From: a virus
Lineage: Duplodnaviria; Caudoviricetes
Reading direction: 5' to 3' (one strand)
Virus record (IMG/VR): IMGVR_UViG_3300028805_000101
Location: 1 to 64,000 of that record
Length of the DNA stretch: 64,000 nucleotides
Of the stretch, positions 1-64,000 are shown piece by piece; within the stretch, counting starts at the first letter, position 1, and each line of letters starts with the position of its first letter. A program made the position numbers and the translations under genes. Under the pieces are notes generated by a model, which made no database searches, was not told the origin of the DNA, and saw only the letters and a list, made by a program, of their open reading frames with translations.

Positions 1-141
1 GGCAAGTCCGAGTTCATTGTTTTCAAGGGCTGACATCACTTCTGCAAAAAATTCCTGACGGCCAGGATTGGGGTCATCCAACTGCCACGATTCAAAGTCA
101 TTGATAATCTTGAAAATTTTTTGTCCGGGTTTAAGTCCCAT
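1..141 (-). CDS. hypothetical protein, runs off the window edge (MGLKPGQKIF...)
   Basis: ATG at 141 with GAGG SD upstream; frame open to position 1. Confidence 0.6.
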   Translation of the reverse strand, partial: MGLKPGQKIFKIINDFESWQLDDPNPGRQEFFAEVMSALENNELGLA

Positions 142-214
142 AGTTATTACCTCTTGTTGTTAGTTGTAAATTTAAAAATTGTTTATTGGTTTGTCAATTT
201 AAAAGTATAAAAAA

Positions 215-460
215 TTACATTTCTTTATCAAAGTAGAAATTCACACCACGAATGTCAGTATAAGGAATTACTGTATCATTTACCGTAATGTCCTTCTTTC
301 CAACCTTCATGGATTTACGAGGGTTGAACTTAATATCTGCACCATTATAACGGTAAATCACAACATTGGGGTCACCCATAGTTCCCTTTTTTTCCTTGAT
401 TTCATCATAGAAGGCCTTCATAATGGTGGTGAACATATTTTTGGTAAAGTTCTTATTCAT
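215..460 (-). CDS. hypothetical protein
   Basis: ORF track; abuts the upstream ORF. Confidence 0.6.
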   Translation of the reverse strand: MNKNFTKNMFTTIMKAFYDEIKEKKGTMGDPNVVIYRYNGADIKFNPRKSMKVGKKDITVNDTVIPYTDIRGVNFYFDKEM

Positions 461-474
461 TGTCTTTATTTTCC

Positions 475-825
475 TTAGTAAATGTAGTTTTTGCCTTCCT
501 TGCGGATTTTGCCTTCTTCAATAGCGAGGCGAACCAACTGACCAGCGTATTTGCCAATGTTGAAACGAGGATTTGTCTGAAGGAAGTTAATTTGCTTCTC
601 AGTGAGAAAACCATTACGAATATGGAATTCGGCAAATTCACTCAGTTTCTTTGCATCCTGAGGTTTGAAACCAACAGCATTACGCCATTTAGTGTCCTTG
701 ATCTGTTTTTCATCCTTCGTCTGCAGGTCATACAACCGTCGGAGTGCCTTTACAGTTTGTTCAGATTTGGTGGTGATCTGGATTCGCATTTTTTCGTTGA
801 GAGAAGCGAGAGAGGTAAAATTCAT
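475..825 (-). CDS. conserved phage hypothetical protein (LYxxQTxDE...NxVGF...LTEKQ motif)
   Basis: ORF behind consensus promoter and GAGG SD; motif recalled from phage proteins. Confidence 0.7.
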   Translation of the reverse strand: MNFTSLASLNEKMRIQITTKSEQTVKALRRLYDLQTKDEKQIKDTKWRNAVGFKPQDAKKLSEFAEFHIRNGFLTEKQINFLQTNPRFNIGKYAGQLVRLAIEEGKIRKEGKNYIY

Positions 826-864
826 ATTAACCTCGTGGTTTGTTGTTGTTGTTTTCTAAGTTTA

Positions 865-893
865 AATATAGAAAATTATACAAACATTGTCAA
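865..893 (-). promoter_or_regulatory. sigma70-like early promoter TTGACA-N17-TATATT with downstream TAAACTTAG block
   Basis: exact hexamers, 17-nt spacer; TTTACAT 18 nt upstream of the -35. Confidence 0.8.
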
Positions 894-935
894 TGGTTTT
901 AATATAAACTTATGTAAAATTTTTTATACATAAAT

Positions 936-2343
936 GCGAAAAGATAGATACTACCTTTTAAGGTGGTATGTGAATTTTCGCTAAATAGCAATGTTTAAAA
1001 AATTAAAATTATAAATATAATATAGATTAGAATGTAGCAGATTCTAATATAAATAGATTTAAATGGTAGAAATACCTATTTTGTCCTATTTAGAACTGCT
1101 ACTTCTAAATAGGATTTTTTAATGAATAGAGTGTTTGAAATTAGATTATATCCTACAAAAGAACAACAAAAGTTGCTAAATTCAACTTTTGGTGCTTGTA
1201 GATTTGTATATAATAATGTTCTTTCTTTAAGACAATCTTATTTCAATGATTATAATTTTAAATCTACAGAATTAAATATTGAACAATTGCTAAAAGCATT
1301 TAATCCTTGGCTAAATAATGTAGAAGCTAAAGCATTACAACAATCTATAAGAGATTTGGATAAAGCATATTCAAATTGGTTTAATTCATTATCTCATAAA
1401 ACTAAACAGAAATCTAAAGCACCAAAATTTAAAAAGAAATCTGATAAACAATCTTATAGAACAGATCAAATGAGAAAAGATTTTTTTAAACTTTTAGATA
1501 TAGAAAATAGGAAAATAACTGTACCAAAAATAGGTAAAATTACTTATAGGTCCGGATATGATTTTTCTAAGTATAATATAACAAAAGTTTGTAATATAAC
1601 ATTAAAGAAATCTAAGACAAATAAGTATTTTTGTAGTATTTGTTGTGAATGTAATGAACCTGAAAAATTACCAGAAAATGAATATAAGATAGGATTTGAT
1701 TTGGGTCTTAAAGACTTTCTTATAGATTCTGACGGTATTGTAATAGATAATCCAAAATATTTCAGGAAATCGCTAGACAAACTTTTAAAAGCACAAATAA
1801 AACTAAGTCATTGTGTTAAAGGTTCAAATAATTATAAGAAACAAAAACTTAAAGTAGCTTTAATACATGAAAAAGTAAGAAATCAAAGAAAAGATTTTCA
1901 ACATAAAGTTTCTTCAAGAATTATACACGAAAACCAAGTTATAGTAAGTGAAGACTTAAAACCATCCAATATGGTCAAGAATCACAAACTTGCTAAAAGT
2001 ATTGCTGATGCATCATTTAGTTCATTCTGCAATATGATAGATTACAAATCTAAATGGTATGGAAGAACATATATCAAAGTAGGTTCATTTTATCCAAGTA
2101 GTAAGTTATGTCATTGTTGTGGATATAAAAACACAACATTAACTTTAGCTGATAGAGAATGGGAATGTCCTAATTGCCATACACTTTTAGATAGAGATAA
2201 AAATGCAGCATTGAATATATTGGATGAAGGTCTAAAGATTTTAAATAAAACAGGGCAGGAACTGTCCAAAGAGCCTATTGATACTGGTTCCAATAGGAAC
2301 CTTGAGTAGGAAGATTCCACCCTTCAGGGTGGAGTTAGTTCAC
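936..2343 (+). mobile_element. non-autonomous IS200/IS605 (IS1341-like) element carrying tnpB only
   Basis: left-end hairpin GCGAAAA(936-942)...TTTTCGC(975-981) with inner palindrome 948-969; right-end hairpin TCCACCC-TTCA-GGGTGGA (2316-2333) ending TTCAC at 2343; no tnpA. Confidence 0.85.
1122..2309 (+). CDS. tnpB: RNA-guided endonuclease TnpB
   Basis: N-terminal HTH (RLYPTKEQ...FGACRFVYN); RuvC motifs GFDLGLK, VSEDL, DRDKNAALNI; Zn finger CHCC/CPNC; all three catalytic acids present. Confidence 0.95.
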   Translation: MNRVFEIRLYPTKEQQKLLNSTFGACRFVYNNVLSLRQSYFNDYNFKSTELNIEQLLKAFNPWLNNVEAKALQQSIRDLDKAYSNWFNSLSHKTKQKSKAPKFKKKSDKQSYRTDQMRKDFFKLLDIENRKITVPKIGKITYRSGYDFSKYNITKVCNITLKKSKTNKYFCSICCECNEPEKLPENEYKIGFDLGLKDFLIDSDGIVIDNPKYFRKSLDKLLKAQIKLSHCVKGSNNYKKQKLKVALIHEKVRNQRKDFQHKVSSRIIHENQVIVSEDLKPSNMVKNHKLAKSIADASFSSFCNMIDYKSKWYGRTYIKVGSFYPSSKLCHCCGYKNTTLTLADREWECPNCHTLLDRDKNAALNILDEGLKILNKTGQELSKEPIDTGSNRNLE

Positions 2344-2363
2344 CAATTCTACTCCATAACCAT
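2190..2363 (+). ncRNA. predicted TnpB omega/reRNA: scaffold overlapping the tnpB 3' end plus a flank-derived guide from 2344
   Basis: established TnpB architecture; hairpins GGTTCC-AATA-GGAACC and 2316-2333; 5' boundary is approximate. Confidence 0.55.
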
Positions 2364-2556
2364 ATTTACCAGCAAAGAATTTACCTCGTCTTAGTGCTTC
2401 GTCTTTATCATCAAATTCCATAGCTGCCAATATATCTTGTGTGAATTCTGGTATCTCTATGCATCTATTTGATGTTGTTGATTCTTCAAGATATGAACAT
2501 TTAAAATAAGTTTTTCCATAAGGAAAATCAAACCAGATCACATACTTATTTGACAT
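2335..2556 (-). CDS. hypothetical protein; last two codons and stop are supplied by the IS right end
   Basis: ORF track; stop lies inside the element end. Confidence 0.65.
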   Translation of the reverse strand: MSNKYVIWFDFPYGKTYFKCSYLEESTTSNRCIEIPEFTQDILAAMEFDDKDEALRRGKFFAGKYGYGVELVN

Positions 2557-2872
2557 TCTTATTATCCTCTTTTAAGATCAATTCAATTTTATGTTTCATT
2601 TCGTTTAATCTATTTATCATCTTAATAATGCCATATTTTCTGCTATAACCATAGTAAGTTATCCACCACGGTTCTGTGTCTGAAAAATGATAAACATTAT
2701 TTGAACTACAATCTGATATAGTCCACAAAAAAGGAAATAAATCCTCAATCTTAGTAATTTCTATTTTTTCATTGTTAAGATATATTGTATCTCGTTCAGT
2801 ATCAAATTTTTCTAGCATTGTGCCAAACGAGTATTTACCAAGATCACTGAACAGTTTTAAATCAAATACCAT
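2546..2872 (-). CDS. hypothetical protein
   Basis: ORF track. Confidence 0.6.
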   Translation of the reverse strand: MVFDLKLFSDLGKYSFGTMLEKFDTERDTIYLNNEKIEITKIEDLFPFLWTISDCSSNNVYHFSDTEPWWITYYGYSRKYGIIKMINRLNEMKHKIELILKEDNKNVK

Positions 2873-2926
2873 AAAACCAAATATAACAATTCAGTTATAT
2901 CTGACAATACATCTGTAAAATATTAT

Positions 2927-3745
2927 TTACACACCTAGAACTTTATTGAAAACTTGATAATTTGTGTCATCCTTTCCACAGTATACTGCGAACTCAATGG
3001 TCTTGAAAGTGTACTTGAATTTTTCAATGACCTGTTTATACGCCATAGCAACCACTTCAGGTGGATTTCTGAACGCACCACATCCAAATGCACCCAGCAC
3101 AAGATTTTCGTTTCCTGTTAAAGCACTGACGTTCAGTATGCGTTCTGCACGTTGTTCATGCAATTTATGCAACTCATCATTAGAAATCTTGATTCCTTCT
3201 CCATTTTCGTGATTGTATGCATTAGCAGGTGTTTCTCTCAAATTTGGAGCTGCACATGTAATTACATTTACTTTATGGTGCTGGAATAGGTTATTATATG
3301 AATCCGACTTAATGATTACTACATCTGGAGTATAGATTATATCATCATTGTGCAGTGGTGTTCCATGTTCTTTATGAGGAGTATAAAACTTTTCCTTACA
3401 ATAAGGTGTATTTAAGTTTAGATACAATGTTGAACATCTACACAAGCATTCTTCCTGAGCACTGGAACCTTTATCAACACCTCCACCAGGATTAGTAGCA
3501 GATGCAAAATTCAATACACAGACATTCTTATATTTTCTTGCTGCATTGAACGAACTATTCTTTGATACTATGATGTTGGCAGGTTCTGTAAACCTATTCA
3601 ACTCAATAGGCGGTAATGTTGTACTTGATGCCAAGAAAAACTGTTTATCAGTTGAATTTTTAACTGCCTTTTGTAATTGTTTGGATTTAGATATTTGCAG
3701 AAGCGTGTCTTTAAATATCTTTATGTTGTTTTCTTTATTGTTCAT
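2927..3745 (-). CDS. TIGR02452-like microbial PARG / macrodomain-type ADP-ribose glycohydrolase
   Basis: LNFASATNPGGG-x6-AQEECLCR signature; LVLGAFGCGAFRNPP; start re-called at MNNK. Confidence 0.9.
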   Translation of the reverse strand: MNNKENNIKIFKDTLLQISKSKQLQKAVKNSTDKQFFLASSTTLPPIELNRFTEPANIIVSKNSSFNAARKYKNVCVLNFASATNPGGGVDKGSSAQEECLCRCSTLYLNLNTPYCKEKFYTPHKEHGTPLHNDDIIYTPDVVIIKSDSYNNLFQHHKVNVITCAAPNLRETPANAYNHENGEGIKISNDELHKLHEQRAERILNVSALTGNENLVLGAFGCGAFRNPPEVVAMAYKQVIEKFKYTFKTIEFAVYCGKDDTNYQVFNKVLGV

Positions 3746-4452
3746 TACCAACTCTCGCAATATAAGATTTTTTGACCTGGAACCCATTCTTCTAGTAATT
3801 TTTTAAATCTTGGTAGATATACGTCAACTATTGATGTAAAATAGTCTCTATTATATTCCGTTGAACCAAAAAAGAACCTTCCCAATGTAGGTAAATTTTT
3901 ATCACATAAATCTTTTAGTTCATTTATTGCTGTCGCAAATTCATTACTCATTCTAGTTTTCCAGTTCTTTGGAAGAAAATTCTTTATAGTAGTCATTCTT
4001 TTAACTAGATTTTTTATGTCATTCTTATTCAGTATTGCTTCGCCATTTTTCAATATCTTTCCATAACTAGAATCAATCAATAATTCTGGATGTCGAGTTT
4101 CAACAAATTTAACCATCCAGTTCTGTTTTCTCATGTATAATTTTGATAATTGTGAATCATAATTTATATTAGCACATTTTCTAAGTTCCATAATTTCTTT
4201 TTGTAGATTATCTCGTTTAAATAGTTCATCTGATGTATAGAAATCAGGTTTTGGTGCTTTATCCCAATCTACGTTTTGTTTACTTGAATTTTTTGAATAC
4301 CATTTCTGATATTTCTTTTCAAAAGCTTTAATTTGTTTAAAATACTTTGTATCCAATGAAGAATTAAATTCTTCCATTTCATTTCTTTTTTCTAGATATT
4401 TTTTGTATATCTTAGTATCAGTAATCTTATAGAAATATATGTCTAATCCCAT
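3745..4452 (-). CDS. conserved phage hypothetical protein (MGLD...RK...FFFGSTEY...Y..SW)
   Basis: ORF; motif recalled from widespread phage proteins. Confidence 0.7.
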   Translation of the reverse strand: MGLDIYFYKITDTKIYKKYLEKRNEMEEFNSSLDTKYFKQIKAFEKKYQKWYSKNSSKQNVDWDKAPKPDFYTSDELFKRDNLQKEIMELRKCANINYDSQLSKLYMRKQNWMVKFVETRHPELLIDSSYGKILKNGEAILNKNDIKNLVKRMTTIKNFLPKNWKTRMSNEFATAINELKDLCDKNLPTLGRFFFGSTEYNRDYFTSIVDVYLPRFKKLLEEWVPGQKILYCESW

Positions 4453-5165
4453 TATTTTTCCTTTGCTTTTCTAAAACTTGTTTTCTTATCAAAACCGTAT
4501 GCTTGTAGTCTAGTAATATCATCACCAACAGGAACTATTGCTTCATCTGGTCTCGCATGTGTATCATACCAGTGTTCCAATTCCCATAATGCTGTAAATG
4601 GATCTTTCACTTGTTGAAAACCATAGTCCTTTAAACAAGGAAATAATTGTGCTTTATAAGTTTCGTATTGAGTATTCTTATGCCATTTGTTAATGCCACA
4701 GTATTCTGGAATGACAATTACAGGACCATATTTCTCAAATATGTCTGTAGTCCATTCTTTTATTTTGTTTGGGTCATTTAGAACATATATTCCTTCAGAC
4801 TTCATCCAAGCAAAACACTTTGTGTTGTCATGATAATTTTTCAAAAATTCATCGTAAGACACATAATTATGAGTCGAGACTGTTTTTAATGAATCATCTA
4901 CAATATCTGCTTTAACCCAATGAAAAAACCACGTACCACAAAAACCAATTAGAGTAATGTCATGTCCTATTGTGGTCTTTATATTATGGTCAACTATTTC
5001 TCGCTTGTCCATTTTCCATTGTGGAATTTTATTATAGCACAATAAAGGAAATTCAATTCTTCCAATATCAATTTCTTTTTCTTGCCTATGTATTACTACA
5101 TCAGATTCCATAAATGAACCTAATGCTGAATCATAATAGTCTTGATATTTAGAAAAAATCTTCAT
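4452..5165 (-). CDS. conserved phage hypothetical protein (KYQDYYD...GFDKKTSFRK)
   Basis: ORF; start re-called at MKIFSK. Confidence 0.7.
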   Translation of the reverse strand: MKIFSKYQDYYDSALGSFMESDVVIHRQEKEIDIGRIEFPLLCYNKIPQWKMDKREIVDHNIKTTIGHDITLIGFCGTWFFHWVKADIVDDSLKTVSTHNYVSYDEFLKNYHDNTKCFAWMKSEGIYVLNDPNKIKEWTTDIFEKYGPVIVIPEYCGINKWHKNTQYETYKAQLFPCLKDYGFQQVKDPFTALWELEHWYDTHARPDEAIVPVGDDITRLQAYGFDKKTSFRKAKEK

Positions 5166-5391
5166 TCTTTTTATACCTTTTATATCCAATGGCTAATAGA
5201 CAGCTAAGACTGATGTACATAAAAAACACGAAATTCCATACTTGCAAAATTCTAACTGCTGACCATGATGGTAGAAACAAGAAAATATAGTTTATTATAC
5301 CGATAATAAAATAGAAATACAAATCTTTTTTCAGTTTTCGCTCTGAATATTCCGAGAGTTCTAAAATCTTTTTTAGTATCTTATTATACAT
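5149..5391 (-). CDS. small membrane protein (2 TM)
   Basis: two hydrophobic stretches. Confidence 0.6.
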   Translation of the reverse strand: MYNKILKKILELSEYSERKLKKDLYFYFIIGIINYIFLFLPSWSAVRILQVWNFVFFMYISLSCLLAIGYKRYKKNEDFF

Positions 5392-5400
5392 TGTAATTCA

Positions 5401-5429
5401 ATTATACAAAAATGGCTGACTTTCGTCAA
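5401..5429 (-). promoter_or_regulatory. sigma70-like promoter TTGACG-N17-TATAAT
   Basis: near-consensus hexamers. Confidence 0.7.
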
Positions 5430-5454
5430 CCATTCTTTTATCTATGTCAGACTA

Positions 5455-5700
5455 TTATACCTTACGTTTCAACAATGCAATACGTACCGCAAGGATATTA
5501 CGATAGGTTTCCATTGCATTGTGTTGGTCAATCATAAGGTTAATTTGTTCCTCACCGACCTTCTTGACAAACTTTTGATCTTGTTCAAGGAAAGCATGCA
5601 ACTTTTCATAGCGGTCTGCTACCTCTGCAAATTCAGCTTCAAGTCTTGCAATGACTTCAGTGTTGTCGGAAACCTTAGGTGTGTTCTTTTCTTTTGCCAT
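5455..5700 (-). CDS. small helical-hairpin phage protein
   Basis: EFAEVADRYEKLHAFL...QHNAMETYRNILAVRI pattern. Confidence 0.6.
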   Translation of the reverse strand: MAKEKNTPKVSDNTEVIARLEAEFAEVADRYEKLHAFLEQDQKFVKKVGEEQINLMIDQHNAMETYRNILAVRIALLKRKV

Positions 5701-5705
5701 AGTTT

Positions 5706-5945
5706 TTATCTCCTATTTATGGTTTGTTTGTTAAATTCATCCATCAGCAATACATATTTTGCTGCCAATAAATCAATTTGTTTTTCTAAAGGTTCTTTCT
5801 TGACTGTTAATGTCAATTCATCAAAAGTCTTAAACTTTTCGTGATTGATCTTATTATAAATTTCATCATAATGTTCTTTCAAGGTATTGAACCTACCAAC
5901 TAAAACATCGTGATATTCTTCACCTACACTATTAGCCATAATCAA
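5706..5945 (-). CDS. hypothetical coiled-coil protein
   Basis: ORF track. Confidence 0.55.
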   Translation of the reverse strand: MIMANSVGEEYHDVLVGRFNTLKEHYDEIYNKINHEKFKTFDELTLTVKKEPLEKQIDLLAAKYVLLMDEFNKQTINRR

Positions 5946-6370
5946 ACATTCTTAATTACAATTTCATTTTCATAGTCTTCAAATCTGGCTTTCATCTTCT
6001 CAATGACTTCTTCAGGTACATTGTGAACATTCTTAAATTCATTTCCCATACGATATACAACAATTTCAAGATTTCTGTTTTTAGCCTCATTGATATAAGG
6101 ATTTAATTCTTTCATTGTAGTAAATGTATTGGAGACGATTACAGTATCACAGCCTTTAGTGAAAGCATTGAATGTTCTATCAAAACACCACTGATGTGCC
6201 ATTGGTAGTCTCTTCAAGTCAATCTTATACTGACCATCTTTCATCCAATAATCGTCAGCCTCAAATCTAGCAACATCATGACCTTCTTCCCAAAGATCTT
6301 TCCTAAGAATTTCTGCATAAGTAGACTTTCCAGATCCTGGAATACCACGAATGATATAAAGTTTAGCCAT
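5942..6370 (-). CDS. P-loop kinase (AAA_33 / polynucleotide kinase-like)
   Basis: Walker A RGIPGSGKST; EADDY; IVSNTF; HNVP lid motif. Confidence 0.85.
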   Translation of the reverse strand: MAKLYIIRGIPGSGKSTYAEILRKDLWEEGHDVARFEADDYWMKDGQYKIDLKRLPMAHQWCFDRTFNAFTKGCDTVIVSNTFTTMKELNPYINEAKNRNLEIVVYRMGNEFKNVHNVPEEVIEKMKARFEDYENEIVIKNV

Positions 6371-6989
6371 TTAATTCTCCTGATATATTTACGAGTTCTT
6401 TATAGTTTGCTGGTCTATACCAAGCTTCCCAACAAACATTGTTTTGCTTCATTTTACATGTAGGAGCAAAATCTACAATAGAAATCTTATTTTCTTCATG
6501 AGTATGACCATGAACTAGAACATTCATACTATAATCTGTATCATTTACCTTCAATACAGGATTAGTCAATTTGACTTCATTAAAATCATTATGCTGACAA
6601 ATATAATGTCTGTTGCGATAATCAAACACAAAACCATCAGCCCATAATATATTATCTTTTGTAACTTTTGAAAGAATGTGGTCATGATTTCCACGTATGA
6701 AATGTTTTTCGCCATTTAGATTATCCACAACCATATAAAAATATTCAGGAACATCTTTAACCTTTGTACTCATTACAAAATCACCCATGAAAATCACTAC
6801 ATCATCTTTCTTGATGGTTTCATTCCACTTAAAAACAATGTCGGAATTCATTTCATCTACAGTAGCATATTTTCTACATCTTTCAAAATGTTCAGGACAA
6901 CTCGTCACCAATTTCCGATGATTGAAATGTGTATCAGACACAAACCATAGATTCTTATGTTCATCAATGTTTAAAGTTTCAAAATTCAT
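6363..6989 (-). CDS. calcineurin-like metallophosphoesterase
   Basis: DTH, GD, GNHD, H, HGHTH motifs. Confidence 0.9.
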   Translation of the reverse strand: MNFETLNIDEHKNLWFVSDTHFNHRKLVTSCPEHFERCRKYATVDEMNSDIVFKWNETIKKDDVVIFMGDFVMSTKVKDVPEYFYMVVDNLNGEKHFIRGNHDHILSKVTKDNILWADGFVFDYRNRHYICQHNDFNEVKLTNPVLKVNDTDYSMNVLVHGHTHEENKISIVDFAPTCKMKQNNVCWEAWYRPANYKELVNISGELNG

Positions 6990-7047
6990 ATAGACAAATA
7001 TAGTAAATTTTATGTGTCAATCTTTTAATAAGATTGTAAAATTTTAA

Positions 7048-7320
7048 TTACATTTCAATTTCCTGAATAAGATATTCCAATTTAAGATATACCCATGAAT
7101 CTTTAATACGTTTATCAAAGAAATCATCGTGAGAATATTCTATATCACCACGTTCAATTCCTTCTTCTAATGTAAACTTATATTCGCTCTTTTTTAAAAT
7201 TTTTCTGAATGCGTCTGTTGAAAATTTAACAGCATCTTCATAAATATCTTTAATGGCTTCAATTGTAGTTACACCTGAAAATCCATCATTTCTAGTAAAG
7301 ATCACTGCATATTGTTTCAT
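7048..7320 (-). CDS. hypothetical protein
   Basis: ORF track. Confidence 0.6.
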   Translation of the reverse strand: MKQYAVIFTRNDGFSGVTTIEAIKDIYEDAVKFSTDAFRKILKKSEYKFTLEEGIERGDIEYSHDDFFDKRIKDSWVYLKLEYLIQEIEM

Positions 7321-7322
7321 AG

Positions 7323-7607
7323 TTATTCTTCCTTATTTTGATATGATAAATTGTGTCGGTTATCAAATCGTTCTTTAAACTTATATTCGTTTATAAGAAC
7401 ATCTTTTGTACATTCTTTAATTGGTATAGTTTTTACTTTTGGAAAAATGGAATTTTTGTCATCAATTGTTACGGTTTCATCTTTAAAATTATATGTAATC
7501 TTAGAGCCATTATTAAATGTACAGCATTCCATATTGACTGATTTAATGTCTGCTAAAACTCCTTCAACATTTCTAAATCTCCAAATCATAAAAACATCTA
7601 AATTCAT
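7323..7607 (-). CDS. hypothetical protein
   Basis: start re-called at MNLDVF (ATGA overlap with upstream ORF). Confidence 0.6.
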   Translation of the reverse strand: MNLDVFMIWRFRNVEGVLADIKSVNMECCTFNNGSKITYNFKDETVTIDDKNSIFPKVKTIPIKECTKDVLINEYKFKERFDNRHNLSYQNKEE

Positions 7608-7822
7608 GGCTGTATAGTCTCCAAAAATTCTTCTACTTTTATTTTCGTTGCCATAGAACATTGTTCTGGCATACTCTGCAATACTTTCATTTTCCAAGTA
7701 TCAAAATCAGATATGGTGTTTTCATCTTTAATAGCAGATTTAATTTCTTCTAATAAAGACTGAAAATCATATTCTATATCTTCCACTCTATCTAACAAAT
7801 CATCTTTATCTCTATTAGTCAT
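7604..7822 (-). CDS. hypothetical protein
   Basis: ORF track; coupled overlaps on both sides. Confidence 0.6.
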   Translation of the reverse strand: MTNRDKDDLLDRVEDIEYDFQSLLEEIKSAIKDENTISDFDTWKMKVLQSMPEQCSMATKIKVEEFLETIQP

Positions 7823-8234
7823 AATTATCCTTTTTATTATTTAGTTCGTTTACTTTCTTCTTTATTTCTTTATGGTTTTCAATACCTTCAATCAGATATT
7901 TCTCAAATCGTTCTACGCTTGATGCTCTATGGCTTGACCAAGGTTCAATATAGAAACAGCCAAATGTACCATCTCTATTATAGTTTTCAGCTATATATGG
8001 TGATTCATAAAGCATTACAACACATTGACCTAACTTATTCTCCATAATATCAATCAATGGGTGGTTATTTGCTGAAATTTTATCTATTCCAAAAGATTTA
8101 ACAGATGAAAATGTTTCATTTGGCAAATCATCAAAATCTCCATATTCAGCACCAAAACAGCCTTCAATAAGATTATATTTCTTTGCTAATTCAATAGCAA
8201 AACCTTTATTCAATGGTGTAAATTTACCTTTCAT
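7815..8234 (-). CDS. hypothetical protein
   Basis: ORF track. Confidence 0.6.
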   Translation of the reverse strand: MKGKFTPLNKGFAIELAKKYNLIEGCFGAEYGDFDDLPNETFSSVKSFGIDKISANNHPLIDIMENKLGQCVVMLYESPYIAENYNRDGTFGCFYIEPWSSHRASSVERFEKYLIEGIENHKEIKKKVNELNNKKDNYD

Positions 8235-8245
8235 ACAAGTTTTCC

Positions 8246-8704
8246 TTATACGTACTTATTATAGTATTCATTTTTAATTACAGCATCTACTTCTTTTTGA
8301 ATGTTTGCTGAATTACCATTCAAACAATTGCATACACCAATTGTTCCACCTAAGGGACTCCAAAAAATCAAATCATACTTATCAAAATCCATACAATTAT
8401 TCCATCTTATACAAGCAGATTCGGAAATTCCAAGTTCATCTCGTGGATGTACAAATTCTACAGCATCAACCAAGCACAATTCAAATAAATGAGGATTCTT
8501 CGGATTTGCATCAGTAATTCCTTCAATTAATGTTGTTTTAATGATTTCATCACGATAATAGACATATAGTGTAGGTACATGAAAATCCAACGCAAGTTTA
8601 TTTTCTTTACGCCAGTTTTGGATGGCATTACGAATTTCTGCACCAAGCATTGCTGTTACACAATTAACTTCTTTCTTTCCATTATAAATGTACTTTGATT
8701 TCAT
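8246..8704 (-). CDS. hypothetical protein
   Basis: ORF track. Confidence 0.6.
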   Translation of the reverse strand: MKSKYIYNGKKEVNCVTAMLGAEIRNAIQNWRKENKLALDFHVPTLYVYYRDEIIKTTLIEGITDANPKNPHLFELCLVDAVEFVHPRDELGISESACIRWNNCMDFDKYDLIFWSPLGGTIGVCNCLNGNSANIQKEVDAVIKNEYYNKYV

Positions 8705-9043
8705 TTAAATCTCCACAAAATCATTATTGATATTTTTAAGTTTTTCTTTAATCTTAATTTCCTTCAATCTCATAGCGATATTTTTTATTCTTCTATCTAT
8801 TTCAGCATCATTTGTAAAAGGCACAAACATATTAGGTTCCCATCCTCTAGCCGTTCTATTCAATTTGTTTAAAACAACATAGTTATCATCTATATTGTAA
8901 GCAATATATACACCTTCATTATCATTAGTTGATAGCAAATATGTATTATGGTCATCTCTTACACAAATAGTTAAAGCATCCAACAATAATAAATTCCAAA
9001 GTCCATTATCAATAATACATTTTTTTAATTCAGATTTCAACAT
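8705..9043 (-). CDS. DF-tail family small protein
   Basis: C-terminus KIKEKLKNINNDFVEI. Confidence 0.65.
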   Translation of the reverse strand: MLKSELKKCIIDNGLWNLLLLDALTICVRDDHNTYLLSTNDNEGVYIAYNIDDNYVVLNKLNRTARGWEPNMFVPFTNDAEIDRRIKNIAMRLKEIKIKEKLKNINNDFVEI

Positions 9044-9228
9044 ATTTTATCCTTAAAAATACAAGCTAATAGTCCAATTCCAATGAATACACCATTGGAA
9101 ATATACAATCCTGCATCGCCTATTGAAAAATAAGCAATAAAATTGCAAATCATGTATAAGAAAACAAATGTTAAGAATATCTTATCCTTCTTCGTCATCA
9201 TCAGCCTCACTGATAACAATATATTCAT
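9037..9228 (-). CDS. small membrane protein
   Basis: two hydrophobic stretches; true start probably downstream (MTKK). Confidence 0.5.
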   Translation of the reverse strand: MNILLSVRLMMTKKDKIFLTFVFLYMICNFIAYFSIGDAGLYISNGVFIGIGLLACIFKDKIC

Positions 9229-9406
9229 CTTCAGGCAAAATGTTTAGTGAACCCCAAGTTCCAGAAATAGAACCATCATCAAAAATTTGTTCCACCACAC
9301 CAGTTTTACCAATTAGTTTACGTTCACTTTCATAGATTTTTCCTGCGAAACCGATAATCTTAATGGTATCACCGATCTTTGCTCTAGCATCTTCTATTGT
9401 TGTCAT
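9182..9406 (-). CDS. DUF4314-like SH3-fold protein
   Basis: IGDTIKII...GKTGVVEQIFDDGSISGTWGSLNIL pattern. Confidence 0.65.
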   Translation of the reverse strand: MTTIEDARAKIGDTIKIIGFAGKIYESERKLIGKTGVVEQIFDDGSISGTWGSLNILPEDEYIVISEADDDEEG

Positions 9407-9415
9407 ATTTGCTCC

Positions 9416-10072
9416 TTATGCCACATATAGAATTGTTGGGTTGTCTGGGTGAATTGCAGGTGCAGTTTCTGGTGCATCTGTGTGAGTAGTTCTAAATTCA
9501 GTCCAAAGTTTTTCATAATCGTCTTTATTGAATGGATGCACAATCAGATGCATACCACTCTTTGAATGGATTTCTTTCATTACGATATATGCAAATTGTG
9601 ACTTGCACTTATTGACAAGTTTGATTAAATCATCCAAATATGGAAGATATTCTTTATCAACATCTAGAAGCCAGCTTTTAGATTCCTTTGGTTCACTATT
9701 GGACTTACCACATGCAGAACTCAATAGTCTCTCAGGATTCTTGAATGTACCACCTTTCATGCAAGCATAAATGTGTTCATAGATTTTCATATTGACATCT
9801 TTATTTGAGCGGCGATTAAGACGAATATATGCACGAACATCTTCAGTATTACAAAGATTAATGATTTCGTCTTTAAATTTATCCAAATCTTCAGGCTTTC
9901 TGATAAAATAGTTCTTCAGTGACCTACTATGCATATCACCATGATAAGTAGGATTTTTCTTACCATCTTTCATCGGGTCATCTGATTGTCTTTTAAGCAA
10001 CTGAACAAAATAGAAATGTTCTGGCAAATTGAATTTTAGCATTGATTTAATAAGTTCAAAATTATCAACCAT
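9416..10072 (-). CDS. conserved phage protein, possibly AEP/primase-polymerase fold
   Basis: WLLDVD (DxD) and SKSGMH (sxxGxH) motifs; start re-called at MVDNF. Confidence 0.5.
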   Translation of the reverse strand: MVDNFELIKSMLKFNLPEHFYFVQLLKRQSDDPMKDGKKNPTYHGDMHSRSLKNYFIRKPEDLDKFKDEIINLCNTEDVRAYIRLNRRSNKDVNMKIYEHIYACMKGGTFKNPERLLSSACGKSNSEPKESKSWLLDVDKEYLPYLDDLIKLVNKCKSQFAYIVMKEIHSKSGMHLIVHPFNKDDYEKLWTEFRTTHTDAPETAPAIHPDNPTILYVA

Positions 10073-10091
10073 AGTAATTACCTCTATATAA

Positions 10092-10120
10092 AATATAAAA
10101 AAATGACCGACAAATGTCAA
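10092..10120 (-). promoter_or_regulatory. early promoter TTGACA-N17-TATATT
   Basis: consensus; TTTACAT 20 nt upstream. Confidence 0.75.
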
Positions 10121-10154
10121 TCATTTTAAACTTAGATTATATGTAAAATTTAAT

Positions 10155-11819
10155 TTACTTATGGATTCTTCTACCAAGTAAGTTATAGTATTTTCTCTTG
10201 TTTGGTTTATAAACATTGACCTTATTCTTTTGCAAGATTATTGTAGGTTGTTCTTCAATGTCTATAACAGGTGCAATTTCAACAATAGTATCTTTTACAG
10301 TTGAATCTATGTAAATTGGTATGTCATAGTTTATTGTATCAAGTTCACCATAATCATATCTTCTAGCTTTCAACAATGCATTAGATGTTTCTCTATGCAA
10401 GTATACTCTAAATGGTTTGAATTTTATATTCTGACCACATCTTACGAAATCACCAGCCTTAAATCCATCTGCGGCTACACCAGCAAATCCATATACATTA
10501 TTCAGGTCATCACCAAAATCAGAACCATACATGAATCTATGATAAGAATTTAATGACCACTGATTAGTGGAGTTGTAGACTTTTTGTGGTTCTACAGGTT
10601 TAACATTGAATGTTCTAGCAGTAATTTTAACTGTATCAGTTTGTGGAATAATGATATATGGAACACCAGCATAAAGACTATCACCAGCGACAGCCTTCAA
10701 ATGGACTTCCCATGTTGGATTTTTATAAATGTCATTCAATTCATAGAAATCAGTATTAACTTCAGACTTTGCTATGGTTATTGGTAATTCAAGTGTATTA
10801 TAAGTTCCTGCATTAAATTTTCTATTGAAAATAATTGAATCAACAGTAAATTCTTTATTAAATACAGTTTCACTCATTGTCTTAGTGTAATTACCATCCA
10901 AGACCAATATTTTCTTATTGTCTTTGAACAAAATGGAATATACACCATAATCCAATTTATCAGCTACAACAGCATTTTCACTATGGGCTTTTCCAACAGA
11001 ATTCGTAACATTGTCAGATATGAATGTAGCATTAGAAACATGAGCAGTTCCTTCATATACATCACCAATAATTCCACCAATATAGGTAGTTCCGTCAGCA
11101 ACAACATTTATATTACCTTCCCAAAGAACACTATCTATGGTAACATTTTTCTTTGTCATACCAACAATGCCACCAACGAAAGAAAGGTTCTTGACATTTA
11201 TAGTGACTGCAGAACTAGAATTTTTGATAGTGCCCCAAGTATTACCTGCTATACCACCAACATTCTGACCATCACCAAAACCATTCAATACACCTGTAGC
11301 AGATGAACTATCTACTAAACCAGTTGCATCCATCCATCCTACAATTGTTCCAATACATATTGCTTTCTTTTCTTTACCTTCAGCACTATTGTCAATAGCA
11401 CCTGGTGTTTTACCACCAACACTATAACTTGTGACTGTTATATTGGATAAGTTTAGATTTTTTACAGTACCTGACATAGTACCAATGAAACCAAGGTTTT
11501 GAGGATAATGGTCATTCAATTTTTTAAGTGTATCACTATCCATATAGTAGTTTGAAATTGTATGGCCATTTCCATCAAAGACACCAGCAAATTTAGGTGT
11601 TCCAGTTCCAGCTGCTATTGGAATCCATAACTGATTACCATAGTCAATATCAGCCATCAACTTAGCATTTAGATTTACATTACTACTATTATACGAATTG
11701 ACTTTGTCTCGGAACCAGTTAAGGTCTTCAACAGTTTCAATTTGATAATAATTGTTTACATATAATGGTTCACCAAAAGATAACCCTATAAGGGCTAATA
11801 ACAATAAGATATGTTTCAT
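10155..11819 (-). CDS. secreted GLUG-motif/beta-helix surface protein with T9SS-like C-terminal tail
   Basis: signal peptide MKHILLLLALIGLSFG; FAGVFDGNGHTISN; VGGIAG/VGGIVG/IGGIIG repeats; terminal YYNLLGRRI. Confidence 0.75.
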   Translation of the reverse strand: MKHILLLLALIGLSFGEPLYVNNYYQIETVEDLNWFRDKVNSYNSSNVNLNAKLMADIDYGNQLWIPIAAGTGTPKFAGVFDGNGHTISNYYMDSDTLKKLNDHYPQNLGFIGTMSGTVKNLNLSNITVTSYSVGGKTPGAIDNSAEGKEKKAICIGTIVGWMDATGLVDSSSATGVLNGFGDGQNVGGIAGNTWGTIKNSSSAVTINVKNLSFVGGIVGMTKKNVTIDSVLWEGNINVVADGTTYIGGIIGDVYEGTAHVSNATFISDNVTNSVGKAHSENAVVADKLDYGVYSILFKDNKKILVLDGNYTKTMSETVFNKEFTVDSIIFNRKFNAGTYNTLELPITIAKSEVNTDFYELNDIYKNPTWEVHLKAVAGDSLYAGVPYIIIPQTDTVKITARTFNVKPVEPQKVYNSTNQWSLNSYHRFMYGSDFGDDLNNVYGFAGVAADGFKAGDFVRCGQNIKFKPFRVYLHRETSNALLKARRYDYGELDTINYDIPIYIDSTVKDTIVEIAPVIDIEEQPTIILQKNKVNVYKPNKRKYYNLLGRRIHK

Positions 11820-11820
11820 T

Positions 11821-11994
11821 TTATGCACCTACTGACACACTTGGGTCAATAAATACAGGAATTGTTGACCCAATTTCACCTTCTTCTTCACAGCCATAAC
11901 AAGAATCTTGTAGCAAATCAATCTTAGAATTTAGATTTACTACCTCGAGTTCAGGCTTTATGTATTGTTTCTTTTCTTTATTTTGTTCATTCAT
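11821..11994 (-). CDS. 57-aa peptide with YIKPELEVV leader-like motif
   Basis: AGGAGA SD before MNEQ; YxxPxLxxx motif. Confidence 0.7.
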   Translation of the reverse strand: MNEQNKEKKQYIKPELEVVNLNSKIDLLQDSCYGCEEEGEIGSTIPVFIDPSVSVGA

Positions 11995-12010
11995 AGTATA
12001 TCTCCTAAAT

Positions 12011-12175
12011 CTATTTATATTCCTTGCATCTGCCACATTTGCTACAGCGTTTGTATAATTGGTCAGTATCTGTTCTTTCCACTATTTCCCACTCGTGTTT
12101 GCAACGAAGCTTAAAATAGGACAAAACATAAACTGCCACAATCAGTATGAATCCAAATATAATAAGATATATCAT
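12011..12175 (-). CDS. 54-aa membrane-anchored Zn-ribbon protein (not in ORF track)
   Basis: manual translation MIYLIIFGFILIVAVYVLSYFKLRCKHEWEIVERTDTDQLYKRCSKCGRCKEYK. Confidence 0.65.
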   Translation of the reverse strand: MIYLIIFGFILIVAVYVLSYFKLRCKHEWEIVERTDTDQLYKRCSKCGRCKEYK

Positions 12176-12208
12176 AATGCGTAAAATATAATTAAATTTT
12201 ACAGTTTG

Positions 12209-12541
12209 TCAACTTTTGCCAAAATCTTTGCTTAATTCCATTTTTCTGGCATTTGTAAATTGTTTCTTATGGTATAAAATAAGAAAATTGTATTGTCTTT
12301 TATAATAATCCAGCGAATAGTTTAAATGGTTCAATGTTGTATCTTCAATAATTGTTCTATGTTGTACATAACTTACCATTATAAAGTTTTCATCATAGAG
12401 CAAGTTATATGTATCTGCGAGAAAACCGTGAACTCTTAAGAATATTTGATTTCTATAAAATATTGAAAACCCATCGGATTGTTTCCGAATGTCATACAGC
12501 TCATTTGAGTTAGCCCAAGCTAGAATTTCATCTTTTGTCAT
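12209..12541 (-). CDS. DF-tail family small protein
   Basis: C-terminus RKMELSKDFGKS. Confidence 0.65.
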   Translation of the reverse strand: MTKDEILAWANSNELYDIRKQSDGFSIFYRNQIFLRVHGFLADTYNLLYDENFIMVSYVQHRTIIEDTTLNHLNYSLDYYKRQYNFLILYHKKQFTNARKMELSKDFGKS

Positions 12542-12807
12542 ATCGTTTTTTCAAAAATAGTAAAATTATGATAAGTGTCAATGCAATACCGTAATTAAAA
12601 TATTGTGGGTATTGCCAAAAACCACTTATATAGTTAGTTCCAAAGATGTATATGGCTGAAAATATATTGCCAAATATTGAAAGAATGATATAGAATAAAC
12701 TTATATCTTTCGTTGATTTAGTTTTGAATGCTTTTATTACTTGTGGTAAAGCACAGACTGCAAAACAGATTGCTCCAAGAACTCCGAATTATCGTTAAAA
12801 TTGCCAT
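12528..12807 (-). pseudogene. SemiSWEET / PQ-loop 3-TM transporter with a 1-nt frameshift (not in ORF track)
   Basis: LPQVIKAFKTKSTKDIS signature; removing one A at 12789-12790 joins ATG 12807 into a 92-aa ORF; span is 3n+1. Confidence 0.8.
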
Positions 12808-12809
12808 AA

Positions 12810-13334
12810 TTATCCTAATATTGTTTTAATAAGTTTATTTTCCACTAGATATTTTACAAGTTCAGAACTCCCTCCACCAGCCTTTGCCATATCAACATCA
12901 GTTATTACAGACAAATCAGGATCTTGTGTCATTCTATTTTTTGCCTTGATATAAGCGAAATCTTTACATTGTTCCATAATTTCTTTATCAGACAATGTTT
13001 TACAGATTTCACATACATTGTTGATAGTTTTCTTTTCCATTTCAGCAATATAGTCCAAATCAGGTTTATTATTACATTCTATAAACTTATCATAGGTATC
13101 TTTTTCATCGTAATAAGTATTGAATTCTGAATTTGGTAGAATAAAATCATTGAACTGTAATGGTTTAAGGAATTTTCCTGATAAATGGAATCTATCATCA
13201 AATATGGCTTTACCATATTTTGATAAATATTCCTTTTGTGAAAGATACATTATTCCATATAGTCTATTCAGTGTTGTCTTATGTTGAAGTTTTTCTAAGA
13301 TATATTTAATCACTTCTACATCTGAATTTTTCAT
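12810..13334 (-). CDS. Panacea (DUF4065/SocA-like) antitoxin-domain protein
   Basis: LYGIMYLSQKEYLSKYGKAIFDDRF and C-terminal DMAKAGG..EL..Y patterns; GPV motif degenerate. Confidence 0.7.
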   Translation of the reverse strand: MKNSDVEVIKYILEKLQHKTTLNRLYGIMYLSQKEYLSKYGKAIFDDRFHLSGKFLKPLQFNDFILPNSEFNTYYDEKDTYDKFIECNNKPDLDYIAEMEKKTINNVCEICKTLSDKEIMEQCKDFAYIKAKNRMTQDPDLSVITDVDMAKAGGGSSELVKYLVENKLIKTILG

Positions 13335-13489
13335 AATTTACTCGAAATAAAATTCATTAGATACATAAAACCAGTCACAAACAGTGGAAATAAAAAATAC
13401 TCAATGAGACCCATTGGGTATTGTATAAGAAATGAAAATAGGATTACTCCAAATAATGCTGTAATGTATATGCTAAAAAATGTTTTCAT
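13331..13489 (-). CDS. 52-aa 2-TM membrane protein (not in ORF track)
   Basis: manual translation MKTFFSIYITALFGVILFSFLIQYPMGLIEYFLFPLFVTGFMYLMNFISSKL. Confidence 0.6.
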   Translation of the reverse strand: MKTFFSIYITALFGVILFSFLIQYPMGLIEYFLFPLFVTGFMYLMNFISSKL

Positions 13490-13519
13490 ATCTAATAATA
13501 TAACAAAATATTTATAGAA

Positions 13520-13702
13520 TTAAGAATCTATTGTTTTTGTTTTATCAACTTCAACTTTAAGAATATCTGGTGTAGTTTGATACTGTTCTCTGATAAATTC
13601 ATATAGTTCTTTTCTAACCTGTTCTTCAGTTTCACAATATCGCTTAAATACTTGTGGCTCGCCAAACATATTAACTACACATTTATATCTAATCTTATTC
13701 AT
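13520..13702 (-). CDS. hypothetical protein
   Basis: ORF track. Confidence 0.55.
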   Translation of the reverse strand: MNKIRYKCVVNMFGEPQVFKRYCETEEQVRKELYEFIREQYQTTPDILKVEVDKTKTIDS

Positions 13703-14132
13703 TATACAATATTTCCGTACTTGTTTTTATAAAAATCTTATCCAAATCAAGTATCTTTGATTTTTTATTTGGAACTTCTTTTTGAGGTCCAATTACACAG
13801 AATGACCCAATTCCATAAACAATCGTGACTTCAGAATATTTTTCTTTGTATTTTAGTTGAATGTGGTAGTTTTCCCATTTGTCTTTTGGGTCTGTATAGA
13901 TAAATTCTCTAAATTCCTTAGTCCATAGATTTTGATAGAAGAACTCCATACAAGACCAAATTTCATCTTTATCTTTACCTTTATATTGGTAAAGCATAGA
14001 TTCTTCTTCAAATGTTTTATTATATTCAACAATCTCTTTTAGTTTAGATAACATCTTTGATAATTTTACTTTTGCTCTAATTAAATCATCAAATCCTTTA
14101 TACTGTTTTAAATTTGCTGGAACAATAACCAT
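13695..14132 (-). CDS. hypothetical protein
   Basis: ORF track. Confidence 0.6.
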   Translation of the reverse strand: MVIVPANLKQYKGFDDLIRAKVKLSKMLSKLKEIVEYNKTFEEESMLYQYKGKDKDEIWSCMEFFYQNLWTKEFREFIYTDPKDKWENYHIQLKYKEKYSEVTIVYGIGSFCVIGPQKEVPNKKSKILDLDKIFIKTSTEILYNE

Positions 14133-14281
14133 TAGTAAACCTTAAAATTCTGATCATCGCAATTATATGTGGTAGAGTCAGTTTCCATTACCTTACAATT
14201 TTCTACTGGTGCATTTGATATTCTGGAATCATTACACGATATTATACAGAATACTGCAATTATTATTAAATACTTAACCAT
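14132..14281 (-). CDS. 49-aa putative lipoprotein (not in ORF track)
   Basis: MVKYLIIIAVFCIISC lipobox-like N-terminus. Confidence 0.55.
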   Translation of the reverse strand: MVKYLIIIAVFCIISCNDSRISNAPVENCKVMETDSTTYNCDDQNFKVY

Positions 14282-14777
14282 TTTTATTACCTAATTCTTC
14301 AGCGATCTTATCCATTATTCCGTTCTGTATTGCATCCTGTAGTTTCAATGAAATGTATTTGCTAAATGACATTCCTGCTTTATTTGCTGCTAGTTGTAAT
14401 TGTGCAATTTCTTCATCAGTCAAATCAAGACAGATTTCTTCCATACCATCTTCAATCAACTTAACTCCTGTTGGTTCTAACCATCTACGAGCAACTTCAT
14501 TTTCAATCTGACAACCTTTAGAATCTTTCCAACCTGGGGCAAAATAGATTATTTCAGCACCAGCCATTTTTGATAATGCTTGACCTAACAAATTTACAGC
14601 ACTAATGGCATTGTATTCAGTAGTTTCTTGTGGCTGATATGAATCAATTACAACAATTTCATTATCAGGATAAACATTAGAAATATAATCAGCAGCTTTT
14701 CTTCTTGTTTCTAAAATTTCATCGTTAGTCAATCCACTCATTGGTTGTGAAATAAATACTCTCTTAATCGGCTTCAT
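14274..14777 (-). CDS. DUF4406 (nucleoside deoxyribosyltransferase-like) domain fused to an RHH-like tail
   Basis: VFISQPMSG...IYFAPGWKDSKGCQIENEVA; C-terminal DLTDEEIAQLQLAANKAGMSFSKYI. Confidence 0.7.
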   Translation of the reverse strand: MKPIKRVFISQPMSGLTNDEILETRRKAADYISNVYPDNEIVVIDSYQPQETTEYNAISAVNLLGQALSKMAGAEIIYFAPGWKDSKGCQIENEVARRWLEPTGVKLIEDGMEEICLDLTDEEIAQLQLAANKAGMSFSKYISLKLQDAIQNGIMDKIAEELGNKNG

Positions 14778-15072
14778 TAAAATCTCCTTCCATTACATTC
14801 TTTCGTTCTGCGGTTATCAATGTTTTATAAGTCTGTCTATAAACCTTTATTATAGATTTCAATTCATTCAGTGAACTAACTCTTTTATTTGCACCTGCAA
14901 TAATATTAAAAGTTCCATCATCATTTACTGAAAATGTCAGAACATCAATTGTAAAATATTTATTACCGTAGTTTGATATTTTCAACTTATAATTACCAAG
15001 AATTAAATAAGTATGTTTGGTATCATTTTTATAATATTTTATCGGATACATATCATCCAACGCAGAATACAT
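14764..15072 (-). CDS. DF-tail family small protein
   Basis: C-terminus RKNVMEGDFNEAD. Confidence 0.6.
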   Translation of the reverse strand: MYSALDDMYPIKYYKNDTKHTYLILGNYKLKISNYGNKYFTIDVLTFSVNDDGTFNIIAGANKRVSSLNELKSIIKVYRQTYKTLITAERKNVMEGDFNEAD

Positions 15073-15073
15073 A

Positions 15074-15304
15074 TCAAAACCTACCGGACTTTTTTAGTTC
15101 TTTCAGAAATGCATCATATTGTTTAGCAAAATATTCAAATGTATTATCTTCATCTACAGGACCAACTGTTTGTAAATTCATGTCTTTACAGAACTTTTCC
15201 CATTCTTCATCAGAACAAACTTGTTCCTGGTCATCTATATAAGATTTCATCCATTCATTCATCGCTTCAGACGGCGTTTTCCACATTTGGTTCTTCTCCT
15301 TCAA
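15074..15304 (-). CDS. hypothetical protein
   Basis: ORF track. Confidence 0.55.
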   Translation of the reverse strand: MKEKNQMWKTPSEAMNEWMKSYIDDQEQVCSDEEWEKFCKDMNLQTVGPVDEDNTFEYFAKQYDAFLKELKKSGRF

Positions 15305-16064
15305 AAATTACATTTTCACGATTAGTCACTTTGGAGAATATAGGCATATCCAAAATACGGATTTCATGTCTCTTCACCATAGTATTTCTATCTAAAGTAA
15401 ATCTATGTTTTTCAGGAATCTTATGCCATTCTTCATCATTCAATTTTCGTTCAATGATTTTTCGCTGAGCATATGTTCCACGCTTGAAAAATACTGGATA
15501 ATCATTCCAGTTAATACCTTTTTCCATTAACAAGTCTTGTTTTTCTGCACCATTCTTATTCATTAGTTGTTTGTCTGAATAATATGCTCTTGCTGCCATA
15601 GAAATAGAATTCTTTGTAGCATCAAATTCTCTCCATAGCAATTCATTTGCGGCTTCAGTCCTATTTGGAACTTGCCAACATCTACAATCAAAAAATGCCA
15701 ATGGCTTATCAGGATATTTCTTATGAATGACTTCGTTGAACTTAGCTGTAGCAATACTCGCTATAACTGAAGTCAGTTTAGAAATTCTACCATTGAACAT
15801 CGGATCTTTTATATCAGATAGAATTAGTGTTATTTCATCAGACTGTGTATATCCAATACAAGCATCACTTTGTTCCACAAGATATCGCATTGTTTCAACC
15901 ATTGAGTCTGACATATCCTTGTCATAGGGGCGTTTCATTCCTCTAGTGAATGTGTGGAACGCCCTTCCATCAATACGAACGCAGATTGGAAGTCTTGGCA
16001 TAAAGCTGCGATTTGCTTCAATGCCTTCATATAATTTCATTCTATCACCAAATTTATCTGCCAT
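15267..16064 (-). CDS. thg1: tRNA(His) guanylyltransferase / Thg1-like 3'-5' polymerase
   Basis: RIDGRAFHTFT, QSDEITL, FNGRISKL, FDCR, KNSIS, GINWNDYP..FKRG; start re-called at MADKF. Confidence 0.93.
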   Translation of the reverse strand: MADKFGDRMKLYEGIEANRSFMPRLPICVRIDGRAFHTFTRGMKRPYDKDMSDSMVETMRYLVEQSDACIGYTQSDEITLILSDIKDPMFNGRISKLTSVIASIATAKFNEVIHKKYPDKPLAFFDCRCWQVPNRTEAANELLWREFDATKNSISMAARAYYSDKQLMNKNGAEKQDLLMEKGINWNDYPVFFKRGTYAQRKIIERKLNDEEWHKIPEKHRFTLDRNTMVKRHEIRILDMPIFSKVTNRENVIFEGEEPNVENAV

Positions 16065-16155
16065 TTTTATACCATAATTAAAAGAATTTCCACACAATGA
16101 AACTCATTACAAATAAAGCTAATCCTAGCCAAAACATAACTTTATTAACCATCAT

Positions 16156-16476
16156 TTAATCATCCCTCTCTGGAAAAAATACCAATACTGTTTGTGCTGC
16201 TGCCCAATCAAGTAGTTCATTTGCTAAATCATCTGGCATGTCAGCATATTCATTTTCATCAAAATAATTATCTATATAACCTGATATGCATTCATAGTTA
16301 TCATAAGTTGTATCATATTCTTTCATATATTTCATGAATTTCTTTGGTGCTTTAGCCCATAACTTTTTAGCCAAACCATCCACAGTTCTTGGAAGAATAT
16401 TTTTTAGTGGTGTTTCTAGTTCACGTCTTACCAAATCCTTATATCTAGAATCGGCTACAATATCATCATATGTCAT
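16156..16476 (-). CDS. hypothetical protein
   Basis: ORF track. Confidence 0.6.
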   Translation of the reverse strand: MTYDDIVADSRYKDLVRRELETPLKNILPRTVDGLAKKLWAKAPKKFMKYMKEYDTTYDNYECISGYIDNYFDENEYADMPDDLANELLDWAAAQTVLVFFPERDD

Positions 16477-16819
16477 ATTTTACTCCATGTTTAATAATAT
16501 CACAAAAATAATGAAAATATACAATCCAACAGTAATTATAATATCAATCTTACTGGTCTTCTTAAATTCATTTATTGCTTCAGAATTATCTGCAATTGGT
16601 CTAAATGATAATTCAGTATTATCATTAGAATCATTACTTTTCAATAACATCTATTATTCTCCATACATTATTATGGAATATAATAAATATTTCACAGATT
16701 GGCAATATTGTAAACTACAACACCCAATATAATCCATGAAATAATAGACATAGTAAGTATTACTGTGAACTTTGTTATCTTTGACAAATGTTGTTCTTTA
16801 TTTATAATGTTGTCGCTGT

Positions 16820-17014
16820 TCATGATTTTCCTTTTAGTCTAGAAATTTCCTTTTTCAATTCTTCATTTTCTTTAATAAGCATCTTAATCTGATGGAAAAA
16901 ATCATTCACATCATCTATACTTAATGAAGAGTGTTTTTTCTTACCAAAGACATGTTTCGGTAACAATTCGTGTTTTTCATCGTGAACTGGATATTTTTCA
17001 TCATCAAACTTCAT
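16820..17014 (-). CDS. hypothetical protein
   Basis: ORF track. Confidence 0.55.
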   Translation of the reverse strand: MKFDDEKYPVHDEKHELLPKHVFGKKKHSSLSIDDVNDFFHQIKMLIKENEELKKEISRLKGKS

Positions 17015-17481
17015 TACAGATCCTTTGGATTTATGGCGATGGCATTATGGTCTAGATTATAGTCTGTATCAGTGGTATCATCAATCAAAACACATTTTTC
17101 TGTATCAGTCATACGAGGCTTAGCATGAATTATCTGAAGAAAAGAAGTGGTCTTATCTATACAGTATTCACTGGTCATCATACCAGGAATCATTGCCTTA
17201 TTAAAATCATCCACTAATCCTAGTCGCATAGCAATAGAAACTGAATTTTCTTTTACCATCACACTAACTCGTTTTGAGTTAGGAACACCAAGCTTATCAA
17301 AGATATTGTTTGCAATATCATAGTCAATTTCTTTTACTTCCGTCCAACCCCAAGTATATAATACCACCTTGGCATTGTTGTCAGCAATATATCTACTGAT
17401 TTTCTCACAATTTTCTTCCATCCAATTGCAAGTGACCAGATCATCTATCACTGTATTTTCAATATCTAAGAATATAACCAT
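17014..17481 (-). CDS. HAD-superfamily phosphatase-like protein
   Basis: IFLDIENT motif I, LYT motif II, K, LIDD motif IV. Confidence 0.65.
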   Translation of the reverse strand: MVIFLDIENTVIDDLVTCNWMEENCEKISRYIADNNAKVVLYTWGWTEVKEIDYDIANNIFDKLGVPNSKRVSVMVKENSVSIAMRLGLVDDFNKAMIPGMMTSEYCIDKTTSFLQIIHAKPRMTDTEKCVLIDDTTDTDYNLDHNAIAINPKDL

Positions 17482-17498
17482 ATTATTTCCTCAATACA

Positions 17499-17527
17499 AA
17501 TATAGAAAAATGACTGACATAAGTCAA
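17499..17527 (-). promoter_or_regulatory. early promoter TTGACT-N17-TATATT
   Basis: near consensus. Confidence 0.7.
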
Positions 17528-17563
17528 TCATTTCTTTTGGTTGTGTGTAAATATTATTTTACA

Positions 17564-18049
17564 TTAGAAATCCCAGTTATCAAGTATTCTGATTTGACTA
17601 TTCTTTATTTGTTTAATCATTCTATCAGCCTTTTGCTTGTCAATGATTTCGTCAATATCACATTCACGGATATTAAATGCATTGTCTTCAGAACTACTGA
17701 TATATGCGGAAGTCCAATCACTCGTTAAATGCTTAATCTGTTGCCATTCATCATTGTACTTAATATGGACTACTTTTGCATTTGCTTTGAAAAATCCTTC
17801 ACCTCTATACTTAATATCCAAGATATGAACAATCTTAATATCATTTGGATTCTTTATGGTGTTAGTCATACTAACTGTTCTACCATAGAAGACTAGATAT
17901 TTGCCACGATACTTTTCTTCTAGGATTTCTTTTTGTTCTATTTGTTTGGCTTCTCGTATTTCTTCCAATCTCTTATCAGCCATATCACGAATTTGCTTCA
18001 ATTCAGTTTCGTCTGTAATTGTAGTTAAATCTATCATATTAGTCCTCAA
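17564..18049 (-). CDS. hypothetical protein ending in DF
   Basis: ORF track. Confidence 0.6.
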   Translation of the reverse strand: MRTNMIDLTTITDETELKQIRDMADKRLEEIREAKQIEQKEILEEKYRGKYLVFYGRTVSMTNTIKNPNDIKIVHILDIKYRGEGFFKANAKVVHIKYNDEWQQIKHLTSDWTSAYISSSEDNAFNIRECDIDEIIDKQKADRMIKQIKNSQIRILDNWDF

Positions 18050-18054
18050 GTTAA

Positions 18055-18083
18055 AATATAATCAAAGTTTCTTTTGTTGTCAA
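18055..18083 (-). promoter_or_regulatory. early promoter TTGACA-N17-TATATT
   Basis: consensus. Confidence 0.7.
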
Positions 18084-18249
18084 TCAAAATAGAACAATGA
18101 AACAAATTATAGCAATTAGTAAGATACCCAATGAAAGCATTCCTTCAATAAAACATTGTCTTTCCCAACGTTTCAGATCTTCTTGATATTCTGCTTTTGA
18201 TTTTGGGTCATTAAGATTATATGGAGCATGTCTCCATTCAGGTACTTGT

Positions 18250-18645
18250 TTAGCCATTTGGTCTCCTCCAAATCATTTGATTTTCTTCTTGTTCAACAAA
18301 GCCAAGTTTTTCATAGAATAACCTACTTTCCGGCAAAGTGCTTAATGTAATTTCATCATAGTCTTCTTTAAACTTATTTAATAGTCTTCTACCATTATTG
18401 TTCAATCTAAGTTTCTTATGGACTTCCAAAGAGAATATATGAATTTTCTTATTGTCAATTTCACGATATATTACTATTGCCGTTGTATAAGGAATTTCTT
18501 GATCTTTAAATTCTCTAACAACAATCATCCAAGACGAAAGTTCATAATGATTCTTTGAACACATATCTGTAGTCAATGGATAATTTTCTTTATCCAATTG
18601 TTCAAAGAATTCTTTCGTGTACTGTTTTTCCTCATACCATCTCAT
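18250..18645 (-). CDS. GNAT-family acetyltransferase
   Basis: LEVHKKLRLNNNGRRLL (acetyl-CoA loop-like) and FYEKLGF. Confidence 0.75.
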   Translation of the reverse strand: MRWYEEKQYTKEFFEQLDKENYPLTTDMCSKNHYELSSWMIVVREFKDQEIPYTTAIVIYREIDNKKIHIFSLEVHKKLRLNNNGRRLLNKFKEDYDEITLSTLPESRLFYEKLGFVEQEENQMIWRRPNG

Positions 18646-18986
18646 TCAAAATCCTTTTTAAACTTATATTTGTTCCATTCAACATTTGCTTCTTTAACTA
18701 TTTTCTGTACATGGCTCAGTTTTTCTTCCATTTCTTTTTCTGTCATTATTTCATCAGTATCACCTATTTCAATTCTATCTGGTATCAGTGATATAGTATT
18801 GCATATATTAACTTCTTCTTCATCTTTCAACAAATATATAAAACTATATTCATTACCAGTCGCTTGTAATCTAAGATATCCAGCTAAATGATAACCATAA
18901 GCACTTACCCATGCACAAGGTTCTTTTTTAACATAAAAACCATATTTTTCTACAATAGATTTAAATCTTTCATCAGATATTTTCAT
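18642..18986 (-). CDS. DF-tail family small protein
   Basis: C-terminus KYKFKKDFE. Confidence 0.65.
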   Translation of the reverse strand: MKISDERFKSIVEKYGFYVKKEPCAWVSAYGYHLAGYLRLQATGNEYSFIYLLKDEEEVNICNTISLIPDRIEIGDTDEIMTEKEMEEKLSHVQKIVKEANVEWNKYKFKKDFE

Positions 18987-18987
18987 A

Positions 18988-19299
18988 CTAATCTACAGAA
19001 TACCAAATGTCTATATGGTGCAATTTCAATTCTATTTCTTCTTTTTTAACCTTCTCAGTCAACATATCTATTTCTTTCAGTGATACATTTCTAAATTTTA
19101 TATCTTTTAAAACCTTATCCAAATTATTGTATATTGTGACTTCTCTAAAAGTTATGAAATCCCAAAAGAAAGATTGTGTTTTAACCTGAATCCAAAAATT
19201 AACATTGACTTCAAATTGGTGTTCGTTACAAGAAACTACTTTTATTGGCTTTACTGAATTGACAACATTCTTAACTTTATATTTGTAAAATGGTTTCAT
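18988..19299 (-). CDS. hypothetical protein
   Basis: ORF track. Confidence 0.55.
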   Translation of the reverse strand: MKPFYKYKVKNVVNSVKPIKVVSCNEHQFEVNVNFWIQVKTQSFFWDFITFREVTIYNNLDKVLKDIKFRNVSLKEIDMLTEKVKKEEIELKLHHIDIWYSVD

Positions 19300-19430
19300 A
19301 TCATAAAATGAAGAATATGATAAACAACATTAAAAATACAGCCGGTGATATTGAACCATTGGCGGCCAATATACCAAGAATTATTAGCAACAAACAGCCA
19401 TAGCTTTTTCTATCAACATTCATATTTAAA

Positions 19431-19459
19431 AATATAATTTAAATGTTAAAGTTTGTCAA
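19431..19459 (-). promoter_or_regulatory. early promoter TTGACA-N17-TATATT
   Basis: consensus. Confidence 0.7.
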
Positions 19460-19460
19460 A

Positions 19461-19490
19461 TAAAAAGAGGTGGTATATTTCAACCACCTC
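19461..19490 (-). terminator. intrinsic terminator GAGGTGGT-TGAAATAT-ACCACCTC-TTTTT
   Basis: 8-bp stem plus U tract after the 19517 gene. Confidence 0.85.
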
Positions 19491-19516
19491 AAATTTCGTT
19501 CACACTACACTACCAA

Positions 19517-20341
19517 TTAAAGGTAGAGAAGATCTTCCTTCATATCATTAATCTTCTTAATGATTTCGTTAATGTACTTGCCATCCATGATATTCAGGTT
19601 GTAGTCAAACTTGTCCTGAATACCCTTCGGGAAGTGCTTAATGATTGTTGCCTTGCGGTCAGCCATAGAGTATGCAGCGACAACCTTGCCACCCTTGGTA
19701 ATGTAGCGGAAGGACTTCCAATCATAGAACGGAATGGTCGGATCAAATTCTTCAAAAATCTGAGCCATCTTGCGGAACACTTCCAGGTGCTTTTCGTCCT
19801 TCGTCTTGTAAATGCGGTTCGTCTTCAGATGTTCGGAGGAACCCTTCACATAGACATTGAGCGGAGCAAGAACCTTCTTGTCCGTGATGACATGGTTATA
19901 AAGGTTAAAACCAATGGTCTTGGACTTATCCCAGACCATCTGAATCTTATGCTTCATGAGAAGATTTTCCTCAACCTTACCCATCTTTTCCACATATTCG
20001 GCATTCTTAACCATTCGGTGACTATTCATCACCTTCTTGCTAAGGGAAAGAATATCCTGCATGACCTTTTCCTTGTTTTCGCGGTAGGCATCAGCACCAA
20101 CCACATACATAAAATCCTTGGAAGTAGTCACCTTGCCATTCTTATGACCAAGATAACGATACACGCGAATGTTCTTCTTTGCATTCTTAATGCAGAAATT
20201 GTGCTTGATAAGCCAAGCCTGAAGGTCATTTGCCTCGTCAGTAGAAAGCGGTTCCACACAGGTACGAGTACGAACCTTCGGTTCAGCAACAGCAGTTTCG
20301 GCGACAGTGTTAGTGGTGCTGGTGTTGGTGGTCATAGTCAT
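19517..20341 (-). CDS. hypothetical Lys-rich early protein
   Basis: own promoter, SD and terminator; biased codon usage. Confidence 0.75.
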   Translation of the reverse strand: MTMTTNTSTTNTVAETAVAEPKVRTRTCVEPLSTDEANDLQAWLIKHNFCIKNAKKNIRVYRYLGHKNGKVTTSKDFMYVVGADAYRENKEKVMQDILSLSKKVMNSHRMVKNAEYVEKMGKVEENLLMKHKIQMVWDKSKTIGFNLYNHVITDKKVLAPLNVYVKGSSEHLKTNRIYKTKDEKHLEVFRKMAQIFEEFDPTIPFYDWKSFRYITKGGKVVAAYSMADRKATIIKHFPKGIQDKFDYNLNIMDGKYINEIIKKINDMKEDLLYL

Positions 20342-20407
20342 ATTTTACCTCTTGTTTTAGTTGTTAATTGTTTATGAATGCACAATCACATTCAATTTCT
20401 AAGATAA

Positions 20408-20436
20408 AATATAGAAACTTAACATATACTTGTCAA
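20408..20436 (-). promoter_or_regulatory. early promoter TTGACA-N17-TATATT with CTTAG block
   Basis: consensus; TTTACAT 18 nt upstream. Confidence 0.8.
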
Positions 20437-20464
20437 TAGAACTTATTAAAAAATATGTAAAAAA

Positions 20465-20881
20465 TTATTTACAGTAATAAGTGTAATAATCATCTATTGT
20501 AAGTTCAATTTCTTTTTCTATTTCTGCGACTGACCAAACATGTGCTTCAAATGTTCCATAATAACAAATATATCCTGTATATCTACTGTAATCAGTACAA
20601 TGTCCGTAATCCCAGCCAAATATTATTGAATTTTTTGGCTTAATATCCATAGTTGCAATTTCTGTATTGCAAAATGTTAGTCCACCATTACAATGATTAA
20701 ATTCTTGATAATCATCGTATGATATACTTTGATTTTTTAGTTTTAGATGTTCTTTTGGAATTACAATATATGCCAACGGACACAATCGTCCTCTAACAAT
20801 ATACCACTGTATATTCCGATATACACCTTGCTTTGCTATGCCAGGTTCATCACCATATAATATTTTAGTCGGTTCATTCAT
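20465..20881 (-). CDS. conserved phage hypothetical protein (GGLTF...FGWDYGH)
   Basis: motif recalled from widespread phage proteins. Confidence 0.7.
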   Translation of the reverse strand: MNEPTKILYGDEPGIAKQGVYRNIQWYIVRGRLCPLAYIVIPKEHLKLKNQSISYDDYQEFNHCNGGLTFCNTEIATMDIKPKNSIIFGWDYGHCTDYSRYTGYICYYGTFEAHVWSVAEIEKEIELTIDDYYTYYCK

Positions 20882-21047
20882 TTATAACCTTCTTTATTTC
20901 TAAGTCCCAGTAAAATAATACAAGATGTTTATCTTCAACCACTATAATTGTTTGTATTCTAGTCTGTGGTATATTGTTTTCATTCACAAATCTAGTCAAT
21001 TCTTCTCTGGTGAAGAAATATTTACTTTTCAGGATCTGTTTTTCCAT
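20874..21047 (-). CDS. hypothetical protein
   Basis: start re-called at MEKQ. Confidence 0.55.
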   Translation of the reverse strand: MEKQILKSKYFFTREELTRFVNENNIPQTRIQTIIVVEDKHLVLFYWDLEIKKVINE

Positions 21048-21234
21048 CTTGTTTTCTCCTTTCAATTTCTGCTTTAAATTCTGGTGTATCACAAATCATT
21101 TTTGCTTGACCCAATAGTTGAACTAGATTATTTAGCAATATATCTGCCATTGTCTGTTCTTCTACATTTTCAGAATTATCTCTTAATATGTTCAATCGTT
21201 TAATAGTTGACTGCAATTCATCTAGACTAATCAT
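21022..21234 (-). CDS. hypothetical protein
   Basis: ORF track. Confidence 0.55.
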   Translation of the reverse strand: MISLDELQSTIKRLNILRDNSENVEEQTMADILLNNLVQLLGQAKMICDTPEFKAEIERRKQDGKTDPEK

Positions 21235-21587
21235 AGTTGCTCCTTAAAGTCTTTTTCAATCTGTTTCTTTTTATATTTTTGTTTTAGTTCTTTAACTCGC
21301 TTGTTAATATAAATCAATTCTTCAATTACATGTTTTTCATCTATTGCTGGTATATGTTTTCCAGTTTCCCAATCAGGATTTGTACTAACAACATTTCCTT
21401 TACTATCCAATTTTAATTTTAATGGAAATATTATTCTATCATGAGCCAGATCATACATTACATCAGCTTCTACATTACTTGATAAAGTACCTTCATATAA
21501 GGTGTAATGTGCTCTAGCATCAGGCATCTGTCTAAGACACGGACAATATTCAGACACCATTTTTTCAAATTTTCTAAATTTAATCAT
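21231..21587 (-). CDS. DF-tail family small protein
   Basis: C-terminus KKKQIEKDFKEQL. Confidence 0.65.
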   Translation of the reverse strand: MIKFRKFEKMVSEYCPCLRQMPDARAHYTLYEGTLSSNVEADVMYDLAHDRIIFPLKLKLDSKGNVVSTNPDWETGKHIPAIDEKHVIEELIYINKRVKELKQKYKKKQIEKDFKEQL

Positions 21588-21909
21588 TTTTAAAATCTTT
21601 ATCTATGGTTTCTTTCTTATCCATAATATCCATTATCTTAAATACCCTTTGCTGAATATCATCAAATATTGTATGAAATGCTTCAGAACTTTGTAAATGT
21701 TTTACTTTGATTCCACTCAATACCATTTCACTAAATAAAGCATTTTCAACAAGTTTTTGATACAATGATTTATTTAAGTTTACATATTCATTCAAAGACA
21801 AATGTTTATGTTTTTCTGGATAATGTAGATAATGCCAGTTCATACACATTATTTTAAACTTTGATTCTAGATATTTAAACATCGGTGTATCTTCTAAATT
21901 CATAGACAT
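21580..21909 (-). CDS. DF-tail family small protein
   Basis: C-terminus KKETIDKDFKND. Confidence 0.6.
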   Translation of the reverse strand: MSMNLEDTPMFKYLESKFKIMCMNWHYLHYPEKHKHLSLNEYVNLNKSLYQKLVENALFSEMVLSGIKVKHLQSSEAFHTIFDDIQQRVFKIMDIMDKKETIDKDFKND

Positions 21910-22447
21910 AATTCATTACCTTCGGAACATATTGTCTAGTTTGTGTAGGAATACTATCTTGAGACAAATAACCATTTAGATATTTCTTATACTTATTGGC
22001 TCCACCATTACCACCATTATAACCGGCAGCAATCAGTTCATAACTCCCATATTTTCTTTTTAGATGTGCCAAATATGCTACTCCAATCTCTATATTTGTT
22101 TCAATATCATATAGGTCAATATAATCAATTTCATATTTTTTGGCAATAGATTTAGCAGTCTTTGGCATTATCTGCATTAGTCCAATTGCACCACAATATG
22201 ATTTTGCATATACATTGAAGCGACTTTCAGCCGAAATTACTCCCAATGTGAAATGAAAATCTATATCATATTTTTCAGATTCTTGATATACAATGGTGCT
22301 TATTTCAAAAGCATCTGTATATTCAATCTTCTTGTTAATATTTTGGATTATTTCGGAACCTTTTGAAATCATGTATAGTTCTTCAAAACCATGATGCCCA
22401 AAAGATAAACTTATTAAAAATAGAATACTAATTATTATGTTTTTCAT
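21875..22447 (-). CDS. lytic transglycosylase (SLT domain) with N-terminal signal anchor
   Basis: AESRF, GLMQI, NIEIG..YL, AGYNGG motifs. Confidence 0.92.
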   Translation of the reverse strand: MKNIIISILFLISLSFGHHGFEELYMISKGSEIIQNINKKIEYTDAFEISTIVYQESEKYDIDFHFTLGVISAESRFNVYAKSYCGAIGLMQIMPKTAKSIAKKYEIDYIDLYDIETNIEIGVAYLAHLKRKYGSYELIAAGYNGGNGGANKYKKYLNGYLSQDSIPTQTRQYVPKVMNYVYEFRRYTDV

Positions 22448-22467
22448 AGCAGGCAAATATAAAAATT

Positions 22468-23217
22468 TTATGTATTTATTTCAACATTAAATTTCACACA
22501 GTCTGTATATTTTAATTTACCGCCAAATATATCAAGTGCTGAACCAATGGTTAAATCTATCTTACCTTTTGATATTTCATTCACCAAATATAAGTCAGAA
22601 ATATCTCTAGCACCGCCTGCATAAGTAGTCTTTATTGGACTATATTCTGATAAGAACTTTATAAGTTCAATATCCATACCATTCTGTTTTCCTTCTACAT
22701 CGCAAGCATGTATAAGAAATTCATCGCAGTAATGAGATAGTATGTTCAATAATTCAGGTGTTAGTATGATATTGCTTTTATCTTTCCAATATTTCAACAA
22801 TATATTTCTATCTGAATTACAACTTAAATCTATTACTATATGTTCTTTTCCAATCTTACTTGATATAAGTATCAAATCACTCAAATCAAATTTACCATTT
22901 GGAAATAATAGACTTGTTATGATTACATGACTGGCACCAGCATTTATATATTCTTCAGCATTGTCTAATGTAATTCCACCACCAATCTGTAAAGCATTTG
23001 GATATGATTCAAGCGCAGCTTTCGCCACGCTCGAATTTTCTCCACCCAACATAATTATATGTCCACCAGTTAGTCTGTCTTTCTTATATAGATTGGCATA
23101 CCATACAGGTGATTTATCAGTTTCAAAATTGACCTCGGTCTTGCTAGATAATGTAGAACCAACAATCTGTTTTACTTTACCATTATGGAGATCTATGCAA
23201 GGCCGAAATATAGTCAT
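22468..23217 (-). CDS. hisA: ProFAR isomerase (HisA), His6/eukaryote-like subfamily
   Basis: FRPCIDLHNGKVKQIVG, GGHIIMLG, LQIGGGIT, GASHVI, EFLIHACDVEG, TYAGG, DLTIGSALDIFGG. Confidence 0.92.
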   Translation of the reverse strand: MTIFRPCIDLHNGKVKQIVGSTLSSKTEVNFETDKSPVWYANLYKKDRLTGGHIIMLGGENSSVAKAALESYPNALQIGGGITLDNAEEYINAGASHVIITSLLFPNGKFDLSDLILISSKIGKEHIVIDLSCNSDRNILLKYWKDKSNIILTPELLNILSHYCDEFLIHACDVEGKQNGMDIELIKFLSEYSPIKTTYAGGARDISDLYLVNEISKGKIDLTIGSALDIFGGKLKYTDCVKFNVEINT

Positions 23218-23218
23218 A

Positions 23219-24901
<1,683 letters not shown>

Positions 24902-24905
24902 TTAA

Positions 24906-25367
24906 TTAGCCATCAATGGTAATCTGTCTAGGTTTTGCTTCTTCTTTCGTTTTAAATCTGATAGTCAGCAAACCATTGACAAGTGAAGATTTTGGTTCAT
25001 CAACATTCAATGTAGAAGGCAACCATATACGAGCATCCAAATCAGCAAGATTTTTAATCTTACGAATTGTATAGACTCGTTTTTCTTCAGCTTTCTTCTG
25101 TTCTTCCGATTTTTCAGGAACATTTGACTTGATGTAAAGATATGTCTGACCATTTTCAGTCTTAATGGTCATATCAATATCTTCCTTCTTCAAACCAACT
25201 GCTGCAATCTCAATTACCTGAGTACCATCTTCTTCCTTGTAGATATTCATAGGAATATAGACCTTCTCGGTAATTCTATTGACAAGATTGTTTGAGGAAT
25301 TAAATGTAGATTCTAATGCACTAGCAACGGAATCAAAATCAGAAAATAATTGACCATAATTTATCAT
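24906..25367 (-). CDS. small heat-shock protein (Hsp20 / alpha-crystallin domain)
   Basis: PMNIY...IEIAAVGLKKEDI...NGLLTIRF...PRQITI. Confidence 0.85.
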   Translation of the reverse strand: MINYGQLFSDFDSVASALESTFNSSNNLVNRITEKVYIPMNIYKEEDGTQVIEIAAVGLKKEDIDMTIKTENGQTYLYIKSNVPEKSEEQKKAEEKRVYTIRKIKNLADLDARIWLPSTLNVDEPKSSLVNGLLTIRFKTKEEAKPRQITIDG

Positions 25368-25529
25368 ATTATTTTTATCCTGTGTCCTTTAAAAAGTAAC
25401 ACGAACATACCTACGAAAATATAAACTTATTGCCATTCGGTCAATAAGAAGTCGCATACCGTAGAAATATGCGACATTTTTAATTGTTCAGTAATATAAT
25501 TTTATACTACTGAACAAAATGTTTTTGAC

Positions 25530-25745
25530 TTAGACACCCATTGCTTTAATGAATGTTGCTAAGTCTTCCAATGCACGAAGATAACCTTGGTTATAAGCAG
25601 CATTCAACTGATACTGTGGAGTAGCCTTGTCACCTGTTGGTGCATGCTTCTTGACTTCATCAGTCTTCTGTGGAATGTATTGCTTAATGGCTCTAAGAGC
25701 ATTGGAAAGAATATCTTCACCATTTATTGTATCATACTGGTTCAT
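25530..25745 (-). CDS. hypothetical protein
   Basis: ORF track. Confidence 0.6.
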   Translation of the reverse strand: MNQYDTINGEDILSNALRAIKQYIPQKTDEVKKHAPTGDKATPQYQLNAAYNQGYLRALEDLATFIKAMGV

Positions 25746-25834
25746 TTTTCACCTCACTTAAATTTGATTAAACAAATATAATATTTTCATATTTCTATAT
25801 GTATATATAATAGTTTTATTTTTAAGTTTAAACT

Positions 25835-27166
25835 TTAATGTTTAAGAAATGCACAATATCCAAGATATGCTGCATAAACATCATCTCTATGAGTTATTTC
25901 CATTGGAGAATGCATATTCAACACAGGAACACCAGCATCCAATACATTTATGTTAAGTCTACATACGATAGAAGCGATAGTTCCGCCACCACCGACATCA
26001 ACTTTACCCATAGTATCAAACTGATATGGAACCTTTTCTGTATTCAATACATTTCTAATATATGCTATATATTCAGGATTAGCATCAGCTCCACCAGACT
26101 TACCTCTACCACCATTGTATTTTGATAGAACAAATCCTTTACCAAGCTTGGATGTTTCTTCAAAATTTGCTACATCTTCATATTGTGGGTCAAATGCAGC
26201 AGTAACATCTGAACTTAACATATTTGTATCATATAAAATAGTTGCAAATTCCAATCTATCATTCACACCACTAACAGCATAAAGAACATCTTCCAACCAT
26301 CTAGATTCAGAACCAGTTGCACATATAGAACCAACTTCTTCTTTATCTATTAGTACACAACCACAAGTCCTATGTGGTATTTCCTTCATATCCAATAATG
26401 CTTGTAATGAAGTATATGCACAGACTCTATCATCCTGACCATAACCTGCGATTAGTGTTTTATCCAATCCACACCAGCGAGCATTGCCAGCAGGAACAAC
26501 TTCTAGTTCAGCAGAACAAAAGTCTTCTTCAACGAATTTGTCAGCATATTTTTCACGAATAATTGAAAGGATATTCTTCTTAAGTTGTTCATTTTCTTCA
26601 GTTGAATTTGGGTCACTACCAATTATCAAATCAAGTTTTTCACCAGATATGAAGTCAGATGCTTTCTTTTCATCCAATTTTCTATCCAAATGCGGCAATA
26701 AGTCAGAAATACAGAATATTGGGTCATTCTGGTCTTCACCAATTTCAATATTCAAAGCAGTTCCATCAGTGAAACAAATCTTGCCATGAATAGCCAAAGG
26801 ACGAGTAATCCACTGATATTTCTTAATTCCACCATAGTATTGTGTATCAAAGTATGCTACACCTTGTTTTTCATATAATGGATTAGTCTTTATATCAAGT
26901 CTAGGCGAATCAACATGAGCACCCAATAAGTTTAAACCACTATTTCCAAATTCATTACCAATAATAAAAGCTGCAAAATTCTTATCCTTATTCACAAAAT
27001 AAACTTTATCGCCAATTTGTAAAGTTCTATTTTGTGCTTTAATTTCTTTCATGGTTAGAAAACCATTAAAACGAGCCTTTACAATGGCATCACTAATACA
27101 TTCTCGTTCAGTCTTATTAGCCGAAATATAGCTGATATAATTTGATCCGAATACTTTTGAATCCAT
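25835..27166 (-). CDS. M18-family (aspartyl) aminopeptidase
   Basis: GAHVDSPRL, YYGGIKKYQW, QDDR, EEVGS, SSDVTAAFDP, GGGTI, MHSPME; start re-called at MDSK. Confidence 0.93.
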   Translation of the reverse strand: MDSKVFGSNYISYISANKTERECISDAIVKARFNGFLTMKEIKAQNRTLQIGDKVYFVNKDKNFAAFIIGNEFGNSGLNLLGAHVDSPRLDIKTNPLYEKQGVAYFDTQYYGGIKKYQWITRPLAIHGKICFTDGTALNIEIGEDQNDPIFCISDLLPHLDRKLDEKKASDFISGEKLDLIIGSDPNSTEENEQLKKNILSIIREKYADKFVEEDFCSAELEVVPAGNARWCGLDKTLIAGYGQDDRVCAYTSLQALLDMKEIPHRTCGCVLIDKEEVGSICATGSESRWLEDVLYAVSGVNDRLEFATILYDTNMLSSDVTAAFDPQYEDVANFEETSKLGKGFVLSKYNGGRGKSGGADANPEYIAYIRNVLNTEKVPYQFDTMGKVDVGGGGTIASIVCRLNINVLDAGVPVLNMHSPMEITHRDDVYAAYLGYCAFLKH

Positions 27167-27194
27167 TTTTATATTCTCCAATTTGAGATAACAA

Positions 27195-27230
27195 AAAATA
27201 AAAATTGTGGCTGATATTTCAACCACAAAA
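27195..27230 (-). terminator. terminator-like hairpin containing TGAAATAT
   Basis: TTGTGGTTG-AAATAT-CAGCCACAA followed by T-rich tract. Confidence 0.65.
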
Positions 27231-27256
27231 TGAAAAATAAAGTTTACAATTATGCT

Positions 27257-27436
27257 TTACTCAGCATAAATTGACTCTATGTGAATTGATTTTAAGTTTA
27301 TGTCTTTGATTTTAGATAGTCTAGCGTGAGCATTTGATATTGCTTCTTTAACATCTTTAGCTTGAACTAGATGATTCATCTGACAATCATCATTCCATAA
27401 AGTGCGATATGTTATACTTAATACATAAGTTTTCAT
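27257..27436 (-). CDS. 59-aa hypothetical protein (not in ORF track)
   Basis: manual translation MKTYVLSITYRTLW...IESIYAE; ATGA overlap. Confidence 0.6.
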   Translation of the reverse strand: MKTYVLSITYRTLWNDDCQMNHLVQAKDVKEAISNAHARLSKIKDINLKSIHIESIYAE

Positions 27437-27903
27437 ATCAAATCCTTAATGGATTTCTTCAGACCATCAGATAATTCTTCAATTGAATCATAATCATTGT
27501 TTGGAAAGTGCATGCCTATGCCGAGAACAACAAAATCACCACTATCAAATAATGGTTTAATCTTACCAATCCAAATCACAGATGCCGTATCATTTGAAGT
27601 CACGAAAGCATAATCATCTCTAGATGGGTCATCTTTAGTTAATCTTTCTTCTTTCGTAATATTCAATCCAGAATCTATAATTGCTTGTCTGACTATGGAT
27701 AATTCTTCATCTGAAAAATTATAAGCATCATCACGAACACAAAGGTCCTGTATTCTACCCAATAGAAGATTACAATTCAATTCTTCTTCAGACATTGAAT
27801 TTACTTTGTCAATGGCATCTTGTAGTTTGTTAGAATCGTATATTTCAGGATGTTCTTTGACTTCCTTCTTCAAATATACAATAGTTGTTTCGGCTAAAGT
27901 CAT
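27433..27903 (-). CDS. hypothetical protein
   Basis: ORF track. Confidence 0.6.
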   Translation of the reverse strand: MTLAETTIVYLKKEVKEHPEIYDSNKLQDAIDKVNSMSEEELNCNLLLGRIQDLCVRDDAYNFSDEELSIVRQAIIDSGLNITKEERLTKDDPSRDDYAFVTSNDTASVIWIGKIKPLFDSGDFVVLGIGMHFPNNDYDSIEELSDGLKKSIKDLI

Positions 27904-27905
27904 GA

Positions 27906-28298
27906 TTATCTCCTATCATGTGATTTTTCATCAACAGCATAATTGTGGATAATCTGTGTAATATCATTTACGATAGATACACCACTAGCACCAAGTTCCT
28001 TTGCCGTTTCTGTCTTGCTAAACTGGTTTACCAATTCAATTCCAGCAACCATATATACAGCCTTTTCAGATGGTGTAATTGCTGCTATTGTAGAAAATAC
28101 AATAACTAAGACAAAACATATAATTCCTGTTCTACGCTGGAATGGTCTATGTGCATCTTTAGTATCAGAATCAAATGCACATAGCATAAAGACTCCACCA
28201 ATCACGGCTGCAACGCATGCTAGTAATATAAAAGCCACTCTAATGCCATTACATATACCAGCACCTAGAACAATCCAACTTAATGTTGAAAGACCCAT
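27906..28298 (-). CDS. phage membrane protein
   Basis: 2-3 TM helices then TPSEKAVYMVAG. Confidence 0.65.
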   Translation of the reverse strand: MGLSTLSWIVLGAGICNGIRVAFILLACVAAVIGGVFMLCAFDSDTKDAHRPFQRRTGIICFVLVIVFSTIAAITPSEKAVYMVAGIELVNQFSKTETAKELGASGVSIVNDITQIIHNYAVDEKSHDRR

Positions 28299-28312
28299 TG
28301 ATTACTCCTTTT

Positions 28313-29077
28313 TTATAATGCACCGGCATTATCAAGTTCATGGATATAGTTAGGTAAAAGTGGATTAGTCGGTTCAAATGCAGGAACACGAATCATTTCT
28401 GTTTTAAACTTATTGGCTTTGTATTTTCCAATAATCAAGTCATAATTAGGTCCCTTGATACCTTTACGAATAAGGTCATTGATTTCCTTGTATGTGCAAC
28501 CAATACCATCTTCATCAGTCTTTCCACACAATCCATCGCTTGGAGTCTTATGAACCAAATCATAAGGAAGACCAAGGTCATCACCAATTGCACAAACTTC
28601 TTCAGTTGTCAATCTAGACAATGGACTAAAGTCTCCAGCACTATCACCATAGATAGTTGCCCAGCCAACAGTGTCTTCAGATAGATTACATGTATTTGCC
28701 ACACGGCCACCAATGTTCTGTGCCACACCATATAGAACAGTCATTCTCAGACGAGGCGGCATGTTCATTTCTGCCTGACTACTAATATTTTTTTCATTGA
28801 TCTGATTTACGAGATTATAGTAAGCATACTGAATATTAACCACCAATCCCTTAATGCCAAGATAATCAATGATTTTTTCAGAATCCTTAATGTCGCTTTG
28901 AACACCATTGGGCATCATTACGCCAATTACATTTTCTTTTCCAAGTGCCTGAACACAAAGACCAGCAACAACAGTGGAATCCTTACCACCACTAATGCCA
29001 ATTACAGCCTTCCGTCCATTAGTTTCCTTGAAATACTTTTTAATCCATTCAATGCAGTCAGTTGTGAGTTTATTCAT
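28313..29077 (-). CDS. nadE: NH3-dependent NAD+ synthetase
   Basis: GISGGKDST PP-loop, N..PRLRMTVLY, NLSE..VGWAT.YGD, PSDGL...TDE. Confidence 0.95.
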   Translation of the reverse strand: MNKLTTDCIEWIKKYFKETNGRKAVIGISGGKDSTVVAGLCVQALGKENVIGVMMPNGVQSDIKDSEKIIDYLGIKGLVVNIQYAYYNLVNQINEKNISSQAEMNMPPRLRMTVLYGVAQNIGGRVANTCNLSEDTVGWATIYGDSAGDFSPLSRLTTEEVCAIGDDLGLPYDLVHKTPSDGLCGKTDEDGIGCTYKEINDLIRKGIKGPNYDLIIGKYKANKFKTEMIRVPAFEPTNPLLPNYIHELDNAGAL

Positions 29078-29087
29078 TTTGTTTCCT

Positions 29088-29231
29088 TTATGCCAGATAA
29101 GCGAATACTAATCCACCATTCAATGATGCCAGTATAATCATCAAAATTGTCATCCATTTTGGTACATTATCTTTAGTAATGATTGCGGTTAGAGCACTGA
29201 AAATTCCCGCGAAGACATTTAGACTAACCAT
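29088..29231 (-). CDS. 47-aa 2-TM peptide between pncA and nadE (not in ORF track)
   Basis: manual translation MVSLNVFAGIFSALTAIITKDNVPKWMTILMIILASLNGGLVFAYLA. Confidence 0.55.
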   Translation of the reverse strand: MVSLNVFAGIFSALTAIITKDNVPKWMTILMIILASLNGGLVFAYLA

Positions 29232-29763
29232 TAATTACCTCAATTTGTTGCATCTTGAGAATATACTTGACAGACTCTCGGCACTGAGTTTCATCACCAT
29301 TTTCATCAGCCATAAATCCACAACCAGCAAAGTCCATAGTGACCTTCTTGTTAGGATAGCAAGCACGAAGAATTACAGCCTGAGCAAATGGACAAATTGG
29401 ATTTACCGTGCCATAAATTACAAATTCATCAATGTCTTCAGCAAGTCCAAAAATTTCCTTCCATTCAATGTAACCAAAAGTTTCCTTTTCTACAATGATA
29501 GGTGTCTTCGTACAAGCATCAAGCAACACCTTAGCAATTTCAAAACCAGATGTACCTTCAATGCAATGTGGTACAGGTAAATTCTTACCTTCAAATGTTT
29601 CCAAGTAATTGCTATAATGCTTATCCTTGGTGAAAACTACCGGACGTTCAGCATTCTTAATACGATTTGCCACATATCCAAGTTTCTTTTCAAAATTAGG
29701 ATTAGGAAGTGCACCATTGATGAAGTCAATCTGACCATCTACACAAATTTCTTGTTTAGCCAT
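29224..29763 (-). CDS. pncA: nicotinamidase (isochorismatase/cysteine hydrolase family)
   Basis: VDGQIDF (catalytic D), TKDKH and PHC (metal ligands), EKETFG (K), PICP (C). Confidence 0.88.
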   Translation of the reverse strand: MAKQEICVDGQIDFINGALPNPNFEKKLGYVANRIKNAERPVVFTKDKHYSNYLETFEGKNLPVPHCIEGTSGFEIAKVLLDACTKTPIIVEKETFGYIEWKEIFGLAEDIDEFVIYGTVNPICPFAQAVILRACYPNKKVTMDFAGCGFMADENGDETQCRESVKYILKMQQIEVING

Positions 29764-29788
29764 TTTTATCTCCTTATGAAATTGTTAG

Positions 29789-30337
29789 TTAATAAAGTGT
29801 AATGTCCTTATAGAACTGATTGTTAAGTTTTACTGCTTCATCATATTCCATCTTAGCCTTTTTGGTACGATTACGAAGTTTGAATGCAGGAACACTAGAT
29901 TTTACCCATTCAGGCTTATACATGAAAAATTCAAGATTTGGAAATCTTTCATTCATTTCCTTAATGCGGCGTTTCACGATAGCACGATCTTCCTTTCGGA
30001 CAAGTGCAACACCAGTATTTTCTGCAAGATTCCAATCAACATCATAATGGATATGTCTCCATTCAATACTATGGCATCCTTCAACCTTATGTGGTTTTGC
30101 ACCAATAATTACACCAGGCATTCTTTGTTCAATGATTTCTGGGTGTTTCTTGATAAAGGTTTCGTATTGTTGCCTTGTTGCTTGTTCAACAATATATCTT
30201 GGTTCATCAATACCAATGTTATAGCCTTCAGCCAATGTTCTATTGATAGAACGATAATTTACAAGAGTCTTCTTCACATATCTTGCCTGTTCTGGAAAGA
30301 CAATTAGACATTCAGGATATTTACGTTCATCGCACAT
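29789..30337 (-). CDS. hypothetical basic protein
   Basis: ORF track. Confidence 0.65.
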   Translation of the reverse strand: MCDERKYPECLIVFPEQARYVKKTLVNYRSINRTLAEGYNIGIDEPRYIVEQATRQQYETFIKKHPEIIEQRMPGVIIGAKPHKVEGCHSIEWRHIHYDVDWNLAENTGVALVRKEDRAIVKRRIKEMNERFPNLEFFMYKPEWVKSSVPAFKLRNRTKKAKMEYDEAVKLNNQFYKDITLY

Positions 30338-30426
30338 TTTAACTCCTTTTGTTATTTGTTTTAATAAATTTAGTATTTCACATACTTTGTGTCAATTCAA
30401 CATTTGTAATATTTTCATTACATTAG

Positions 30427-32253
30427 TTAAATCCAAGGATTTTTAATGACTTCTACTATTCCATTAGCATCAGTAATGGTAGTATCTCCAATTTCATAAT
30501 TATCACCACCAAACTGTGTTTCAATAGCATTATTTACATTATCATTAAACATTCTATCCATAACAAGTTCTTCTTCAATTCTAGAAGATTCATAAGCATC
30601 CTTCAATTCCTGGTAATCATCATCAGTCAATGTCACATTGACAGTGCAAAGGATTTTCTTCTTACCATTATCAAGTTGTTCATTGTCTAGGATTTCAATA
30701 GAAGCATTAATATTACCACTAGGCTGCGCAGTACTTGCACCAGAATTAGCAGTTGCACTATTGTTAGTAGTTGCATTTGTATTTGTAGAAGAACCATTCG
30801 GCGTTGCAGTACTGCCATTATTAGATACTACATCAACCTGACCAAATGTTTCAATCTTGGCATCTTCATAAACCATGAGAAGACCAATGATTTTAGCATC
30901 GCTCTGCCAATTTCTAGTGAACTTAGTATTGACTGCCCAGACAATTCGTTCAGGATATTCAGGTTCTTCTGTTCCAATGACATTCTTCAATTCGTCAATT
31001 TCAGATGGCATCAAATCTACCTGAACAATCCTCTTATATCTCTTATCATTTGTTTCCAGCACAAGCGTTGTATGTACAAAAGTTTCTTCAAGCGACCCTG
31101 CAGGCTTACCACCAAACTTCGGATCGTTAGTTTGGGCCTTCGTAAAAATATTGTCAAATACCTTATCAGCAGTCGGATTGTTAGAAATTTCCAAACCAAC
31201 ACCAGCAATTATCTTATCGCTACTGGCAATATGGATCTTTCCTTCATAAATGTTTCCACCACCAACATCAATCTGAATGGTGAAACCACGATAACCAACA
31301 TTCTTCGGATATTTCTTCGCATCAACAAGACCCTTGAAACCAACCTGGGCATTGGCATTGAACTTCTTCATAGTGGAGTTCTTGTATTCACGCTTGATAG
31401 ACAAGTTGTATTTTCCACTAAGGACCTTGCTATGTGCAATCGTATATTCAATCCACTGCTTAAGATAGTCAGTGTTAATCTTTTCATCACCGGTCAACGG
31501 AGCAACATTTTCAGGTTCTGTAGAATTGGTTGTTGTCGCAGGTGTAGCCGTTGCCGTTGCAGCATTTGTGGTTGTTGCAGTCTTCTTTGTCTTCTTCTTT
31601 GCGGTAGCCTTCTTTACCTTCTTCACAACAGCACCAGCAACAGTATTCAAATCCAAAATCTGCATAGCCATATATTCATCAATATCCTTGGAATTTGTCA
31701 GTGCAAATTCATGTGTTTCGTTGCTAGAATGTTGGGTAATATCATTTACAGCCAATTCATTCACAAAACGCTTCTTCATATTGCGAACAGCACTAGCAAA
31801 CATCAAATCGGTATTTGACTGTGCCGAAACAAAATCATTGAAGAATGCATAGTTGCTATAATCGGTCTTCATTACAGTCTTCATCATACCATCAATATCA
31901 TAGCCCAGCGGGAATACGAAATACTTGGCATCATCAGGAACTTCAACAATGAAGGAAACCTTGTCGCTGAAGAAATGGTCATTATGCCATTCCGAATGAA
32001 GTTCATCTTTATCATTGAATGTATCATTCAGAACATCAGAGAACCAGGTATAAACATCTGGTGTTTCAGCACCTTCCACAATGAGTGATACTTTAAACGG
32101 GTCATCACTAACAGATGCATGTTTCTTTTCGTCAGGATTCAGATTGTTATAGATATATTCGGCGATGTATTTTTTCGCCTCATCATGAGTTTCATGGAGC
32201 TTGGAGTCAATGATTTGGTGAGCACCATGAGTGATAGTCAAAAATTTTGCCAT
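30427..32253 (-). CDS. 608-aa multidomain hypothetical protein with Lys/Ala/Thr-rich linkers
   Basis: long ORF behind consensus promoter. Confidence 0.8.
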   Translation of the reverse strand: MAKFLTITHGAHQIIDSKLHETHDEAKKYIAEYIYNNLNPDEKKHASVSDDPFKVSLIVEGAETPDVYTWFSDVLNDTFNDKDELHSEWHNDHFFSDKVSFIVEVPDDAKYFVFPLGYDIDGMMKTVMKTDYSNYAFFNDFVSAQSNTDLMFASAVRNMKKRFVNELAVNDITQHSSNETHEFALTNSKDIDEYMAMQILDLNTVAGAVVKKVKKATAKKKTKKTATTTNAATATATPATTTNSTEPENVAPLTGDEKINTDYLKQWIEYTIAHSKVLSGKYNLSIKREYKNSTMKKFNANAQVGFKGLVDAKKYPKNVGYRGFTIQIDVGGGNIYEGKIHIASSDKIIAGVGLEISNNPTADKVFDNIFTKAQTNDPKFGGKPAGSLEETFVHTTLVLETNDKRYKRIVQVDLMPSEIDELKNVIGTEEPEYPERIVWAVNTKFTRNWQSDAKIIGLLMVYEDAKIETFGQVDVVSNNGSTATPNGSSTNTNATTNNSATANSGASTAQPSGNINASIEILDNEQLDNGKKKILCTVNVTLTDDDYQELKDAYESSRIEEELVMDRMFNDNVNNAIETQFGGDNYEIGDTTITDANGIVEVIKNPWI

Positions 32254-32284
32254 AGTTATTCCTTTTGTTGAATTTCTAAGTTTA

Positions 32285-32313
32285 AATATAGAAAATTATT
32301 TATGTTCTGTCAA
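32285..32313 (-). promoter_or_regulatory. early promoter TTGACA-N17-TATATT-TAAACTTAG
   Basis: consensus; TTTACAT 19 nt upstream. Confidence 0.8.
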
Positions 32314-32346
32314 TTTGATTATGAATGAACTTATGTAAATTTTTTG

Positions 32347-32631
32347 TTACATGAAGTCCTTATTCATCTTCATTTTCCTAAGATCAATCTCATGTTGCTT
32401 TAAATGTAGTTGATATTCAGTATATTTTTCAAGAAATAATTTTTCAGTAACATTATCCAAATCCATATAATCTCTATCAAATATAAAGAAAAATCTATCT
32501 GTATCTGTACTATAAACAAATAAATTTCTCTTTATGCCATTTTTGTCAGCGGTTACTGCATATAATGATGGTAATTCAATTGTATATAGACCAAGCTGTT
32601 TAGAATAGTCTAAAATTTCTTGTATAGTCAT
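32347..32631 (-). CDS. DF-tail family small protein
   Basis: C-terminus RKMKMNKDFM. Confidence 0.65.
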   Translation of the reverse strand: MTIQEILDYSKQLGLYTIELPSLYAVTADKNGIKRNLFVYSTDTDRFFFIFDRDYMDLDNVTEKLFLEKYTEYQLHLKQHEIDLRKMKMNKDFM

Positions 32632-32957
32632 TTAAAGTCACCATTAACATCTTCAATCTTATTTTCTATTTCAAACTGTTTATCCAATAGGATAAATTTG
32701 TTTATTTTGTCTTTGGCTTTATCATAGTCATAATACGAATCTGAACCCCAGAAAAGACTTTTCTTGCAATCTATACCTGAAGCAATAAGACACATGTTCT
32801 CATTACATCTATATTGCATTAGAAAGCCTGCATAGTTTTTATACTTAACATTTATCCACTGGTCATTATTAACCGGATGAGTCTTAAATCCAAATTCATT
32901 AACCAATGTATAAAATATTTCTTTCGGATCCATTAGTCTTCTCTCTTCTTCAGCCAA
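32628..32957 (-). CDS. DF-tail family small protein
   Basis: C-terminus KIEDVNGDFK. Confidence 0.65.
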   Translation of the reverse strand: MAEEERRLMDPKEIFYTLVNEFGFKTHPVNNDQWINVKYKNYAGFLMQYRCNENMCLIASGIDCKKSLFWGSDSYYDYDKAKDKINKFILLDKQFEIENKIEDVNGDFK

Positions 32958-33994
32958 TCATCAATAATCTTAGCATGGTGAAAACCAAGTTTAGGCAAAT
33001 TATCCAAGTCAAACCAACGAGCCTCGGCAGCATCATCACTACCAATAGCTTTATTCATTAGTTTCTTTGGAACACGAACCGCAAATGCTGTATCTACTAT
33101 CTTCATTCTAGGGTCAAAATTGTGTCCATAAGTCTTAATTTGGATAAACTTATTCGGTTCCAAATCCAATCCTGTTTCTTCACGAAATTCTCTTGCTGCA
33201 CCATAGTTTAAGTCTTCATCTGTCTTTTCAAAAAATCCCCCTGGAGTACACCAATAATTCTTATATGGGAAATTACCACGGCGAATTAGAAGCACCTGAT
33301 TTCCATTGTATGCCACGATGTCAGTAGTAACGCTAGGTTCACTCCATCCATTCTTTTTCTTCTTTATCGCATAGTCAGCAAGAAATTTCTTTTCTTCATT
33401 TTCATAGTCATTACCATTTTGCCAATACAGTTCATTGTCTTTAATGTATCGGAATGTTTGATGAGCAATAAAGGACTTAACATCATCATAATGGCAATCA
33501 GGATTTCTAGAAAGAATATCTCGCACAGCACTAGAACTAATAAGTTTACTATTGTCAATGTTCACAACAATAGCATCATATTTCTTCGTATCAATGTCAG
33601 AATGTTCTCTACCAACAATCATAAACTTAAATTGCTTAAGAATCAGATCATAATTTACCCATTTGCCAGCAAGCAATGACTTCCATTCATCTTCACCTAT
33701 GCAGATTATTATATCTTTAGCAGTAATTCCTTGCATTTTCGTGTAATCAGATAGGAACTTATATGTACGATGATTTTGTGAAAATATCTGATAACTATTC
33801 TTAATCTTTTCTGCCACGATTTTCTGAACCATGTTCATTCTATCAGTGAATGAACACTTATAATTCTTTTCATCATTATTCGCAACACCAATAATAAGTG
33901 AATCAGACTTATTCATAGTTTCACGAATAGTCTTCAAAATATCAATATGAGCATTAGTTACTGGGTCAAAACTTCCGCCATAAAAATAAATCAT
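32933..33994 (-). CDS. nadD: bifunctional NadD-type nicotinate/nicotinamide-nucleotide adenylyltransferase + Nudix (ADP-ribose pyrophosphatase-like)
   Basis: YGGSFDPVTNAH and ISSSAVR; C-terminal PSVTTDIV...LLIRR...PGGF...AREFREETG, DPR, GSDDA..A.WF. Confidence 0.9.
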   Translation of the reverse strand: MIYFYGGSFDPVTNAHIDILKTIRETMNKSDSLIIGVANNDEKNYKCSFTDRMNMVQKIVAEKIKNSYQIFSQNHRTYKFLSDYTKMQGITAKDIIICIGEDEWKSLLAGKWVNYDLILKQFKFMIVGREHSDIDTKKYDAIVVNIDNSKLISSSAVRDILSRNPDCHYDDVKSFIAHQTFRYIKDNELYWQNGNDYENEEKKFLADYAIKKKKNGWSEPSVTTDIVAYNGNQVLLIRRGNFPYKNYWCTPGGFFEKTDEDLNYGAAREFREETGLDLEPNKFIQIKTYGHNFDPRMKIVDTAFAVRVPKKLMNKAIGSDDAAEARWFDLDNLPKLGFHHAKIIDDWLKKRED

Positions 33995-34438
33995 TTAATT
34001 TCCTCCAGGTCCTTTATGTTGAGGCTGTTCTTGAAATGCTTGTTGCTTGGTTGCTTTCATCCAATTGTCAATAGCGGCCAAAATATCCTTTTCATTTGGA
34101 CTATATCCCCAAGTTTCACCTCGTTCATCAAAAGCGTAATATGTGTCTCGGTTAAGATTAGCGGATGTAGTGTAGTTTTCAATTCGGATATATCGCATTG
34201 GATAAGGTCTTCCAGTCTTTATTCCGACAATCCGACCATCCTTCGTAATAATTTGTTCTTGCTTATTGTCAAGAATTTGTTCAAGTGTCTGTTCCTGTTT
34301 TGGTTCTTCATTTTGAACATGTTTTTCATTTACATAGTCATTCCAGTTTGGTGTTTCCATTGTTACTCCATAGTTATTGTTATTTTCCTTACCTTGGCAT
34401 CTGTCAAATCCATTTTTATAGACCAACTTTCCTGCCAA
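33995..34438 (-). CDS. hypothetical protein
   Basis: ORF track. Confidence 0.55.
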   Translation of the reverse strand: MAGKLVYKNGFDRCQGKENNNNYGVTMETPNWNDYVNEKHVQNEEPKQEQTLEQILDNKQEQIITKDGRIVGIKTGRPYPMRYIRIENYTTSANLNRDTYYAFDERGETWGYSPNEKDILAAIDNWMKATKQQAFQEQPQHKGPGGN

Positions 34439-34587
34439 TTTTTTAAAGTTCTTTCTGCAACATTGCGGTCAGTAAATCCAGCCGATGAAAAAATATTATC
34501 AGTCAATTTCAATCCAAAATGAGTTTCTGTAATATAACGAATTACTCCATCTATGGTTTTTGTTATGATATAATATTCTTTTTTCAT
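34363..34587 (-). CDS. hypothetical protein
   Basis: start re-called at MKKEYY after GAGG SD. Confidence 0.55.
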   Translation of the reverse strand: MKKEYYIITKTIDGVIRYITETHFGLKLTDNIFSSAGFTDRNVAERTLKNWQESWSIKMDLTDAKVRKITITME

Positions 34588-34603
34588 TGATACCTCTAAT
34601 ATA

Positions 34604-34632
34604 AATATATAAAAAATTGCACATTCTGTCAA
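34604..34632 (-). promoter_or_regulatory. early promoter TTGACA-N17-TATATT
   Basis: consensus; TTTACAT 18 nt upstream. Confidence 0.75.
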
Positions 34633-34670
34633 TGTGCAATAAGTTAATACATGTAAAAAATTTTTAACAA

Positions 34671-35102
34671 TTAGTCAAAATCACTAAGGAAATTGTTTTT
34701 ACTTATCTTGGTATTTTTTGCTTTTAGATAAATGTTGTATTCCTTAATTCTCTTCAGAATATTTTCGTTCTTGACTATGATTATTGTTTTATAACCTTTA
34801 TCCTTATGAGTAATTTCATAACCTTTGGAACACTTCATAATTACGAATGGATAGTTAGGATGCTTCCACTCATGGTTATTGAATGACCAGCCATTACCAG
34901 TTAGAATTTCATTTCCTTTCTCATAAAATGAATCATTGTTCAAATATGATTTTAATTGTCTAGCGGCCTCTGATGCCGCCAATTCACTCATTAACTTTCG
35001 TTTCTTTTTGTCTTCAACATAACCTTTTTCATAAGGAGAAAAGAACTTCTTTATGCTGTTAATTTTTTGTTCTAACCAATTACAAAATTTGTCATATGAC
35101 AT
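34671..35102 (-). CDS. DF-tail family protein
   Basis: C-terminus SKNNFLSDFD. Confidence 0.6.
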   Translation of the reverse strand: MSYDKFCNWLEQKINSIKKFFSPYEKGYVEDKKKRKLMSELAASEAARQLKSYLNNDSFYEKGNEILTGNGWSFNNHEWKHPNYPFVIMKCSKGYEITHKDKGYKTIIIVKNENILKRIKEYNIYLKAKNTKISKNNFLSDFD

Positions 35103-35116
35103 TGTTTTTTTACTCC

Positions 35117-35569
35117 TTAGATTAATCCTTGTTCATAATGTTCAATACATTCTTTAACTATTGGGCCTAATGACCTATAAAACATATTCGTATCATTTAC
35201 CCAATGGTACTTAATGACTTCAGGCACATTATTACCAAATCTATTTTCAAACATTGAATTGCATTTTAGAGCTGTAATATCAATATCATCAACAATTAAG
35301 TATAAATGCAAATCCTTCTTCGGAATATATTGGAAAATTCCACAATCATGTATTTTTTGGTCAGTAATTCTTAAACCGGTTTCTTCATATAGTTCACGAA
35401 TTGCCGCTTCTAAGTGTGTTTCGCCATTTTCTACATGACCTTTAGGAATATCACAATTATATTCTTTAAACGATCTGCCATATGCCTGACAAGCCAAAAT
35501 TTGACTTTCATCATTCTTATTCAATATGACAAATCCACAACTAATTTCTTTCATATTACAAATATACAA
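35117..35569 (-). CDS. Nudix hydrolase
   Basis: PKGHVENGETHLEAAIRELYEETGL canonical Nudix box. Confidence 0.92.
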   Translation of the reverse strand: MYICNMKEISCGFVILNKNDESQILACQAYGRSFKEYNCDIPKGHVENGETHLEAAIRELYEETGLRITDQKIHDCGIFQYIPKKDLHLYLIVDDIDITALKCNSMFENRFGNNVPEVIKYHWVNDTNMFYRSLGPIVKECIEHYEQGLI

Positions 35570-35926
35570 TTATTTCTGCATAGTGTCAACTGTGAAATCT
35601 AAAGCAATCTCACATTCTCTAATACATTGTGCAAATTTTTTCCTATATTTCTCAATTAAAGCATCTTCCTTTATACTGGGCGGCAATCTATATCTACTAA
35701 GTTCATAGTCAAATTCTCTATCAAGGTCTGTAATTTTTTTAGCAATCTTTGCATATTTAAATTCATTGACCTTTATATTTCTAAAATTATCATACACCAT
35801 CAAACTTGAAATATAGTTGTATAGCAACTTTATTCTTATAGCTGGATCTGCACCAGCAGAATCAATAAAATCCTGTTTTTGTTTTTTGACTATGTAGGCA
35901 TATTTTTCTAGTTTAAAATCACTCAT
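35570..35926 (-). CDS. hypothetical protein
   Basis: ORF track. Confidence 0.6.
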   Translation of the reverse strand: MSDFKLEKYAYIVKKQKQDFIDSAGADPAIRIKLLYNYISSLMVYDNFRNIKVNEFKYAKIAKKITDLDREFDYELSRYRLPPSIKEDALIEKYRKKFAQCIRECEIALDFTVDTMQK

Positions 35927-36318
35927 AATGTATATTTTATAGTAAATTTTTTCGCCAAAATTTCACTTGTTTTAATGATATAACTATCTGCACAGCCTCT
36001 CGGATTTTCCATAAATGAACCAGTAATCTTAAAAGAATCTAACAATAAATCAAAGGCTTGTTGAACAATATCATCAAACATTTCTTTGTTAGACCAGAAC
36101 ATATAGAATGGAAAATTGTTTTTATCTAAAGACCAAGTTATTGCTCTAACAATCAAATCACCTCGTTCCCAACACATTCTAGCTCGCCAAGCATTTTTTT
36201 GGTCATACAAAAAAATTGCTATTTCAGTCTTTACTTCTTTTAACAATCTATAACGAAATTCATCGTCTGCTGTGCGATAATCCATCATAATCTTTACACC
36301 CGGTCCTTTATATTTCAT
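35923..36318 (-). CDS. hypothetical protein
   Basis: ORF track. Confidence 0.6.
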   Translation of the reverse strand: MKYKGPGVKIMMDYRTADDEFRYRLLKEVKTEIAIFLYDQKNAWRARMCWERGDLIVRAITWSLDKNNFPFYMFWSNKEMFDDIVQQAFDLLLDSFKITGSFMENPRGCADSYIIKTSEILAKKFTIKYTL

Positions 36319-36323
36319 AAAAT

Positions 36324-36351
36324 AAAAAAGGCGGTCATATTTCAGACCGCC
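36324..36351 (-). terminator. intrinsic terminator GGCGGTC-TGAAATAT-GACCGCC-TTTTTT
   Basis: 7-bp stem plus U tract directly after pncB. Confidence 0.85.
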
Positions 36352-36360
36352 ATTATTTTG

Positions 36361-37743
36361 TTAGACAGCCATTGGTGTGTAAATATCCTTTAACCATACA
36401 TCCTGGAATGCAGGTAGAATCTGGACAATTTCACTAACCAACATATCATCAATGGACTTATAGTCATAGACCTGACGAACATAGTTATTATATTCCTCAT
36501 TCTGACATAGAGTTTTACCATTACTATCGCTGAGTTTCGTGACAGGTTTTCCATTGACTTCAACAACCTTCATAACCATAGACAGAGGTTTCTTCTTTGT
36601 ACCACAGATAGTAGCACCAAGATATGTACCAATGCCAAACGAAACCTTGATACGATTATTGAAGTGCTTAGCAATAGCCAAGGCCTTATTAATATCCAGC
36701 GAATCAGACCAACATCCAACCTTGGTTCTTGGGTCAATGCCAATCTTCTTGTAGTATGCAATCAGCATTTCACCCCAACGAATCGGGTCACCAGAATCAT
36801 GACGGCATCCATCAAAGAGCTTTGCAAATTTCAAACCAAAGTCATTCAAGAAACTCTTGAAACCAAAGTTGTCGCTCAATGCAATACCAAGCGAACCATC
36901 ATATTCAGTAGACCAGTCTTCCATGACCTTCTTCTGTGCCATAGCAACAGGAACATCAGCAAGACCCTGATATGTTGCATAGAGTTCATGTGCGAAGGTT
37001 CCAATTGGCTTACATTTATGCTTCCAAGCAAGATAAACATTGGATGTTCCAACAAAGGCAGGACACATGGCAGTCATACGACCGACCATATAATCTTCCC
37101 ATTCACTAGAAATAGTACGGCGAACAGAGAAGTCTGCAATCGTGAAATTGATGCCAGCACGAGTTGCCGCATTAATCTTAGCAATTTCCTTATCCAATGC
37201 ATCGCTAGCCTTTTCAAAATCAATCTTTTCATCAGCCATCCAAAGTGCCTGAATGATATGAAGAACATAGATTTCAAACGGAGAAACATTTTTCTGTGGA
37301 CCTTCGGCTTCAACAAACAATGTAGTATTCTTCTTATCAGAATACACCTTGATGTATCTACGCTTTAACTGGAAATCTTCAAGGAATTCAATGTAGTCCT
37401 TCTTGAACCACGAGAATGAAGCCATATAATCCAATTCAAATTGCTGGAATCGTAGTGTGCAAATCCAATCAAGTTCTTCGTTGATACGATTGATGAACTT
37501 AGTGAGATTTACTCCCTTTGTTCTACACTTAAATTCCCATTTAGCCTGTTCATTTGGGCGGCGATGAAAATAGAACTGTTGCTGAGAGAACTTATACAAG
37601 TCCGTTTCAGTTAGGAAATTGATAATATGCTTATGAGCATAAAAATCTGCACCATCTTGTACCTTTAGGCGTGTTGGTTGCTTTGCCTTTTCAGGCTTCT
37701 TTGTGGGAGTTTTCTTTGTTGTATTTTTCTTTTTACTAGACAT
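36361..37743 (-). CDS. pncB: nicotinate phosphoribosyltransferase
   Basis: ETDLYKF, DFSVRR, GTSNV, GTFAHE (phospho-His), RHDSGDP, SFGIGT, KLSD. Confidence 0.95.
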   Translation of the reverse strand: MSSKKKNTTKKTPTKKPEKAKQPTRLKVQDGADFYAHKHIINFLTETDLYKFSQQQFYFHRRPNEQAKWEFKCRTKGVNLTKFINRINEELDWICTLRFQQFELDYMASFSWFKKDYIEFLEDFQLKRRYIKVYSDKKNTTLFVEAEGPQKNVSPFEIYVLHIIQALWMADEKIDFEKASDALDKEIAKINAATRAGINFTIADFSVRRTISSEWEDYMVGRMTAMCPAFVGTSNVYLAWKHKCKPIGTFAHELYATYQGLADVPVAMAQKKVMEDWSTEYDGSLGIALSDNFGFKSFLNDFGLKFAKLFDGCRHDSGDPIRWGEMLIAYYKKIGIDPRTKVGCWSDSLDINKALAIAKHFNNRIKVSFGIGTYLGATICGTKKKPLSMVMKVVEVNGKPVTKLSDSNGKTLCQNEEYNNYVRQVYDYKSIDDMLVSEIVQILPAFQDVWLKDIYTPMAV

Positions 37744-37776
37744 AGTATATAACCTCTCAGTTTTATTATTTTAATA

Positions 37777-38457
37777 TTAACAAAGATCCTTCAAAATGTC
37801 AATGTTTTTTTGAAAAATAACTTTCATTTTATCTAAATGTAAATGTTTTTCATTGCTTAGCTGTTTAATTTGTTCTTTCAATAGATTAATTTCTTGTTCT
37901 TTAGCTTTAATAATATCACTATATTCAATAATTCCTTTATTATGAATTAACTTATTAAACTGGTCTATATTGTCCTTACTGGCATTAAAAGCCTTTTTAA
38001 TTGCTTTAACCAAAGAATCAATGTTTGTGACTTCAAAGTCAATAGGAACATTTGTCATATTAAAATATTTCGCAGTAAATTTATCAAAATAAACTTCTTT
38101 ACTGCCAAGTATACTATAAAATATGTTAAAATCTATCTTATCAAATAAAAGTCTATTATAATTAAGATTAGTCAAATGGACAACCTTATCACTCATTGTC
38201 TTATCAAATACAGCCGAACAATATATCATATTACACTTATCATTAATATATGATACATCCATAAAATCATTATCTACATTAAAGAATTTTATAGGAAAAG
38301 ACAATTTGATAGTAGTATTAGAACATTCCACAATATTCACTGGTACACTATTGACTTTTAAAGGTAAAACATCTTTACATTTTTCCTTGAAAATTTTGCC
38401 AATTCTATGTAAATATTCTCGGTCATTTGCTGTAATATTATCTATTGTCTTTGTCAT
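37777..38457 (-). CDS. hypothetical protein
   Basis: ORF track. Confidence 0.6.
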   Translation of the reverse strand: MTKTIDNITANDREYLHRIGKIFKEKCKDVLPLKVNSVPVNIVECSNTTIKLSFPIKFFNVDNDFMDVSYINDKCNMIYCSAVFDKTMSDKVVHLTNLNYNRLLFDKIDFNIFYSILGSKEVYFDKFTAKYFNMTNVPIDFEVTNIDSLVKAIKKAFNASKDNIDQFNKLIHNKGIIEYSDIIKAKEQEINLLKEQIKQLSNEKHLHLDKMKVIFQKNIDILKDLC

Positions 38458-39074
38458 ACAAAATCCTTCATCATTTGTCTCTTTCGCTTTAAATCTAATG
38501 CTTCCTTTTTCTGCTTTTGTGTTAAAGCAGCCATGATATTTCGCTTACTATGCATCAATTTTTTAATTTGTTGGTCAATATCATTCATCTTATCATACAT
38601 AACTTTATAATTATTGAAATCATCTATTGTATTCTGATTATTGCACCAATCATTAAATGCAGAAATATTATTATAAACTGTATTTAATATCTTATCTAAA
38701 GTAATTATCAAGGTATTTATTTTTGAAAAATCCTTCCACACACTAATACAAATAATATTAAATATATTACTTGACAGCTTAGTTGTAATACCATTTTTAT
38801 TTGCCCAATAATTATAAAGTTCGTACTTACTACTAACAGAAAGAAAATTAGGATTTTGTAATGTATGGATAGACAATCTACACTTTTTATTCTTAAATGG
38901 TGTTATAAAACAACAACACGAAGTATTATTTAACAAATTACCAAATTTTTTAAATGGTTCTGTCTTCTTAAAATTAATGTACAGCTCATCAATATTATTT
39001 TTTCTTTCTAAGACAATATCAGTATTTCTAAACTTATGTTTTTTAAGTTCACAGAACAATGAATAAAAATCCAT
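38454..39074 (-). CDS. DF-tail family protein
   Basis: C-terminus KRQMMKDFV. Confidence 0.6.
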   Translation of the reverse strand: MDFYSLFCELKKHKFRNTDIVLERKNNIDELYINFKKTEPFKKFGNLLNNTSCCCFITPFKNKKCRLSIHTLQNPNFLSVSSKYELYNYWANKNGITTKLSSNIFNIICISVWKDFSKINTLIITLDKILNTVYNNISAFNDWCNNQNTIDDFNNYKVMYDKMNDIDQQIKKLMHSKRNIMAALTQKQKKEALDLKRKRQMMKDFV

Positions 39075-39075
39075 A

Positions 39076-39915
39076 TTATACTCCGCACATCTTCACGAAA
39101 TCGTCTTCAGAAATAAGAGTAATTCCCTGTTTACGGGCCTTTACGGCCTTAGACGAAGTAGAATTTGGGTCAGCAAGAACCAAGAACTCAGTGTCCTTCT
39201 TAATTCCTTCGTGAATTACACCACCATTCTTTTCAACCATAGACCACAGTTCCTTACGAGGACGAGATGCCGCACCAGTGAAACAGAACGATTTTCCAGC
39301 AAGAACACCATTGGTATTAACAGTTTTCTTTTCCGGTTCCTTGATAGTTACGAATGTCAATGTCTTTTCCATATCTTCACGCAGTGCTTGCAATCCCTGG
39401 GCGAGTTTCTTGGAGATAATAGAACCAACACCATCGCAAACAAAACGCTCAGGAGATTCAGCATATGCGAAGAAATCATTGAAGGTCTGGAAATTCTTTT
39501 CCTTGATGATGTTGTCAATTACCTTTTCGCCAACTCCTTCAATGTTGTACCCAGCAATAAACTTCGCCAGTGACATTTCCTTGTGAGTATCAAGTTCCTT
39601 TTTCATCTTCATTGCAGAACGCTTTCCCAGACCAGAAATGGAAGCAATCTTATCCAAATCCATAGTGTAAAGCGAAGAAATCGTGTCAATCACCCCATTG
39701 TCAATTAGTGTTTCAATCGTAGTCAGACCAAATTCCTTAGCACCGATGGTGTTAGTCCATTTTCCAATTCTACCAGAAAATTTACTCTTGCAAAATTCAT
39801 TCACACATCGCAGTTGGCAATGATTGTCAGATAGTGTGAGCTCGCCACCACATACCGGACATACCGTAGGAAGATTCCATTTGTGAGAAGTGGCAAGTGT
39901 CTGAATAATATTCAT
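39076..39915 (-). CDS. ligA: NAD-dependent DNA ligase, C-terminal half (Zn finger, HhH, BRCT)
   Basis: PTVCPVCG...C..EFC; HhH GLGKRSA, NIEGVGE; BRCT GKSFCFTG...ITLISEDDF. Confidence 0.9.
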   Translation of the reverse strand: MNIIQTLATSHKWNLPTVCPVCGGELTLSDNHCQLRCVNEFCKSKFSGRIGKWTNTIGAKEFGLTTIETLIDNGVIDTISSLYTMDLDKIASISGLGKRSAMKMKKELDTHKEMSLAKFIAGYNIEGVGEKVIDNIIKEKNFQTFNDFFAYAESPERFVCDGVGSIISKKLAQGLQALREDMEKTLTFVTIKEPEKKTVNTNGVLAGKSFCFTGAASRPRKELWSMVEKNGGVIHEGIKKDTEFLVLADPNSTSSKAVKARKQGITLISEDDFVKMCGV

Positions 39916-39946
39916 TTGGTACCTCGTTGTTGTTTTTCTAAGTTAA

Positions 39947-39975
39947 AATATAGAAAAATGACTGACTACTGTCAA
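39947..39975 (-). promoter_or_regulatory. early promoter TTGACA-N17-TATATT with CTTAG block
   Basis: consensus; TTTACAT 18 nt upstream. Confidence 0.8.
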
Positions 39976-40008
39976 TCATTATATATTGGTTATATGTAAA
40001 AAATTTAT

Positions 40009-40827
40009 TTACAAAGCCATCAGTGAATCATAAGAATGTACACCAGAATTTCGTCTAATCTTATGCATAATTTGTTTCTTTAGCGAAGCTAGTCTTTGAT
40101 GTGATAGACCATGTTCTACAGCAAGGTCAACTATTGTTGTTGGCTCGTTTTCGCCTATACCATAATGTTTCAATACGATATTTCTATCTCGTTCAGACAG
40201 ATCCTTCATTATGGTATCAATCTTCTTCATTATGTCATTATTTTCAATATCATTTTTAAATGAATTATCTTCAACAACATCAATAAGTTCAGTTGTTTCA
40301 TTATCCAATCCTGGAACAGGTGTATTAAGTGATTCAATGTTCACCGCATTATCAACCAATACAAAATCAAGAATTTTTTGATTAGACAAACCAAGTTCAT
40401 CAATAGTCTTATGTTCTTTATTCATTCGTTTAATAATCTTATTAGCTTCCTGTCTTTGATTGATTGGAATATAAATTGCTGAAGTATACGAATCTAGATA
40501 TTTCTTAATTCGCTGAACAATGTACCAGACAGCATAACTAATGAATTTCGTACCATCATTAACATCATATTTAGTGGCAGCATATTTCATACCAAGAATG
40601 CCTTCTTGAATTAGATCTGTCAATTCTACGGATTTATTAGCGAACTGCTTTGCTACTGATACTACAAATAATATATGGTTTTGAACAATCTTATTCATTG
40701 CCATGTTCTTGATTGTTTTTGAAACCTTATCAGATTGAATAATGTTGAAATATGCTTTTTCTTCATTAACCGATAGTTTACAATTTGTCTCTAGTGCATT
40801 TTTCAAAAATGGTTGCAGTTCTTTCAT
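40009..40827 (-). CDS. sigma70-family RNA polymerase sigma factor (regions 2-4)
   Basis: FVVSVAKQF, DLIQEGILG, KFISYAVWYI, SLNTPV, LSERDRNIVLKHYGI. Confidence 0.92.
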   Translation of the reverse strand: MKELQPFLKNALETNCKLSVNEEKAYFNIIQSDKVSKTIKNMAMNKIVQNHILFVVSVAKQFANKSVELTDLIQEGILGMKYAATKYDVNDGTKFISYAVWYIVQRIKKYLDSYTSAIYIPINQRQEANKIIKRMNKEHKTIDELGLSNQKILDFVLVDNAVNIESLNTPVPGLDNETTELIDVVEDNSFKNDIENNDIMKKIDTIMKDLSERDRNIVLKHYGIGENEPTTIVDLAVEHGLSHQRLASLKKQIMHKIRRNSGVHSYDSLMAL

Positions 40828-40943
40828 ATATTGAACTCCTGATTAAAGTTCTATTATGTATCTTTTAAATTACAATATACAAAAAAGGTTGTCAATGCAA
40901 CTTTTGTAAATTATCTGTTACATTAACAACCTAATGTTTAAAA

Positions 40944-41312
40944 TCACATAGTCAGCATGGATGCCAACTTCGTAATCTTCTTGTCTTTGATGGTCGGCGA
41001 GTCATCTGTTTCGTAAACCTTTACAGCAGCACTCAACCACTGACGGCACTCTTCACATTCCATATTTGCAAATGCCGTATTTTCAAGGGACTGAATCTTC
41101 AATCCATGCTGAAGGAATGCCTTCAGTCGCCGATAGAACTTGTTTATGTCACCAATCCTCTTCAACTGCGCGGTTGCAGCCACAACGGGATTCGGTCGCT
41201 TCCAACAATCCTCGGCTCGCATATTGTCCTTCGGTTCCGGGACATACGATTCATAGTTCTGTGCGAACTTGAGAATGAAGTCCTTCTGTTCAATTGTTCC
41301 AGGTTGTGCCAT
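40944..41312 (-). CDS. hypothetical protein
   Basis: ORF with GGAGG SD. Confidence 0.65.
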   Translation of the reverse strand: MAQPGTIEQKDFILKFAQNYESYVPEPKDNMRAEDCWKRPNPVVAATAQLKRIGDINKFYRRLKAFLQHGLKIQSLENTAFANMECEECRQWLSAAVKVYETDDSPTIKDKKITKLASMLTM

Positions 41313-41335
41313 AATTGACCTCCATTTAGTTGTTG

Positions 41336-41668
41336 TTAAAATTCAAGTTTATATTCATTGATTGTCTGCCAATCATCAATTGGATTTGTAGTTTCATTAT
41401 CTACAATATCATTAAATTCCATTTCACGCAATTCCTTTTCAATATCCATATCATCAAATGAAATTTCAAGTGGTACGGCCTTGTTATTATAGAATGATAC
41501 CTTAAATAAACGTGTATCAGGTTTCTTTAGTTCACGAATGGTTGTATCAATAATAGACTTAAATTCTGTTTCATTTTCAACATTAACAAACTTCAATGTC
41601 ATTTTATCAATTCCAATACATGCTTCTCGGCCAGCAACATCAGAATACATATATAGAGCTTTCAACAT
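41336..41668 (-). CDS. hypothetical protein
   Basis: ORF behind consensus promoter. Confidence 0.65.
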   Translation of the reverse strand: MLKALYMYSDVAGREACIGIDKMTLKFVNVENETEFKSIIDTTIRELKKPDTRLFKVSFYNNKAVPLEISFDDMDIEKELREMEFNDIVDNETTNPIDDWQTINEYKLEF

Positions 41669-41701
41669 AGTTTTATCCTTTAGTTAATTTGTCTAAGTTT
41701 A

Positions 41702-41730
41702 AATATAGAAAAAATATCCATATTTGTCAA
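41702..41730 (-). promoter_or_regulatory. early promoter TTGACA-N17-TATATT-TAAACTTAG
   Basis: consensus; TTTACAT 17 nt upstream. Confidence 0.8.
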
Positions 41731-41757
41731 TCATTTAAACTGTATTTATGTAAAACT

Positions 41758-42066
41758 TTATTTACAAAATTCTTGTTCAATAATTCTTTTTTTCATATTG
41801 ATATTATATTCTTTAGCCAATTTTGTTATCCTACTCAAATCTTCTTCAAAATTATCTTTAGTAATTCGCCAAGGTCCATAAAAACCATTTAAATTATACA
41901 AGGTTTTAACACCCCATTGTGAATTATAATGACAGACAAACAAACCACTTAAAAAATTTTCATCATTATAATTAAATTTATAACAACTGGGTAGACTCCT
42001 CATATCAAAAACTGGAACTAGGCCCCATTTAGCACAAATTTCTTTGTATTCATCAAAAGTTATCAT
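41758..42066 (-). CDS. DF-tail family small protein (EF variant)
   Basis: C-terminus KKRIIEQEFCK. Confidence 0.6.
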   Translation of the reverse strand: MITFDEYKEICAKWGLVPVFDMRSLPSCYKFNYNDENFLSGLFVCHYNSQWGVKTLYNLNGFYGPWRITKDNFEEDLSRITKLAKEYNINMKKRIIEQEFCK

Positions 42067-42431
42067 TAAATGAAGTCCGATTGAAGTTTCAATTGCTTAT
42101 CATACATGTATAATTTCTTATTAAATAAGATAAGATAACTATACAATAACATAGTTTTCTTTAATTGTAGTTCAAATTTTTTTATGTCTCTATATGATAA
42201 TCCATAAAAATTATCATCTACTTCAAATTCACCATCAATAGTTGACATTCTAAATTGAATAGACGTATAAAGAAAAATATATCCATCATCATAATCTTTA
42301 TGATATGAAAAAATCTTGTACTGATCTGAACGATCTTTATATTCACAAACATACAAGAGATCGCTTTCTTTTTTCAAAACCAATTCTGGATATTTGTGTA
42401 CTATGTTTTCTACATCTTTAAATTTAATCAT
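42066..42431 (-). CDS. DF-tail family small protein
   Basis: C-terminus KQLKLQSDFI. Confidence 0.65.
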   Translation of the reverse strand: MIKFKDVENIVHKYPELVLKKESDLLYVCEYKDRSDQYKIFSYHKDYDDGYIFLYTSIQFRMSTIDGEFEVDDNFYGLSYRDIKKFELQLKKTMLLYSYLILFNKKLYMYDKQLKLQSDFI

Positions 42432-42448
42432 ACCAAATCCTGTATTAA

Positions 42449-42694
42449 TTAATGATTGATATTTGTATTAGAATGATTTTTGTTATAATAATCAAGCATT
42501 TTTCGTTTTTGCATCTCTAGATTATTTACAGATTCCATTTCTTCATACCATAGACGATTATAGTAATATCCAACCGAAAGAGGATTTTCATGATATTCTG
42601 GTGTATCATGTTCAACTAGCCAATCAAGCAATTCTTTCTTTTTTACAGGCTCAGTTATAAATGTTTTATAAAGATATTTAATAAATTTGAACAT
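42449..42694 (-). CDS. hypothetical protein
   Basis: ORF track. Confidence 0.55.
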   Translation of the reverse strand: MFKFIKYLYKTFITEPVKKKELLDWLVEHDTPEYHENPLSVGYYYNRLWYEEMESVNNLEMQKRKMLDYYNKNHSNTNINH

Positions 42695-42713
42695 ATATTT
42701 TTGTTCTCATGAA

Positions 42714-43823
42714 TTAAAGTTCATAACCTTCGGCATACTTACCAGTGTTGACATCCTTGATAATCTTAGGAATAATCATACCACAGCGGCAAATGATAAC
42801 CTTATGACCAATTTCAATTCCCATATTTTCCAAGCAAGCGACATTGCAGAGGTTTGCCTTCTTGACAGTGGCACCCTGAAGGTCTACAGGCTCAACAATA
42901 CCTACCGGCGTAAGATTGCCATTACGAACCTGCCAGACAATGTCAATCAGAGTGGTTTCCTTGAGAATCTTGGCAGGCTTCAATGCAATGTTAGTCTTCG
43001 GACGGACATTGGTTCGCATATCATTCATATCAATGGCATTCTGTTTCCAGACGATACCATCAATATCATACTCAAGATCGTCAAACTTTGCAAACACATC
43101 ATTGAGATATTCCATACATTCCTTAGAAGTAAGGTTCTTGAACATCTTGTAAGGAGCAACCTTAAAACCATTTCGTTCAATAAATTCAATGAGGGTTTTC
43201 TGAGTACCAAAAGATTCAGAATGGTCAAGATACTGAGCATCATAACAAACAACATCCAGATGTTCACAACCAGCACCATCAAGACGCTTCATAATGCCAG
43301 TCGCAGTATTACGGCAATTCTTCATTTCAGGATAAAATTTGTTTTTGTTGGCACGAGACAGAAGAACTTCACCACGAACATCGCCAGTGAAATTATCATT
43401 GAGTCGCATCGGCACGAAATTCATTTTTTTCACATTTTCCGTAATATCATAACCCGTTTTACCATCACCACGAGTAGCAGCCTTAACAAAATTTCCATTC
43501 ACATAAGTCATACAGAGTGAAGCACCATCCATCTTATAAGAACCAAGTACAAATGAATTATCAATGGTAGACAACCAAGCATTCATTTCAGGTTCCGTGT
43601 TGGCTTTGTTTTGGCTACCCATAACAATGTTATGCTTCACCTGCTTAAAACCAACAGCAGTGTCAGCACCAACCAAGGTTGTCAACAATGCATTATTCGG
43701 ATCAAGAACAGCGAGTTCATCAACCAATGCATCAAACTCAGCATCAGAAATCTTCGGTTTATCATTGTAATAGAGTTCCTGATTGGTTTTGATTTCGTTT
43801 TCAAGGATTTCAATTCGTGTCAT
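42714..43823 (-). CDS. ligA: NAD-dependent DNA ligase, N-terminal half (Ia, adenylation and OB domains)
   Basis: YYNDKPKISDAEFDAL, H...MGSQNK, KMDG, TRGDGKTG.DIT.N, VRGEV, DIDGIV.K, ATV..A.LCN, IPKI. Confidence 0.93.
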   Translation of the reverse strand: MTRIEILENEIKTNQELYYNDKPKISDAEFDALVDELAVLDPNNALLTTLVGADTAVGFKQVKHNIVMGSQNKANTEPEMNAWLSTIDNSFVLGSYKMDGASLCMTYVNGNFVKAATRGDGKTGYDITENVKKMNFVPMRLNDNFTGDVRGEVLLSRANKNKFYPEMKNCRNTATGIMKRLDGAGCEHLDVVCYDAQYLDHSESFGTQKTLIEFIERNGFKVAPYKMFKNLTSKECMEYLNDVFAKFDDLEYDIDGIVWKQNAIDMNDMRTNVRPKTNIALKPAKILKETTLIDIVWQVRNGNLTPVGIVEPVDLQGATVKKANLCNVACLENMGIEIGHKVIICRCGMIIPKIIKDVNTGKYAEGYEL

Positions 43824-43857
43824 TGTTGTTACCTCTTGTTGTTATTTTCTAAGTTTA

Positions 43858-43886
43858 AATATAGAAAAAAATATATAATATGTCAA
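43858..43886 (-). promoter_or_regulatory. early promoter TTGACA-N17-TATATT-TAAACTTAG
   Basis: consensus; TTTACAT 18 nt upstream. Confidence 0.8.
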
Positions 43887-43925
43887 TTAAAAACATAGAA
43901 TGTTATGTAAAATTTTATTTACATA

Positions 43926-44282
43926 TTATACAACACACCACAAGACACAAATCGCATCGTGAGGAATAACTCCCTTAGTTCCATTGAAGAAAATATCCCA
44001 CATTTCATCAGTAAACTCTTTTAAATTCTTACGATCTTTACAATTTTCTTTTTCCATTTCACGATGTGCTTCAGCAGTAATCCAACAAAGTTCTGAAATT
44101 GAAATAATGATTGTTTTTGTTTTATCAGAAACCTTTGACATTTTAGCTGCTATCCAATCAAAATCATAAAATGTATGTGCGTAGATGGCATCTGGTGGTA
44201 AAACACCAATACCATTCCAGTTATAGAATGCTTCTCTTGCTTCTTTGCTATGCCAAATTTGAAGGTGTGTATTCATAGTCAA
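43926..44282 (-). CDS. hypothetical protein
   Basis: ORF track; true start may be MNTH. Confidence 0.6.
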   Translation of the reverse strand: MTMNTHLQIWHSKEAREAFYNWNGIGVLPPDAIYAHTFYDFDWIAAKMSKVSDKTKTIIISISELCWITAEAHREMEKENCKDRKNLKEFTDEMWDIFFNGTKGVIPHDAICVLWCVV

Positions 44283-44294
44283 CCTCTAAGTTTA

Positions 44295-44323
44295 AATATA
44301 GAAACTTATTTAAGGTCTGTCAA
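44295..44323 (-). promoter_or_regulatory. early promoter TTGACA-N17-TATATT-TAAACTTAG
   Basis: consensus. Confidence 0.8.
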
Positions 44324-44327
44324 TATA

Positions 44328-44759
44328 TCATTCAAAGTCTTTATTGATTTTCTGCAAATTGTTATAGCGTTTAATCATCTTATAATAGATATCTGGATAG
44401 CCATTCAAAGACTTATCACTTATATAAGTACCTATCTGTGTAATACAATAATATTTAGTTTCTTCATTAAAATCATAAGCACAGAATTCTTTCCATCCAG
44501 TAAATGCATTTAAACAACCATCAAGCAATCTACTATATTTTTGTATTTTTAATGATATATCTGTTATATGAATAAAAGCACCATCATAGATCTGTGGTTT
44601 AAATTCATTATCGTAATCTTGCTTGTTTATATAAATCATGAACCCATAAGACGGTTCATTACGAACATAAAAACCTGCATTTTCATAGCTTTCAACAAGT
44701 TTATACATTAGATCTTTATATACTGGAAATCGTACTTTATCAATTTGCCTATTCTTCAT
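44328..44759 (-). CDS. DF-tail family protein
   Basis: C-terminus LQKINKDFE. Confidence 0.65.
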   Translation of the reverse strand: MKNRQIDKVRFPVYKDLMYKLVESYENAGFYVRNEPSYGFMIYINKQDYDNEFKPQIYDGAFIHITDISLKIQKYSRLLDGCLNAFTGWKEFCAYDFNEETKYYCITQIGTYISDKSLNGYPDIYYKMIKRYNNLQKINKDFE

Positions 44760-45061
44760 TTGAAGTCCTTTTCAATAGTTTTTAATTTTCGTTTAACCAA
44801 TATTTCCTTATATTGACCCATTAGTTTAGCCAATTGTTGTCTAGCTTGCTTAGGTCTTAATTCCAATGCACCATAACAGCAGATACATTCACCGCAATCT
44901 ATCAATGTACCAGCAACAAGGAACATATCCTTATAATAAAGGAACTTTAATATGAAATCAGCTGGATGAATATATGGCCAAGAACAAATATAACCCGTAT
45001 GTTTTAAATTTAAATGGAACTCTTTAGCCATTTTATAATATTCTTCACAATATGGTGTCAT
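44756..45061 (-). CDS. DF-tail family protein
   Basis: C-terminus KLKTIEKDFK. Confidence 0.65.
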   Translation of the reverse strand: MTPYCEEYYKMAKEFHLNLKHTGYICSWPYIHPADFILKFLYYKDMFLVAGTLIDCGECICCYGALELRPKQARQQLAKLMGQYKEILVKRKLKTIEKDFK

Positions 45062-45465
45062 ACAAAATCCGTTTTCATAGTTTCAATTTTATCATTTACA
45101 ATAATTTCTTTTGCAATTCGTCTATTATTGCTAATAATAGCTTTAATTTCTTCCCAATTGGCTTCATCAAGTAACACATTAACAAATCGTGTAATGTATT
45201 TCAATTCCGGTCTTGCTGTGTCAAAAACTTTATATGAATTGTCTCGATTTATTACATCAAAATCTAGTTCAAATTTTCCACCATGTGTCTGAATAATAGA
45301 AAATCGTAAATGTGACAAATTATTAATATGTAAGTACATATCACATCTGTTAACATTTGACCTATACATAAAATTATGCCAATCATCAGTATATTTTGTC
45401 TTATATCCCATTGAAAGAACATAATCATGGATTTTTATTAGATTATTTGATGTTCCAGCAATCAT
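45058..45465 (-). CDS. DF-tail family protein
   Basis: C-terminus KIETMKTDFV. Confidence 0.65.
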   Translation of the reverse strand: MIAGTSNNLIKIHDYVLSMGYKTKYTDDWHNFMYRSNVNRCDMYLHINNLSHLRFSIIQTHGGKFELDFDVINRDNSYKVFDTARPELKYITRFVNVLLDEANWEEIKAIISNNRRIAKEIIVNDKIETMKTDFV

Positions 45466-45767
45466 TATTTAAAGTCCTCTTCAATAGTCTGTAATGCTGC
45501 TTTGATTTTTCGTCTCTTTAAGTCTGCCATTAGTTGATTTAATTGTGATTCAAATTCATTCTTATTACAGGTCCAATATCTCCAATTTAATCCAAAAGAT
45601 TCAAGTTTACAGACTTGTGCTTTCTTATTCAAATATTGCACCACGATAGCACCAGAATAAAATCCATATCCTGGTGGAACATCATAATAATATGGTGTTT
45701 CTTTATTTTTACGAGGAACAAAACCATATTTCTTACACAGTTCATTATATTCGTTTTTAGTAATCAT
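45465..45767 (-). CDS. DF-tail family protein
   Basis: C-terminus ALQTIEEDFK. Confidence 0.65.
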   Translation of the reverse strand: MITKNEYNELCKKYGFVPRKNKETPYYYDVPPGYGFYSGAIVVQYLNKKAQVCKLESFGLNWRYWTCNKNEFESQLNQLMADLKRRKIKAALQTIEEDFK

Positions 45768-46147
45768 TTAAAGTCATTTCCGATAGATTTTAGTTTTTTA
45801 CTAATATAAAACTTTTTAACGTCTTTTTCAATATTTGTAAGATATAATTCAAAATCATTTAATGTTTTTATTGGATTATATTCTTCAAGATTCTTATTTC
45901 TATCAAACATTAAATTGCCAAACATATCTTTTACTATTACATTATAATAGCGTATAATTCCTGTATTAATGTCATTTCTAAATATATCAAAATTGTAGCT
46001 TGCAACTGTTTTATAATCTCTATAATATTTACCGTCCTTAAATAATATTTTCAAATTATATCTCTGTATATCTTCTGTATAACTTCCCTTCCAAAAAAAT
46101 TTATTCCGATGTTTGTGTACAATTGACATAATATCTTCTTTTTTCAT
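45764..46147 (-). CDS. DF-tail family protein
   Basis: C-terminus KLKSIGNDFK. Confidence 0.65.
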   Translation of the reverse strand: MKKEDIMSIVHKHRNKFFWKGSYTEDIQRYNLKILFKDGKYYRDYKTVASYNFDIFRNDINTGIIRYYNVIVKDMFGNLMFDRNKNLEEYNPIKTLNDFELYLTNIEKDVKKFYISKKLKSIGNDFK

Positions 46148-46192
46148 ACAAAATCCTTTTCTAATTCGTAAATATTTTTATCACTCTTATAA

Positions 46193-46525
46193 TCATTCAA
46201 AGTCTACACTAAAAGCATCTTTTCGTTCTCTAATTTTTACTACTTTAACAGTTTTAACTATTTTCTTCGCCATTCTTAAGATATTTCTGTATTTTGTATT
46301 ATCTCTCATATCAGTGTGATAATAGTTGATATTATCAGCAAGATGGCTATAAAAAGAATTAGTCTTTTCAACAAATGTAAAACAAATATGGCCGTCATAA
46401 ATGAAATCATAAAATCTAGTTACGGAATTTTCATTATTCAATATCTCAAAACCAAGATTCACTAAATCTTTCTCAATTTTATTCATGAACACTTTAACAT
46501 GCGGATATACAGTATCAATGTTCAT
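46193..46525 (-). CDS. DF-tail family protein
   Basis: C-terminus RKDAFSVDFE. Confidence 0.65.
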   Translation of the reverse strand: MNIDTVYPHVKVFMNKIEKDLVNLGFEILNNENSVTRFYDFIYDGHICFTFVEKTNSFYSHLADNINYYHTDMRDNTKYRNILRMAKKIVKTVKVVKIRERKDAFSVDFE

Positions 46526-47007
46526 AAGAAATCACTCCTAAATGACTGTAATTTGTCTTCCATTTTCTCAAATAGTTTTCCATTCATTAGACGAGTAAAA
46601 CAGAACTTCAAAAATTCAATGATTTTATCTTCAGTTGAATTGTCAATGTCTTTTTGATACATTGTATCATGTTTACATCTTTCATCAGATATAGAGAAAC
46701 AAGATATATAACCTTTAGAAGAATCCCAGATTTCTGACGGATTTTCTTTAATTGGATATGCATTTCTATTATACTTATTACCAGATGGATAATAAACAAG
46801 ACGAGTCATCGCAGTCACACAATAAATGTTTCGTCTATCAGATTTATTCATCAAATCATATATATCACCATAGAATCTAACAGCACCAATCTTGTTTGTT
46901 CCATATAAGAAATCAAACCAGCCAATATTCCAATCAAAATTTGTATCTAAGCCCATTGACTTAGCGAACTTCAACAGTTTCTTCTCAAATCGCTTAGTCA
47001 TTTTCAT
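46522..47007 (-). CDS. DF-tail family protein
   Basis: C-terminus KLQSFRSDFL. Confidence 0.65.
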   Translation of the reverse strand: MKMTKRFEKKLLKFAKSMGLDTNFDWNIGWFDFLYGTNKIGAVRFYGDIYDLMNKSDRRNIYCVTAMTRLVYYPSGNKYNRNAYPIKENPSEIWDSSKGYISCFSISDERCKHDTMYQKDIDNSTEDKIIEFLKFCFTRLMNGKLFEKMEDKLQSFRSDFL

Positions 47008-47008
47008 A

Positions 47009-47299
47009 TTAGACTTCCTTCTTCACAATTGAAAGATTCTTTACTTCCGTAATAGGCTTAAATTCAACATAGTAGCAAGGCTTTTCATTTGTAAATATTG
47101 GTTGAACATTAAATCTTTCAGCCAAGTTAGGATGCTTTTTCAAAAATTCTTTTGCTTCCTTATTGTGGTGGAATCCAACAGCCTTACCAGGTTCGTCTGT
47201 AATCAAAACATTACCTGCATCATCCATACCAGCAAAATAGTAGTAATGGTATTCGTATGTGTTCTTGCTTTCAAGTGTGTAATAAGTGAAGTCTGCCAT
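47009..47299 (-). CDS. hypothetical protein
   Basis: ORF behind consensus promoter with GAGG SD. Confidence 0.65.
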   Translation of the reverse strand: MADFTYYTLESKNTYEYHYYYFAGMDDAGNVLITDEPGKAVGFHHNKEAKEFLKKHPNLAERFNVQPIFTNEKPCYYVEFKPITEVKNLSIVKKEV

Positions 47300-47330
47300 A
47301 AGTTACCTCTTTTGTTGTTATCTAAGTTTA

Positions 47331-47359
47331 AATATAGAAAAAATATCAACTTATGTCAA
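47331..47359 (-). promoter_or_regulatory. early promoter TTGACA-N17-TATATT-TAAACTTAG
   Basis: consensus; TTTACAT 18 nt upstream. Confidence 0.8.
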
Positions 47360-47428
47360 TAACTTAAATAAAAAATAATGTAAAATTTTAATTTACAAAG
47401 TCACTATTTAAATCTTCTATTTTAGTAA

Positions 47429-47827
47429 TCATACAAAATCCTGCCCAATTTCTACGATTTTCTTTTTTGATAATTCTTCTTTCAATTCTTTTGAATACAT
47501 AGCTTTCATTTGAACTGACGTATTGATAAATGCAACCAATCTCATTAAATAGTCTTCTATGACTTTAAAATCTTTAGTTATAGCACCAGGAAAAAATGTT
47601 TCATACTTAAATGTACCTGTTCCACTAATACCATAATATAAGTCTGCATAATCAACATTACCATTAGCTGGTGTATAAGACATTAACAGTACACTCTTTC
47701 CTTCAACACCATATTTTGTGGTATTCAAGTACAAATTCCAACTATCTCTTTCTTTGGTGTTTAGAACGAAATGTTCTTTATACCTTTCAATCAAGTTTTT
47801 AAAATCTTTTGGTCTAATCTGACTCAT
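47429..47827 (-). CDS. DF-tail family protein
   Basis: C-terminus KIVEIGQDFV. Confidence 0.65.
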   Translation of the reverse strand: MSQIRPKDFKNLIERYKEHFVLNTKERDSWNLYLNTTKYGVEGKSVLLMSYTPANGNVDYADLYYGISGTGTFKYETFFPGAITKDFKVIEDYLMRLVAFINTSVQMKAMYSKELKEELSKKKIVEIGQDFV

Positions 47828-48162
47828 TTGAAATCCTCATTGATTGATTTTATCCTAGATTTCATTTTTGCTTTCTTAAACTTATATTCACAATTTCTTA
47901 CCCATTTAACAATTGTTTCAATTTTTTTATATTTTAGTTGTTTATCTCTATACAAGACTTTTCCATCTACTGTAGCAGCCAACCGGAATATACTTAATGA
48001 CTTATCCCACCAGCAACAAGCAAAATTTCGTTCATCTGTTCGGTCGCCATAAGTAATTTGCGGCAAATACACAGAAGTAAAAATATTATTAGGATTTAGT
48101 AATTTCCATCCAGTTATTTTTGACAGTTCTGGTAAATCAGTATAATACATAATAAGTTCCAA
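47824..48162 (-). CDS. DF-tail family protein
   Basis: C-terminus RIKSINEDFK. Confidence 0.65.
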   Translation of the reverse strand: MELIMYYTDLPELSKITGWKLLNPNNIFTSVYLPQITYGDRTDERNFACCWWDKSLSIFRLAATVDGKVLYRDKQLKYKKIETIVKWVRNCEYKFKKAKMKSRIKSINEDFK

Positions 48163-48174
48163 AATTTTGTAAAA

Positions 48175-48654
48175 TTATTTAAACATTTCAGCAACATCTT
48201 GTTTTTTCATTTGGATCTGTATTGTCTTGTATGACAATATAAGTTTTCTAATGTGGTTTATTGTAGTATTATTACACTTATTATCGTTATATTCATTTCT
48301 TTCTCTACTAGCAGATATAAAACTATTTGTACCTATACACTTATCACCAATATAATGAGATATGCTATGAAGATTAAGTTTTTGTATCAATGAACATTCT
48401 ATCCAACATTCATTTTCCCTAGTATATTTAAATTGAATGTCGCCTAATTCATATCCATTATATGTAATCGTGTAAATTAATATACCACTGTCTTTCATAT
48501 CTAAGACAGTTATAACACAGCCAATAGCTCTAATTTCCTTTAACAAGAAATTATCTAAATAATTCTGCAGATTTTCACTAGAATGTATTTCTGGATATGT
48601 GAATTTCATATATGATAATTTAACAAAAGATTGAGATTTTGTCAAATTTATCAA
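48175..48654 (-). CDS. hypothetical protein (DF-tail-like variant)
   Basis: C-terminus KKQDVAEMFK. Confidence 0.6.
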   Translation of the reverse strand: MINLTKSQSFVKLSYMKFTYPEIHSSENLQNYLDNFLLKEIRAIGCVITVLDMKDSGILIYTITYNGYELGDIQFKYTRENECWIECSLIQKLNLHSISHYIGDKCIGTNSFISASRERNEYNDNKCNNTTINHIRKLILSYKTIQIQMKKQDVAEMFK

Positions 48655-51098
48655 TATTCTATAAATTCGGATGATAATATACCGTTTGAACCTCTATCAA
48701 ATGAACAGATAGTTCGTTTACTATTAGTCCAAGTAACATTGTCTATACGAATATACACATCTTCAAATCCTGTTTTTACAATACCACCTGAGCCATTCAT
48801 TTTCATGGCGGGAATACCACCCTGATGATTTACATAAGCACCAACAGAACCCCACCAGTTACCAGATGTACCATTATTACAGCACCAATAAGTATTTCCA
48901 TTATTATGATACAAACCACCAAAACCGTGAGATACATATCCTTCGGTTAAAATTCTTGTAATGGCACTAGCTGTAACATCAGCAAATACAGCCACATTTG
49001 GATTTTTAGACTGAATCCATCTTGCCTTATATATTGGTGATGTAGTTTCTTCTTGCTGAATTACCATAAATTCCCATTTATCCACCATATCACAAATAGA
49101 GCCATCAAAGAATCTATTGGTATCTTTATACACACCTGTTCTAAATGGATCTGTACCAGTAAATAAATATGTAGCAGGTGCATTATGATGAACTATCCTT
49201 ACCCAACAAGAACCATCTGGTTCAAAATATAAATTTGTATCGTATTTACCTGGAAGTTCAGATATATTTGATGCTTTTGATATACCCGTTCTTGTATGTG
49301 AGATAATTGAATTACCTTCTTCAATAGATGTTGTAAATAATTCTCCTTTATTGGATATAGAAATTGGATTATTATATAATGCTTTTACATCTTCTGGTGA
49401 TAATGCTTTTCCATAAATTCTAAAATCGGACATCATTCCCTGAAAATAGTTTGAATCACTTAATGAATCGGTTGAAGATCTACCTAAACTTGCTTTATTA
49501 TTTGATTTTGAAAGTGTAGAACTAGCAGTGACACTTGAAACTTGAACACCATTCAAATAAGTAATTTTATTACCACCATATTTCCAGGTCACAGCAAGAT
49601 GATACCATTTATTGCTTACCAAGGTTGTACTACATGTTGTTTGATTATCATCATCTACTCTTAATTTACTTCCTATAAGAAATATACCTATGGCTTTACC
49701 AGTTGTAGTTCTACCATTCCAAATACATTGTTGTTTAGAAATACTTGAACTATTAAACCACAATGATATAGTAAATTCTTTAGTTGTTGATTTTATTGGA
49801 TCTGGTATTGGATATATACAATTACCACCTGATATATTTAGAGATCTTTCATATCTAGGTGTAGAATTATTTGTTGTAAGTGTTCCATTAAGTGAAGAAT
49901 GTCTACTATATCCGCTTACATCCTCCACTGTATTTAAACCATATCCAAGCATGGTATATTGTGGTTGATTTGGTCCTGGTACGAATGTAGTATAACTATC
50001 TTCTTCTATTTTAAAATCCCAAAAATAATGTGTAATTGAAGTTGAACCATCTGAATATAAATTCGTTCTAAATGTTATATCTTGAGCATTACTTGGTGAT
50101 GTCCATTTCCATACATATAAATTATTTTGCGGATCATTTATATAAATGTTATTTACATTTAAATTTGGTGCAGAATCATATTGACCTATAGCTTTTGAAG
50201 TACCTTGATTTCTTAAATATAAGAATATAGTAAACTGGTTTCTTTTCGCTAATGTATCAATACTTTCATGTGCTCCAGGCACAGCATCACTATGTACAGT
50301 AATATAATATACTTTTCCTGGTGTTAAAGTTACAAGAGAATCATTACCTAAATATTTCATACCATCTTTTGCAGAAGTAGTATGTACAATTGGATTGGAT
50401 TGTGAATATTCTCTTGACCAAGTTAATAAATTTGGATTTCCAGGTAAACTATTTACTTCATCTAATTTATAGTGTATTAAAAGTCCATTAGAAATTTCAT
50501 GAATTTCTTTATCACTTAATGTATTATTATAGATTCTAAAATCACAGATTGAACCAATTAAAGGATAAATGTTTCCACCACTATAATAGAAACAACTTAA
50601 ACCTACACCAACACTTTCTGCAAAAGTAGGTAATGTACCACTAAATGTAGCAGTAGTTTTTAAAGTACCATCAAGATAAATTTTAATTTCCGTTCCTTGT
50701 CTAGTAAATGTAATATGATGCCATTCATTATCTGGTACACCAGTAACTTCCCAAAATGTTGTACCAAATACTATACGAACACTTGTAGTAGAATAAACTT
50801 GTAAACCATATCCCCTACCACCTGCATCGGCTCTACCGTTAGTAAATGCCCACATAGAATTTGCAGTTTTTGCTGAAAAGTTTTTATTTATCCAACAACA
50901 CCAAGAAAAATCGTCATTTATAAAATTTAATTCCGTTGTAGAAGTAGTAATTCTTTGACCAGCATTATTATTAAATGTAGCACAACCACCAATAGGGCTA
51001 GTATTACCCCAAGATGCAGGTGAACCTGTAGTATAATAATCTGATATACCTTGATTCTTGTTATCACTAATTAAGGGCAACCATAATTTCAATGCCAT
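48651..51098 (-). CDS. LamG / concanavalin A-like lectin domain tail protein
   Basis: two LamG-type repeats (FSWCCWI...WHHITF...IYLDG...DFRIYNNTLS; FTISLWF...WYHLAVT...DFRIYGKALS). Confidence 0.85.
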   Translation of the reverse strand: MALKLWLPLISDNKNQGISDYYTTGSPASWGNTSPIGGCATFNNNAGQRITTSTTELNFINDDFSWCCWINKNFSAKTANSMWAFTNGRADAGGRGYGLQVYSTTSVRIVFGTTFWEVTGVPDNEWHHITFTRQGTEIKIYLDGTLKTTATFSGTLPTFAESVGVGLSCFYYSGGNIYPLIGSICDFRIYNNTLSDKEIHEISNGLLIHYKLDEVNSLPGNPNLLTWSREYSQSNPIVHTTSAKDGMKYLGNDSLVTLTPGKVYYITVHSDAVPGAHESIDTLAKRNQFTIFLYLRNQGTSKAIGQYDSAPNLNVNNIYINDPQNNLYVWKWTSPSNAQDITFRTNLYSDGSTSITHYFWDFKIEEDSYTTFVPGPNQPQYTMLGYGLNTVEDVSGYSRHSSLNGTLTTNNSTPRYERSLNISGGNCIYPIPDPIKSTTKEFTISLWFNSSSISKQQCIWNGRTTTGKAIGIFLIGSKLRVDDDNQTTCSTTLVSNKWYHLAVTWKYGGNKITYLNGVQVSSVTASSTLSKSNNKASLGRSSTDSLSDSNYFQGMMSDFRIYGKALSPEDVKALYNNPISISNKGELFTTSIEEGNSIISHTRTGISKASNISELPGKYDTNLYFEPDGSCWVRIVHHNAPATYLFTGTDPFRTGVYKDTNRFFDGSICDMVDKWEFMVIQQEETTSPIYKARWIQSKNPNVAVFADVTASAITRILTEGYVSHGFGGLYHNNGNTYWCCNNGTSGNWWGSVGAYVNHQGGIPAMKMNGSGGIVKTGFEDVYIRIDNVTWTNSKRTICSFDRGSNGILSSEFIEY

Positions 51099-51108
51099 AA
51101 TAAACCTA

Positions 51109-54100
51109 TTAATTAAAGATAAAATCTACTGAATTAGTTGCTGTATTATATTCCATTGTAGCACTTGATGTGATACCAAACTTATTTGCTCTTACCATTT
51201 TTGTACTTGGATTGACTGTAACAACATCAGCAAATCTTGCACCAGCAGTTACTGTAGTTGTACCACTTGAATCTTTTGTTAAGATTGGATAGAATACATT
51301 ATCACTTGTAACAGTTTGAGAAACCTTTGTATCAGTATTTGTTGCCCATGTACTACTATTGGCAGTAACAGCACTCCAAGCACTCCAGCCAGATTTAGCA
51401 CTATTTGTTAAACCTGCTTTGTTAGTATTCCAGTCAGCTGCATATCCACTAGCCGTCTGTATATTGGATAAATGTGTAGCTGTAATGAAGTTTGCAGTTG
51501 TATATGTAGTATCTTTTGCTGTAATCGTTATTTGTGAATTACTTGCAGATGTAAATCCAATATTTGTTCCTGCATTAAGTTTCAATGCACTTAAATAATA
51601 TACCCCAGTAGTTGTTCCATTTATTCCAGAAACTTGGAACCCTGATGGAATGTATGCTGTAGAGTTGTCATTTTTTGCTGAAATGTAAATATCATTTCCA
51701 CTAACAAAGAATTGTATATTTGAACCAGATGGCTTGAAGTTCACACCTGCAGACACATTTACAGCAATACCATTACCACTCAATTTATAAGCATGATTGT
51801 GTCCAGATAATGCATATCCACCAGGAAGAACACCACCAAGTTTATCCGAATCCGCTGCTTTTGCTGCATTGGTTGCAGATGTAGCAGATTTAGCATATAG
51901 AGCACTCGTACCATCAAAGTATGTTGATTTGTCGCTTGCATTTGCTATATCATTTCTAGCACTAATACCAATTGCTTTAGTACCAGCACTAGTTATGTTT
52001 ATATTCGTACCAGCACTTAGTTGAATACCGGCAGATACATTGAATGCTGTTGTATTTGCACTAATTGTGTAGTTGTGGTTATGGGATGCAACCGGAGCAG
52101 CACCTGCAGAAGTTGCATATGTTGCAGTTCCAGCATTTTTAGCTGAAGTAGCACTACAAGCACTTCTAGCAGAATTACCAGAAAAATAAGTAGCCGTATC
52201 ACTATGGGATGCAATAGTATGTGATGCAACAGGCGCAGCCTTTGCACTTAATGCATATTTAGCGGTTAATGCGGACAATGCCGAAGGAGCAGCCGTAGTA
52301 CCACTAAAATATGTTGCTGTGCCATTTAATGCTGATAAATAATGGTTATGGTTAGTTAGCGAATATCTATATACTGGAACTGTTGTTGGAACAGCATCAT
52401 AAACACTTTGTTCTACTTCAATATTTTGTGTTGTTACGGTATTATTTGTATTTAATACAGAATAATATATAGTTCCCCAACCACCTACTTTAACATAAAC
52501 TTCGGTGTTATCGGTTGTATGAGAAGTCTTAAATTCAAGACTTAAATCTTGTTCTGTTAATAAATAAACTCTATCTTTATTACCTGTTCCTTGGTAATTA
52601 TCATTTCTTATAACTAATAAACCTTCACCATTATTATCACCACTATCTCTTGAACCAAATATAAATGTTGTTGGTGTTGCTTTAGAACCAAATGTCAATG
52701 TACACATTTTATAATAATGTGCTGAACCATTATTTGCATTAATAATGAATGGCTTTAAATGTCTTGAATGTATAGCAGTTCCACTCAAATTACCACTAAA
52801 TGTAGTTGCTGTGATATTAGTTGAAGATATATTTTTAACTAATAATTTATTTGAACTTGGATTATATGTAAAGTCACTATCATAACCTACGGTAGTACTT
52901 GCTTTATTTTCACCAAATAAAATATATCTAGCAGAATCAGCATTCCATTGAGAGGCATTTACATTTGCTGCTGTACCAGCACTTGCCGCTTTAGCCGCAG
53001 AACCTGCACTCAGTGCAGATTTAGAAGTCAAAGCAGATAATGCAGACGGTGCCGCAGTAGTACCACTAAAGAAATTAGCAGTACCATTCAAGGCAGTCAT
53101 ATTATGGTTGTGGTCTGTAGTAGAATAATCACCACTAGCCTTAAATGCCATTGTACCAAATGAAATTGTCTTATCTGTGCTTTGGTTTAGTGTAAATGTT
53201 TGTGAAGTACTTGGCGAAGCAGCAGTAGTAATTGTAATGGTCTTATTGTTTACCGTTGGTATAGTATAGGTCTTTGAACTAATAGTGAGCGAATTAGCAC
53301 CACTAACGAAATCTATATTATTGCCAGCAATTAGTGTAAATTTATCAGCAGAATTAGCTGGAGCAAATGAACCTTTACTTGCAGAACCACTAGCAGCAGA
53401 AATTGAAGCATAATTCTTTATGTTCTTTACACCACTAACACCTGTCAAAGCACTATATTCAGTAGAATTTACACTATTCAATGAAGTATAAGTAGTATCT
53501 TTAGCAGATATGTTAATAGTATTAGCAGCAGTACTAATGGCTATATTTCCATTTGGTTTTAAGTTTATACCAGCAGAAACATCTAATGCTGTTCCAGCAC
53601 CACTCAATTTATAATTGTGGTTATGGTTTGATGGTGAAAAATCACCACTTGCCTTGAAGGCCATTGTTCCAAGTGTAATGGTCTTATCGCTATTTTGGTT
53701 CAATGTGAACGAACCAGTTGCTGGTGAAGCACCAGATGTAATTGTAATTGTTTTATTATTAGGTATTGTATCTTTTGCAGTAATACCAATTATATTTGTT
53801 CCAGCAGAAACTAGACCAATGTTCGTACCAGCGCTCAATTGAATGTTACTAGATACATTGAATGCAGTTGTTCCGGCCGAAATTTTATAATTGTGGTCAT
53901 GTGCTATAAATGGGGCAGCCCCAGCTGATGTAGCATAATTAGCTGTGCCAGCATTTGTCGCATAATCAGCAGAAGTAGCACTAGAAACTTTAATATTCTT
54001 ATTTGTTAGATTGTAAGCATTTGTAGCACTTGTTGCTGATTTAGACCATTTAGCACTATTGCCATCAAATCGTGCAGCTGTCCAAGTATTGAAATCAGCC

Positions 54101-55926
54101 GTCTTATGGTAATCACTCAAATCAGTTGATGTATCACCAATCAATAGGAAGTCTGCAGTTGTACCATCCGTACCTGTAATAACATATTCATTATACCTGT
54201 CAGTACCAGTACCAACAGGACCAACAAGATAGATTGCAGTCTTATCATATGGTGTTGTAAAATTATCTAATGAAGTTTCAGGACCAATGAATGCAGCTTT
54301 AGTTACCATAGATGCAGTAACGAAATCATAAACTGCTTTTGGTGTTGTGAATTTATTTGTAGTAGAACTATTTACTGTTCCTGTATGAGCAGAAATTGCT
54401 TTCCAAGGAACATTATTAACGGTTGCATTACCTGTTACACTAGCAGCACCATTGAATGACACAGACCAAGTAACATCACCACTAGCCGCAATGTTTCTAG
54501 CCGAAGTTAATTTAGTAGCACTACCAGCACTATTAGCATAATTTGCGGTTTGAGAATACTTAACAGTTATGGCTGTGTTTGTTAAATTTGCAGCATTTGT
54601 TGCAGACCCAGCCAATGAAGCATAGTCAGCACTAGTAGCACTAGATACTTTAATGTTCTTATTGGTTAGTGTATCTGCACTAGAAGCACTTCCAGCTAAT
54701 GTTGCGTAATCTGCGCTTGTTGCGCTTGATACTTTTATGTTGGTGTTTGTTAGTACAGCAGCACTAGTAGAACTACCTGCTTTAGTTGCGTAGTCCGCGC
54801 TAATAGAAGAATTTACCTTTATTGCTGTATTAGTTAATGTTTCTGCTTTAGAAGCTGAACCGGCTTTCGTAGCATAGTCGGCACTTGTTGCAGATGCTAC
54901 TTTAATTCCTGTATTTGTTAGAACTTGGGCAGATGTTGCCGAACCAGCTTTAGTTGCATAATTAGCACTATTGGCTGTACCAGCAAAAGTAGCAGCACTA
55001 TTACTTGAATAACTTTTTGCTAGATAGTCATCTTTATGTGCTGTAATCCAAGCACTAGCAGCAGCACCACTATTGGCACTTTTTACTAAATTTGTTTTTG
55101 TGCTATTCCAATCATTAGACCAAGTATAAGCATTACTAATGTTTGTAGCAGAACTAGCTGTTATAAAATCGTTCGCACCATAAGTAGTATCTTTAGCCGA
55201 AATGTAAATGTCTTGTCCACTTACATAGTATTTGACATTATTTCCAGATACTTTTAATCCAATATCATTCTTAATACTAAGTGCCGTGCCATCGGTACCA
55301 TTTACTTTTACAAGATATTCGTGGTCATGTGGAGCAACTGGAGCTGCACCAGCACTAACAGCATAATCAGCACTTGAAACTTTTATATTCTTGTTTGTTA
55401 ATATAGATGCTGAAGTGGCACTTGTTGCTTTATCAGCACTTTTAGCACTGCCATTAGTGAAATATGAAGTTACACCGCTAACACCGGTTAAAGCTTTATA
55501 TTCATTTGTATTAATGCCATTTAATGAAGTATATGTAGTATCTTTTGCTGATAATGTAATTGTTTTATTTGCAGTTGTAACTGATATATTTCCACCATTT
55601 ACTATGGATAAAGAATCAGCTGATGTAGTAGCATTTATTCCAGCAATGGTTTTAAATGTTTTAATACCTTTTAGATTAGTAATGTCAGTTTGGTTTGCTG
55701 TTACCCAAGCCGATGCGGCTGCACCTGATTTAGCAGAATTTATAACATTATTTGCAGCTGTACCACCTAGATTTTGAGCATTGTTCGCTACGGCAGCACT
55801 ACCGGCAGACTTAGCAGAATCAACTGTTAATTTAGATGGTAATTCATCATAAAATGCTTGTAAACCACTAATGTTTACATACTTATTTTTCTTACTAGAA
55901 ATTGATGGGTCTATTGGATTTGCCAT
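51109..55926 (-). CDS. long Ser/Thr/Ala-rich tail fibre protein with HxH motifs
   Basis: internal repeats and seven HxH motifs; start re-called at MANP. Confidence 0.8.
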   Translation of the reverse strand: MANPIDPSISSKKNKYVNISGLQAFYDELPSKLTVDSAKSAGSAAVANNAQNLGGTAANNVINSAKSGAAASAWVTANQTDITNLKGIKTFKTIAGINATTSADSLSIVNGGNISVTTANKTITLSAKDTTYTSLNGINTNEYKALTGVSGVTSYFTNGSAKSADKATSATSASILTNKNIKVSSADYAVSAGAAPVAPHDHEYLVKVNGTDGTALSIKNDIGLKVSGNNVKYYVSGQDIYISAKDTTYGANDFITASSATNISNAYTWSNDWNSTKTNLVKSANSGAAASAWITAHKDDYLAKSYSSNSAATFAGTANSANYATKAGSATSAQVLTNTGIKVASATSADYATKAGSASKAETLTNTAIKVNSSISADYATKAGSSTSAAVLTNTNIKVSSATSADYATLAGSASSADTLTNKNIKVSSATSADYASLAGSATNAANLTNTAITVKYSQTANYANSAGSATKLTSARNIAASGDVTWSVSFNGAASVTGNATVNNVPWKAISAHTGTVNSSTTNKFTTPKAVYDFVTASMVTKAAFIGPETSLDNFTTPYDKTAIYLVGPVGTGTDRYNEYVITGTDGTTADFLLIGDTSTDLSDYHKTADFNTWTAARFDGNSAKWSKSATSATNAYNLTNKNIKVSSATSADYATNAGTANYATSAGAAPFIAHDHNYKISAGTTAFNVSSNIQLSAGTNIGLVSAGTNIIGITAKDTIPNNKTITITSGASPATGSFTLNQNSDKTITLGTMAFKASGDFSPSNHNHNYKLSGAGTALDVSAGINLKPNGNIAISTAANTINISAKDTTYTSLNSVNSTEYSALTGVSGVKNIKNYASISAASGSASKGSFAPANSADKFTLIAGNNIDFVSGANSLTISSKTYTIPTVNNKTITITTAASPSTSQTFTLNQSTDKTISFGTMAFKASGDYSTTDHNHNMTALNGTANFFSGTTAAPSALSALTSKSALSAGSAAKAASAGTAANVNASQWNADSARYILFGENKASTTVGYDSDFTYNPSSNKLLVKNISSTNITATTFSGNLSGTAIHSRHLKPFIINANNGSAHYYKMCTLTFGSKATPTTFIFGSRDSGDNNGEGLLVIRNDNYQGTGNKDRVYLLTEQDLSLEFKTSHTTDNTEVYVKVGGWGTIYYSVLNTNNTVTTQNIEVEQSVYDAVPTTVPVYRYSLTNHNHYLSALNGTATYFSGTTAAPSALSALTAKYALSAKAAPVASHTIASHSDTATYFSGNSARSACSATSAKNAGTATYATSAGAAPVASHNHNYTISANTTAFNVSAGIQLSAGTNINITSAGTKAIGISARNDIANASDKSTYFDGTSALYAKSATSATNAAKAADSDKLGGVLPGGYALSGHNHAYKLSGNGIAVNVSAGVNFKPSGSNIQFFVSGNDIYISAKNDNSTAYIPSGFQVSGINGTTTGVYYLSALKLNAGTNIGFTSASNSQITITAKDTTYTTANFITATHLSNIQTASGYAADWNTNKAGLTNSAKSGWSAWSAVTANSSTWATNTDTKVSQTVTSDNVFYPILTKDSSGTTTVTAGARFADVVTVNPSTKMVRANKFGITSSATMEYNTATNSVDFIFN
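52243..53112 (-). repeat. 108-bp degenerate direct repeats (52243-52350 and 53005-53112) flanking a 218-aa distinct domain
   Basis: HNHxxxALNGTAxxFSGTTAAPSALSALTxKxALSA occurs twice. Confidence 0.85.
54502..54921 (-). repeat. five tandem 84-bp (28-aa) repeats LTNxxIKVxSAxSADYAxxAGSAxxAxx
   Basis: visible in translation; period checked at 54921 and 54837. Confidence 0.85.
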
Positions 55927-55942
55927 AATATATTTATGACAA

Positions 55943-55969
55943 ATGCTAAACCTCATAAAGGTTTAGCAT
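55943..55969 (-). terminator. 11-bp hairpin between fibre genes
   Basis: ATGCTAAACCT-CATAA-AGGTTTAGCAT; short T tract on the minus strand. Confidence 0.55.
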
Positions 55970-55997
55970 CATATTTTAATAGATTATTTTGATTATT

Positions 55998-57650
55998 TTA
56001 CCATTTAATCCCAGATACTATTTCTCCTGATGTGTATGGTGTTAATCCCATATTGCCAGAATTAGTAGTAATCCAATTCAAAGCAGATTGACCTGATTGA
56101 GCAGAACCAATTAAATTGTCAATGGTAGAAGTTGTACCATTAGCACCACTTATATTAGTTCCACTAAAACCATCATTTGCGATAATTTTTTCAGCAGAAA
56201 TTGTATCGCCATTTATTAGAGAAGATACTGCAGCACTAGCAGCATGACCTTCCTGCATATATGTTATCGCAGAATCACTCAAGCCATAAGTAATATCATA
56301 AGTATTAGCAGTTGAACCTGTAACCCAATCTCCAATAGTAAATGTTGTTTTATATCCACTAGCATTTAATGTAATTGAAGTACCACTTGTGCTTGTTGTT
56401 GATGTCAATCCAATAGTTGTATTTTTACCAGCCGCAGTTGTTACACCAGTTATAGTCTGTTTAGCATGTGCTGTTACCCAATCATAAGCAGCACTACCAG
56501 CGGAAGCAGAAGTAATTACATTAGTTGCATTTTGTGCTGTAGAACCTTCACCAACATTTTGTGCATATTGTGCGGTTGAAGCACTACCGGCACTATTTGC
56601 GCTTCTTGATGTACCACTAAATAGACTATTTGTTGAATCACGCCAGTCAGTAAATGATGATGTTTTAAGATAATCAGTTAGGTCAGTTGAAGTATCACCT
56701 ATTTTTAAGAATGACCCAGTTACAGTAGCATCAGCAGTCAATACATATTCTTCATATTTGTCTTCACCAGATCCACTAGGACCAATCAAGTAGATACTTA
56801 ATTTATCATAATCACCAGTTGGGATAGCATTTAATGTTTCATATGGTCCTTTGAATGCTGCTTTAGTAGACATTGATGCTGTAATAGCATCATTTACTTG
56901 TTTTGGTGTTACGAAACCAGATTCAGTTGTAGCATCTACACCACTAGCACTAACATTAGTCATTGCAGACCAAGGAACATTAGTAATTTGTAGATTACCC
57001 GTTACATCACTTGAACCATCAAAAGAAACTGACCAAGTACCGTGTCCTGTTGCAGAAATAGTTCTAGCGGTTGCTAATTTTTCAGCTTCCGCAGCTGTAC
57101 CACTTAAGTTACCAGTAATAGATTGTGCAGATATACCAGTAAATATAGCACTTGTACCACTAGCAGTCAAAGCAGTCAAATTGGTGGCACTAATGGCAGT
57201 AGATGATAAATTTGTAGCCGTTACATTTTTAGCAGATATATTTTCATATTTGGCTGAATTACCTTCAGCAGTTAATGCTGTAATGTTAGTAGAACTTATC
57301 GTATCTCCACTTATATTTGTAGAAGATATTGTTGTTATTGTAGCACTTGTACTTGTTAAATTATTGGCAGTTACATTTTGACCAGATATAGCAGTCGCAG
57401 TAATACTTGGAATACCACCACCAGTGAAATTATCAATCCAAGCAGATGCGGCTGAACCACTAGAAGCAGCACCTGATAATGAAGCCATGTCTGAACCTTG
57501 CATGGCTATGTATTTTGATATAGCACTATTGGCGATTGGATGGTCGCTAGTTAAATTAAAATCTAAATCAGCACTTGTTTTTTTCTTTAATTCGTCATAG
57601 AATGCTTGTAAACCACTAAGGTTAACATATTTTCCTGATTCATCTGCCAT
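55998..57650 (-). CDS. tail fibre paralogue
   Basis: shares KYVNxSGLQAFYDEL and WxVSF...NVPW...IGDTSTDLxDY blocks with 51109..55926. Confidence 0.8.
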   Translation of the reverse strand: MADESGKYVNLSGLQAFYDELKKKTSADLDFNLTSDHPIANSAISKYIAMQGSDMASLSGAASSGSAASAWIDNFTGGGIPSITATAISGQNVTANNLTSTSATITTISSTNISGDTISSTNITALTAEGNSAKYENISAKNVTATNLSSTAISATNLTALTASGTSAIFTGISAQSITGNLSGTAAEAEKLATARTISATGHGTWSVSFDGSSDVTGNLQITNVPWSAMTNVSASGVDATTESGFVTPKQVNDAITASMSTKAAFKGPYETLNAIPTGDYDKLSIYLIGPSGSGEDKYEEYVLTADATVTGSFLKIGDTSTDLTDYLKTSSFTDWRDSTNSLFSGTSRSANSAGSASTAQYAQNVGEGSTAQNATNVITSASAGSAAYDWVTAHAKQTITGVTTAAGKNTTIGLTSTTSTSGTSITLNASGYKTTFTIGDWVTGSTANTYDITYGLSDSAITYMQEGHAASAAVSSLINGDTISAEKIIANDGFSGTNISGANGTTSTIDNLIGSAQSGQSALNWITTNSGNMGLTPYTSGEIVSGIKW

Positions 57651-57662
57651 AATTTATTCCCT

Positions 57663-58346
57663 CTACCATTGTATAAAATCATTAACTTGTGCAGTAGTTG
57701 CTGCATTGTCAGCAGTACCTACATTTATAATTTTGCCATTTTGTTGTTCAATAGCAGTAATTACATAATATGGTTCAATTGTATATGATGTAGTTGCTGC
57801 CGCAATAGTATTTTCTACATTATTAAGTCTATTGTTAATGTTTGATATAGTTGAAGACATTGCTGATATATTTGCACTATTTTCATTAATTCTAGCATTT
57901 ATAGCCGATATAACATCACCAAAATCAGCACTAGTTATATAAGTTTCATCTATTATATTACCTTTTCTATCTCTTTCAGCAAACTTTGCATAGATAGGAT
58001 AAGTTTCACCAGTCTGCTCATATTCAGCCAATGGGGCAATACCACTAGCACATTTACCACCAGACAGATTACCATAGTTAATCTTATTTAGATTGCTTTT
58101 AATATAATCTATTTTTGTTTCAAATTCAGCAATCTTATTTTCAACATATTCATATTCTGCTTGAGTATAGTCTTTTAATGCCTTAAAATCATTTTTTAAA
58201 GTCTGTAGTTCTGATGAACAAATACTCAACTTATTATTGAGAACTGTTACATTTTTATCAAAATTTGCTGTGATAAAATTGATTTCTTTCTCAATCTTCG
58301 CAATTAATTCATTAATATTTTTTGTCTGTACACCAAAACCAGTCAT
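57663..58346 (-). CDS. coiled-coil structural protein
   Basis: heptad-rich; YAKFAERDRKGNIIDETY fibre-like motif. Confidence 0.65.
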   Translation of the reverse strand: MTGFGVQTKNINELIAKIEKEINFITANFDKNVTVLNNKLSICSSELQTLKNDFKALKDYTQAEYEYVENKIAEFETKIDYIKSNLNKINYGNLSGGKCASGIAPLAEYEQTGETYPIYAKFAERDRKGNIIDETYITSADFGDVISAINARINENSANISAMSSTISNINNRLNNVENTIAAATTSYTIEPYYVITAIEQQNGKIINVGTADNAATTAQVNDFIQW

Positions 58347-58376
58347 ATTGTATTTATGACTTTTTAAAGATTTCTT

Positions 58377-59393
58377 CTATGGATTTGGTTTTGGTAGGCC
58401 ATTATCGCCAGATGTATAGGTGACTTTTTCCAATTCAAATTCGTCTACTTCCATATTCATATCATCAAGTTCTTTATTGAACTTCGTAGTATCTTCAGTG
58501 ACTTTTTCCTTAAATTTGTCAAATTCTTCATCCATGCCATCGGCATCTTGCATAATATGGTAGGTCTTCTCTCCAATTTCTCTAAGTTGGTCTGAATAAT
58601 CACCAAATCTACCAGCAATAGTGTCAGCATAAGATTCCAGTATTTCATAGTCTTTATTTGGATTATACAGAACATCCATGTGGTTCACATTCTTGGATTT
58701 CTTCAATGCTTCATATTTCAAGTAATCATTGGTCTTCAATGGGTCATTTATATTGTATTGTTCTGGGAAGTCCTTAGTTGCTACGTCCCAGATTGGGTCG
58801 GACAATGGAATTGTTGGACTATCATTTTTAATGGTCAGCTTGGTGTCCTTATACACCCTTAAGGTCAAAGTATATGTATGCGATTGCAAACCAAATGCTT
58901 CCTGGTAATATTTTACATCTCTTATTTCATAGAATGTATTGTTTTGTGGAAGATAGACTACATCACCAATTCTAGGCTGAAAATCATCATAAACTTTTGG
59001 TGTATTTCTATCTTTTCCACCATAAGTGCTCCAATATTTGAATGCTGTAACACCAACATAGCAAGTCACAACATCTTCACCCCAGATACCTTGAATCTGG
59101 TATGTGCGAACATTTGGAGGCAATGATTCTGTATAGAGCATGAAATTGAAAGCTCTTTCAACAACTTGTAGTTGGTCTTCACCAAAAATTCTATCTCTTT
59201 TAAGATTTTCTGATATCTTATAATAGACTGACTGTAAACCATATTTGCCATAAGCTTCAGTTGTAAATGCCTCTGCATTATGTCCTTCAGAATCAGATAC
59301 AATATTACCATTTACCGATGAACAATATTGATTTCTTTTTGGCATTGTTGAACATAGCCAAGGATATGCAGATATATTTACATTTACAGTCAT
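58377..59393 (-). CDS. T4 gp14-like neck / head-closure protein
   Basis: EA...YG...YY......DRIFGED...F.....E...PRIGDVVYLP..NTFYEI pattern, within the structural module. Confidence 0.7.
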   Translation of the reverse strand: MTVNVNISAYPWLCSTMPKRNQYCSSVNGNIVSDSEGHNAEAFTTEAYGKYGLQSVYYKISENLKRDRIFGEDQLQVVERAFNFMLYTESLPPNVRTYQIQGIWGEDVVTCYVGVTAFKYWSTYGGKDRNTPKVYDDFQPRIGDVVYLPQNNTFYEIRDVKYYQEAFGLQSHTYTLTLRVYKDTKLTIKNDSPTIPLSDPIWDVATKDFPEQYNINDPLKTNDYLKYEALKKSKNVNHMDVLYNPNKDYEILESYADTIAGRFGDYSDQLREIGEKTYHIMQDADGMDEEFDKFKEKVTEDTTKFNKELDDMNMEVDEFELEKVTYTSGDNGLPKPNP

Positions 59394-59400
59394 AATATAT

Positions 59401-60099
59401 TTATTGAAGTGTTATCAATCCTTCAACATTCCAGTCAACTTCTATATAGTTCTTATTTGAATAGAAGGTCTTACCTAAATCGTAATAAACCATTGGTATT
59501 AACTTATCATTATTATTTTTACAGCCAAGTAAGATATATCTCATAGCGGTCAAATTATTTTCTTGATATGTCAAGTCTGCTGCAGTAAGACTTGCTACAT
59601 TGTCTTCAACATAGGTCTTATTAATGCTATAAGTTCTATATTCAGCCGAACTATAATTTTCATCAAAATTATATTCTGCCTTCCAGTGTTTCAATCCAGT
59701 AGTTGACATTGGATCTGGCTTATAATAATCTAAGTCTTTCATAACCCAACTGTTACAGTTTTGATAAACGGTATCACCAAATATTCTAGAAGAACAAGCA
59801 ATATTCTGATGTTCATCATACGAATATTCAGACGATATGTTTGTGTCTTTATTGTATGTTGTAATATTTGTATCTAAAATATAAGTATTAATTGGTGTTA
59901 TAGTTGCACTGTGTGATATATTTTCTGCCAATTCTATTAAATTATCATAATAACCTGATATTTGTGAAAATATATTTAGAAAATTAGCATCTGAAGAATA
60001 ATAGCCACTTATCTTATTATTATAATCACCTGAAATTTCATTATTACCTAATGCTTTCTTATATTGAGGAAATATCATTCTGTGTCCAGAAAAAGACAT
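59401..60099 (-). CDS. putative virion structural protein
   Basis: position in structural module; no recognised motif. Confidence 0.55.
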   Translation of the reverse strand: MSFSGHRMIFPQYKKALGNNEISGDYNNKISGYYSSDANFLNIFSQISGYYDNLIELAENISHSATITPINTYILDTNITTYNKDTNISSEYSYDEHQNIACSSRIFGDTVYQNCNSWVMKDLDYYKPDPMSTTGLKHWKAEYNFDENYSSAEYRTYSINKTYVEDNVASLTAADLTYQENNLTAMRYILLGCKNNNDKLIPMVYYDLGKTFYSNKNYIEVDWNVEGLITLQ

Positions 60100-60100
60100 A

Positions 60101-63100
60101 TTATTTAACCTCCAATATATTCATCTTATCATTATTGGATTCAGTATCAATCTTAAAACTAACACTATTTCCTGTTAATGGAACATTATTAGAATTTTCC
60201 ATAAACATTATATTTCTTCCAGATGAATCTACAACAAGTAATCCTGCAAAATCTTGTTCAGATGAAACCGATGTTGTAGTGAAATTACCTTTCTTATATA
60301 AAGTATCTCTAATTTCGAGTGGTGTCAAATAATCACCAATAGTATAGTATGTTTTTGTATGAGTTCCATCCAATGAGTAATATATCTTATCACCATTAGC
60401 AGTAAATGTTACATTATGTTTACCAATAAGACCATTAGTTTCAATATCTTGGAATGTATCATAATTTATTGTAGCAGAATTTATTATATCATAAGTATAA
60501 TAGAAATATTTATCATAGTCTTGTGAATGGGCTGATAATATAGATTTGTCAATAAATGATTCTTCAGTAGCAATTAAATTTGACATATCATTAATATATA
60601 CAAGGCTATTATTCCTTCCGATTGGAGTACCTTCAGGTTCACCCATATAATACATATCTGGATTTTCTATATTATATGGTGTCAAATGATAACTCTTATA
60701 AATAAATCTATTCTTTTCAAATATTCTAGGATTATGATACTTATTATTGTTATCGCCTAATGTAGCATATTCATAGAATTTACCAAATTCATCAGGATTT
60801 GTTAGAATATTTCTTAATTGTTTATCTGGTGCATAAGCCGGTTGTGTTTCTGTTCTTATGAATGTATATCCATCAAAAGAATTCTGAATACCCGCAACTT
60901 CCATTCCATTTAAGTAATATCCTGAATTAAATGTCATACACGATACAGAACCATTTGTCGCAGTATAAGGTTCTAACTTATAAACATCGCAATATACATT
61001 ATCTATCATGCCTTTGCCATCATGTTCAGCTAAATCAATTTTAAATTTAGTTGTTGCATACGAATTGGCTAAGCCTAAATAAATTCCAGTATTTCCATAT
61101 AAGTATCTTTTATTCCATTTTTTAGTATGAGCAACATTAAGACTCAAATTATTATATGAATCAGGATCTTCATCACCCCAAGTATTAAAGAAATCATCAT
61201 ATAAAACTATAATAGGTGATATATTTGAAGTACAACTTGCAACAGTTATCAATTCATGTGCAATATTTCTCTTATTATATCCATTAGGTATATTCAAGCC
61301 TAAATTATTTACACTATCACTATTCATTTGGGGAGACAAATTCCAGTTACCCCAGAATGATGCACCGGCACCACCAGATGCATAGTTAGTCATAAATGGT
61401 AAATCAGCAATAAACAAATATCCTGTATCATCACCTTTCAATAAATCCTTTGTTGTTGGGTCTATTTTTGCAGAATATGAAGATACTTCAGGTTGTGTAG
61501 GAAATACTGGATTATATGTTTTAAAAAACCAAATATTTCTATCTGTAGTTGCTAGAGATAAACTATTTACTGGATTATATTTTAATTCATAAATACCAAC
61601 ATATCTTCTATTATCTGCTTCATATTCAACACCATCATATACATAAGACTGATAGAGTTGATTATTTTTTCCTGTAAGAACCTTTAATTTATATGGTTTT
61701 ATTTTTAAGTCTTCGCCAAATACACCATATGCACTAATATGTGAATTTATTAAACGAATTCCTGCAGTTTGAATGAATGTAGATGAAAGTTCCATATTAC
61801 TGGTTTCATAATCTATTTTTCCAGCAATTACACCAAAAGCATTCTCAATACTTATATCAGCAGATGCTCCTATTGTATGTGTATTTCCATAGTTTGAATA
61901 CATCATTATATCACAAGAACTTATTGTACAACCTGCTAGTATATAATCATATGAAACATTATCAGCAAAACAATATTCATCAGATGGAATATATCTACCA
62001 AATAAACCACCAGCAATAAATATTGGTTTTAACTTATAAATTATACAGTCATCTGTAATATCTCTATCCAAATCAACTGTCGGATCATCATCATAAAATG
62101 CAGAAAACATTAAATCAGCATTACAAGATGTAACGGTATTATTCGCGGAATAGACATAATAATCAGGTTTCTTATCCTTTGGTAATAATGGTGTCTGTTT
62201 GTAAACTACTTGATAACTCTTATCATTGCCTACAGGATTATAATTAAGCTGATAATTTGTATCAGCATGTACTTTTAATAACTGACCTCTACCTTGCTTA
62301 CCAGCAATACCACCAATGAAACCAACGAAATTAGTATCATTTGTAATTTTAACTCGAGTATATACACTTGATATAGTTCCATAGTTTGCACCAACAAGAC
62401 ATCCAATGTTATATGCCACACGAGCCATTGGACTCATTCTTAATGATGTCTGACAATATGCAGAAGGACAATATGGAAAATAACTAGATGTGGCTGTGGT
62501 GCTTCCTTCATCATTTAAGGCTTTATCTATCTTATTCTTATAAACATTTTTAATAATGTTAGCATTGTAGCAGATATTGGAGCCACCCCATGCATCTCTA
62601 TATGATGTTACTGTGTTCGGCCAGAATTTAGGAGGAATACCTGGATCTGTTTTCTTTTCATTCAAAGTATTATTAAGAATACAAGTAGTATAGTTTAAGT
62701 CTTTATCAACACCCATATAAACAGGTATTTGACATAATGCTAATATTTCATTTTTTAATATAGTAGGATTTGTTGTATCTGAATATTTAGCATCTGCATA
62801 TTGACCACCAAGGCCTAATCCATAAAATACATTACCTACACGATTATATGCATTTAATGGCTGATAATAAGGACCATTATTAATTCCAGTATATAAAATA
62901 CTATCAAGAAAATCAAATTTTTTAGCTGTTGTACCAGTTAGTGCCCAATCTGCACTCAATGGCAGGTCATTTTTAATATTATCAGTAGTCGCAGTAAGAT
63001 TATGTGAATCTTGATAATATCTAGTTGATGCCCACATATCTTCGCCATAATAGCCTTCGGCGAAATAACCAACATAAGGACAGACATTACCTGGTGAATT

Positions 63101-63976
63101 TATGCACCACGAATTTAAGAAATAGAAATTCTCAGTTCCTTTACTCCATTTTTGTCTAACTTTACCATCTGACCAAGTATAATCATCACTCTTATTTGTG
63201 ACTGAATATACTTCCGGAATAAACCCATTCAAATGTAATATAGGTGTAGATCTTATATTATAAACTTTTCCATAATTTCTACCAACAAGTACACCAGCAT
63301 TAATATCTCTAGCATCAGATTTTATATGATTAAGATTAAGTTTCTTATTACAATTTAATGTTATATTACCGTAAATATTAAAATTTTTTACAGTTCCAAA
63401 TTTACCAAGTACACCAACAAGACCATAATCTGTTGTAGAACATTCTAATGTAATTTCTTGTAGATTATAACCATTACCATCAAGAATACCTTCAAATGGA
63501 TACTTTTCATCCGCACCGATTGGGTCACCATTGATAACGCCTTCAATTTTATCACCAATAACACCAATAATTCTATTATTTAACTTATTTGCTCTATTTG
63601 CGAACCAAGTTAATTCATCTTTTGAACGAATATAATAGAAACCACCAGAATTTATATATTCTGTTATGCTTGTAATATTTGCACTAATTGTTGAATAATA
63701 ATATTCTTTAAAGTTATCAAAATTTTCAGCATTAATGAACATCGGCTTGTTTGACAATACTTCATCATCTAAAACTTTTCGCCATGATTTTTCATATATA
63801 CAGCCACTAAGTAATCCTGTTCCTGACATAGTTTCAATTTTATAGTTGAAATTGTCAGAACTTAAAACCATCTCGTCATGATTATATGCTGTTGCTTCAG
63901 CTGGACTTGTATAACTGAAAACTGTTGAATCAGTCTTCATAAAGTCATCAACATTTCTATATTGTTCCAAAGGCAT
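60101..63976 (-). CDS. 1291-aa GLUG-motif virion-associated protein
   Basis: FEGILDGNGYNL, YGLVG.LG, AGVLVGRNYG, IGCLVGANYG, IGGIAG repeats. Confidence 0.7.
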   Translation of the reverse strand: MPLEQYRNVDDFMKTDSTVFSYTSPAEATAYNHDEMVLSSDNFNYKIETMSGTGLLSGCIYEKSWRKVLDDEVLSNKPMFINAENFDNFKEYYYSTISANITSITEYINSGGFYYIRSKDELTWFANRANKLNNRIIGVIGDKIEGVINGDPIGADEKYPFEGILDGNGYNLQEITLECSTTDYGLVGVLGKFGTVKNFNIYGNITLNCNKKLNLNHIKSDARDINAGVLVGRNYGKVYNIRSTPILHLNGFIPEVYSVTNKSDDYTWSDGKVRQKWSKGTENFYFLNSWCINSPGNVCPYVGYFAEGYYGEDMWASTRYYQDSHNLTATTDNIKNDLPLSADWALTGTTAKKFDFLDSILYTGINNGPYYQPLNAYNRVGNVFYGLGLGGQYADAKYSDTTNPTILKNEILALCQIPVYMGVDKDLNYTTCILNNTLNEKKTDPGIPPKFWPNTVTSYRDAWGGSNICYNANIIKNVYKNKIDKALNDEGSTTATSSYFPYCPSAYCQTSLRMSPMARVAYNIGCLVGANYGTISSVYTRVKITNDTNFVGFIGGIAGKQGRGQLLKVHADTNYQLNYNPVGNDKSYQVVYKQTPLLPKDKKPDYYVYSANNTVTSCNADLMFSAFYDDDPTVDLDRDITDDCIIYKLKPIFIAGGLFGRYIPSDEYCFADNVSYDYILAGCTISSCDIMMYSNYGNTHTIGASADISIENAFGVIAGKIDYETSNMELSSTFIQTAGIRLINSHISAYGVFGEDLKIKPYKLKVLTGKNNQLYQSYVYDGVEYEADNRRYVGIYELKYNPVNSLSLATTDRNIWFFKTYNPVFPTQPEVSSYSAKIDPTTKDLLKGDDTGYLFIADLPFMTNYASGGAGASFWGNWNLSPQMNSDSVNNLGLNIPNGYNKRNIAHELITVASCTSNISPIIVLYDDFFNTWGDEDPDSYNNLSLNVAHTKKWNKRYLYGNTGIYLGLANSYATTKFKIDLAEHDGKGMIDNVYCDVYKLEPYTATNGSVSCMTFNSGYYLNGMEVAGIQNSFDGYTFIRTETQPAYAPDKQLRNILTNPDEFGKFYEYATLGDNNNKYHNPRIFEKNRFIYKSYHLTPYNIENPDMYYMGEPEGTPIGRNNSLVYINDMSNLIATEESFIDKSILSAHSQDYDKYFYYTYDIINSATINYDTFQDIETNGLIGKHNVTFTANGDKIYYSLDGTHTKTYYTIGDYLTPLEIRDTLYKKGNFTTTSVSSEQDFAGLLVVDSSGRNIMFMENSNNVPLTGNSVSFKIDTESNNDKMNILEVK

Positions 63977-64000
63977 TCTTGTAGTATCATAAGTATTCTT

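Follow-up and report, generated by a model that had tools for sequence, protein, structure and literature searches.

Phages are known to encode several NAD+ pathways. NARP1 consists of Adps and Namat, and NARP3 of PnuC and NadR (PMC13464706), while NARP2 combines Nampt with Nmnat (KVP40 NadV/NatV; Osterman et al., bioRxiv 10.1101/2024.02.11.579819). Bioinformatic work on 'NAD-jumbo phages' has described Preiss-Handler clusters of the form pncB-nadD-nadE, and also mentions pncA (Microbiome 2024, PMC11662467).

The window analysed here, a stretch of 64,000 nt, belongs to a 72,368-bp record, itself part of the genome of a very large phage of the gut or rumen. It carries genes for PncA, PncB, a NadD-like adenylyltransferase and NadE (Table 1); the residues for catalysis and metal binding are intact and do not vary among relatives. 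Judged from sequence and predicted structure, the set probably provides deamidating (Preiss-Handler-type) salvage, converting nicotinamide or nicotinate to NAD+ in the infected cell. The first-pass annotation had presented this as a third phage route; phage Preiss-Handler clusters were already published in 2024 (PMC11662467), and the third place is taken, as NARP3 already names PnuC plus NadR (PMC13464706).

Table 1. Features of the NAD+ gene set and its surroundings, all on the minus strand; promoters are sigma-70-like.
Feature	Position	Strand	Basis
PARG	2927-3787	-	PF10021, 117 bits
NadE, single-domain NH3-dependent NAD+ synthetase, 254 aa	28313..29077	-	TIGR00552, Pfam, PDB matches
PncA, nicotinamidase, divergent, 179 aa	29224..29763	-	family profile, AF2/Foldseek, invariant residues
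Promoter TTGACA-17-TAAATT, heads unit orf182 - pncA - nadE	30367..30395	-	pattern match only
NadD-like (nicotinate) mononucleotide adenylyltransferase + ADP-ribose-pyrophosphatase-type Nudix fusion, 353 aa	32933..33994	-	HMM, Foldseek
Promoter TTGACA-17-TATATT, heads unit orf147 - nadD-Nudix	34604..34632	-	11/12, pattern match only
Stand-alone small Nudix hydrolase, T4 NudE(e.1)-like, 145 aa from ATG 35554	35117..35554	-	Pfam NUDIX, phrog_1185
Terminator-like GC-rich hairpin + T-run, directly 3' of pncB	36330..36351	-	stem
PncB, nicotinate phosphoribosyltransferase, 460 aa	36361..37743	-	NF003704, TIGR01514, Pfam, PDB profile matches
Promoter TTGACA-17-TAATAT, upstream of pncB	37774..37802	-	consensus scan 10/12, pattern match only
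NAD-dependent ligase, two genes	42714-43823 and 39076-39915	-	

Enzyme assignments

The four enzymes named by the first-pass annotation (at 28313, 29224, 32933 and 36361) each hold under HMM, structure and residue checks, with PncB and NadE above their HMM cut-offs and PncA (Pfam) and NadD (TIGR00482) below theirs. PncB scores 434.2 bits with NF003704 (cut-off 379) and 355.7 bits with TIGR01514 (cut-off 269.55), and also matches Pfam NAPRTase and NAPRTase_N. Its PDB matches are NAPRTases throughout (best 1YIR, E 5e-75), and its GTFAHE motif (residues 248-253) aligns with GTMAHE of 1YIR; the N-terminus bears a Lys-rich extension of ~36 aa. These HMM and PDB matches are those of a PncB-type NAPRTase and speak against NAMPT for this gene. 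The hairpin that follows pncB has a 7-bp stem with GC at six of seven pairs, and then TTTTTTATTT. NadE reaches 155 bits with TIGR00552 (cut-off 63.65) and 169 bits with Pfam NAD_synthase, and has SGGKDS at residues 29-34.

As a single sequence, the PncA-like protein gives 23.6 bits with Pfam Isochorismatase, below the cut-off of 27. Its family profile finds the P. horikoshii nicotinamidase 1ILW first (E 2.3e-16), followed by yeast Pnc1 and then PncA of S. mutans, A. baumannii and M. tuberculosis. The AF2 model (pLDDT 96.1) also has 1ilw as its top Foldseek match, and both the triad D9/K93/C124 and the metal site D47/H49/H66 are invariant among 19 homologs.

The fusion protein matches Pfam CTP_transf_like and NUDIX, and contains GGSFDPVTNAH (residues 6-16), ISSSAVR (152-158), a Nudix box with one extra residue (252-276) and DPR (294-296). 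For its N-domain, in which TxAH replaces HxGH, the best full-length HMM is the NadD model TIGR00482, with 83.5 bits over the whole profile (cut-off 112). In Foldseek searches with the AF2 model, the best single-domain matches of the N-domain are NadD structures (TMt 0.72-0.80), the Nudix domain matches NrtR/2fml, and the whole chain matches NadM-Nudix 2qjt/2qjo (E about 1e-14). PPAT is disfavoured for the N-domain, as PPAT models match residues 4-67 only and none is among the top Foldseek matches. A NadD-Nudix fusion was not found in any cellular genome: the seven matches in the reference prokaryote genomes are all phage-like MAG contigs.

The neighbouring genes noted at first pass were likewise borne out. 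The PARG-like protein at 2927 is a PARG, and the second Nudix at 35117 does lie among the pathway genes, scoring 51.7 bits with Pfam NUDIX and 96.5 bits with phrog_1185. It has about 30% identity to T-even NudE and a canonical Nudix box (residues 44-66), and sits between pncB and nadD-Nudix in the near clade only. The ORF is listed from TTG 35569, but its true start is probably the ATG at 35554. The upstream NAD-dependent ligase is real, but it is split into two genes. The claim that the window lacks prs stands and extends to the whole 72,368-bp record.

Conservation and proposed pathway

Wherever a related phage record is long enough for the set to be assessed, all four genes are present together, at identities down to 37-44%; this is what the suggested co-occurrence check of pncA, pncB, nadD and nadE looked for. 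They fall within +/-10 kb in all 17 related loci whose layout is neither truncated nor split; in the long record G004, all four are present but spaced further apart. In the distant relatives L016, L017, L019 and L020 (37-44% identical) they form a contiguous, tight operon, and the module is also found on phage-like MAG contigs.

Several lines of evidence support deamidating salvage: PncB and NadE belong to their families at or above curated cut-offs; the PncA-like protein is identified as a nicotinamidase by its profile and fold and by six invariant residues of the active and metal sites; the adenylyltransferase fold is NadD-like and its Nudix is of the ADPR-binding type; and SD sequences and TTGACA promoters lie ahead of the genes. 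We infer the substrates, and which of the two final reactions comes first, as follows. PncA would hydrolyse nicotinamide to nicotinate and NH3, and PncB would join nicotinate to host-made PRPP, with ATP, to give NaMN. The NadD-like domain would adenylylate NaMN to NaAD, which NadE would amidate to NAD+ using ATP and free ammonia. The fused Nudix would most likely split ADP-ribose into AMP and ribose-5-phosphate. Since the genes lie behind host-type sigma-70-like promoters, early expression is probable.

The two complete relatives (G002 and G003; 215 and 259 kb) lack PRPP synthetase, NAMPT, PnuC, NAD-dependent ligase and PARG. No further NAD route appears in them, PF04095 being matched once and neither Prs nor PnuC at all. 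As neither the record nor these relatives encode a PRPP synthetase, PRPP must be host-derived. The closed loop proposed at first pass, from ADPR through ribose-5-phosphate to PRPP, needs that enzyme, so any recycling of ADPR into PRPP would depend on the host for the ribose-5-phosphate to PRPP leg.

Selective role and alternative readings

Nicotinamide is a product of NADases, ADP-ribosyltransferases and sirtuins. The module may keep NAD+ available through infection, including under SIR2/TIR-type defences that split NAD+ into nicotinamide and ADP-ribose. Any anti-defence effect we likewise infer, and we propose only tentatively that counter-defence is the main selective reason for the module. 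It is quite possible that the same pathway instead works as an auxiliary metabolic module that supplies NAD+ in general, to phage NAD-consuming enzymes and to host metabolism over a long jumbo-phage infection, and that it does not specifically counter NADase immunity. The phage NAD-dependent DNA ligase is encoded directly upstream of the module both in the window and in the near clade (L001-L010 conserve the gene for the ligase C-terminal half, 2-5 kb upstream of pncB), PARG is encoded in the window, and the authors of the 2024 paper interpret such clusters as a system for making and using NAD+ independently (PMC11662467). However, both complete relatives keep the four-gene operon without ligase or PARG, which indicates that the module is selected independently of those NAD consumers. 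The ligase product is also NMN, not nicotinamide, and an NMN deamidase was not found; PncA, which is always kept, makes sense mainly with nicotinamide as input.

A Francisella-like order, in which NadE would act as an NMN synthetase (NaMN to NMN) and the adenylyltransferase would then convert NMN to NAD+ with no NaAD, is unlikely. It would suit the second-best solved relative of NadE, Francisella 3FIU (90.9 bits), described as an NMN synthetase (PMC3376133), and the adenylyltransferase-Nudix layout, otherwise known from NMN-using NadM-Nudix 2qjt/2qjo. However, NadE is closest to the archaeal-type 2E18 of P. horikoshii (121.7 bits, E 2.8e-34), and an archaeal single-domain NadE has been shown to act as an NAD synthetase, with no appreciable activity as an NMN synthetase (PMC3376133). 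The Francisella adaptation is also accompanied by a switch from NadD to NadM (PMC3376133), whereas the N-domain here is NadD-like by both HMM and fold.

That at least one protein has another function, leaving the pathway incomplete (the PncA-like protein as another amidase, the adenylyltransferase as PPAT or another nucleotidyltransferase, the Nudix as a regulator or NAD-cap hydrolase), is highly improbable: against the two sub-cut-off scores, the resemblance of the first 60 N-terminal residues of the adenylyltransferase to the PPAT motif TNGH, and the N-carbamoylsarcosine amidase and isochorismatase-like hydrolases in the PncA-like Foldseek list stand the invariant triad and nicotinamidase-characteristic Asp-His-His metal site, profile matches that are mostly nicotinamidases, a NadD model spanning the whole 190-aa domain where PPAT covers only its start, and the strict association with PncB and NadE, which extends to tight operons.

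Comparison with known systems

Deamidating salvage by this phage set would share its four chemistries with the Preiss-Handler salvage of cells (PncA-PncB-NadD-NadE), NrtR-regulated operons among them, and the fused Nudix most resembles ADPR-binding Nudix domains of the NrtR type (2fml, 3gz8). Here, however, the set is carried by a lytic-type jumbo phage, and the Nudix is joined to NadD and not to a winged-helix repressor domain. Bacterial NadM-Nudix proteins (Synechocystis slr0787 2qjo; Francisella 2qjt/2r5w) likewise pair an adenylyltransferase with an ADP-ribose pyrophosphatase in two domains, but the N-domain here is better matched by NadD in structure and HMM, the relative domain orientation is not superposable (rmsd about 20 Å), and the Nudix box is one residue longer.

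Like NARP1 and NARP3, the set would be a phage-encoded means of rebuilding or importing NAD+ precursors under NAD+ depletion, but no Prs-like Adps (PF13793), second PRTase or PnuC is found in the record or the two complete relatives. With NARP2 it shares nicotinamide and PRPP as input, an adenylyltransferase fused to a Nudix, and the predicted restoration of NAD+ after NADase attack. NARP2 is amidated and takes two steps, whereas the route here would pass through nicotinate, NaMN and NaAD and need PncA and NadE; there is no NAMPT, the sole PF04095 protein being PncB, and the N-domain is NadD-like, not NadM-like. With four ATP-consuming steps and a need for host PRPP, the route would be a slower and more expensive response to acute NAD+ depletion than NARP1 or NARP2.

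NAD-jumbo phages such as Kuafu_71 are similar in being uncultured animal-gut jumbo phages with pncB, nadD and nadE close together, both groups being known by bioinformatics alone, and the study tags STEW19 and TONG22 occur on samples with near relatives of the window. In the phage studied here, in contrast, a fourth gene, pncA, is invariably part of the set, the adenylyltransferase consists of a NadD-type domain with an ADPR-type Nudix fused to it, and the genes in this phage's clade do not form one operon but are spread across 9.4 kb as separate promoter units. Shine-Dalgarno sites are common here, a poor fit with the Kuafu clade, whose predicted hosts are Bacteroidota. In short, the gene set is a good, though not unique, candidate for a deamidating NAD+ reconstitution route.

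Enzymes of the four-gene module

The four enzyme calls of the first-pass annotation proved accurate as a set, and the HMM check of each enzyme divides them into two pairs: PncB and NadE exceed the cut-offs of their models, whereas the PncA-like and NadD-like proteins fall below theirs (PF00857 and TIGR00482, respectively). For PncB, the curated equivalog/subfamily cut-offs of TIGR01514 and NF003704 are those that separate NAPRTase from NAMPT, and all six PDB matches are NAPRTases, the best being P. aeruginosa 1YIR (E 5e-75). The protein is thus retained as a nicotinate PRTase, and a NAMPT identity is ruled out on both counts. Its GTFAHE motif (residues 248-253) lines up with the GTMAHE segment of 1YIR and keeps the conserved His, which we take to be the residue that is autophosphorylated in Salmonella PncB. 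A Lys-rich, low-complexity extension (residues ~1-36) lies N-terminal to the NAPRTase_N domain; PncB is long in near relatives (467-472 aa) and ~425 aa in distant ones. NadE carries the PP-loop SGGKDS at residues 29-34 and no glutaminase domain, which, together with its model score, upholds the call as an NH3-dependent NAD synthetase. Free ammonia is the nitrogen source of such single-domain NadE enzymes (PMC3376133).

Features of the window, with positions and diagnostic model matches
Feature	Position	Strand	Model match or description
TnpB	1122-2309	+	OrfB_IS605 / Cas12f-like TNB
PARG-type protein	2927-3787		Microbial-type PARG catalytic domain PF10021, 117 bits
Calcineurin-like phosphoesterase	6363-6989		
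DUF4406 protein	14274-14777		
Thg1 tRNA-His guanylyltransferase	15267-16097		
HisA/HisF-family protein	22468-23217		His_biosynth
NadE	28313-29077	-	TIGR00552, 155 bits (cut-off 63.65); single-domain, 254 aa
PncA-like protein	29224-29763	-	Isochorismatase PF00857, 23.6 bits (gathering cut-off 27); divergent
Adenylyltransferase-Nudix (NadD-Nudix)	32933-33994	-	N-domain TIGR00482, 83.5 bits (trusted cut-off 112.45)
Second Nudix	35117-35554		Homolog of T-even phage NudE(e.1)
PncB, nicotinate PRTase	36361-37743	-	NF003704, 434.2 bits (cut-off 379); TIGR01514, 355.7 bits (cut-off 269.55)
NAD-dependent DNA ligase, second part	39076-39915		Zn-finger, HhH and BRCT domains
Sigma-70 factor	40009-40827		
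NAD-dependent DNA ligase, first part	42714-43823		Adenylation and OB domains

For the PncA-like protein, a PF00857 match is precomputed in most of its relatives. A profile of 19 homologs matches the P. horikoshii nicotinamidase 1ILW best (E 2e-16), followed by yeast Pnc1 and the enzymes of S. mutans, A. baumannii, M. tuberculosis and S. pneumoniae. The AF2 model (pLDDT 96.1) also has 1ilw as its top Foldseek match (TM 0.73), and then many further nicotinamidases. The catalytic triad D9/K93/C124 is invariant in the 19 homologs and aligns with the 1ILW/3EEF positions. The metal site, comprising D47, H49 and H66 (the last within PHCIEGT), is likewise invariant and aligns with DWH...RHCVQNT of P. 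horikoshii PncA; an Asp-x-His ... His metal site is the feature setting nicotinamidases apart from other isochorismatase-like hydrolases. From profile, predicted fold, triad and metal residues together, we accept the earlier call and treat the protein as a predicted nicotinamidase, despite its sub-cut-off Pfam score.

The adenylyltransferase had been read as a NadD-type enzyme fused to a Nudix domain, and both HMM and fold agree. TIGR00482 (NadD) is the best full-length model of the N-domain, with a match spanning profile positions 1-194 of 194. Whole-chain structural matches of the AF2 model (pLDDT 78.6) are NadM-Nudix enzymes from Francisella and Synechocystis, and the best single-domain matches of the N-domain are NadD structures (3dv2, 8aii, 9fyb, 1kaq, 5llt; TMt 0.72-0.80). 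A NadM-type N-domain is ruled out, as the PRK05379 models mainly match residues 143-335, on the Nudix side, and NadD models and structures fit the N-domain best. PPAT identity is also rejected, since PPAT models match only residues 4-67, the region of the TNAH motif, and no PPAT is found among the top structural matches. The nucleotidyltransferase motifs take the forms GGSFDPVTNAH (a TxAH variant of (H/T)xGH) and ISSSAVR (for ISSTxxR), and residues G6, D10, P11, A15, H16, S153 and R158 are invariant. The domain may prefer NaMN over NMN, as its genomic context, a constant partnership with PncB and NadE, would suggest.

The fused Nudix keeps an intact, invariant REFREETGL core (REx2EE), and its G-to-E spacer is longer by one residue. 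Its nearest solved relatives (2fml, 3gz8, which is NrtR with ADPR, and 2qjo) are ADPR-binding members, so the domain is predicted to be of the ADPR type. For the separate second Nudix, ATG 35554 is the likelier start because the listed TTG falls inside a promoter-like site; this start gives 145 aa, the length also of the homologous gene in two near relatives, L001 and L002.

Conservation and arrangement in related phages

Related loci were gathered from ENA assemblies and IMG/VR, 20 in all, and in 17 of these all four genes lie within +/-10 kb. The exceptions are a 5-kb fragment (L007), a locus in a 22-kb record of 6% completeness (L012), and L011, which sits in a 165-kb record where PncA, PncB and NadE are encoded 14-22 kb further along. 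Co-occurrence of the four genes in relatives, proposed earlier as a check on the pathway, is thus borne out, even where they are far apart. In the near clade the genes are scattered over ~9 kb with small uncharacterised ORFs between them, as in the window, and in four distant relatives (L016, L017, L019 and L020; NadD-Nudix 37-44% identical) they are joined in a single uninterrupted operon of ~3.7 kb. That the set is conserved across deep divergence, with varied gene orders, is strong comparative evidence that the four genes act together, and at the level of sequence the pathway is real and conserved. No informative Pfam or PHROG match was obtained for the neighbouring ORFs of 182, 608, 226, 206, 147, 143, 131 and 118 aa.

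Among other large phages, pncB adjoins nadE in megaphage LR756501, where no PncA or NadD-Nudix homolog was found within 15 kb of the pair. In the cultured Agrobacterium phage Atu_ph07 (490 kb; locus L026, 177824-203032), an annotated nicotinate PRTase lies ~3 kb from an ADP-ribose pyrophosphatase, and a 'hypothetical protein' shows weak PncA-like similarity (E 5e-4). Atu_ph07 also has a Thg1 gene nearby, and the window likewise has Thg1.

The pncA alleles are mosaic. The window PncA shares 93% identity with its L002/L003 counterpart and only 66% with that of L001, and the other genes show the opposite pattern (PncB, NadE and NadD-Nudix 61-74% identical to L002/L003, the L001 counterparts 90-96%). 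This contrast suggests that the pncA cassette was exchanged recently by recombination between diverged phages. In L001, a TnpB-like gene (11851-13089) is inserted in the NAD region, between nadD-Nudix and a 512-aa ORF.

By pattern match only, pncB and the units orf147-nadD-Nudix and orf182-pncA-nadE each have upstream a promoter-like site with a perfect TTGACA -35 hexamer (10-11/12 consensus matches over the whole site), pncB is followed by a GC-rich hairpin and T-run, and a Shine-Dalgarno motif precedes all four pathway genes. These signals would fit early transcription by the host polymerase.

A search of 185,579 species genomes for a cellular source of the NadD-Nudix fusion matched only seven phage-like MAG contigs from reference prokaryote genomes, of which the longer ones hold the same module. 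As all seven are phage-like and their taxonomic labels are inconsistent, they give no clue to host or donor. Module homologs occur in MAGs labelled Methanobrevibacter (P0011), Clostridia, Succinivibrionaceae, Traorella, Rickettsiales and Bacilli (L027-L033), one contig being 266 kb long, and these are almost certainly mis-binned jumbo-phage contigs. For the 'Methanobrevibacter' label in particular, mis-binning is most likely, given the sigma-70 factor gene and the sigma-70-like promoters of the phage.

The source phage and its other genes

The parent IMG/VR record, of which the window makes up the first 64 kb, is 72,368 bp long, with a completeness of 18% (CheckV). The window has a GC content of ~30%, almost all genes on the minus strand, and phage hallmarks that include a T4-type neck protein, a Laminin_G tail-fibre-like protein, GroEL, a sigma-70 factor and TnpB. 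The NadD-Nudix protein of the window recurs unchanged on a contig of 299,761 bp, and a relative at 96% identity is found on contigs of up to 367 kb, which marks the window as part of a jumbo-phage genome. Samples that yielded near relatives bear the tags STEW19 and TONG22, which denote ruminant gut studies. The 9.4-kb region had no Megablast match among GenBank phages, and the phage therefore has no close cultured relative there.

Other cargo is unusual, comprising genes for a calcineurin-like phosphoesterase, a DUF4406 protein, Thg1 and a His_biosynth protein, the last directly downstream of GroEL. TnpB lies at the left end, on the opposite strand to the module. Two separate genes, 2.8 kb apart, encode the two parts of the NAD-dependent DNA ligase, with the sigma-70 factor gene and small ORFs between them, a layout also seen in L001 and L002. 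A PARG-type protein is present in the long record G004 as well as in the window.

A proposed deamidating route to NAD+ and its relation to known systems

In the proposed route, PncA would convert nicotinamide to nicotinate, PncB would form NaMN from nicotinate, PRPP and ATP, the NadD domain would form NaAD from NaMN and ATP, and NadE would produce NAD+ from NaAD, ATP and NH3; the Nudix fused to NadD would hydrolyse ADP-ribose. A Francisella-like order, in which NaMN is first converted to NMN and then to NAD+, is unlikely: among the solved relatives of NadE, Francisella 3FIU ranks second, but the best, 2E18, is archaeal-type. One archaeal single-domain NadE has no appreciable NMN synthetase activity, and in Francisella the adaptation goes with NadM, not NadD (PMC3376133).

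The phage might use the module to feed its own NAD-dependent ligase or PARG. Both are absent from the complete relatives G002 (215,686 bp, 99%) and G003 (259,448 bp, terminal repeats, 100%), which keep the operon, so the module is not simply an accessory of those enzymes and this reading is weakened. NAD-dependent ligase (LigA mechanism) releases NMN, not nicotinamide.

NARP1, NARP2 and NARP3 do not account for the gene set. A PRPP synthetase or Prs-like ADPR pyrophosphokinase (PF13793), for which a search beyond the window had been proposed, was found neither in the 72,368-bp record nor in five relatives, two of them complete, and the relatives have one PF04095 gene per record, PncB, which rules out NARP1 (Adps + Namat). 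NARP2 (Nampt + Nmnat) is rejected for lack of a NAMPT, as the only PRTase is PncB, above NAPRTase equivalog cut-offs, and NARP3 (PnuC + NadR) since PnuC (PF04973) is absent from the parent record and four relatives. With Prs, NAMPT and PnuC all missing, no phage-encoded route other than the deamidating one is left; CinA/PncC (NMN deamidase) was not found in relatives. Without a phage PRPP synthetase, PRPP must come from the host. Of the recycling of ADPR through ribose-5-P to PRPP suggested in the first-pass annotation, the predicted ADPR-type Nudix stands, and a host-assisted loop at best would remain.

NAD+ depletion is among the commonest modes of bacterial antiviral immunity, and an anti-defence function of the module is plausible, if tentatively held. 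More specifically, the module may possibly constitute a fourth NAD+ reconstitution pathway, deamidating and selected against NADase immunity (Thoeris, DSR, SIR2-HerA, SEFIR, RES-type), with the fused Nudix clearing or recycling ADP-ribose; we offer this as a working proposal rather than a favoured conclusion. If true, the pathway could run on nicotinamide, host PRPP, ATP and ammonia alone, would also counter RES-type systems, which spoil ADPR for NARP1, and would explain why complete phages that have neither NAD-dependent ligase nor PARG keep the module. As a test set, the four-gene module has the merit of being invariant and, in relatives with the compact ~3.7-kb operon, directly clonable.

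In the literature searched, no phage nicotinamidase or deamidating route was tied to counter-defence. Osterman et al. describe NARP1 and NARP2 and make no mention of nicotinate, PncA or NadE (10.1101/2024.02.11.579819), and the name NARP3 is already used, for PnuC + NadR (PMC13464706). The earlier suggestion that a third route would be new does not hold, as phage Preiss-Handler clusters were published in 2024. That report, on gastrointestinal jumbo phages with independent NAD+ synthesis and utilization systems, finds complete salvage or Preiss-Handler pathways in 174 'NAD-jumbo phages', names a pncB-nadD-nadE cluster in Kuafu_71 and mentions phage pncA (PMC11662467). As a bioinformatic observation the gene set is therefore not new, and practical novelty is limited because such clusters have been catalogued. 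As far as searched, three points are unreported: that PncA is always present, that the Nudix is fused to a NadD-type and not a NadM-type domain, and that the module is independent of ligase and PARG.

Compared with the 'NAD-jumbo phages' (PMC11662467), the present phage has pncB, nadD and nadE, and a probable genome size of >200 kb, judged from the 299,761-bp contig with the identical NadD-Nudix protein since the record itself is only 72 kb. NARP1-3, the three counter-pathways demonstrated by experiment, retain the amide throughout. A deamidating route would differ from them in its chemistry, with PncA and NadE required and free ammonia consumed, and it would be independent of the form of the leftover ADP-ribose.
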